A stretch of DNA of 63,847 nucleotides, counting the filler, from Hausera hauseri (Eukaryota), in NCBI GenBank assembly GCA_046269625.1. It is 12 parts of 12 records of this genome, joined end to end, with 100 filler letters (N's around TTAATTAATTAA, not from the genome) between each part and the next. Parts side by side here need not be neighbours in the genome. Positions count along the whole stretch, not along the records: positions 1 to 5,420 come from JBJURY010258511.1; 11 more parts are not named here. One strand, written 5' to 3'. Within the stretch, counting starts at the first letter, position 1. The number at the start of each line of letters is the position of its first letter. Below, one piece after another: positions 1 through 63,847 of this stretch. A program made the translations under genes and the position numbers. The notes beneath the pieces were generated by a model, which was not told where the DNA came from, made no database searches, and saw nothing but the letters and a program-made list of their open reading frames with translations.

Positions 1-2537
1 TATTCTTTCTAATGTTTTCTTCCAAGACATATGTCCGGCTAAGTATGAATCATGTTCTGACATCAGTACTTCAGTTCTTAAACTCTTTCGGATAACCATG
101 AATTTTCTTCCTTTTCGTTCGTGGTATAAGATGTCTCCTTCGTTTTCGTCATTTAAGACGCAGTATTTATGTCCATATCTGTGTAAATGTTTCTTTAACT
201 GTCGTCCTTTTTGTATAATATCCTTTTTAGCAAATTCTATAATCTGCTGGATAACTTTATCCTTTTTCTGTACTGTTGAAATCTTTATTGCCCTATCTAT
301 CGTTAACGCGTGTTGGCGGTCTATTATTTCCTCAAGTTGACTTTTCTTCGTTAGAGTAATTGCGCTCGTTTTAGTCTTTAATCTTGATAGTGCATCTGCG
401 TCGACATGTTTGTTCCCTGGCTTATATTGGAATTCAGTGTTGTACCTTGATATTTCTTCGATCCGTCTGTTGAGTCTGCATGTCGGGTTATTTGCTCGGC
501 CTCTTAAGGTTGTGATGGCCTTGTGGTCAGTGACGATTATAATTTTCTGCCAATATACATAAACGTTAAAATGTCTAAGTGCTTCTTTTGCAGTTAGAGT
601 TTCTAATTCGGTAACAGAATAGTTTTTCTCTGCCTTCTTCAATGAACGTCTTTTGTAAGCAATCGGATGTTCTAATTTTTCATCTTCTCTTTTCTGTGCT
701 AGTTCGTACCCGATGCCTTCTTTACTGGCGTCGATCTTAATTATGAAGGGTAAGTTAAAGTCTGGGTACCGCAAAACCGGTTAAATTATCAATATCTTCT
801 TCATTTCGTCGAAAGCCTTTTGTTCGACGTCTGCCCATTTCCATTTGATTCCTTTTTTAAGTAAGCGATATAAAGGTGCATTAATCTTTGAATTATCTGG
901 TACGTAGGTTGCGTAATATCCGCAGAGTCCTAACCAGTGTCTTAACTCTTTCTGATTTTGTGGTTCCATGAAATCTGATATTTTCTTTAATAACAATTTA
1001 TCAGGTTTCGATCCTCCTTCTCCAACTATATGACCCAAGTAGGATACTGCATTTTGAGCCCATTTGCATTTCTTCGGATTTAACTTCAATCCGGCTTGAT
1101 CCAATCTCATCAGTGTGTGTTCAGTATTATTTAAGTGTTCTTCTTCTGTTCACGATGTTATCATCACGTCATCTAAGTACGCAAAGGCATAATCCAGTCC
1201 CATTAACATTTTTTCATCATTCTTGTAAATATGGCTGGTCCGGTAGTAATACCGAACGGCATGACGTTAAATTCATAAACACCATTATGTGTTTTAAATG
1301 CTCTCTTATAACAGTCTTCGTCTTCTATCTCCACTTGCCAATATCCGAATTGTAAGTCCAGAGTGATAAACCATTTTGCTCCGGAGAGTCTATCCAGGGA
1401 CTCTTTTACTGATGGTAGTGGAAAGGAATCTTTCATCATAAGATTATTTAGAGCTCGGTAGTCGATACAATATCGCTGCATCGTAGTGCCTTTCTTTTTA
1501 ACCATAAGGATAGGCGAGTACCGGGATCTGTAACTGGTACTAATTATATCGGCCTTAAGCATTCGTTCGACTTCCCTTTTTATCTCAGGTCTTAGCGAAT
1601 GTTGTGGAGGGTACCATTTCGGCATCTTCTGATCCTCCAAATTTATTTCTTCATTTGAACCAGGCTTTTCCTGAGCGGAATAGTCAGTTTAACTCTTTCG
1701 CCCTACCGATGTCTTCTTCATACTTAGCAATAATCGATTTATATTGGAATAATAATTCATAAAATCGACAGTAGGATTTCGGGGAGAACTTAGTTTCAAC
1801 ATGAGGCTGAAATTTGGAATACTTATAAGGCTTTTCTTCAATGGTTATGACGACACTCTATACGTATCTCCTAGAGTAGTATAAGCATGGAGTTTGATAG
1901 GAGTTGGTGCATTATTCGCTATTCTGATCGGCACACGACCAGAGTGTACTCTCGTAAGTACGTTACTGAGCGTTATATTTTGAATTAATGTTTTCTTTGG
2001 TTCGAAATATACTGGCTGATCGTCATCTTGCTGAATTTGTGCATAAATTATTATCTCCGTTCTTGGTGGGATATTCTCCTCTACTGGTATCCACATTTCT
2101 TCAAATTTTTTATCCTTAGCGTTTTTCATGACTTTATTGGGTTTGATTTCTATTAATTTTCCTGTTTGCAAGTCAATTGCTATATTTGGTAGCCTTTGTA
2201 ATAAATCTCATCCTAGAACGACATCGTCAGTTAATTGTTCCATGATTGCAATTTTATGTCGAAACGTTTGCCAAACTAATTGGACTTCTGGGTTCCATTT
2301 AAACATCGGTTTTCACATTTGGCCAAAAGCTCCTGTACTACCTGGATCTTTCGTAGATGGCGGATATAACTGTCCTCTTAGTGTTTGAGGTATTGAATCA
2401 TTTTTGATATAAGACATCTCGGAACCCGTATTAATTAACGCAGAAACTTCCCAATCCTTGATGATGATTTTGGCGAAGGGTCTTCCATCGATCACGGTTC
2501 CAAAACAGTTTGATGCTAGTTTCAAACGTTTAGTCAC
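1..2537 (-). mobile_element. pol: Degenerate Ty3/Gypsy pol (protease-RT-RNase H-start of integrase)
   Basis: Protease ALINTGSEMS (DTG-type, ~2425); RT SPILMVKKK, RYCIDYRALN, MPFG and YLDD (~1175); RNase H IDAS, YSVTELE, TDHK; integrase HHCC start HDSYLAGH at 1-60; stops and frameshifts throughout. Confidence 0.95.
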
Positions 2538-2831
2538 CGATATTTTGTGTCAGTTTATTCTTACTTCTGGAGCGGATACTATATTTTTCGATAACTGTCT
2601 TAATTCTCCGTTTAGATATAATTAGTTATCTTCTACGTGCAATTCTTCCATTTCATGGGTACTAATTAGTGGCTCCCGGTTGTTAGTGTGTATTTCACTA
2701 TGTTGGAAGGTTTTTAATCTTGGGTTGTCCCAAACTGTCGATCTAGTCTCAATATTCTTAGGTTCTCTTGGCGAGTATATCATCTTAGGATCATCCGAGG
2801 ATTGGCAGTAACACATTTTCCGTAAAATTCC

Positions 2832-4990
2832 TTATCGTTTTGTTCCTTCATAAGGGTCTTCTACATTAATTGTCCTTTTATAAATTTCTGTCTGATATGA
2901 GCTCATGGACCGTTTGCCGCAATCGTCGTAGAATGGGCCAGTAGGAGGTAACATGGGTAACGGTGCTTTAACGACCGAGTACAGCTTATGTCTACTCATC
3001 CCTGAGAATGCTTCTCCTCCCATAGACTCGTCATCTGAATTATTTATTCGTATATTAGGTTTTGTAGACTTCAGCTTCCGTAGAAATATCGGTATCCCTC
3101 TTCGTTTACGATTATAATAACCGACATGGCGTTTTACGTCCGATTTCCATCTACTCTCTTCGTATGCTTTTAAGAATTTTCCAAAGGGCGTTATGATTGC
3201 AGTCAGAATTTTACATGAGAATCCGGTCAGTATAAATGTTTCGTATCCGTTTATTACTGCTTGGATGACTGCCTTAATCATTAGTATCAAAAAATATATC
3301 GTTAAAAATCCGGATGCTGCTTGTCCGAAAATCAAAAATCTTCACAGATTTTGTACAGTATTTCGGTCGTCACTCTCTGACAGTGGTTCACACCGAGTAA
3401 TGATTCCCATTTAACCTGATATCGTGTGTCGTCTACTACAGACGCCATAGCTCGATTTAGCTCATTTGTTCGTTATCGTGGGAAGGCGAGAAATTGTCTG
3501 AAAGCCTCAATTTCCTTCGGCCTGTATATACCTTTTGACGAGATATCTTGAAATTTATCGTCTGTAATCCCTTTAGCGAGATTCGTCCCTGTTAGCTTTT
3601 TAGGAGCGGCAGTAATACTTCCATTAGGTAAACTAACCCAGTCGGTTTCGCTACGTCTAAACATCGGCTCTCCTAAGCTTGCTTTACAATCATTAAGAAT
3701 GGTTGGTTGTGTCGCATTATCTAACAACACTCTTGTCAACGGCGTAGCTAATCTTGGAGTATTCTGATATATAACAGGAAGTTCTTGGATGCAACATTTT
3801 TCTTCTATGTTGATGGGTGCTTCTCTCTTTTCACATTCATAGGTTAGCTACACTTCGCCCGTAACTCGACCAAAGATTCCTTCCCTCATGGGAATTATTG
3901 GAGAAGCTAATTCTGGGTTTGCATATATAAGAGCTATTTTAGTTCTCATAATTTCGGTATCCAATTTGCAGTCATTCATTATCATTTTATTATATAATTC
4001 CGTTATTACGACTTGTCCTTTATAGTAGAAGTAATCGTCTCTATTTTTCAAGTAGTCCTCAATTCGATCATCCTGCGTTTCCAATTTGTAGGTTTTTGCG
4101 TTTATTTTTGTTTCCGCTACGAAGAACGCTTCATAGTTTGTGGCGAACATTACTACATCGCAACGAGTCATCATTCCTTTTTTATAAATTTTAGTCCAAG
4201 CGGATCTGAGATTAATATAGTAGGCGTAGGATGTTCTGATGCATCTTCGCGTGTCCTTGAGTTAGTTTCTGATTCATTCACGTATCGTTTTCCGGTAGTT
4301 TCATTAAACTTTATCTCCTTAATTTTGATGAAATTACAGTTTCTTCCAGAGGGAGGTTCCATATTATAACCGAACTTTTAAAAGCACATGCGCCATCTTG
4401 TAAATGACATTTTTGATTTTCAGTGTATAACTTAGTGACGCTATGGAACATTACCTTCTGTGATAGCATTTCTAATTCGTAGAAATCCACAACTACTACG
4501 TTTGGTTCTAATCCTTTTCCGGTATCGTATTCTGCCCCATTACAATGTCCGGTGTGCATATCCAGTCTTCCAGCCACTACTTTGTATGCTCTGATTATTT
4601 TCCCTGGTTGCATTTTTAATTACATGCTGTTCCATTGTACCTTTCCATTTTCTTTGGCTTGTTTGCAGTGCTGACGTTCTAAGTTCATTGGAATTAGCGG
4701 GGTAATTGGCTTAATTTTGGAAAAATGTCCGTGTATTAAGCCGCAGTGGAAAATACTGCGGGATCGTCTCAACATGCATTCCATTCCGTCTATTTATATC
4801 AATTCTTGTTGTTGATACAGGAAATAACTTTTCTCTTCTGTTTCTAGTTTGTGTGATCTGGCATCCTCGCATACTTCTAGATCCATTAAGGAATATCTCT
4901 GTTTTAATATAAACTTATCGCAATCATAGACGGTTACAGCGCCTATATGCTTTATTAACATCATCAAGGTGAGCAAGCTAATCAGATAGT
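2832..4990 (-). pseudogene. env: Chuvirus-type glycoprotein (env-like), disrupted
   Basis: Signal-like YLISLLTLMMLIKHIGA, then VTVYDC..YSLMDLEVC, CMLRRSRSIFHCG, GHCNGAEY..NVVV, CHLQDGAC..W, LYNKMIMNDCKL, GRVTGEV..YEC, CIQELPV..TPLTRVL, GIY..EIEAFRQFLAFP, and TM FGQAASGFLTIYFLILMI. Cys spacing and block order match chuvirus-like G as I recall it. Confidence 0.85.
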
Positions 4991-5420
4991 TTGATTCATT
5001 TTTGCGACTTCCAACGTCTGACGTTGCTAGGCTACGTAACATATCGTCGAGTTTATTGTTGCTTCGTTTGTCTTCTTCCTTGTCAAATAGTTTTGCCCAA
5101 TTTACTTCGCAAGGCATTCTTTTTGCTGCTGTCCGTGCTAAGCTTACAGCCCAATTGATTTCACTCTCTCGATTAGGATTTATTTTGATAGCTAAGTATA
5201 GCAATACTTTTCTTAATTCCTCATTCATGTTTTCTACCATGATTTTTTCTATTACTGTATCGCCGGTTAAGTTACTTTTTGACAGTTTAAAACGTGAACT
5301 TCTCATTATTTTGGCTGTATCTAAAATTATCTTTGCTTTATCATCCAACACATCTCCTCGAAAACTGGAATAATTCACAATTCGTATTAACTTTTTCATT
5401 AACTCGCTTAATTTTTCATT
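4991..5420 (-). pseudogene. Unknown domain in frame upstream of the env signal peptide (runs to the contig edge)
   Basis: ORF 4794-5399 reads without a stop from this region into the signal peptide and glycoprotein N-terminus. Confidence 0.6.
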
Positions 5421-5520
5421 NNNNNNNNNNNNNNNNNNNNNNNNNNNNNNNNNNNNNNNNNNNNTTAATTAATTAANNNNNNNNNNNNNNNNNNNNNNNN
5501 NNNNNNNNNNNNNNNNNNNN
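5421..5520. other. Artificial contig linker (N44-TTAATTAATTAA-N44); first of 11
   Basis: The same six-frame-stop 12-mer sits inside N runs at 5465, 13620, 17736, 22736, 27029, 31174, 37420, 46505, 51285, 55489 and 59961; sequence content changes abruptly across each. Confidence 0.98.
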
Positions 5521-7400
5521 AAAAGAAGAAGAAGCAGACGAAGAAGGAGAACGAGGAAAAGAAGAAGAAGGAGAACGAGGTGAATAAGAAAAAGAAGCGG
5601 AATAAGATAAAGAAGAAAGAGAAGATGAAGGAAAAGAAGAAAACTAAGGAGGAGAAAAAGAAGAAGGAGAAAAAAAATAAGAAAAAAATGACAAGAAGAA
5701 GAATAAGAAGGAGCAGAGGTAGGCGAAGAAGAAGAAGAAAAAGGAGAAGAAGAAGTATAAGGAGAAGAAGAAGCATAAGAAGGAGAACGAGGAGAAGAAG
5801 AAGAAGAAGGAGAACGATGAGAACAGGAATAAGAAGCAGAAGAAGAAAAAGAAGAAAGGAAAGAAGAAGGAAAAGAAAAAGACGAAGGAGAAGGAGAAGA
5901 AAAAGAAGGAGAAGAAAAAGAAGAAGGAAAAGAAGGAGATGGAGAAGACGAAGAATGACTAGGAGGANNNNNNNNNNNNNNNNNNNNNNNNNNNNNNNNN
6001 NNNNNNNNNNNNNNNNNNNNNNNNNNNNNNNNNNNNNNNNNNNNNNNNNNNNNNNNNNNNNNNNNNNNNNNNNNNNNNNNNNNNNNNNNNNNNNNNNNNN
6101 NNNNNNNNNNNNNNNNNNNNNNNNNNNNNNNNNNNNNNNNNAACGAAGAAGAAGAAGAAGAAGAAAAGGGCGAAGGAGAAGACGGCGAAGGTGGAGAAAA
6201 AGAAGAAGAAAAAGAAAAAAACGAAGAAGAAGAAAATGAAGAAGAAGGAGAAAGAGGAGAAGAAGTAGAATGAGGAGGAGGAGAAGAAGAAGAAAAAGAA
6301 GAAAAGGAAAAAGAAGAAGAAGAAAAAGAAAAACAGAAGAAGGATAAGAAGGAGAAGCCGAAGGATGAAAAGAAGAAGAAAGAGAAGAAGAAGAAAAAGG
6401 ACAAGAAGAATATGTAGGACAAGTAGAAGAAGAAGAAGAAAAAGAAGATTGAAGAAAAGAAGAAAAATTACAAGAAGAAGAAGAAGAAGGAGGAGGAGAA
6501 AGTGGAGAAAAACAAGAAAACGAAGAAAAAGAAGAAAGAGAAGGAGCAGAAGGATAAGGCGGAGAAGGAGGAGTAGAACAAGAAAAGAAGAAGAACAAGG
6601 AGAAGAAGAAGAAGGAGAAAGTGGAGAAATAGAAGAAGAAGCAAAAGAAGAAGAAGAAGGTGAAAAAGAAGAAGAAGGAGAAACAGAAGAAGAAAAAGAA
6701 AAAAAAGAAAATGAAAAGAAGAAGGAGAAGAGGAGAAGAAGTAAAAGGAGAAGGAGAAGAAGAATAAGAAGGACAAAAAGCGAAAGAAGAAGAAGGAAGA
6801 GAAGAGGAGAAGATGAAGAAGTAGAAGAAGGAGAAGGTGAAGGGTGAGAAAAAGAAAAGAGAGAAGAAGAAGAAAAAGAAAAAGAAGAAAGAGACGGAGG
6901 AGAAGAAGTAAGAGGAGAAGGACAAGATTAAGAAGAAGAAGAAAACGAAGAAGAAAAAGAAGATGGAGAAAAAGAAGAAGAAGAAGAGGGAGAAGAAGAA
7001 GAAAAGTACGAATAAGAAAAAGGAGAAGGCGGAGTAGAAGAAGAGCGAGAAGAAAGAGAAGGAGGAAAAGGAGGAGAAGACAAGAAAAAGAAGAAGAAGT
7101 GAGGGAAGGTAGAGAAAAAGAAGAAGAAAAAGAAGAAGTAGGAGAAGAAGAAAGAGAAGAAGAAGTAAAAGGAAAAGGAGTAGGATGAAAAGAAAAAGAA
7201 AGAGAAAAAGAAGGAGAAGGAGAAGAAGATGGAGAAGGGGGAGAAGAAGAAGAAAAAGAAGAAGGAGGAGAAAAAGTAGAAGAAGTAAACGAAGAAGAAG
7301 AAGAAGGAGAAGAAGGCGTAGAAGACGACGACAAAGGACAAAGGGAAGAAGAAGAAGTAAACGAAGAAGAAGAAAAAGGAAACAAAGTAAAAGAAGAAGA
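5521..7400 (+). repeat. Degenerate (GAA/GGA)n purine-rich low-complexity tract
   Basis: About 1.9 kb of almost exclusively A/G triplets with an internal gap; it generates the spurious poly-R/K/E/L/F/S ORFs. Confidence 0.97.
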
Positions 7401-9649
7401 AGCCCTTCATGCTCGATGAGGAAGGAGGAGAGGAGACTGAAGAGGTGGAAGCAAAGGAGGCAGAGCCAGAGCTCGGAGATGACAACATCACGCAGGGACA
7501 GCAAGGGCAAGCGCGAAAGCAAAAACAGGGATCGTCCTCTGTGGACCAAGAGATTGCCAGGTCTAAGATAGAAGTTTGTTTTATTTCTTTTTAATATAAT
7601 TTTAGAAGTTGTATTTTAATATGTACGTTAATGACCATATTTTTTAATCATGCTGATCGTGTGCTTTTACAACATGAGTTTGACCTAACTCTACCTATCC
7701 CATTGAATTCTGATGTATGCCAAAAGCCCAGTGTCAAACTTAAAAAGTGAGTTTTCCTTTGCACGTTTTGGCACCTCATTTTCAGGAGTGCATTGAGTCC
7801 TGGTCTGCAGAAGAGGATAATGAAGTAAGCTATGTATGTGATGTTTTATTTTAGGGTTCACACCAACAATTATTATAATAATCGATTAATTAAGCATTCA
7901 TACACACACTAGTTACTATACAAACTTTAGACAATGCACAAAGTAAACACAACACTGATTAGCAATGATGAAACTAAAAATAATAAGAAAACATGTGATA
8001 TAAAGACTAAAGAATTGTGTGAGAATAAAAACATTTTGTTTATTTTACAGTTGTAACTTAAAGTCCAACACCCATCGTAACAGCCCCAAATGCCCTTCAT
8101 GGGTAATGACTGCTCCGGTAAAACTGGAGGCTTCTCCGCCAGCTCCGTGAGAGTCCTGGCTGTCCTGGCTCTTCTCACAGTGGAACATACCCGGAATGTC
8201 TCACCATACCTTTTATTTCCTTTTATTACCCTAAAATCCAAATGCCTCCACTGCTGACTTGTAATCTTCCAGAATCTTCCGGTTTAAAATGTTTCCAATT
8301 CCGGTAGAATGAATTCAGCTAGAACAAACTTTACCTCCTGATGGTAATTATACTAGTTGGGTTTCAAAATAAAGTTATAGGGTCCTAAGTAAATGGTTAT
8401 TATTGTTTTTGTCACACAATAATATAATATTATTTGACATAGGACATCCTAGACCAACATAGGTTGTGTTTGTACTTGTGTCAACAGAAATGATGACAGG
8501 AATTGAGAGCCGTTTCTTTGAGGGACCAAAGGAGCCCACGGTACTCTGACAGATTTTGACAACGGCCTATACAAGTGGATTTATTTTTATCAGGGTGTCT
8601 GCGGGGTATTGAAAGTTATTAAAAGTTGATATATGAAATTTGGAAAAATTAAGGGTGTAAAAAGTATTGAATTTATGAATAATGTGTAAGTTAGTCTTGA
8701 ATAGGTTACTTGAGGGTCTTAAGTTTTGTCAGGCAGGACAGATTTAAGTTCTTCGTCTCCGCTGTGGATTTCCTGAAAGTGAGGAGGAGGGGAAAAAAAA
8801 AAACGTGTGTTGTTGTGGACTTCCATCCGGCTGGAAGCAGAGCAGAGTAGGGCGGGTCCTACAGTCTGTAAACAGAGACAGACCTCAGGACTATTTCCAA
8901 GATGACGCCTCGACCCACTACCCTAACAGAGCCGCTCTCTGCCCGCATCTCCACAAACGTCAGTGTGTTCCGAGCTTCATTGTTGTTTTACAGACATATG
9001 TCATCATGTGCAACTTGTGCGTGTGACCAAACTCTGGGTCCAAGAGCTCCGCTGTGTGCGCGCCCTCAGCCTGTTTCTCTCAGCGTGGATGGGGGAGGCA
9101 GCAGCTGCTTTCTTCTTTTTAGTTTTTACCGTTAAAACATGAATATTTGTAGATCCCAGATTACAGCAAAGACATGTGTCTGTTTAAATTGAATTTTCCT
9201 TAATCTCACCAAGTTCCCTCTGTGGTTCAGTTTCAGCTGGTTTTAGTTTATCATAAATATATGTACAACTTAATCCTACAAACAATTAGCTGTTTGTTTG
9301 GATGTGCTGAACTTTTTATAAATTTAAAACTAAATTGAGAGGTAACTGTACTGTGATAAATATAATTCATACATTATCAAATATGAAAAATAAATAGTCG
9401 TAATGAATTAGGATCCCGTATTTTATTTGAACTGACATTATAGTGGAGAAATCTGTCAAATTCAATAAATTATATAAGAATAATTTATACTTTTCAAAGA
9501 ACTTTCTGTAAATACTTGAAATACATTATAGTAAACTACAGAAAAGTTAAAACAAAACGTCTTTCCTTCAGAATGTTGTTGGTTGTGGTAGTTCAAATTT
9601 ATTGAAAGTTGCATGATTTTTTATTTTTGTGTTTGTATAAAGGTATAAC

Positions 9650-9865
9650 TGGGCCTTGATTTTACTGGCCATCCAGCAGCAGAAAACAAATGTTTCTAGA
9701 ACCTCAGTAGAAGTGAGGAACTACAAAGTAAAATATCAATCATGGCAGCATTACCCTGCAGCAGTAAAGCCCGTGACTGATCCCTGGTCACCTGAAAAAA
9801 CCTCCGGTTGAAGCTGTCAGCGATTAACACAGCCTGCAGCGGCTGCTCCTCCTGCCCTTCTGGCA
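9650..9865 (-). pseudogene. EIF2B5: eIF2B epsilon N-terminal retrocopy fragment, copy 1
   Basis: [48 protein letters not shown], frameshifted and intronless. Confidence 0.88.
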
Positions 9866-10564
9866 TAAGCTGTCTGATGCCCTGGGTTTTGGTTCCAACG
9901 TCTGGTGTCTCGTTTGTCGCCGTGTTCACCTTGTGTGGCACCTCCAATAGCCTGGCTCGGCGTGCCTGTAAAGATATGACTGTCTGCCTCTCACCCCCTC
10001 CTGCACAGGGTTTTCTGGCATGGGCAGAGCCACCTCCTTTCCAGCTGCACCTGGTTCCAGTAATGAGGTTCAAACATATTTAAGGCCAGAGATGAGAGCC
10101 AGTCTTCGCTGGAACATTCTGTGAATTTGGTACAGCTTGTTCAGCCTTTAAAGTGATCTCCTGAAACTTTAAAACCAACCTGAATTGCTTCTGTGTTTTT
10201 CCAAGGACTCCCTTTGTGGATTTTACTAGACCTCCTCTGCTCAGCTCCTCCTGAGAACCTCTGCCTAAACCTGCCATTCACCTCTCCGCCCTGCACCTCT
10301 CCTCCAGAAATACTCACCTGCACCTCTTGGATATCCACCTGTCTCTTTGGAATTTACGCTCCTCTCCAGGCCAGCCTCCTCTGCGATACCTGTAAGCGAG
10401 AACATATTTCAAGATTAACTCCCCTGGAACTATTGTTGCCTTTATCTTCCTCTCCCCACAGGACTTCTCTGTAAATAAAACTCACTTAACTTTTCATACT
10501 GTGGTCTCCTCCTCATTGTCAGTTGTGCCACCTTCTGGGTACTCTTCATTTTACTAAACCTAAT

Positions 10565-10830
10565 AGTGCCGAGCGGTACAGATCTGAGGTGATGATGTGG
10601 ACTGTTTGGACAGCTGGGTCGGTACCACTTTTAGTTCAGCAAGTGGGCCTTGATTTTACTGGCCATCTAGCAGCAGAAACAAATGTTTCTTGAACTCCAA
10701 AGTAAAATCAATCATGGCAACATTACCCAGCAGCAGTAAAGGCCATGGCTGATCCTTTGTCACTGGGAAAAACCTGAAGCTGTCCGCGATCATTACAGCC
10801 TGCAGCGGCTCCTCCTGCCCTTCCTGCACC
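10565..10830 (-). pseudogene. EIF2B5: eIF2B epsilon N-terminal retrocopy fragment, copy 2
   Basis: Near-duplicate of copy 1 with deletions, extending to KAHLLN*KWYRPSCPN..HIITSDLYRS. Confidence 0.85.
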
Positions 10831-11719
10831 ATAAACTAAGGCTGGGTGAGNNNNNNNNNNNNNNNNNNNNNNNNNNNNNNNNNNNNNNNNNNNNNNNNNN
10901 NNNNNNNNNNNNNNNNNNNNNNNNNNNNNNNNNNNNNNNNNNNNNNNNNNNNNNNNNNNNNNNNNNNNNNNNNNNNNNNNNNNNNNCTCCATCTTTGGTT
11001 GTGCCTGCTGAGCTGGTAAACACATGGCTAAATAAGAAAAATATATATTTGTATCTTTGTTGTTTTTTTCTTGAGAAAGCTAGGAGCTGATGCTGTCTCT
11101 GCTTGATTCTGGCCGTCTTGCCTTCAGGTTTAAGCCTTTTGCTACGTCATTGCCCTTATATGGAGTGGAGCCATTTTTTCCCATCAACAGCAGGAAAACT
11201 TTCTAAAATCATTCTTACAACAATTTAGCTTCATTTAAAAACATTTCAATTAAACATACATGGAATTATTTTTATTCATCTACCATATTTTGCTGGATAT
11301 AAAAATTGAAAAAATGGTGGGATATGGACTTTAAAATTTGTATAGCTGTTCAAGGAGTAATAACTTAATGTTTTGTGTCTTTTGTAATGTCTTTGGTGTG
11401 TGAAAATGACATTCAAATTGTTTTGACTACACCCCATCCTGTACAAACTGACACCAAGGCATCCATTGAAGAGGTACATTGTTAAGTTATTCTATTGCAA
11501 TATGAAATACTACTATAAACTCTTCTGTTTGAGCCTGTTGCTAATAGTCAAACTGTTCTATCTCCATCTTGATATTCACACCACAGTTTGTCTCGTGTTT
11601 TTGTGTGGTCTTTGTCTTTTGTTTCTGGCCCTCCGTCCTGTGTTTTTGTTTGTACCCCCACCTCCCACCCGTCTTAGGAACTTTTAATCGTCGGGAGACG
11701 ATTCTTTGAGGGGGGGTAC

Positions 11720-12113
11720 TGTCATGATTTGATGTGTTGTCTGTTTCCTGTGTCTATCTCCCTCTTGTGTCTTCTGGTTGTCATCACTTCTCATTTTCCC
11801 TCAGGTTGCTTCTGTGTCTTTCCCTCTGTCACCACGCACCTGTCAGTAATCTCAATCAGTAATTTCCATCAGCTGTTGCTCATCTCTTCTGTGTATTTAT
11901 TCTGCCTCTTCTCATTCAGTCTCCGCTGGTTCATTGTTTGGTTTACCCTGCTGTCTTGGTCTCTTGTCCCATGTTCATTTTGGATTTTGCATTTTGGATC
12001 TTGTGAGTATTGCTGCCTTGTCAGCCTTTTTGTTTATTTTTTGTTAATAAATAGTTTTCATTTATTCCTCGAGTCTGCCTGCATTTTGGGTTCTCCCAGC
12101 ACCAACCGTGACA
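11720..12113 (+). mobile_element. Gypsy-type 3' LTR preceded by a polypurine tract
   Basis: GAGGGGGGG PPT at 11708-11716; TGTCATG...CGTGACA inverted termini; AATAAA at ~12046. Confidence 0.8.
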
Positions 12114-13100
12114 ATAGAACTTTAAATTCATTTTATAAAGTAATGTATTTGTTGGATGACTATGGACTACCAAGAAAAAAAAGACTCCTAATCTCATAAT
12201 AACGATCTCATAATTATGGGAAAAGATCTCCTAATTAAAAGAACCTGATCTTGTAATTATGGGAAAAGATATCATAATTAGGAGGTAAGCTGAGAGATTG
12301 GATTTTGAGCAGGTACTGCATGTAACAATAGGAACTATTGTTTTGAATGCATGTTCCTCCTGGATGTGTATGTGTGTGATGCTGAACGCAGGAGTGCCCT
12401 GACCAAGCTGTATAATGTTTATCAACCAAAGTTTAATATAGTTGTGACCCACAGGGTTGCATCAGGACAAAGTTTGTGCTCTTTGTGTTCATACAGGACA
12501 TATTTAACACATTTCAGATGCATTAGCTACTTATAGCCACAGCATCCCGTACAAAGACAGCAACTTTCAGCATGTCAGAGTGGGTACCCGAACAACCACA
12601 ACTTACTAAGATACATGTGTAATGTGGACATACTAATATTAATGCCAGATGTAATGTTTTGTTCTGCCTGTACTGAATGGGACTCTTATTTTGAAATATC
12701 CAGTTACTGAAAGCGGTAGTTCCACAACCAGTTCTTGGGAAGTTGAGTGCTGAAATTAAGTTTACAATGAAGCTGAACTCCTGTAGACTGTTGTGCAGGT
12801 GGGTTTATTAACAAACCAGCAGACACAACACCATCCACATTAAGTAAACTCAATATTTCCCTGTGTTTCATACCTAAGACGAAATAAAAGTAAATCAAAT
12901 CTGATGCAGTCATTATTCACTTTTCCTGTATTGTAGCTCAGCTGTGATTCTTCTTACTTTCCTCATATTTACCAGATCAGGTTCTCGTAATTATGTCATC
13001 TCATCTCAAATTTATGAGGTCACAGTCTATTCTTTTAATTTGGTGAATGCACTGCTCTTCCGTGTTTTTAGTGGACGGTCTGGTTGTCGGTTGTGTTTAC

Positions 13101-13197
13101 CAGGAATTGCCAGGTTCCACAGCGGGACGTCCAGCAGCTCTTCCGGGAGACGGGACATCCAGTCTGGGTGTCCTCCGAGCGGCGACCGGTCCTCCAT
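13101..13197 (-). CDS. PLCXD1: First coding exon of a PI-PLC X domain-containing protein (PLCXD1-like)
   Basis: MEDRSPLGGHPDWMSRLPEELLDVPLWNLAIP-G; upstream ttttctcag acceptor; phase-1 GTAAAC donor at 13100; matches the DWMS..L.DVPL..LAIPG(SHD) motif. Confidence 0.8.
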
Positions 13198-16100
13198 CTC
13201 CTTCACTGAGAAAATATAAAAGGCACACCTGAAGGATCTGGCTGTAGAGCAATAAGTTCTATTTTCACAAGTTCACTTTTTTAAATGGCAGCAAAGAAGG
13301 TTTCCCGTGCCCACCTGTCTACACAGAATAATGTAATGAAATCAACATATGGGAACGTGGTACAAATGCCTCGGTTCTGGCTGTTATAATTAAGAGAAGA
13401 GAATTTACACCACCAGTTAACCCTGCCGATTCTATGGAAAGTGGTTCACCATTTAAGAAGTACTATCTCTTCACCTCCCCACACCTTTCTCTATAATTTC
13501 CATTAAGCTATTACAACTATTCGATAGATATAAATTGCACTGCACTTTTAGTATTTTAGAATTAACCAGGGCTGCNNNNNNNNNNNNNNNNNNNNNNNNN
13601 NNNNNNNNNNNNNNNNNNNTTAATTAATTAANNNNNNNNNNNNNNNNNNNNNNNNNNNNNNNNNNNNNNNNNNNNAAGACATTTACTAAGCTACATATTT
13701 TTTTAACATTCATTGTATCATAATTCCTATACCCCATACCTAGATAGTATCCAGAGCCATTCAGACTTTTTTGTTGGCTCGCCCCTTAAAGACCAGGGTC
13801 AGTTAATGTTTCCACCGCTTGCCATGCTATTTTATTTGTGATTACTTCGTAAGATATTTCTAAATTGATATTTGATGTTTGAGTAAAACTTTCCAGAATT
13901 GGTTACTTTAGTTTTATAGAGTTAGTCTTGTGCCGAAAAAAATGCAACGGATCTATCTTTCAGTTTTTGTAATGACGTCACAAGATGTTATAACAAACAG
14001 GTATTCACGTCACTAAAAAGAAAAACAAATGTGTTTACATAATACCCAGATAGAACGAGGTGGATCACACATGGAAGGTCTCGTTGAATTATAAATTGTG
14101 TTCCTGTCCCGATAAAAGAAACTGTCTCTCCAATTCACGTTCCAACATAACTTTTAAAAAATATATTTTCTGTCTCCTGTTTATCTGATCCCAGGAGAGA
14201 TCTCGTGGTCAGCCCGGAGTAGGCGTATCCACGTTTGAGTAAAAATGATATATGTGATTTGCTCTAAAAGGAATTATGGAGAAGAATTACCAAGAAGAAA
14301 TCCATGGTGCCGTTATGCCGCCTGGCGTGGCACGTAATGATGATTTATATATGTATTTGATTACATTTACATTGCTTTGATTTGAAAATAAAACTGATTT
14401 TGTTGTAGATTCTTTCGTGATTGTTAATACATTTTATTTTTTTTGTTTCTAAGAATCTTATGAGGTCAGTTCTGGAGGCGAAGCAGATCTACGTCTTCAT
14501 TACGATACTAGTGACAAGAATCAAGGAAATAAAGAATTTACACCTGAAGATACATTTAATGAGGACTGTCTACCTCCCGAATATAGAAACACGAGTGTTA
14601 TGGACTCTTTTCAGACCTAACTGTTCGAGTGTCAGTCTGTTATGTTAGTGTGGCGAGAGCGAAGACTGATCCTAACTCAGATGAGCTGTTCACATTTTAT
14701 AATAAAAGAGGAAATCACATGCTTAGAACTGCAACTGGGTTTTGTATAACACGGTGAAATACCCAGATATGATCAACAACAATGAAACTTGTACGTGTAA
14801 GGAATGTCTCAACTCATCACCATAATAAATGAAGTACTGAAGAAAAACAAAAAAAAAAGGGTATTGGAGTCGTACAAGAATGGCGAAAAAAAGACAAAAA
14901 CTACTACGTTACGATCAACAAGGTCTTCATCATGTACGTCTAACACAGAAAACGCGGCAGACAATACACGCTACAATTACATCGCGGGAGTAAGAAAGAG
15001 GCACATGGCAGATCTGTAAAAACAATGAAAAGGCAGATAGAGGGAGCAAATATCAAGCAGAAGTATGCTAACAATAAATTAACACCAAATGAAATAGAAT
15101 AAAATTAAATTAAATAAATAAATAATTAAAGTAGATATTGAAACAAATCCTGAATCGTGAACGAAATGTTCAATTTACCGCATTCAACCAAAAATGGCGC
15201 AAGGAGGTAGTAGGACAAACGCGTGGGTGCCACGGTCGAGAGATACGATTAGATTGAAATGGTGACCTCTGCCGGTCACTACTAAACCTAGGAGTAGGAT
15301 GTGTGAGACAGTTTGGAAAGGAGAGAGGTGCAGGGATGGGGCACTGATCGGAATAAAAAGGCGAAACAGGGCATGGGGAAAGAGAGCAGGCCTGGTCTGT
15401 CGAAAGAATTAACTGTATTCAAACCGGCCCGCTGGATCACACCCAAAGAAGAAATCAACTGGTTCATACGGCGAGGCGGGACCGGGTGTCAGAAGAGGAT
15501 AAACTGGTGACTGTGACTTCAATGCCAGACACAGTGTGGTGGTCGGGGCTGTTGAAATGCTTGTCGATGAGTGTGTCATCTTCACTCCTGACGTCCCTTT
15601 TGGTTTACCTGAGGACAACAATGCTTTCGTCTCACTTACTGGCAAGTCAGATGTTGCCTATGTCATGAAGCAAGACAAAAGTAATGATGTATATATGACC
15701 TCGATTTCATAGTCATGCTCGATATTTTGTTGGAAGCTTTAGATAACGTGATTGATGACCGTGGAATCGAAAGGACTTTCTACTTTTTTTTCTCAAAGAC
15801 TGTTACATTTTGACTTATGGCAAGAAACTCACAGACCTCTTGTTTAGTTTGTTGCTAATGTTAGAAAACAGAAATTGTGAACCTACAGAGATAACTTACA
15901 TAACTGAAATTTTGTTGAAACAATTTGAAAGAGTGAACAAGGACGACAGTGTGGAAGTCACAACAACTACAACATTGTTACAACTTTTACAACGCATCGG
16001 TTAATTTGAAAGACGAGAATAATGTGTTAAGACTGTTACAAAATACAACTTATAGGAAGTGTTTCGAAAACGATCTTGAATGAAGAAGTAATTAACGTGA

Positions 16101-17791
16101 TCTATAAATTCATTGACTTTCACAGACTGAATGCGATGGGGAGAGAAAACGTGTTTCAATGCTACAAATACGATGTTTATAATAATGTCAAAATTGTTAC
16201 GTGGCATTTTGCATGAAAAAACTCCATTGACGTGCTTCTGCGGCTTTTAAAATTGTTCGGTAACAATGATCCATATTTACGTCTGTTTGCAGGGAATTAT
16301 TTACAGATGATGATGATTTCCTATCCCCACGTGTGTAGTAAACACATGGACCTGGGAGTGGTTTCCATACAATGTTCAAACAGCCACTTGTCCTGGATAC
16401 GGGGATCCGTATGTTTTGAATCACACAGCGCATTAGCGGCATGACAGCCGATTCAACTTAAGTAAAGACATGTCTTTTTTTTGTATTTGTTAAAGTTAAA
16501 TAAAATAAAAAGTATCTGATACGGAAGTGCCACATTCAGATGACTTGTTGCCAGTCGCTTGATATCTTCCCCTCGTAACTCGCGTTCCTTCAAACTTCAT
16601 ATTATCACACACTGACTCACGAACACGCATGTAAACCTCACAAACTTATGAAATCATCAGCATGTGCCAAGTCGAACGGCGGGTGCTGTCATGTATCTCC
16701 ACACCTCACGGATCTTGGTGTCTCTAGTCATTTCTCCAGCCACTAACGTAAACCAGTCTGTCATGTCATTCTCTATAACTTTCTATTCCGTGTGACCTGG
16801 AATCCTGAATATTTTTTCCAGACCTTCAACCGACTATCAGGAATGCACAACTGACTTTGTTCTATGACCACTTAGTTTATTGCAGGGATCAGACCGATGT
16901 TTGACACACTATACTAGTATCGTACCTTACTGTGTATATGGTCATAGTATACATAATCTATGCTGTATTACATTTTAGAAGCTTAGTGATGTATAATGTT
17001 TGGTTAGTGTCTCATATAACGACTATGTAGCCTATATGCGTAGCAGTACTGACTGATGTGTATAATTTATTATATGAGGGTGCCCCATTATTATTTCATT
17101 TTATTGGTTGTAATGCCAGCTTCAATTGTTTCTGTGCTGTAATTCAATGTCATTATAGATAGGTGTAATGTACTAGACCAATCTTATTCGACCCACATGT
17201 GTCGGCAGCCATGTTTGACTTGTGTGATTGGGTAGAGGGCTTGTGTGCAGATGGCCACTGTTCCCTGTACTATAGACGAGACCTTCCTCTATAGGACAAA
17301 AAATTGTCCTGGATGGGACATTATGTGAGTGATTGGGAAACAAAGATAGAGATGACGGGGACACACGAACCCGAGAGTTCGGGAGATCCATGACACCCGA
17401 CACCAAACGGCCTGGTCCCTGTTGATGATGTTGATAATGCCTTTTATCTACACCTCCAAGGTGGGAAAAGGTCATAAAACAAAATATTCAGTGAATATTT
17501 CATCATTGGATACAGAATAAAGCAAACAAACTGCGTGTATTACACATAAATTTAATGCTTTTTTGTGGAATTCAGAATCGGTCAGGCTACTAATAATGAA
17601 GTAAAAATTGTGTTACACCGAAACATTCCCTACTGGTTTTTCCAACTAGACCAGTCATTCCCAAAGTGGATGATATCGACCACCTGGGGTCNNNNNNNNN
17701 NNNNNNNNNNNNNNNNNNNNNNNNNNNNNNNNNNNTTAATTAATTAANNNNNNNNNNNNNNNNNNNNNNNNNNNNNNNNNNNNNNNNNNNN

Positions 17792-18047
17792 CCGAGCCCT
17801 AATTATCGATTTTTGATTTTTCGAAAATCCAATATTATTGATTTTTGCACACTTGCACATGTGCTGCAAACTTGCACTTGCACCAATCGATGTGCACTGA
17901 TGTGGACTATCGATTAGCACTTTGTCCCGATCGATTCGATCAATAGTGCTCTATGCAGTGATCGATATGTGAAAAGTGCAAAAATGTGCATAGCAACCGT
18001 GCCTAGGGGCACATGTGCATAATCGATTTATCGATTACCCCCCCCCC
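17792..18047 (-). mobile_element. PPT and start of the 3' LTR of the contig-4 Gypsy element
   Basis: G10 tract (18047-18038) follows the end of ORF3, then non-coding sequence rich in ATCGAT and TGCAC motifs. Confidence 0.65.
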
Positions 18048-18132
18048 AGGTGGGACCGAACCGCCATTGTACCCCTACTTACGGTCATTCCAATGTTGTT
18101 TGCAATCCATTGCGGTAGTTTAAGTGTGGTCT

Positions 18133-20225
18133 TTAAATTAAATATCGCAATGTGAGAATTTTACGGTTTCTTTGCTCTCCGTATTTGAGTATGTTACGTA
18201 TTTTGGTGTCTTCGCTTATTCGATCCATTGAGTTGTCTAAATGTGCTATTATCTTGTCATAAAAGGAATAGGTCATATTCTTTTCTGCAGTACTGAGTCT
18301 GCGTATCCATTTATCGTCGTCTGTCTTATCCATCGAAATTGTATCAGGTCGTTTGAACATGTCTGTTCCTCGGAATTTGGGGGTTAAATTCATTGACTGA
18401 TTGCTTCCGAGTTCTGCAGCTTGATTAAGTGAATTTCGTAGCATTGGTTCGACTTTTTTATGCATCTAATTGGCGTTGCACATCGCATTTATATTCTACA
18501 AAATCTATTGTAATTGGCCAATTAATCAAATTTTTGAAACATTTGGTTATCGTCTCCTCATTGGTCGTTATTTTATAGGCTGCATAAATTAGCACGATTG
18601 GTCCGAGTAAGAGACTGGATACTAGGACGTAATTCGTCATAGTCTCTTTAAAATAACTGCAAAAATCTTTATTTGCTAGTTCAGAACCACTATAGTGCAC
18701 GTTGCCTCACTTTTATTCTCTTCTGTAATTTAGTTTCTATCTAAAAGAAGTAATGTTCAGTCTGATAGTGTTGGGACTGAAATACTCTGATTTCTAATTT
18801 CATTTCGTTCCTCAATTCCACTTAACTGTGGGCACGGTTGATTACCTCTAATTATAGTAATATGATTCATAATGACCTTTCTTTTTACACTTGGGTTTTT
18901 TACCCAATGTAACGACCATCATAAGGATTATACCAATTCCTGCTACTATTACAAATGTCCACCAATATTGTGAGAGATACATTTCGGTTGTCTTTGTCGT
19001 GGTCGTGGTTAATTTCCATTTCTCATCATCATCATTGTGTCTTATATGGAGGTATTGATCTATTGCTGGTTGTTTTTTTATGGCTACAATTTTGGAGTTA
19101 TCCGGAGTTTCTATCCTTACTAAACAATTGGTATGTGGCGTTAATTTTCCTCAGAAATTCCGTCTATTTGTCTCGTACTTGATAATAACTTTGTCACGAG
19201 AACCAGTAAATGTTATCTCAATTCGGTATGTATAAGGTGTTAATTTGAATTTTATTGGAAATTCTTTCATCCGTTTTCCGTAGAATACATACCTATTTAC
19301 TTTAGGTTTAAACGTATGTGGCTGATTCTGCGATCTGAGCAGATCATCTCCCCTACCCATAATTGGGGGTTCTTGCAAAGGGGACGTAGTTTGTACTTTG
19401 AGTGTCGTTGTCAGTTTTACAGGCGTCCGAGTGGGTGTTGTACGCTGGGCGAAAGTTGGAATTGCTATGTTTGGTTTTACAGAAAAAAGAATGGGCAAAT
19501 GGTGGGAATGTACCCTAATTGATTGTCTAGTTGCCAGCGTTCGATATGCATCAAAACGGAGTTTATACCATATGTATGGGTATAATGCACATGACCGAGT
19601 ATTATTGCTTTTAAGATAACAGTAATATAGTTGTGCTATAACTGCGGAAACAGATCGAGCCATATGCTGATTTCGTAGTTGTTGGATAGCAATTGTGTGG
19701 TACGGAAATTCATACATGAGATTTTCGGTTTAAGGCTTATACCTGAAATTTCAATATCGTTCTCCAAAAATCGAGCAATAAAGAATCGCGTTCTACTATA
19801 TCTGGGGTTTCCAACGTTGTCATGTCTTGATAATTGGGAGAAAGAAGGATCACGTTGGTTTCCCAAGTAGCAATATCCTTGTGGTGAGACTTCAGTACTA
19901 CATAGTAGGTGTAAGTTGTTCTGTAATTAAATGGACAAAACGTTGTTTTATGCCTCTCAGTAATGGTACAGATAAACGATGTATTGTGGTTTGGTGTAAA
20001 GATAAAATTCACCTCGTATTGTACGAATACTGGTGTGTGAGTCCTCAGGCAAATGTTAGGTCTACTTTTGTCGATATGAGCAATAGAAGCGCGTGTGATC
20101 AACTCTGTATTGACTATTAAAATTTTGTCAGGGTTGGTATCTACAGTTGAAATTTTTACAAAAATTGTCATTAGAATGAACAAAACGATACCCAAGTGTC
20201 TACCCAAGCTGAGGTGCACTGGGTA
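18133..20225 (-). pseudogene. Orphan env-like ORF3 (signal peptide, T/P-rich stretch, TM, tail), disrupted
   Basis: LGIVLFILMTIFVKIST signal; sequons NHNTS and NNTRS; TTPTRTPVKLTTT; TM YVLVSSLLLGPIVLIYAAY; lies between integrase and PPT. Confidence 0.6.
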
Positions 20226-20245
20226 ATTCCCATTTTCTGGTTTAT

Positions 20246-22691
20246 TCAGAATACGAGTTTAAGTAGAGCGGCTACTATTTGGTCTTCCGAATTAGATGTA
20301 TCTAGATTTGTTTCCCGAATAAATTCGTTATATGATACAGGCGCTCGAGTGACTCTTTGAACAGAGACCGCTTCATATTTGTTTGATCCTTTCTGGATAA
20401 AAAGTGTCTGTGGGCGCACATTAACAATTTTGTACGGTCCTTGTCCAGTACGTGTTAATTTTAACGATTTTCCTTTCTTTGCAGCGGAATAATGAACCGT
20501 TATGTAATCTCCAATTTTGTAATTATGTGGTCGTGCCTTCTTATTGAACTGTTTCTTGTATTCTGCTGTATTTTTCTTGAAGTTCTTTTGCTTCCTGAAA
20601 ATATTCAAGTCGTTGGAGTAAATTCTGATATTTTTCATCCATATGGTCACTTGTCAGTAAGGATGATGGTAATAGTTCCGTATCTAGCGGCAACGAAGGT
20701 AATCGTCCAAACATTAATTTGAAAGGTGAATGATTGATGCCTTTTGCAGGGATAGTATTAATTGCAAAGGATGCAGTTTTTAGATGTTTTTGTCAATCGT
20801 TTTTGGAAAGAATGCCTTGGATTGTACGATTCATCCTTTCAACCATATCATTACATTGAGGGTGGTAGGATGTAGTTAACAGATGTTTACATTAGAATAT
20901 TTTGGACAGTTTCTCGAAAAATCCGCTGATGAAATATGGTGCGCGATCAGTTAACAACTGTTTCGGTGTGCCCAGTACGGCTACAATCTCATGGAAGAAA
21001 GCCTCGGCCACAATATCACTAGTCATGTTTTTTAAGGGTACTAGTAAAACATAGCGAGAGAAATAGTCACTAAATGGTAATATGTATTTGTATCCTGAAT
21101 TGGAAATTGGGAAGGGTCCAGAAATATCCATTAAACACACTTCCATTGGTTTGCATGCTTCCGGTAAGCTACCCAGAAAAGGTTTTGCACAAAACCCTCT
21201 ATCCTTTCTTGTAGCGCACATTTTACACGAACGTACCCATCCTTCAATATGTTTATTTATTTGAGGCCAATAATATTTTGCTGTTATACGTTTCAAAGTC
21301 TTATTCAGGGATGGATATCCAGCTAAGTGTGAATCATGTTCTTATATCATAACAGATTTAATTGCTGATGTGGGTACAATGATCAATTATCGCTCACCGA
21401 CTTTTAGTCCTAAAGTACTGTTTTCAATTTCTAGATTCTCTCTGTGTTTTGCATAAAATTGTTGAATGGAATTTAATACTGGTCCAACTAACTGTCCATT
21501 GATTAATTGCTTGACTTGAACAATTTTAGGTCCTGATTTTGTAGATTTTCAATATTCCGGATCTCAATTTGTCGTTGATCTTGTAACATATCGTTAATGA
21601 TTTTTTCATTCAATTGTTTTTCGCTTTCGTTATCTGTTGGTTTATGTACTGCGGCTACTATTCTTTCGTAAGGTATTCTCGAAAGTACATCTGCATTCGT
21701 ATTTTCTTTTCCTGTCGATATCGACATTCAAGATCATAATTCAAAAGCTCTAACTTCTATCGCTGGATTCGGCTTGATACATGTCTATTGTCGGGGCGCA
21801 GGGATAGCAGTGCCTTATGATTAGTAAATATTATAATTTTATGACCGTAAACATAATATTCATAATGTCGCAATCTATCCCTAATGGCTAGTTGTTCTAA
21901 TTCAGTAGTGGATTATTTTCGCTCTGCATTATTTAAACTTTGTCCTCCATACGCAATCACATGCTCAGTTGTTTAGTGAGGGTTTTGCTGAGCTAATATA
22001 TAACAAATAGCTTTTATACTGGCGTCTGTTTTCAGAATGAATGGAAGTGAAAAGTCTGGATATCTGAGTATCGGTGCTGATACCATTCGTCTTTTGACCT
22101 CGTCAAATGCATTCTGGTTCTCTTCTGTCCATTTCCATTTTTGATCCTTTCTTAATCACTTATATTGAGGTTGATTAATTTCTTCAAAATCAGGTATAAA
22201 TGTAGCGTAAAATCCTCCCAATCCTAACCAAACTTTTATCTCGTGCAAATTAGTTGGTGGGGGATATTTCAATATTTTGGACATTAAATCGGAACTAGTG
22301 GATATTCCTTGATTAGAAACAACAAATCCAAATTATCTAACTTCCTTCTTGTACCATTCGCATTTTTTGTGTTTAATTTTAACTTAGCAAGCCTGATTCG
22401 ATCAAACACTTCTTTTATTTCTACTATATGTGCTGACCATATTTTGGATGCGATGAGAATGTCGTCAATGCATGATAATCCTCGTACTCCTTTTAAAACT
22501 AAACGAATAAATTCATGGAAGAAGGTGGGTGCCGTTTTCAACCCAAATGGCATACGTGTAAATTGATAAACTCCTGTATGGGTCTTAAATGCAGTTTCCC
22601 ATCGATATTCTTCTGCTATGAGGATTTGCCAAAAACCACTTTATAAATCTAATGTGGTGAAATATTTACAATCCTTTAGTTCGTCTGTAAT
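20246..22691 (-). mobile_element. pol: Degenerate Ty3/Gypsy pol (RT-RNase H-integrase)
   Basis: LDLKSGFWQI, MPFGLK, CIDDI; TDAS, YSTTELE, NADVLSR; integrase YYWP..SCKMC, MDISGP, TDRA, YHPQ and the GPY motif. Confidence 0.95.
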
Positions 22692-22791
22692 NNNNNNNNN
22701 NNNNNNNNNNNNNNNNNNNNNNNNNNNNNNNNNNNTTAATTAATTAANNNNNNNNNNNNNNNNNNNNNNNNNNNNNNNNNNNNNNNNNNNN

Positions 22792-23880
22792 TGAGACAAA
22801 GTAATACAAGAAGCTATTGGGATTCCGAAACAGAGGTCTATCAAATTACAAACTTACTTTCTCGAAAATGTTTCTTGGAAATTATCAGCAATCTCCATTT
22901 CTGTTACAACGAAATCTTAACGGACAGTGACAAACAAAAGCTATGGAAACTGAAAACGTACTAGAACTCTTAAGAAATTGTTTCGTTAGTGTCTCTCCAA
23001 AAGAACGTTGATGGGATGATAGTGCCATTTAAATGATCAACCTCAATTCATAGGCAATATTTACCGAAGAAACCTCATAAATGGGGATTTAAAATTTGGT
23101 GCAGATGTAAGGAAAGTGGGTATTTATACCATTTCATTGTCTATCAAGGAAAATCTGACCATGTCGATCTGATTGATAATCTAGTTGTTGGTTCAACCAT
23201 AATGAAGCTTTGTAAAGATTTACCAAACCGAAGTCATAACAATCTCTTCATATGTATGCCTTTAGTGAAAGCATTGAATGATAAGGGTATTTTTATCTCG
23301 GAACTATTCGAACTAACAGGCTTCCGGATCTTTGAAGCTTAAGTACGAAAACAGGGGCAGTTACAATATTTTCCGCATATTGTTCTTCCGATCCCATAGG
23401 ATTTATCCGACGTTTCGAAAGAAAAAACAAACAATATAAAGACGCTCCGATTCCTTTTGCTGTGGAAGAATATAATAAATTCATGGGAGAGGTTTACAAA
23501 TTGTATTGCCTTCTAGGAATAACACGTTGTATTCAGATTTCCATGCGTTGGTACACGTACATATTTTACTACATGGTCAATATCGCTGTCATCAACTCTT
23601 GAATACCATATAAGCGTGACCTGAAAATTATAAAACCTAATGAGAAGCCTATACTTTTATGAAGGTTCACATTTTCATTGTGCGAAGGGTTGGCCCACCT
23701 AAACCATATACAGAATTTGGCAAGAGGAGACCCATAATTTCCTCGGAAGGGCAAGTAAGGTTTGATAAAATGGGTTATTTTCCAATGTGGTCCGATTCAA
23801 AAGGGAGATGTAAAGTAGAATTGCGGAATTGCAACTTTCCGCCATACCGGACACTGCCGCGTTAATCATTTTTAAACGAT
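22792..23880 (+). mobile_element. piggyBac transposase relic
   Basis: RQYLPKKPHKWGFKIWCRC..SGYLYHFIVYQGK, GTIRTNR, PFAVEEYNKFMG, and a C-terminal Cys-rich remnant; many stops. Confidence 0.85.
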
Positions 23881-23889
23881 GGGTAAGCA

Positions 23890-24891
23890 TCATATGACTT
23901 CTGTTTTGTTCTCAAACATCAGGATTTTGAAAGATTAAGGGTATACGCAATGTCAAATAGCCCAAAGACTGAACATTTATTTCGCAGTTGTTTAACGGAC
24001 ATTGTATGGAAAACGTTCATCAAAATTCAACTCGGGAAGAGTTAAATGCACATCTGCAAGTGACTATCGGACCACAATAAGAATTGTCAATAAGAATCCA
24101 TTTATATCACCACGGGAAATTCAATCAACATTGCCAGAAGAATGTCATGTTTCATCTCGGACTAATCGCCTACGTGCGGTTGATGCAGGATTACATTCAA
24201 GAAAACCGTCTAAAGTCACTAAGTGAATTACAGAAGCGTAAACGTTCGATCTTCTGTCAAAAATACGAGGACTGGTCACCCGAGCAGTGGGCTGATATTT
24301 GCTTCAGTGAATTATCCTGCTTTCAACTCATGACGTCCCTTGTGAAATCTGTCAGGCGACCTAAAGGTCAACGTTATTCAAGGTAATTTACTGTTCCAAC
24401 AGTCAAACACCCTGACTCAATGATGGTTTGTGCATGTTTTTGGGTTAAAGGGAGAGGAATATCTCACAGAAAGCTTCCCACGTCCCTTGCAAGAGACCAA
24501 TATGAAAATTTTCGGAAAGATTCCACGCCATGCCATGTGTCTAAACGGTCTATGGCATGGTTTCGAGCAAATAACATTCATCTGAACCGGCCAGGTTCTA
24601 GTCCAGGTTTAAATCCTCCGGAGAAATTATGGGTGGGATTCATAAAAATTTGTAGACGCTTAAAATCCCACGTGTCACAGATTTACGAAGAATTATTGGA
24701 GTCCTAGTACATAAAAATAACTCCAGACTATTGTAGAAAACTTATTTATTCATTACCCAGGCGCATAAAGTCAATTATTAGTGCCAAAGGTGGTAATACC
24801 AAGCATTAAAACAATTTCATTGACGTTTCTGTATTTCATTGTTAATTAACGCTTTTGTGAAAGGTATGTTGATTTTTTGGCCACTATTGTA
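23890..24891 (+). mobile_element. Tc1-family transposase relic with probable right end
   Basis: NPFISPREIQ..VSSRT, FCQKYEDWSPEQWADICFSE, TVKHP, DSTPCH, PGSSPGLNPPEKLW, SLPRR..AKGGNTK; ends TTTTGGCCACTATTG-TA. Confidence 0.85.
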
Positions 24892-25587
24892 AATCGCTTG
24901 AGTTGACGAATTCTTTTACAATTTTGTTGCATGTACTGAAATTACTTATTCATTAATTCAAATTTTATTTAATTTCAGTCTTCACATTCTGAATATGAAT
25001 TTTGATGATAACCTGGTGGTTCGACATAAATGGAAAACATTGACATAAAATGTAAAAACGCGTTGAAGAAAAGGCTGTGTAACTTGAGTTTCGTTTTGTC
25101 GGAAAATGCGGGCTACCACTTTCCTCATAATAAAACCAATAATCATTTTAAGAAACCATACAGACCTACTAGTTAAAGAATTAAACATTGGTTGCCTTTT
25201 CTGTACTCAATAAAACCATGATTTAAAGGTTAAAGGCAAAACCGTTCGGATTAATAAACCAGTTGTTATCCTTAGTTCAACTTTCTGTAATTGGTTTCTT
25301 TTTCTCCACCAAGTGCAATCTTCAAACGGCCTTAGAAAGTTAATTAGTCCTTCAATTTATTCTTCTTTGCCATATAAAAGAATACCCCCTCACGATATAT
25401 CCGTCGCCTGCGCAATTCTCCAAGAGTCGAGGAGCCTTTCGCCGCGTTTGAAACGGACGCCTTTGCATTCCTTTTTGAATTTATAACATGTTCGACATTT
25501 GGTCAATATTGTAGTCAGAAATTATGAGGGCACTTAATGATTAAATTGCCATGACTATGTCCACCAAGAAACTTGTGGATCTTCGTA

Positions 25588-26479
25588 CAGGGTTGGGCAT
25601 AATACGACAACCGGCGTGCAAGGTCGTTTCTAACAGTTTTATACTTATGGCCACCTTTGCTAGTTTTTTGGAATTTTATAATTCCATTTATTTTAAGGTT
25701 ATAAATGATTATTCTTAGATATGGCTAGAAAGTCACTTCATCGAGATTCGATCATCTCCTTCTATCGGAAGGGAATTCCGCAAAATAAGATTTCGTGGTA
25801 TTCGCTTGTAGAGAAATGGCGTTTATCTAAAATAATTAAAGACGTTAAAGAACTTGGGACAAACTGGGATCGTTTGGGACGGGGTAGAAAAGTAACGGCA
25901 ACCACTTCGGTCAACATTAGTAGTGCGTGACAAACTCCGATTCCAAGCTTCTCGTTCTCAAAACAAAATTGCGGAGGAAGTGGAGTATTCAAGACGTTCC
26001 ATTGGACAAATAATCAAAAAGCTTAATAAAAGCTTACAAGTATTCAAAGGGGCTATTTCTTAATAATCTTACCAAAAAGAAACGAGAAGACCGCTCAAAG
26101 TCCGTGCTTAATCGTTCCAGCGGTATTAATTATCAAAATATCTTGTTCACCGATGAAAAGGATTTTACCATCGAGCAACAACGGCGTGTTCCTGAATCAA
26201 AGGTATGCAATAAGCCTCATTCTAGCACTGCCTCTCTCAAGAAATCTCTTAAGAAAGCATGGGATGAGTTGGACGTCGCGTACCTTTCCGCCACAATTGA
26301 TGCATTTCCAAAACGCCTTAGAGCCTGTATAGCTGCTTATGGAGATATCTTTGAAAGAGTTAAAGTAATTTGTTATTATGTTATCAGAAAATAAAATTTT
26401 AATGTTGATTTGTCTTTTCTATTAAGGCCGCTCTTCATTTCGATTAAAATACTGGTTGCCGTAATTATGCCCAACTCTG
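25588..26479 (+). mobile_element. Internally deleted maT/DD37D-like (mariner-Tc1 superfamily) element with both TIRs and TA duplication
   Basis: Left TIR CAGGGTTGGGCATAATACGACAACC versus right TIR (reverse complement) CAGAGTTGGGCATAATTACGGCAACC, both flanked by TA; ILFTDEKDFTIEQ is joined directly to the C-terminal SLKKAWDEL..FPKRLRACI. Confidence 0.9.
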
Positions 26480-27084
26480 TATTGTGTTTAAATATGTTAT
26501 TTAGACAGAAAACCGATAGTTTAAAAATGTCGTCTACTATGACGCATTAAAACTTGCCGAGCAATCTAACGGTTCTCGTCTGCGATTTGACACGGTTAGC
26601 AAGTTATTTCCCAACCGTTGTCTTACGAAGGAAGTTGCTTTATGCACAGTTTCTTAGTGGTCTGTTATCTCTTGACACGAATTTATTCTATCAAGCAGAC
26701 CATTTTATGCATATCGATATGAATTTATTCCTATACCAGTTGTAGACGGCGGTTGTTACGAAAACGTCTACACAGAAGATTTTCAAAGTTCTTGGTCGGA
26801 CGGTCGCAGTTTCGAATAACCCGATATTTTGTTAATACACTTTAATTCAATCGAGCTTGCGAAATATTCCATCTCGACATGAATACATGCGGAATTCCAT
26901 TTACCAAACGTGCTACAACGGTTTGCACTTTGGAATATCTACGATTTATCGAAAGATTTCTCAATGTCCTCGGTCGGACGTCGCNNNNNNNNNNNNNNNN
27001 NNNNNNNNNNNNNNNNNNNNNNNNNNNNTTAATTAATTAANNNNNNNNNNNNNNNNNNNNNNNNNNNNNNNNNNNNNNNNNNNN

Positions 27085-28890
27085 AAAACTGAAGCCGTAT
27101 TTCTCGGACTTCGGTTAACACCACATGGTCACAGTCCACTTCCTGAGCGACTAGAGACCATCAAACAAATACCGAAGACATCCACTGTGACTGGACTTTG
27201 TAGTTTCCTTGGCACGATCAATTTCTGCCATCGCTACATTCCGCATTGTTCGGAAATCCTGTCACCTCTATCTGCTCTAAGCCAAGGATCCAAGAAATTC
27301 GAGGTAAACTGGACAGATGAGGCTGAACAGGCAAAAATGGCGCTTCTCCACCTACCTACCACACTATCCTAAACAAAATGCACCGTTTATCTTAACAACA
27401 GATGCATCCACAATCGCTACAGGCGCCATGCTTGCCCAGTAAATCGATGACAAAAATGCTCCCATTGAATTCTTTTCCCACAAATTCAATTCGGCTGAGC
27501 AACGCTATTCAACTTTCGACCGAGATTTACTAACCATAATTCTTAGTGTCAAACACTTCAGACATTTCCTCGAAGGAAATGTGTTCACAATCTGCACGGA
27601 CCACACAACACTCATTCGCATGATGAGTATGAAAAACCCATCTCTTCGTCAAGAGCGACACATCTCATTTCTATTGGAATTCTCATTCCAAATATAGCAT
27701 ATAACTGGAAAAAATAACACAGTTGCTCACTTCTTTTCCAGAACTGGGATATCGACGATATCCTTCGACCCAATTTTCACGGAAGAGGTTCTCCGATCAA
27801 ACTCTCCACATGAAGACGATGTTACATTCTTCAAAACAGTCGACACAAAAGATGGAATACACTACAACACCATCGTCAATGGTTGTCCACGCCCGATTCT
27901 GGCAGCAAACTTACGGAAAAAGGCATTTGAGACCATACACAACATCCATCACCCTGGATCAAAAGCCACAGCTCACCTTTTAAGCAGTAGAGTTTGTTGG
28001 CCCCACATGCTAAGCGACATAAAACGGTGGACAAAAGAATGTTCACTTTGTCAACAGTACAACGTGAACAAGACTATACAACCCCCAATTATACACTATC
28101 CTATTGGCTCACGTTTTGAAACCATCCACATGGATATAGTAGGACCACTTCCCGAATGTAACGGATATCAGTACATCCTAACCATTCTCGACCGAAAAAC
28201 AAGATGCCCCGAAGCCATTCCAACCCGCCAAATAACAACGCAAAGCGTTGTGGCTGTACTACTAAGTGCATGGGTTTCTCGGTTTAAAATACCTAAAAAC
28301 ATTATGACAGATCAAGGCACCCAATTCGAGTCAGCCATGTTTAACCAATTAACCAAATTGCTTGGTTCAAAGCACATACGCACATCACCCTATCACCCGC
28401 AGGCGAATGACTTGATCGAACAATTTCATCGTACACTCAAATCATCCCTACGAATCCTATGCTACGATAAGAAGAACTGGCTGGATGCATTACCCATTGT
28501 GCTATTAGGGTGGAGAAACACTCCCAACACTAGCACTGATGCCTCTCCGGCACAACTACTATTTGGTGCCCACCTCACATTCCCACAAGATCTGGTGAGC
28601 AATGAGGAAGTAACATCCATCCTTGCTCTCAACCAAGCCCGGAAGCATTTCCTGTCAATAGACACGAACCTTGCATTCCACAACAATCACAAGAAACTCA
28701 TTATGCCCAAGAACCTACAAGATTCGTCCTTTGTCTGGCTCAAAAGCCAACAAAGACACGGTTTTGAACCATACTAAACGGGCCCCAACAAATTCATAGA
28801 AATCACTGAGCACAACGCCAAAATACTGCGCGGCAACGATGAACACATAGTTCACTTGTCGAACGTAAAACCCGCATTCGGCTATTATGA
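27085..28890 (+). mobile_element. pol: Degenerate Ty3/Gypsy pol (RT end-RNase H-integrase)
   Basis: SFLGTINF, TTDAS, YSTFDRDL, TDH; integrase CSLCQ, HMDIVGPLP, TDQGTQFES, YHPQAN..EQFHRTLK. Confidence 0.93.
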
Positions 28891-29759
28891 TTTCGATACG
28901 GAAGATCCTATCCAGCAAGATGTATCCACTATGTCAGAAGTAGACAAGCTTCGAGAAAACTATGAAAACTGATCCATTCAACATGGACACTACAGTAGCC
29001 TATGAACCAACCCCGGTCCAAACTGAAACACATATTACCCCAACGCCCATACTTCCGGAAACGGAACGTACGATAATGCGCAATCAAACCCCTGCCGCAC
29101 CGATATCGAGTAGCATCAAAAGTGCATCTAAAATATCCCGACTTCACTGAAATGCTACCGTAACTAAACAGCGAACCCTGGTTGCACGTAGCGTAAAGGC
29201 CGGACAAAAACAGGTGGGGATCAAACTCACAGTGTCAATACAGACACTCGCTCATGCCATTTTTAATAGTCAACGAGTGCGCTGCATGCAACTAGGCAAA
29301 CAACATTTCTAAAAAACTGCTAAAAATGTGTTTCCCATGTACTGTCGAGAATAAAAAATGCCGTCTACCATGACGCATTAAAAAAACTCGCCGTACAATC
29401 TATCAAATATCAAAGTAAAAAAGATGGAAGCGGAAAAGGTGTATCTTAGCAATCAAATCAAGGAATTGAACACAAATCTACTAAACAAACGATGAATATA
29501 GTTAAAGATCAAAAATGATGTAACCCATCAGATAGATAAATTAAACAAGAGACTGGACAAAGTCGAAACAGAAAATACCAGCAACACTAAAAGAGCGGCA
29601 ATGTACAGACAGTACGTAAAGAGAACGGTAATAATGGAGAACACACGTATGCTGGAGAAAGAATTGCTTCGATTACAAGGTCTGCATTGTGATCTTAAAA
29701 GAACGAGGAACAAAATATTGAAATGACCAACGGATCGTCTGAATTCGATGACCTTAAAT

Positions 29760-31129
29760 CATTCCCCAGTTTAAAATTCGTCTTACCTTGATGGAAATCT
29801 ACGGTGGCGTCAATCGAATTAACAAACTAACCGATCGCTATTCCGAACGGATTCAGTATCAGACAATTTTATCTGCGGATAATACGAAACGTTCGCTGAT
29901 CGTGACGTTAAAGAACAAGAAAGGGAAATTAATTTCGGTTCCCGAAAATCTTGTCACAGATATCTTAACGATAACGAACAAAACCTGTAATTCCAAAGCA
30001 ACGAATTCGGGATTTTCGTTTGATGTATTCAATAAAAGTAACGTTATCAGAGAAATTATTGATGTCAGCAAACATTACGCCAATTTGACCCTTCAACCGT
30101 TGGTGAAAATACGAAACTAACTCGCCAATGCCATATAAACGTGTTGACAAATGAAAAGTACAAATTCTGCAGAGTACAAAATACAAGTATACGAATTTAT
30201 TGCAAGTTTAAATGAACTCCAGAACATTACAACCGAGAGGAGTAACAATTCGTCCGATTTTCTAATGGTTTTCCAAGTCATTTCCAAACTCATACCACTC
30301 GTCAATAGTTTCGCATCGGATTATGGTTTAGCAAATTATACCGTATTACCATCCGATATGTACGATCGAGCCATTGACGATTTGGACAGATTTCTCAATC
30401 GAATAATCAACAAAATACTCCGTCAATACATTAACCGAATACTGGTCAACGAAACGCCGAAAATCAAACTACGTCTGTCAAATACAAACGACACTTAAAC
30501 TCATGATTTTCGTTATAATTTTACTCAACATTATTTTCATCAGCGCCGTTTCGGTTTTGTATTTGGCAAATGCCATCACGAAATACGAACTGCGAACTCA
30601 TCCAAAATTATGGATCGGTTTACACTTTCTAACATTCCTATTCGGTTTAACGATATTATTCGCTTACGATATTTCGACATCGGTATTGCTAAATTCCCAA
30701 ACGGAAATCTGTCGATATTTATCCGATGCGAAAAATTCGGCAAAAATTGCCAATAATTACATTGACTCATTTCTCGAAACGAAAAGCAAAATACTTCTAA
30801 CGAAAATGTTACCTGAAAAAATCCGGTCAATCCCTCGATTGAATATCCAGAATCCTCGGAGTATTCTCACGACAATCATTCGTAAATGTCCGGCTAGTAG
30901 AATTCTTTTGCCAAGTCTTGAACTTTATCGTCCGATCAACACGTCGGCGTTAATTCATTCGAATTTTGTTGCAGAAGATATCATCCAGCCTATGTTGAAC
31001 AAAATAAACCAAACCCTCAATAAAAAATTCGATTCAATTTTAGAAAACCTCGTACCGATTCTAAACAGTCGATCCCATCTCGATTTGATACTGGACAAAA
31101 TCCCGAAAACTGAAGAAAAAACTCTGACA
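29760..31129 (+). pseudogene. Prominin-like membrane protein fragment (disrupted, or interrupted by unresolved introns)
   Basis: Long helical region, two TM helices, then SQTEICRYL and a later IIRKC, resembling prominin TM3-TM4 and the following loop; several stops. Confidence 0.5.
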
Positions 31130-31229
31130 NNNNNNNNNNNNNNNNNNNNNNNNNNNNNNNNNNNNNNNNNNNNTTAATTAATTAANNNNNNNNNNNNNNN
31201 NNNNNNNNNNNNNNNNNNNNNNNNNNNNN

Positions 31230-31670
31230 GCTTTTACCAAGTTTTTAACACCCCGGATTTTAAATTCTTTCTTTGTTACGATATCATCAGTTGCGTTCTT
31301 GTAGTGAAATAACATCATGGGTGGTTTAGTAAAAGTGAGTCAAAGAATATTTTCCGTCAGTTTTTCTATATTCTTAAAGAAATTGTTGCAACTATCATTA
31401 CCCTTTTTGTAACGAAGTGCCGCAAATAGATTCGTAACCAGATTTTTCTTTGGCTCAAATATCTTTAAGCGATCTTCAAAGCCTAAATGTGATTTTGTCA
31501 CACAATTGAACGTCATCAATGTTGATGAACGCTTTTGTCAGAGTAATTCGGGAGTTGGAGCGATCTCAAAAATCGTTGCAATTATTTGATAAATTCTTCT
31601 AAGTCCTCTCCACGGTGATACGTTTTTGATGGTCTCACGTAATTTAAAATATTCGACGTGGTCGCCATGT
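31230..31670 (-). mobile_element. Gag-like relic of an LTR retrotransposon
   Basis: MATTSNILNYVRPSKTYHRGEDLEEFIK resembles a gag capsid N-terminus; downstream frameshifts. Confidence 0.45.
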
Positions 31671-32148
31671 TATTCGACAATGAAATTGAAAGAAAAAGAA
31701 GGCAAATGCTGTACTATTTATTAAATAACGAAATCGGTTTCAGTAGTCCGAGTTTACGGTGATTACATCACTGATTCAGTCAGACATACAATGAAGCAAG
31801 AACTCAAACATCCACAGCACACATACAAACCAACACAATACAGTTTAATACTAAGTTATCTCTCATTACACCATGCATTTATCTAGTTACAAAATGCGTT
31901 ATTTTCTTGATGCATCACATAATCTATTCTCACTTGAATGCAATTGGATTCTGTCTTGAAAATAACAATCAATATGGACGGTATGTGCTGGAGAAATTCT
32001 CGTCGAATAAAGCAAATACGTTAGTATTATACTTCTGAGCAGAGGTAACATATGCTATTTATTTATGAATATGACAAAAATCGCAATGATTTTATTTGCT
32101 AAAACAATGTGAAAATAATCCAAAAATAAAATTTCTCCTTCATGTAGA

Positions 32149-32480
32149 CTACGATGAGAAATTTTCCTAATGCCAATTTCAAATGGATAATTCCAGAATT
32201 TTCACAGAAATGTCAAAAGTTGCAGTGGATCCAATCGGGGAATTTTTATAGCATTGAGGGTTACAAAATGAATCTGGCAATGCAGTTAAATTCTATCGGA
32301 AGAATGACAATTTATTTTCATATCCACGCTGGTCCGTCTGACAGTAAACTGGAATGGCCAATGCCGATGGTTGTAACTATAGCCATTGTCGATATTAAAA
32401 CAGACAAGATGTACCGTAGCTGGACGTTCTCATCTGCTACCAGTACATGGCCAGACAACTGGAACAGACAACCTGAATCA
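32149..32480 (+). CDS. MATH (TRAF-C) domain exon or pseudo-exon
   Basis: FKWIIPEFS..SGNFYSIEGYKMNL..IYFHIHAGPSDSKLEWP..VTIAIVD; pyrimidine tract and tag acceptor at ~32148. Confidence 0.8.
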
Positions 32481-33359
32481 TTCACCGAGTTATGTGACAA
32501 TGTACGTCCGAAAAAAGACGAGTCTGCGTCATTTTTGAAATCACTTGTTTCAGTTGGAATGAAGGCATTGTCCAACAATTTTGTATATTGCAGGTTATGC
32601 ACACTCAGTTTCAGAAACCGATTTGATGTCTAAAACTCTCCGTGACATGAATCTGGTATACGTTTTATACGACTCTCAAAAGCATTCAATACAATTATTA
32701 TTGCAAAATCATAAAAGTGATACAATTGGTCAGTTTCCTGTTAATGTGGTTATCTTCTACTGAGCATCAGAAAAGCCACTGAATGTTGAACAGATTATGA
32801 ATTTTTCAAAAAAGAATGCATTCAAGTCTTACAAATTGTACTTAAAAGTTGTTGATAATTGTAAACTCATAGTTACGCAATAAAAAAATACAGCCGTTAA
32901 TCAATTGCCTGAAAACGATAGTTATTTGATTATGGTTGATATTCATACGAATATTTTTTCATTATTTTTGAGTCGTTGTCATTCCTTCCTTTATGGTAGA
33001 TACGATACAACATTTTTACCAATTCCATTTACAGAGTTTCAATTGAAAAATGGTAACAATGGACGTCATAGTTTAAATGAAAATTCTGGTTTATTGGATT
33101 ATGAAAACCACGAAGTTCTCTGTATCCGACTCATGACATTCATTGAAGCTGGGGGTTTTGATGAAGATCAAACAAGTGATGCTGCCAATATTTTGTTGGT
33201 TAATAAGCTCATAAATGGTAAAAAAAGAAATTTTCCTATCTACAGATCTATCGGTACGACTTTCCTATCACCACATGAGTTGCCAACTTCAATCAAACTT
33301 AAAATATTCAAATATCACATATTGCGAAACTCGACAAAGGCGAACCTTGCAGTCGTAAT

Positions 33360-33661
33360 TAGAGGTTCTTAGGGATTTATTTTTCAATATTCGTCATGTG
33401 ATCCGAGTTCATGAAATGTTGCTGACAATGGACATTCAGAATGTCCAATTGAAGAATAGTCTCAGCACGGCAAAGAGTGAAGTTCACGACGCTCTGAACA
33501 AGAACATTGATTCTGCCGGTTGTCTGAAATCCTTGTTGAAACTTGTAGAAATCCGCAACAAACATTATGTGCAAAACGGTGTCAAAGGATCTAGTTTAAA
33601 TGATCTCAGGAATATTGCCGTTTATGTTTATGACACCAGAATTATTTGGTGCCGCGGATAA
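33360..33661 (+). pseudogene. CARS: Cysteinyl-tRNA synthetase C-terminal fragment
   Basis: LFFNIR..AKSEVHDALNKNIDSAGCLKSLLKLV..LRNIAVYV, then IFGA in a shifted frame; resembles the eukaryotic CysRS helical domain. Confidence 0.6.
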
Positions 33662-34138
33662 ATGTTCGGATTTCGGTTTAACGTCACAGTCCGAATGAAA
33701 TAGCATCGTTTACCAGCGATATCAAATCCGTTGCTATGCAATTCCAAATTATTAAACCATTTCTGGTGGAAAAGCCAACACATGATCTTGGTGTCAAATA
33801 TTTGACAACTGCACTAGGCATTAATAAAACTCGTGGCAGCATGCAACCAGATGAAAGCACGTGCAGTGGCGAAGGGTTTATTAATAACCTATGTTCCAAT
33901 CTTAGTATATTTTGTTTCTACGAATAGAAATTTCACGAATTCTAGGAACGGAACATAAGCAAACACGCCAATATCGAAATTGTTCGAATATTTAACGATA
34001 TCTTTCTCACTTTCAACAGACAGATTCATACAAAGGAAATCCAATAATTGTTGCAATATGTATTAAATAGTATATGGCTGTTTCGATGAAATTTGCCTAT
34101 AAAAATTATTTTGTTTATTCTTCACTGCTAAAGTCATC

Positions 34139-34390
34139 TGTAATCATGCCCGGTGAAGCCCAGCAACTTATCTTCAGAGCTGAAGACTACGCTAAACTAC
34201 AAGAGGGGTCATCGGATACCCCGAAATTTGGAACCCGCCGCGGCGAAGCTGACTTCCCGGCCACCCACCCTGCACCGGTGGGTCGGACGGCATCTTTCGT
34301 TGTCGCCCAGTAGCACACCCCCGGGTATACCACTTCTTCTTACTCCATCCTTTTTTTTAAATAATAAACATGTCCATACACAGCATTACA
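34139..34390 (+). mobile_element. Candidate 5' LTR
   Basis: TGTAAT...ATTACA inverted termini and AATAAA near the 3' end, upstream of gag; no clear PBS. Confidence 0.45.
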
Positions 34391-34699
34391 TTTACACATT
34401 GCGGCCATTTACAATTTCATCTCTACCCTACTCCACTCCTCTTCTACCTCACATACAATGGATCTGTAGTACCTTTCGCTGAACCCCTCCAACTCTCTAC
34501 AACTTGCGTCTGCTTTCATATTCATTTCCGTATCTGTGGTGGCATGTATGCGTCACCTAAAATTGATACCACGGACAAACTCACCAAACCACAGATCCCC
34601 ATCATTCACTTATCCAAACAAAGCGCTTCAAACAACCTTACACAGCACACCTTCCTCACTCATTCACCCTGCACCTAATTCTTCCGCAACAGCCAAAAC

Positions 34700-37375
34700 T
34701 TTACACAAACTTGGCTAAAACTGCACCAATTTTGGCCCCAATTACAAAGCGTCGTCGACTCTTTATCCAAAGCCAACAGCCTTTTTTTCCACTTACTAGC
34801 TTCCATCAAAACAAAAATTACCAATATTATCGATATCCTTCAGCACACCGACCCATATACTCAACACTATAATGCCGTCCTCATGCATACTGAGCCTTCA
34901 ATCGACTCCATCATTTAAAGGTTCTTCAGCGAAAACGCCATGGGCCTTCAGAAGCCTTCTGAATTCCTACACACATACTTATCTCACCTCAACACCCTTG
35001 GCGTGACATCTGAGCATAGTCCAGAACTTATTCGTCTCTATTTCATAAATGCATTGGCCCTTCAAATAAAGGCTTTGTTTACCGTGGTCGAGGACTCCAC
35101 GGCTCTGGACAAGTTAGCCGAACTGGCGGACAAATCTTACGAAATACTGCACTCACACACAACACCAACCATCTCTGCGGCATTAACAACAGATTACCAA
35201 ACAACAAAATGCAAAGCTGCAGCAACAAATTGCGCAAGTACGCGCGGAAAAAAATGTTACAAAAGACAATCAACACCATAAATGAAAAATTAAACGAATT
35301 TGCTCTGCCTCGAAGGGGTTTTTCTAGGCCTGCTTCCCCTAATGTATTTAATCAATGTCAAAGACGGTCGTCTTCACCCGCGCGGTTATTTATTTGCTAT
35401 TATCATAGCAAATTTGGTAACATTGCTCAGAAATGCTGCATCGGTTGTAAATTTTACTCCCCTGGTTTCAATACAAGCAACATCGTTTGCGTCTATCACT
35501 CAAAATTTGGCACAAAAGCACAAAAATGCCTACCTAGCTGCAACTACAACACACACAATAAAACCAACACTACTAAATTTACACAGCACACTAAGCCAAA
35601 CTTACTAGCTGCAAAAAACTGATTTCGCCACTAGGACACAAGGCAAGCCCTAGCAAAAGCAACAACCTACAAAAACATAGCCGACACATTTCCTTTGCTG
35701 TATTCACGTTGGAAGTAGCAGTCGTCACTCCAACACAACAAAACATTAACTTTCTTATAGACACCGGCGCAGCAATCTCTCTGCTTCTACCAACACAACA
35801 CATCCGAAACAATTTCACCTCACAAAAGCAACTGTTCACTGCATCCGGTAAACCTTTACAAATTTTTGGAGTTACCACATTAACATTCACTCTTCCGCAC
35901 TTCACAAACACATTTACATGGAAATTTACAATAGCTAATGTACTCACACCTATACTGGGTTCAGGCTTTCCGTCCCACTACAATTTACTTGTAGATTGCA
36001 AACGATGTTCCTTAAAGTGCGGAAATAATCTTAATCAAATTAGCAGCATTTCGGTGACCACCCCGGCGATCGCTTCCAACAAGTCGATACTGAAGCAAAC
36101 GACTTTCGATTTAAATTATTTTTATAATCATACATTATACCGAAATTTTTATTACGGTGACAAATACGATATTGCCAACTGCGTGGCACCTATTACTAAT
36201 AGCACAGCCGCCAACACCATCTTCAACACGAACATCCTGCACCAAATATCACCCAGTCACAACACCTTGTCTACAACTCATACTTCAACTGCATCCAGTC
36301 ACGATGCATCGACACAATTTGATAACGTTTCATCGTTGCTTTCTGATCTACAACAATACATTTCGTCCTCCTGCACGCGTCTGCTGCAAAAGGACAAATC
36401 ATTCGCAAAACCCCAGTCACCTTCTACTACATAGTAACAGCACATCAGCGACCAGTACGTTAAAAGGACCGTCCGCTATCGCCTCGTCGCCTACATGCCG
36501 TGGAGGCTGAGTTTCTCAAACTGGAAAAATCAGGCATAATCAGAAGATCAAAATCCCCCTGGTCTTCACAACTACATATGGTTCCAAAAATGATGGCACT
36601 TTTCGCCCATGCGCTGATTACCGCCATCTCAATATCATAACTACAATGGATGCCTACCCTCCACCATTAATCAACGACATCCTTCACAGGATCCATGGTT
36701 CGACTATCTTTTCCTGCATTGATTTGCACAAAGCATACAACAAAATTCCGGTAGCCCCTGCAGACATTCCGAAAACGGCTGTCATTACACCTTTCGGTCT
36801 TTTCGAATACCGTTTTATGCCTTTTGGACTCTTTAGCGCTTCCCAGACCTTCCAAAGGCATATAGATACAGCCCTATCAGGTTTATACTTTGCCTATCCC
36901 TATATTGATGATATTTTAATTATATCATCCTCCTCGAAACAACACTCTGAACACTTAAGTTTGATCTTCAAACGCTTGCACCAAAATAACTTTCCAATCA
37001 ATTTCTCTAAATGCTCCTTTTTCAATATAAGGTCAACTTCCTAGGACATGTTATTAGCTCCTCCGGACATTCACCTCAGCCAGAGAGCATCACACAGCTC
37101 AAAAACATACAACTACCACGTACATCAACAGAGATGCGTTCTTTCCTCGGTGCCTTGCACTTCATTCATAAGCATGTTCCACACTGTTCCACCCTAACCC
37201 CTCCATTTGCATCACTAAGCTCTGGCAAGAAGAAAGAGCCTATTCAATGGACCGCCAAGCTAGTCAACGCTTTCGATCACTTCAAAGACAATTTATAAAC
37301 CGTAAAAATCCTGGCCTTTCAAGACTCCCATGCAGAACTTTTCTTAACGACGGACGCATCCACAACAGCTGCATG
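34700..37375 (+). mobile_element. Degenerate Ty3/Gypsy gag-protease-RT-RNase H start
   Basis: Gag KPSEFL..LDKLAELADK and two CxYHSKFGxxAQKC knuckles; protease FLIDTGAAIS; RT DYRHLN, MPFGL, YIDD; RNase H TTDAS at the contig end. Confidence 0.93.
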
Positions 37376-39541
37376 NNNNNNNNNNNNNNNNNNNNNNNNN
37401 NNNNNNNNNNNNNNNNNNNTTAATTAATTAANNNNNNNNNNNNNNNNNNNNNNNNNNNNNNNNNNNNNNNNNNNNGAAATAGTGCAGTACTAAAGTATAA
37501 ATTGTCTTTCTGTCACTGAGTGTCAGCTCTTATTGATGAGCCCTAAAAGAGCTTGTAGAAGGGGCAAATGTTTCCTGCTATCCCAGGAAAAAGGGTAGCC
37601 TGAGGCCCTCCAGGTGGTTACGCAATGCTTGACATCTTAGAATTGATCCACCACTTTGTCAGGGACCATTGTGATCCTCTGCTAGTTAGCTGACAGATTT
37701 TTCCCTGTCTTGCCCAGGAGCCACTGCATGAACATAGACAGAGATCTTGTCTGACAGGATTGGCTATGATTTGCTGAAAGCCCTCTCAGTGCCTCAGAAT
37801 CTCTGCACCAAGGGCAGATGCATGAAGTCAATGTATCTCTCATCAGATCCTGATGCAACTGAAAGGCTATACAATGCAATACTGGCCTAATACCTATATT
37901 CTCTGTGATTCATTTTATGCTTAGGAACAACACATCGTAGAGCTGTCTTAAATAAATGGGTAATAAAGAGTATGAAGTATCTTTCTACAACTAATCAGTT
38001 AAATAGGCTTTATTTTTTTAATTGAGATTCTGAGGCACAGTACATTATAGCTGTTCTTCAGTGTCAGGGCGGTAGTACAATGCTTGGCCTGTTAGAAATG
38101 ATCCACCACTCAACTGATAACCATACTGAACTTCCGCCCATTAGCTGGCAGGTTTCCTGGAGACATGGGCAGAGGATCTTGGCTGTCTATGATTCGTCAG
38201 TCCTGGCACTATATTAAGGCCAGCTATGGGTCGCCGCCACACAGCACCTTCGTCTTCTTGGTGGAGATATAGCTTAGCTTGAAAATCAAAATTGGACATT
38301 TAAGAGCAAGATTCTGAGGAAGCTGCACAGAAATCGCTTTCTCATCCCCTCTAACTACTTCATGTTTTGGACAGTGTTTCTTTGTAATGCTTTCTTGCAA
38401 TGAGTGACTGAAAAAAATAGTCCACTGTGTACTGCAGCAAGTCAAAGACATGTATTATTAAAGTCTTGCTGGTTCAAATCCCTTAGAGTGCCCTTTTTTT
38501 CTGTTTCCAGCATGTTGTTCATCTTTTTGTCTACTTCTTTCTGTTCTAAAAAAATACTGAAAATCACATATCCTTTTCCTCCCATTTCACAGTTATCTGC
38601 TACGTTTTGCCAGTGCGTTGCATAAAATCCCATTAAACTCTGACAAAGTTTGTGAAATTTTTATTGTCTCTATATTCTTCAGATTTTTATCCTAAGCACT
38701 TTCACATTGCAGATACAAAAACCTGATGAATATTTTCACTGTTGGAAATTGGTTACTACAATGATTGTTTCCTTGTTACAAGTATAGACTTGATTGACTG
38801 TATCAGTTCCAATAACTATTCAGAATATTGTTCACTACTGGACCACTCGAAATATATTCGTTCACAATTCCACCACTGTATTTAAGAATTTTAAAGTGGA
38901 AAATTTTTCGTTCATTTAATATTGGTTTATAATGTTTTCTTGATATTCTGCCAATTTGAAGTATATTCGCTTCTTAAATGTTTTTAAAATGACATCAAAG
39001 ATTAGTTTCTATGACTAAATTGAATGGATTTTATATTTTCATTCTTCACGAATACGCCCAATTATTAATTTTCATAATAGCAATAAATTTGATGAATTTT
39101 TTGTTTCAATATGTTCATTTTCTACGAGCATTAAAAATTTGAAAATTTTGTTAAATTAAGTGAATTAATGGGAAATTTGGGTACGTGGTTATTATTTAAT
39201 AAATGTTGATTACAAATTCATGAAAAATGTTTTAAAATTTGTCATGTAATTTGTAAGAATTTTTACTTATATTATATTATTCTTATGATTGTTGAAAATA
39301 CTTCTGTCATTTTCACCCGGACAGTAGTTATATTTTTTGAATGTTTCTGCAATTTCTTCCCGCGTAATTCGGTTATTGGATTGATTGTTTGGTGTCAATG
39401 TAAGATCTAGGAAGGAATAGGTAGGATCCGGTGTAGATGGCGTTTCCTGTTTTATGTGTTCGCCCACTGGCTCCTTTTTACGACTTAATATTTTTCTCTA
39501 AGATTTTATCGTGTCTAGCTGTGATATCTGGCATAATTCGC

Positions 39542-42500
39542 TCACAATGATTTAAGATTTGAGATTCTGGAGCAGTATCCACAATGTGCAGTTAGGCCTT
39601 GTCTTGATCTAAAATAACGGTTGTTAAGTGTTAGTAAGTTATTTCTACCTAGATAAGCAAAGCGCCAAGTATCATATTTTAGGCTAATATTATGAATAAC
39701 CTTATTAGATAGGTAATGTTTAGCAATCATTATTGCAAATTTACCCTGGTAGTTTTTATTTTCTTTATTAGCGGGAGGCCTCTTCCACTCATCAAAGTAG
39801 AAAGTATGGACAAACTGATGTAGGATTTTACAGCAAGAGGACATTTTGAGGCTATCAATCTTACAGAGTTGATCCTGTGTTTTAATGGTTATGAGAATCT
39901 CATTTTCACTATTGGTTTGAAAATGAGCTACAATACCTAATCGCCTCAGGTGTTTTACAGAGCTTCTAATTTTAGTCCACCACGTGAGGTGGGGGCATTT
40001 GAGTGGTTTAGATATTCCATTCAGCCAGTTCAGGGCATCCTCAAAAGAGGTGTTTTCTGAGAACCTGTCCTTAACTATTTGATGTAGGTAATTTTTAGTT
40101 ACGTGTCTTATCAATGGGTCATGGCTATTAAATAGTTGTAGTGCGTGACTTAGGTTTTGTACAGCATATTCGTTTTTACTAGACATGAAGCCAAAGCCTC
40201 CCTGTTTGGTGCCTACATAGAGGAAGTCGTTTCCAGCATCACTTGTGGGGGGTTTTAGTATTATTTTCTTAAGTATTCTTATAAATTTGCGGTCATAGTT
40301 AAAATATTCACGAGCTTTTCCGCCACTCAACTCAGTGTGCAGAGAAGTCCACGGGACTATTCGATTACGGAAATGAAATTGAAGTTTAGAGTGGAGAAAT
40401 ATTTTGTAAGCTGATATTTTTTGCGCTGGATGCAGTGCGCTATTAGCTATAGTTTCCCAGTTGGAAATGTTCTGTTCTAGTAGTTCTTGGAGGCCTTGTT
40501 TTTTCTCATGGCCAAAGGGCACTCCTAAGTAATGGTAGTATTGTTCGCCTTTAATAGTGGGTATGGTTTGGCCGTATAATTTAAGTTCCGGCATTTCATC
40601 ACTTTTATTCATTGAAAAGTATCCGCATTTGGTGGGATTAAATATTAGGTTGACCTGCTCCGCTAGTTTTGCTATGTGTTGTATTGCCTTATTTAAGTCG
40701 TTGTACGATTTTGCTATATATACTATGTCGTCTGCATATGCTAGACAACGAATAGGTTTATCAAATAGGATGACTGGATCGTCGATGATTTTATCAGCTT
40801 CAGTTAGTAGAAAGTTTATAATCAGGGAGAAGAGCGTCATAGACATTGGGCATCCCTGTCTAACGCCACGTTTAATGTCTAATTTTGGAGTTTGGTAGTT
40901 AGCATAGGAGTATGTAGTTGAGCAATTTTTATATAGTCTCCTAATGAGATATCTAGTATCCTTATTGAGGCCTAATTTTTTAAGAGTGAAGTTTATGAAG
41001 TGATGGGGTACTGACGGGAAAGCATCCTTAAGGTCTATAAAACATATGTGGACATGATTGTTTTTATGCCTAATAGTTTGTTCATAGAGGCAGGTAAGTA
41101 TAAAGTTATGCTCAGCACACGCATTGGGTGCACTGATCGCTTTTTGGAGTGGATGGAGAAGGTTTCCAGCTGAGATCCAGAGGAGGAGTCTTTCGTTTAT
41201 GATTTTAGCAAACAGTCTATATGCCGTGTCTAGCACTGCGATAGGCCTCCACGAAGAGGTTAAGTATGAGTATTCCTCCTTTCCCGGTTTTGGGATGAGG
41301 GTTGTCCTATAGGTCTTCCATTGATCTGGAATATCGCAGTTTAGGAGGATATGGTTAAATAATTTGCCAAGTGCCTCGAGTTGTGGATCCAGGATCTTCC
41401 ATTGATCATATTTAATACCGTCCTCTCCAGGACTACTATTAGCAGTAGATTTTAAGGCCTTTTTAATTTCGTCCGTGGTGATAATTTCTCTGGTGACGTT
41501 ATCTTGAAAGTATGGTACTGAGAGAAAGGTGTATCTAGTGTCTATAATGTTGGGAGTATTTTGAGTATAGTGGTCAATGAAGGCTTGCTTTGGAGGAAGA
41601 GCAACCTCTATGGTGGGGTGCAAGATCTTTTGTATCGTAAGTTTTGGGTTTCTTAAATATTCCAGACGTATAGACCATTCTTTGTTGTTTTCTTTATATT
41701 TTGTCATTGGGTGGCGTATATTAGTTAGTTTCATTGGAAAGATTTCCTCTTTAGCTCGCATGGCTTCCTTAAGAAAGTATGTTGATCCCATTCCAGGTTC
41801 ATTGAGATAAAGCAATGCTTTCTCAATGAGTGGATGGATTTGTTTATTTTTATTAGGCCTAAATTTTCTGTTTTTGGCATATTTTACGATTAATTGATTA
41901 ATCTCTTCTCGGAGATTATTCACTTCACAGTTCTTGAAGTTTGTATTTTTATGTTCAGTGTAGTGTCTGGCATAGTGTATAATAAAAACACCTGAGTCGC
42001 TTTCATTATTCTGAGTTGGGTAGTTAAGGTTTTGTTCTAACGCAAGGGATTCGTACACTGTTAAGTAGGAAAAGTGATAAAGTAATTCTGCCAACCTACT
42101 CGCTATAGTGTAATGTTCATCAGTAATGGTAGTTGAGGATGGATCCAGTATTAGGTATTTTTGAAGGGTTCTATTTACTATAAACAGAAGCCAATGATTA
42201 CGGCCCACACGGATTGGCCAAAGTGCTATTTCCCAGTCACAGAGTTTAGAGAATGGAAAATTATTGTATAGATTTTTAAAGTCGTTTTGGAGCAAAGATT
42301 TTGCCGTAAGTGGGCTAATGAAGATAGTGTCTGCATTTCTATTGGTGCAAAAATATCTGAGACATAGCTCCATTACCCACTCTGAAAGTCATTTGTCATT
42401 CGCGTCTTTTTCCTGTATAGGCAAGTCTAAGTTTAGGAGTTCTTCTGTAAATATTTCATTGGCGGGGTGGGTGTTTATGCAGTGTCTATTTATTGCATTT

Positions 42501-45500
42501 AGTGGAATAAATGTTTTACAGAGGTTACACTTTATCTGATTGTCATGTATGGTGGCTTGATGCTTTTTGATTTTAAGATGTTGATTGAGTTTGGGTGTGA
42601 ATTTTTTTGCATCTTGATCGTATAGTGATTCAAAGCTGCAGTTAGGTAGTTGACATTGAGCCACTATGTGTTCATTAGGCTTTCCTATTAGTATAAAAGG
42701 TGTTTGTGGAGTAAGTTTCGGTGCTTCGATATGCCCAGCTCCCGCTTTATATTTGTAGGGAGTGCTATTGGCTAACGGAGTTGGCGGTTTATTGGTCCTA
42801 TTTCTGATATCCTTAATGTCAATTGGGAGTATTGTTTCTTCTTTTGAGATTAGGATCATATAGCCACATATATACGGGCCGCAGTCATCCCTATTTGATT
42901 GTGGCTCATAATCCCTGTTCTTTAATAATCCCTTGTATTCCAGATCGGGGATCTGAAATACTATTTTGAATACAATTATTCTGCTTAGGAGAAGTCTTAT
43001 GTGAATATCCATGGAAGTGGTTTTTTTATATGGGTCTAAAAAGTATACAGTTTTGTCGCCCCTATTTATATGTAGTACGGACCAGTGACCATCATGGTTG
43101 ATGGTGATAAAAATGTGTTTGGCTGTCGCGCACAATTTGGCTTCAGCCGCAGGCATATTTAAAGGTGCTGTTGTTACATAGTCGTTGGGGAATAATCTGA
43201 CGAATTTATCCCAGGAAATATAGAGGGAGCTGGTGTCGAGCATTACTCTGGTGCCCCAGAAGTCAACCTGATCTGCAGTGAACTTTTGTCCCGGTCGCAG
43301 ATTTTTCTTCCTTGAGCTACCCAGATTGGGTAGCATTGCCGTTAAGGCCTCGTCATACACTATGGAAAAATCAATTGAGTCTAATGAGGTTATGTTTCGG
43401 GGGTCATTATCGCTGTTCGGTATACTTTTAATATTGTTTACCTGTTGTTTCTCTGAATCGATGTACGCACCGGGATTGCGAACGCTGGCATCTTCGTTAT
43501 GAGGAGGCGTTACTAACAGTGGGGTGCTATCCTGAACTTCCCGCATCATATGCGCGGTAGCTTTGCGAATATCCTGCGCATTGACAGAGAGGAAGGTAGC
43601 ACCCTTAGCTATTTCAGCCATATATCCACAAATGAAGGGGCCACAGTCGTCAGTGTTGTGAGGAGGTTGATGATCTTTATTCATAAAGAGACCAGCGTAG
43701 GTCAGATTTGGTATATTGAATATAGTCCTAAAGATTTCAAGCCTATCCTGAAGGAGTTCGGCAGGAGTTTTGTATAGCAAGGAGGATTCGTATGGGTCTA
43801 TAAGGTGGAGCGAGGACGTGTTTCGGTTTATGTGAGCCAGCATCCAGTGGTTAGCATGCCAGATAGAAATGAGAATATGAGAAGCATTAGTTGCCTTATT
43901 TCTTTTTATGGGCCCTAACTTGGCGAAGCGTGAGGTATTTTCGTTGTTCGGGAATAGGTAAGATAGTAAAATAGCGGAGATATAGAAGATATTGTGATTG
44001 GCAGCAATGTTGTCACCCCAGAGGTCGATCTGTTGATCGGAGAACCATAAGGGCCGACCTTTAAGAGGCGAATATTCTTTAGTGGGGATTAATTCAGTCA
44101 TTAGGGCATCCGGCTGATAGGTGGTAGAATTATTGGGATTTTCTACAGAGTCCTCTCTCGGCTGACAGATGTCCTGTTCTCCGATCTCATTTACATTAAC
44201 AAAGTCTACGATTATAGGATCATCGCTTGCAATGCTGAAAGTTTCGGAAGGCGCTTGAGGTTTACTTGGGGGAGTATTTTCAGGGTTGTCAGTTTGAGTA
44301 CCTATTGCAGTTGCGTATGTCACCGTTGTTTGGGTACATGAGTCTACCCAGGTTGTGATTTGTCTAGTAGAGAAGGGTGGTATTGTGTCAGTTTGTGAGT
44401 CGATATTCTTATGCGTGGAGTATGCAGGGTATATTGGAGGACTAATGAGGTCCAGGAGCAGGGGAGAGGAGCTATCAAGTGGGTTTATTACTTTGCTTGG
44501 TTTGTATTTATTTGTAGCATTAGTTTTGCTATGGGTGATGTTCATTAATTGTTGTGTCATAGTATTGTTTGTAGCCTTTGTAGGATTTTGTTGGGAGTTA
44601 AAATTTCTTACAAGATATTTTGCCGGGAATTTGCTTAATAGGGTTGTGTGAGAGTTATTGTCGGTCGAGCAGGAAGTAGTTGATAGGCATTCGAGGAATT
44701 CCAGAATTTTAGAGATAGAGGTGAAGTGGAGTGACGTGTTTGTTGGTTTTTCAGTTTTATATACTCGCAGAAAGGAATTAAGGAAGCTTAATGCCATCTC
44801 TTTGATTTTAGAGTTTTTGTATGCTGTTCTAATGTTGACATGAACACTATAGCCTTTTGTGAAGAAGTGTCTTAGGGCCAGGGCAGATGGGATATAAGGT
44901 AGTAATTCAGGTTGAGTTGAAGTCATGTTACCTGGTAGTGGCCAGCTGAAGAAAGGCCTGCTTTTGGCAGGAGGAGGAGCAACTATTTTATCCACATTTT
45001 GTGTTTCAAAGGAAACAAGCGGAGAGATAATGTTTTGGTCCTTAGAGGTTACTGGGAGAGGTAATATGTTTTCATCCAATTCACGTGGGGCATCTTCCGT
45101 TTTCGTAGCTGGTGGATTAGTATCGATTATTCTTACTGGGAATGCAGCTTCCAGTTGCGTAAGTTCCTCAGGCGTGTTGTATATTGTTGCCATTGATAGG
45201 AGTTGGAGGAATTTGATTATATCGCTCCTTGACTCAAAGCATACGGGACGGTAGTGGGTTTTATTTCTATATACTCTCCGAAAGCTTCTTATGAATAGTA
45301 ACGCCATATTAACGAGCCTGACATCAGTCATTTTTGTATATGGATCTACGGAATGACTGTAGCCTTTGTTAAAGAAGTGCTCCAGTGCTCTGACAGTGGG
45401 TAAGTATTTGATGAGTTTGGGGCACTTAGTGTTGATAGAATTATTTGGAGACCAATGGAACTTCTGAACAGGCGGGTGTTGTATAGCTGTTGGTTTATCT

Positions 45501-46460
45501 TTATTTTTATTTCTACTCGTGGTATCACCTGAAATTATGATGGTTTCTTTAGCACTGGGAGGGCATAAATGAGTGACCATTAGTGGATGAATTATAGATA
45601 CGTTTAATGTTTTCCAGAGTCGCAGAAAACTAGAAGGCTGCCTCTGCACAATGAAATGTTGTATCGCTTTTATGAAATTAAATATTTCCCCTTCGGTTTT
45701 AAAGGTGTAGGTTAGTTTTGGTGTAGAGTCATCCAATAAGGGCCTCACAGTCTTAATGGCAAACATACGGGTGGTTAATTTTTTTAGGAGCGCTGTAGAA
45801 AACTGCTGCGTCTTGATGTAGTGGGTATTTTGTCCCATAATAAGTCTATCTAAGTCAGCCAGTAGTATTTCTGCCTCTCGAGGTAGTGAAGTTGCTGTGT
45901 CATAGACGTATTGCTCAGCGTCTACTTCAGGCAGGTTTAAATTAGGTCGTTCAGGTAACGTAGTTTTCTTGGCGGCTTCTGGATTCACCATGTTATCAAG
46001 TGTTCCATTGCAGAAAGAGTCAATCAATTTAGTCAGATAATCCTCAGGAAGACAGAAAGATTTTGCCGCTCGACGTAGGAAAGTTAGGATTACCTCTGCA
46101 CGTGTTATTCTCGCCGGTCTTTTGACGTTTGACGAAGGTACTCCTGGCAGTAACCTATAAATTCCTATACATAGTGTACTTATTTCTTGGAGTACTTTTT
46201 CCGAGATACAGGTTTTGTCGAATTTGATCCATTTGCAACTATTTGACATGAGAAAGATTTTTATGTCTATAATTATACCACAGAGTATAGATTTTGGGGA
46301 TATATTATTATTATCAATAAAAGATAGAGGGTTTGATTTAGTAATTTGAGCATATGAAGGTTTACTCTTATGAGGCAGAGATTTTATTACTTTGGCATGT
46401 TGACTCAACTTAATTGGCTGTCCAGGAGCGGGTGGCTTATGCACTATTAAGATGTTACTA
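39542..46460 (-). mobile_element. NeSL/R2-group non-LTR retrotransposon; one ORF of about 2300 aa broken by a single TGA; endonuclease end missing
   Basis: ORFs 46444-42389 and 42373-39542 share a frame across K*LSEW; three Ulp1-like domains; two C2H2-like fingers; RT SPGEDG, WRPIA, GVRQGCPMS, YADD, YLG, GGFG; ends at HCGYC without the full CCHC or RLE. Confidence 0.92.
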
Positions 46461-47139
46461 NNNNNNNNNNNNNNNNNNNNNNNNNNNNNNNNNNNNNNNN
46501 NNNNTTAATTAATTAANNNNNNNNNNNNNNNNNNNNNNNNNNNNNNNNNNNNNNNNNNNNCAGTACAGCGAATATTCGCTCAGAAATTCCCGGTTGTATA
46601 ATGAATACAAGTTACATTATCTGCGCAACGCTATTCAATTGCCATTGACGCAAACGGTCAAAATCAAACCGGTGAAATATGGTTTATTGGTGAAAAAGAT
46701 CAGCGACGATGATTTAGATACGATGAAGGACACAATTAGAAAAGCTGACAGTGATTTGGCGTTGAGTATAGATATTTGAGATACATCGTCGATTTTACTC
46801 AAAGGAAATAAGGCGAAAATTGTCGGTTCACATGGCGGAGAGACAGCAGCAAAAGTAGTTTTCCCACCGGAAGAAACTAAAGGCCATCTAACATTGAAGT
46901 CTAAAGGATACAAGGGTCTGCACGGCGTTAAATCACCAATATGGAACCTGGGAAAGTTTACGCTGATTGGACTTACTTTTCTTTTGATTTTAGCTTATGA
47001 TCAATAAATATAATTGAGTTTATTTTTTATATTGTTTAGCTCATTAAATTATATATATGGATAAATAGATAAATTAAATTATAATAAACATTAGCTAAAA
47101 GCATTAAACAATGTGCATTATTTGCAAAATATTCCAATA

Positions 47140-50100
47140 TACAGATGATTATTATAGTAACTGGATCACCGCATGGTTATGTCCATCGATATCTCTGTAT
47201 TGCATCGCCATCGTCGCTGAAGTATTCGCGTGTTTTTTTCCAAACGCCAATGTTTGTATGCCCAATTCTTATTTCGCTCCACCCATTTTCGCTTGTCATC
47301 GTTGCATGAAAAGCAACATTTTTATTTGTGATGGTAGACAGCTGGTGCTCAATTGATCGTATGGTCGTTTAAAACACAACAGCCTTTCCTTCTTCTTCTT
47401 GTCCATCATAGACGCGGCGATAATCACCGTGATTTATTTCCGTCTGTTTTAGTTGGATGCCTTTTGCCCTCATTTTTAGCCCACAGTGCGTCAGAAGACT
47501 GTAGCACTTTGGGCGCAAAAATATCAATTCCCTGTATTGAACACGGCCTTCACTTTCGTCCTTGAAGCAGGCGATTTTGTTGGTGATCGCACTGCTGTAC
47601 AATGGATGATCCGGTGGGTAGTTGGACGTGTCCAGTAGTCCATCTGCCATCATTTGCCGAAGCAGCTGGTTGCAATTGACGTTTTTCAGCTCAATGAAAA
47701 ATATGTGTGTTATCGGCAACGATACTAATCTCACAGTGGCCACCGCCGCCGAACATTTGCGGGTAACGTGCCAAGTCGCGATATTTGAGCTCGTACATTC
47801 GCAACTTCCTCAGGCCCAATACCATTTGTCCCATGTAGCTTGGCCGGTCCAGTACGAATTCTTCCCGGTTTAGAAGCACGACGACCAATCCATCGGCAAT
47901 GTGCATTGACCGCCTGAACTGAGCTTTGTGGTGTACGTAACCAGTCGTTTTTTGTTGATGCACAGGCACACTTTGAGCTGCTTCTTCAGATTTTCCACTG
48001 CTTTCCCGTAAAGTAAATTGTTTTTGAGTTTGAAATAGTCATTATCGAACCTTGTACAAGTTGCGGCTCGTTTCTCTGAATTTTCATCAATGAACGCCTT
48101 GAATATCGGCGCCTGATTGAAGCGGATTGCTTGATGCAGCTGTGACGCATACACCGAGCTGCATGTAAAACAGCAGTGGACGTCAATGAATTACGTAATT
48201 TGATTTGGGTTCATATGTTATGAGCAGCTTCTTTACTTTTGTTGAGCCGCCGGGCGGACATTGGCTAATTGGTGCGACAGGCAGTTCATCCAGAAAGTCA
48301 TGCAGCTCATCTGGTTTCACAAGATCGACCTCTATCAGGTATCCGATTGAGCTGTTTTCTGCTGTTGTCGTGTCTGGCGCCCTCGACAGATTTTCCAGTA
48401 TTGTGTCCATGTCCTGTTTGTCGACTGTCCATTCAAATGAACCGTACGGCAAGGGTTGCGGTAGTCCCAGCCGTACAGGTTATTAATATCAATGTACAAC
48501 ATTGATGTTGTATCATCGTCATCATTCGTTACGTGATGCTTGTTGACAAATGCCATGCCGCCACCAATACTAACATCAAATAGCCGGTACATTTACGGGT
48601 CTTGCAACAGCTCAATTTCCCTGTGCAGCGACATTAGTGCCGATGTCAAACTCATCCCCAATATGGAGTAAGAATTTAGCGGCTCCAGCCTATCTTCCGA
48701 CACCGTCATAGCACGAAATGTCTGAAACACATCGGCTGACAAGTACACGTCCAGTTTCAGATACTGGAGCATGTACTCCAACATGTTTCTGCAGCCAAGC
48801 TCTGTCAACACTTCCTGTGCTCTGTAATACTCGTCCTCTCTGATTCCTGTCCATTCTGACGGCAATTCATCTGTTGTCTGAAGTCACTCGTACGACACAG
48901 CAAAGTCATAGAGGAATATACCTTTGTTGCGTGCAATATGTGTATGGAACTGTGTTGAGGTTATCGGCATATCCGGCAAGGCATTTATCAGCTTCGCCAG
49001 TGATTCATTGAGAAATTGCAATGAATCAAGGAAGCGTATCTGGAACCGGTTAATACGAGCAGATAGGAACAAGTACTTCTCCATTGATGTTGGGATTATG
49101 GACAGTTCCTAGTGCAAAAATCCGTTGATGGCCCATTTCAGTATATGGTGACAATCATATTCTCGGAAATTATAAAAGATCACTGGTTGGAATGGCCGCA
49201 TACGCCTTGTTAAATTGCATGGGTTGCATGCTGCTCCCAGGTATTGACAGGTGAAATGATCATAGTCCGGTACTAATCGTTCCTGTGCATCATACGGTAA
49301 TATTTTGTGGTACAGATAACATTCCTCTGTGACTGCAAACGTCAGGCGTTCGTCTTCAACTGTCAAAATCAGGGGTTTTGTGCTGTTATTGCGATAAAAT
49401 GGCTCGATTTCCGTTGCCATTATCGTTTTGAAAGGCTGCAGGAAATCACGTTCACAGTTCCAGCCGTGAAATACGTAATACTGCGGCTGACCGACCGCTT
49501 TTATTGGGACAACCAACATACCAACGGCGACTGGAACGTGTTTTTAATCATACGCGTTGTGCCGTGGTAGAATTACCTCAATATCGGCATATACCACATA
49601 TGCCGGACTGTCCGTTTTCGACCAGCCATTGAGTCGGAACTCCTTTTTGAGTGGCATGACGTACATGGTTGTTCCAGTTGAATTCTACTTGCACATCGTC
49701 ACATGTTTCTCCCATGTTGTTTTTGACCTGAAACCATGCAGACATGCAGGACGCCATTTACATTGTATACGCTTTTAGACAAACGGATGGTGATCCATGT
49801 TCAACAGTCGGTCCAAATTGGTCACTGCTATGTAATGGAACTTTTCTTTTTGCTCCAGCAGTAAGAGATATATTGGGCGTCCACTTGCGTTCTGATTTCG
49901 ATACATTATGTCCACACGGGGTTCTTATATATCACTTCGTTTGTCGTATTTCTATTATTGTATTGTACGCAACACAATTATTACCAGTGTTGGATTACGC
50001 CATTCAAAAGCCGAAATGATTTCTAGTTTCGGAAAAATACTGCCAATACTGATTTGGACGTTTTGCACTATATCTGTCCACTTGGTCATATTTTATTATT

Positions 50101-50550
50101 ACCAGAATACTGTACAGAATACAATATTCGTCGTCAGTATTTTTTACATTCACTACTGCATGTGAATGCTGCAGGGCTGTAGGTGACGGTATTAGTGATC
50201 GCCGGACAGGTAAATTATGTCACTCGACTTTGTTACAATAAAGCCGAGAGTGACAATTCGTATAATTAGACATCCTCTATCCTTTTCAGTGTAGTTGGCG
50301 ATTTTCTCCTCGAACGCCTCACCTACGTCGTCAATAAAATCTTCGGAATACGGTATGTCTCGATGTAACAGGTACCATTGTTTCCTGTCACCTTCCAAAT
50401 TTTCAAAATCTGCAAGTGCATAATATTGCACTTTGCAGTGGTCATGTTGGAATTTGGCCACCTCTGTTTCCAACCGGTTACGCAAATGACTGGGTGCATA
50501 CGTCATTTCAGTTGCTGTTTTCGCCGACATGTCTATCTTTATGTGCACGT
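47140..50550 (-). mobile_element. polB: Polinton/Maverick (adintovirus-like) protein-primed DNA polymerase B, heavily disrupted
   Basis: DYDHFTCQYLGAACNPCNL, FYNFREYD, RFLDSLQFL, YLKLDV, YIDINNLYGW, FKLKNNLLYGK, HPLYS..FKDE..LRPKCYS. Confidence 0.92.
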
Positions 50551-51340
50551 ACGATCTGTCCAGATCATACTTGTCTGTAATGTTGGGAATACTGGCCTCC
50601 TGATCTTTTTGATGATGTTACTGCTCCTGCTGCTGCTGGGTATTGTTTCTGATTAAGTCGTCAAGATTTGTTGAGACCTGGCGTTTTCTATTAGTTGTTG
50701 TTGTTGATGACAGGATGCTGCTGCTGCTGTCCATAAATATTTGTTTCTTCGACTGCTTAAATTGGTTCAAATGGTCCTTGTGCAGATTATAAAATTGTTC
50801 ATAGTTGAGCTAAGCTTCAACTATTGAACAACTGGGAAAAACGTAGGTTCGTTTATTGTGCAGCGTTGTGCTTATGCCATATTTCTGCTCAATTGTACTA
50901 TGACAACCACTTTATTACTACAGTAGTGTTGGTATGTGGAACAATGCACATACATCATCTTCTTGGGCCGCGTAAACGGACCGAGATGATGCTTGTGCAT
51001 TTCATAAAAGTCGGGGTACGGACAGCGGGTTGGAACATCACACGTTGGACACACATACGTGTCCGAACCAATTTTGTAATATTCTGCCATCTCTTCATGG
51101 CACTGATCCTCCTTCTCCTCCACATGTATGCGCGAGACGCAGTACATGGGATATTGCTTACATTTCTAAATTTAAACAAATTAACAATATTTAAAATTAT
51201 GAATAAAATAAACGCGTAAAATTAAACATTAAAAATAACTNNNNNNNNNNNNNNNNNNNNNNNNNNNNNNNNNNNNNNNNNNNNTTAATTAATTAANNNN
51301 NNNNNNNNNNNNNNNNNNNNNNNNNNNNNNNNNNNNNNNN

Positions 51341-63000: not shown

Positions 63001-63847
63001 CGTTTGTGCGTTCGTTCCTTCGTTCGTACTTTTGTTCGTTCGTTCGTTCACTCCTTCGTTCGTTCTTTCGTTCTTTCGTTCCTTCGTTCCTTCGTTCCTT
63101 CGTTCTTTCGTTTGTTCGTTAGTTCGTTCGTTCCTTTGTTCTTTCGTTCGTTCGTTCGTTCACTCCTTCGTTCGTTTTTTCGTTTGTTCATTCGTTCATT
63201 CGTTCGTTTGTTTATTCCTTCGTTNNNNNNNNNNNNNNNNNNNNNNNNNNNNNNNNNNNNNNNNNNNNNNNNNNNNNNNNNNNNNNNNNNNNNNNNNNNN
63301 NNNNNNNNNNNNNNNNNNNNNNNNNNNNNNNNNNNNNNNNNNNNNNNNNNNNNNNNCGTTCGTTTGTTTGTTCATTCCTTCCTTCGTTCATTCTTTTGTA
63401 CGTTCGTTCTTTTGTTCATTTGTTCATTCGATCCTTCGTTCGTTCGTTCGTTCGTCCGTTCGTTCGTTCCTTCGTTCTTTTATTCGTTCATTCATTCGTT
63501 CGTTCTTTCGTTCCTTCTTTCGTTCTTCCGGTCCTTCTTTCGTTCACTCGTTCGTTCGTTCGTTCTTTCGTTCGTTCGTTCGTTCACTCCTTCGTTCGTT
63601 CTTTCGTTTGTTCATTCTTTCGTTCGTTCGTTCGTTCGTTTCTTCGTTCGTTCGTTTATTCTTTCGTTCGTTTGTTTGTTCATTCCTTCCTTCGTTCATT
63701 CTTTTGTTCGTTCGTTCGTTCGTTTTTCGTTCGTTCTTTCTTTCTTTCGTTCGTTCGTTTGTTCGTTCGTTCGTTCGTTTGTTCCATCGTTCTTTCGGTC
63801 GATCCTTCATTCGATCGTTTGTTCCTTCGTTCCTTCGTTCGTTCGTT
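60017..63847 (+). repeat. Degenerate (TTCG)n tetranucleotide satellite
   Basis: About 3.8 kb of TTCG with TTTG/TTCT/TTCC/TTCA variants and two gaps; source of the RSFV/ERTN ORFs. Confidence 0.98.

Follow-up and report, generated by a model that had tools for sequence, protein, structure and literature searches.

A decayed Ty3/gypsy copy in Hausera hauseri with a fusion-protein gene upstream of and in frame with the protease, likely from a Gag-X-Env-Pol polyprotein

In one contig of the Hausera hauseri assembly GCA_046269625.1, a glycoprotein gene lies upstream of the pol gene of a gypsy element and in frame with it, which raises the question of whether fusogen and enzymes were once made as a single chain. 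The window, that is, the whole stretch of 63,847 nucleotides analyzed here, is made up of 12 short contigs with N linkers between them. The element occupies the minus strand of the first one, a 5.4-kb contig (1..5420), and is open at both contig ends, so that gag, the LTRs, and the flanks are outside view. We consider it probable that this is a decayed Ty3/gypsy copy whose fusion-protein gene, upstream of and in frame with the protease, likely belonged to one Gag-X-Env-Pol polyprotein like that of the planarian element Burro.

Gene order and decay of the copy

The features of the copy are listed in Table 1. Pfam agrees with the initial annotation on their order along the minus strand, from X, signal peptide, and glycoprotein through TM, linker, and protease to RT, RNase H, and integrase. 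The pol order PR-RT-RH-IN is that of Ty3/gypsy elements (Metaviridae), with a partial integrase: the claimed domain does follow RNase H, but as its zinc-binding start alone, the contig stopping at base 1. In alignments, the protease corresponds to the one that precedes RT in the intact relatives described below. The domain between protease and RT found no Pfam or PDB support, and its dUTPase-like label is taken, by position alone, from the Burro description (PMC6431247).

Table 1. Features of the element on the first contig of the window
Feature	Position	Strand	Evidence and remarks
Region X	4995..5420	-	142 codons without stop upstream of the signal peptide; truncated at contig end; predicted helical
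Internal signal-peptide-like hydrophobic segment	4938..4988	-	Hydropathy 1.96; YDC start of Env a few residues on
Env ectodomain, PF24664 type	3342..4937	-	Pfam; four frame pieces, four stops
Env transmembrane segment	3252..3302	-	Hydropathy 2.2; PF24664 positions 544-601; after conserved F-x-x-F-G-Q motif
Env tail and linker	2493..3170	-	Shares frame with TM and protease; three stops
Aspartic protease domain	2190..2492	-	PF00077 (RVP) E 9e-4, under curated cut-off; catalytic motif degenerate in the copy
Domain between protease and RT	1848..2150	-	Alignable to relatives; dUTPase-like in Burro by position
Reverse transcriptase core	1024..1502	-	RVT_1 E 7.9e-18 and 3.1e-5; frame break near 1208
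RNase H, Ty3/gypsy type	442..762	-	PF17917 (RT_RNaseH) E 1.1e-26
Integrase zinc-binding domain start	1..90	-	PF17921 (Integrase_H2C2) E 5e-5; truncated by contig end

The copy is dead, with six frame breaks and scattered stops; the breaks in pol lie at about 1847, 1687, and 1208, and pol contains further stops. No host gene and no long or LTR-like repeat were found within 1..5420, in line with the claim that no LTR separates env from PR, and an Rfam search gave zero matches. The CpG observed/expected ratio is 1.12, versus 0.39 in another, vertebrate-like contig of the window, which is compatible with an unmethylated invertebrate genome and says no more. The lineage was once very abundant: 20,678 contigs of sequencing run X1 and 1,568 of run X2 align along the stretch and leave none of its 30 bins empty. 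At three stops of this copy, other copies have a different sequence, and at or close to each of the six frame breaks they differ from it in length. Many of them cover the linker.

Three pieces, each translated in a single frame with X at stops, match the Monjiviricetes fusion glycoprotein profile PF24664 (5420-4314, E 2.7e-16; 4261-3345, E 1.9e-25; from 3341 on, E 2.4e-8) and jointly span profile positions 5-601 of 653. The ectodomain, annotated as full, is thus complete in length but has three frame breaks, near 4358, 4183, and 3344, and four stops. Its identity to relatives is 24-34%, and that of the TM region 30-44%. All 14 cysteines invariant across eight intact Envs are kept in the copy (13, and the 14th in a separate comparison). 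As in gB-type errantiviruses (PMC13524379), the ectodomain sits between a signal segment and a TM and has conserved cysteines, and the models of family members in the same paper suggest a class III (gB-like) fold. A PDB sequence search with the Env of a metagenome locus (L001, see below) gave no match better than E 0.02.

Region X has no stop in frame, while the other two frames have 21 and 12. It has no Pfam match at cut-off, no usable Atlas match, and no similarity to the pre-Env parts of eight relatives. Its structure model has a pLDDT of 58 and a best fold-search Z of 7.3; no BCL2 protein that would favor a BCL2-like reading was among the matches listed for this model. In the alignment of the intact relatives, a ubiquitin-like segment can be seen by eye ahead of Env, as in Burro. 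A ubiquitin-like profile had no match in the window, where 142 codons remain before Env.

Intact relatives, known elements, and placement of the reverse transcriptase

Ten stop-free natural proteins contain a PF24664-type Env followed by a protease. Eight continue through RT, the longest having 4,029 aa (P0028, representing 20 near-identical members), and a stop between Env and protease occurs in none of the ten. Of the 20 matches of one search for relatives, 10 were scanned for domains. At a threshold of 1.75, a hydropathy scan overlooked two segments: in P0028 the Env TM, and in L001 the first signal. When Env alone was searched for among long proteins, all seven matches had protease domains, and six had RT and integrase as well. 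In another Env search, limited to proteins of at most 2,000 residues, a size that the giant relatives exceed, none of 1,228 candidates qualified. Scans of genome contigs and viral contigs yielded no locus, and the scan of metagenome contigs yielded one from 47 pattern matches (L001), with no LTR pair. A Gag-like domain (E 5e-12 to 8e-8 when compared with a Pfam-Gag protein) opens P0028, P0030, and P0031, which also contain a CCHC knuckle; in addition, another contig of the window encodes a Gag resembling P0028 and P0030 (E 4e-12). An ancestral single Gag-X-Env-Pol polyprotein, as initially proposed, is therefore well supported, since the intact relatives represent the same chain without stops, three of them with a Gag-like start.

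The layout had been regarded as unrecognised among LTR elements. However, Burro/GYPSM1, giant planarian gypsy elements published in 2019, place a mononegavirus-like env between gag and pol in one frame (PMC6431247). The likeness includes a single ORF, an env resembling mononegavirus fusion glycoproteins upstream of the protease and in frame with it, a domain between PR and RT, many copies, and decayed copies in a related planarian. In planarians, knockdown of smedwi-2 by RNAi lifts the repression of BURRO1 (PMC8532177). Burro differs in its 4,873-aa ORF with MATH, BIR, ankyrin, and BCL2 parts and its length of up to 30 kb (PMC6431247). None of these accessory parts is visible on the cut contig and region X resembles none of them, the two elements being likened here by description rather than by direct alignment.

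The GAG-ENV-POL order is also known from Nematoda, Bryozoa, and Platyhelminthes (PMC13524379), and nematode endogenous retroviruses have a flipped env/pol order (Sacco et al. 2022, as cited in PMC13524379). For instance, Schmidtea mediterranea errantivirus_1-6 shares this order, and its Env, of the HSV/gB type, falls in cysteine class C1a (PMC13524379); the copy, like gB-type errantiviruses of this order, has Env upstream of pol. By eye, short motifs at the start and the end of domains I-II, together with the TP-containing insert, match between these elements and the intact relatives and are present in decayed form in the window. They span 14.5-18 kb with flanks, which is compatible with ORFs of about 2,800-4,000 aa. 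The window Env is only about 30% identical to the intact relatives. The main text of PMC13524379 contains no mention of polyprotein, single ORF, fused, or ubiquitin, nor of additional proteases or of another membrane protein, although its figures or repository may show the single ORF or the second membrane protein. Many gypsy pol genes adjoin a chuvirus-like/gB-type env (PMC13524379), so that capture of such glycoproteins is not mainly a feature of BEL/Pao elements, as had been assumed. The BEL/Pao elements with a chuvirus-like glycoprotein (Dezordi 2020, as cited in PMC13524379) share the broad glycoprotein family, but their pol is BEL/Pao, not Ty3/gypsy.

With the layout already in print, the main addition of this study is a divergent, once very abundant lineage together with ten intact natural polyproteins. 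We take the BEL/Pao elements mentioned above to be of the Anakin type. Nematode elements with a continuous gag-env-pro-pol ORF were reportedly described by Sacco et al. in 2022, and are said to be confined to chromadorean nematodes.

By its sequence, the copy belongs to a divergent lineage with an unplaced RT branch. The RT tree proposed in the initial annotation was built, but the copy's RT did not group with the relatives: in four trees it falls on a long branch outside their 11-row clade. It is 40-45% identical to the relatives' RTs, no more than to those of ordinary gypsy elements (37-44%). When forced to group with the relatives, it gave a likelihood above that of the quick free tree, and this grouping was not rejected (p-AU 0.87). 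From the tree input of 132 proteins, 11 were removed for short coverage, and Burro's own RT was outside the set; the IQ-TREE runs used 38-39 hand-picked rows, with an incomplete careful search among the four trees. Among the 120 matches listed of the 2,155 from an RT-RH search, none is close (identity 30-44%); one of these 120 has PF24664 and several have Gag domains.

These trees leave room for an independent origin of the same layout, which we regard as unlikely: a planarian-type Env would have been exchanged or captured into an element whose pol is not the sister of the Burro-like clade. The long, unplaced branch would fit such an origin, as would the finding that elements with the GAG-ENV-POL order are not a single clade (PMC13524379) and the protein P0053, which has env before pol with a different Env subtype and belongs to a different clade. 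On the other hand, one clade is not rejected by the AU test, and decay of the copy stretches its branch. Another of the window's contigs, with an RT that groups with that of the copy, has a post-integrase signal and TM as in the Burro-like clade, and the Gag resembling P0028 and P0030, on a further contig, also speaks against this origin. Such an origin and the mechanism of our preferred explanation can both hold.

The reading frame between Env and protease

The frame was said never to change from the TM to the protease, and it is indeed constant from 3341 through the protease, as in Burro/GYPSM1-like elements with env in frame with pol. The linker (3170-2493, 226 codons) has three in-frame stops (2834-2832, 2624-2622, and 2552-2550), where the two other minus frames have 18 and 24; 1 of 5000 shuffles was as open. 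A single open frame kept for 378 codons was equalled by none of 5000. We read the three stops as decay, as did the initial annotation: their density is comparable to that in the homology-anchored coding parts (eight stops in 1262 codons; Fisher p 0.23). The linker has no detectable sequence similarity to the linkers of relatives, and the distance from the FGQ motif to the first protease motif is 301 residues in the copy versus 127-293 in the relatives.

Alternatively, one linker stop could be genuine, with read-through, frameshift, or splicing yielding Gag-Env in excess of Pol from the same gene order. This would fit the usual economy of LTR elements, most of which make less Pol than Gag. Stops are about twice as dense as in the background (p 0.17-0.23), and the linker of this divergent lineage is longer than, and unrelated to, those of the relatives. 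Nevertheless, we find it improbable, as none of the ten relatives has a stop there, the frame is open on either side of each linker stop, and comparable stops elsewhere are private to the copy in the three cases listed. The linker stops themselves are absent from the 40 difference rows listed of 1,539, and none of the listed pieces spans the whole stretch, which leaves some chance that a stop is conserved in this lineage. A chimera of an Env piece and an unrelated gypsy pol, joined by nested insertion, recombination of dead copies, or mis-assembly, is very improbable: RT does fall outside the relatives' clade in free trees, high-copy repeats are liable to mosaic assembly, and none of the listed records covers the whole stretch, but a chance join would not keep 378 codons in one open frame, Env and pol run collinear with one and the same set of relatives, grouping RT with them is not rejected, many copies cover the linker, and the contig contains no LTR-like repeat.

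Proposed membrane threading and post-integrase cassettes

Under the preferred explanation of one Gag-X-Env-Pol chain, the hydrophobic segments suggest threading through the ER membrane. Gag and X would be made in the cytosol, and the internal signal segment would bring the chain to the ER. Cleavage by signal peptidase immediately ahead of YDC would create a luminal N-terminus of Env; the junction of a hydrophobic segment with YDC is present in all eight intact relatives examined. The TM would halt transfer, returning the tail, protease, RT, RNase H, and integrase to the cytosol, where the element's protease would detach Pol from the tail of Env and separate Gag from the stub of the signal. This would place Gag, Env, and Pol one-to-one at one membrane, favoring particle budding there and, likely, cell-to-cell spread by way of a class III (gB-like) fusogen.

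The relatives contain additional parts. Two extra hydrophobic segments follow the integrase in six of the seven Env-Pol relatives extending beyond it, and L001 has two such cassettes. Of the ten relatives, six show two or three protease motifs ahead of RT, and a motif after RT occurs in four. As a weak lead, the post-integrase ectodomain may be FN3-like: all ten best named Atlas matches are FN3 (0.89-0.90). The single-sequence model of this ectodomain from L001 has a pLDDT of 33, and a profile of the relatives' FN3-like segments had no match in the post-integrase ORF of contig 17792-22691. The members of this profile were picked by motif, and its leave-one-out matches are therefore partly circular.

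Tentatively, the whole virion may derive from one multi-pass ER polyprotein composed of Gag, signal, fusogen, TM, Pol, a second signal, an FN3-like ectodomain, and a TM. In this scheme the fusogen would have the second membrane protein as its partner for attachment or as an immune decoy, and the duplicated aspartic proteases by each membrane crossing would release Pol in a flavivirus-like manner; the lineage of the copy would be a deep separate branch of this family from an unsampled host. Should both the extra proteases and the FN3-like membrane protein prove real, they would be features for which we found no description in any LTR element, although the figures and sequence repository of PMC13524379 may show the second membrane protein. 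Finally, the ten intact polyproteins make it testable how particles assemble and enzymes are released when Gag, Env, and Pol are supplied one-to-one in a chain that crosses the ER membrane.

Domain order and reading frame of the element

The element, a decayed Ty3/gypsy copy, fills the whole first contig and is cut at both ends. Its domains, listed below, follow the order proposed in the initial annotation, from an unknown region through signal, Env, TM, protease, RT, and RNase H to integrase, and three-frame translation reveals six frame breaks and scattered stops in this copy. The frame, likewise claimed to be unchanged, is indeed constant from the TM through the protease, with 5 stops in 378 codons (other frames: 35 and 32), a count as low in 0 of 5000 shuffles. 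The linker alone contains 3 stops in 226 codons versus 18 and 24 in the other frames (1 of 5000 shuffles), a density not distinguishable from that of the coding parts of the same copy (8 stops in 1262 codons; p 0.23).

Features of the element on contig 1-5420
Feature	Position	Strand	Evidence
Region X, 142 open codons	upstream of signal-like segment	-	three-frame translation
Signal-like hydrophobic segment	4988-4938	-	three-frame translation, Pfam scans
PF24664 fusion glycoprotein (Env)	profile positions 5-601 of 653 covered	-	Pfam
TM segment	3302-3252	-	three-frame translation, Pfam scans
Linker, aspartic protease, further domain, RT, RNase H	downstream of TM	-	translation, Pfam
Integrase zinc domain, first 30 residues only	end of chain on contig	-	Pfam

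The junction is not unique to this contig, a point that the initial annotation had left to be checked: 20,678 and 1,568 contigs from two matching sequencing runs, the better of which is not independent and may be the source itself, lie along the element and cover 30 of 30 bins, most being less than 95% alike. Each of the six frame breaks has length differences at it or nearby. The difference rows number 1,539; of the 40 listed, three coincide with stops in the element, with nearly all other depth differing there, and the three linker stops are absent from these 40. The element belongs to a family that is old and abundant, and its junction is no isolated case.

Intact relatives and RT placement

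Stop-free proteins with Env followed by protease number ten overall, eight of which continue through RT. The TM-to-protease stretch gave 20 matches in a full HMMER search, and PF24664 was above the cut-off upstream of the protease in four of the ten that were domain-scanned. Among long proteins, Env of P0006 had seven matches, all with protease domains and six with RT and integrase, and a metagenome scan yielded locus L001, whose ORF spans at least 3,426 aa. The relative P0028 (4,029 aa) has 20 cluster members, and three relatives have at their start a Gag-like domain with a CCHC knuckle. The element's pieces are collinear with the relatives at 24-44% identity, all 14 of their invariant Env cysteines are retained, and its signal-then-YDC junction is common to 8 of 8 relatives; region X and the linker had no match in them by sequence comparison.

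Although P0006 is a retroelement protein of animal type, its record belongs to a Flavobacteriaceae MAG, probably through contamination. C2H2 zinc fingers lie in the Env-pol linker of P0005, P0027, and P0029, between two protease domains. In P0053 and P0012, Env of a different subtype precedes the protease in one chain, and P0053 sits in another RT clade.

A fully supported clade unites 11 relatives in RT-RNase H trees, and the element lies outside it on a long branch, without a supported neighbor. Sequence identity does not discriminate this placement. Constraining the element with the relatives was not rejected (p-AU 0.87) and scored above the quick free tree. The RT of window contig 17792-22691, when added, groups with that of the element (99 SH-aLRT; quick tree, both long branches). 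Since the branch is long and outside, the constraint is not rejected, and a second decayed contig groups with it, the element is a divergent lineage, with a sister relation to the relatives' clade plausible.

Other contigs of the window

On contig 17792-22691 (minus strand), a decayed gypsy RT-RH-IN precedes three further stretches, which are in order signal-like, beta-rich, and TM-like; the contig is 64% identical in DNA to the element over 423 bases. Contig 51341-55444 (minus strand), which may represent the 5' portion of a related element, encodes a decayed Gag related to those of the relatives P0028 and P0030 (E 4e-12), then long helical regions. Another gypsy integrase at 27085-31129 (plus strand) is followed by broken ORFs without Pfam matches, possibly a 3' env.

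The window, in which N linkers join 12 short contigs, mixes organisms: contig 5521-13575 is CpG-depleted like vertebrate DNA (0.39), and the contigs around it, that of the element (1.12) included, show no such depletion. Region 37476-46460 (minus strand), similar to elements of the NeSL type, has two long ORFs (1,356 and 948 aa) that carry a non-LTR-type RT and Ulp1/C48 peptidase domains. At 46561-51240 and 59056-59493 lie pieces resembling, by eye, a protein-primed DNA polymerase, and a double RING finger ORF.

Predicted topology and published layouts

Hydrophobic segments, together with the established behavior of signal peptides and stop-transfer sequences, suggest that Gag-X would be cytosolic, Env luminal, and Pol cytosolic. 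Signal peptidase would open Env and the element's own protease would release Pol, with equimolar amounts of Gag, Env, and Pol expected. The initial annotation described a real feature, and its structural inference, an ancestral single polyprotein that would thread through the ER membrane, is quite probably right.

A second signal and TM follow the integrase in six of the seven relatives extending past it; more than one protease motif precedes RT in 6 of 10 relatives, and one follows RT in four. These are features of the relatives, none being on contig 1-5420. Within this second ectodomain a motif recurs, and the domain's Atlas look-alikes are all FN3, at scores that serve as leads only; a fold model of it was unsuccessful. 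One further reading, a polyprotein of several membrane passes whose second membrane protein is FN3-like, is tentative, at slightly under an even chance.

The ORF of L001 (2-12107) includes Env, three protease motifs, ubiquitin-like and BCL2-like parts (both identified by eye), and two signal-ectodomain-TM cassettes, one upstream and one downstream of pol; a separate DEDD exonuclease ORF (PF00929, E 1.4e-5) follows.

A continuous ORF was reportedly described by Sacco in 2022. In the text passages of the literature searched, neither the second membrane protein nor the extra proteases are described. The layout itself, which the initial annotation did not recognize among described LTR elements, is already in print: PMC13524379 reports, from more than one clade, GAG-ENV-POL order with a gB-type Env in nematodes, bryozoans, and flatworms, and its six S. 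mediterranea Env segments have, by eye, motifs in common with the relatives. The element is a new divergent member of an already published layout.
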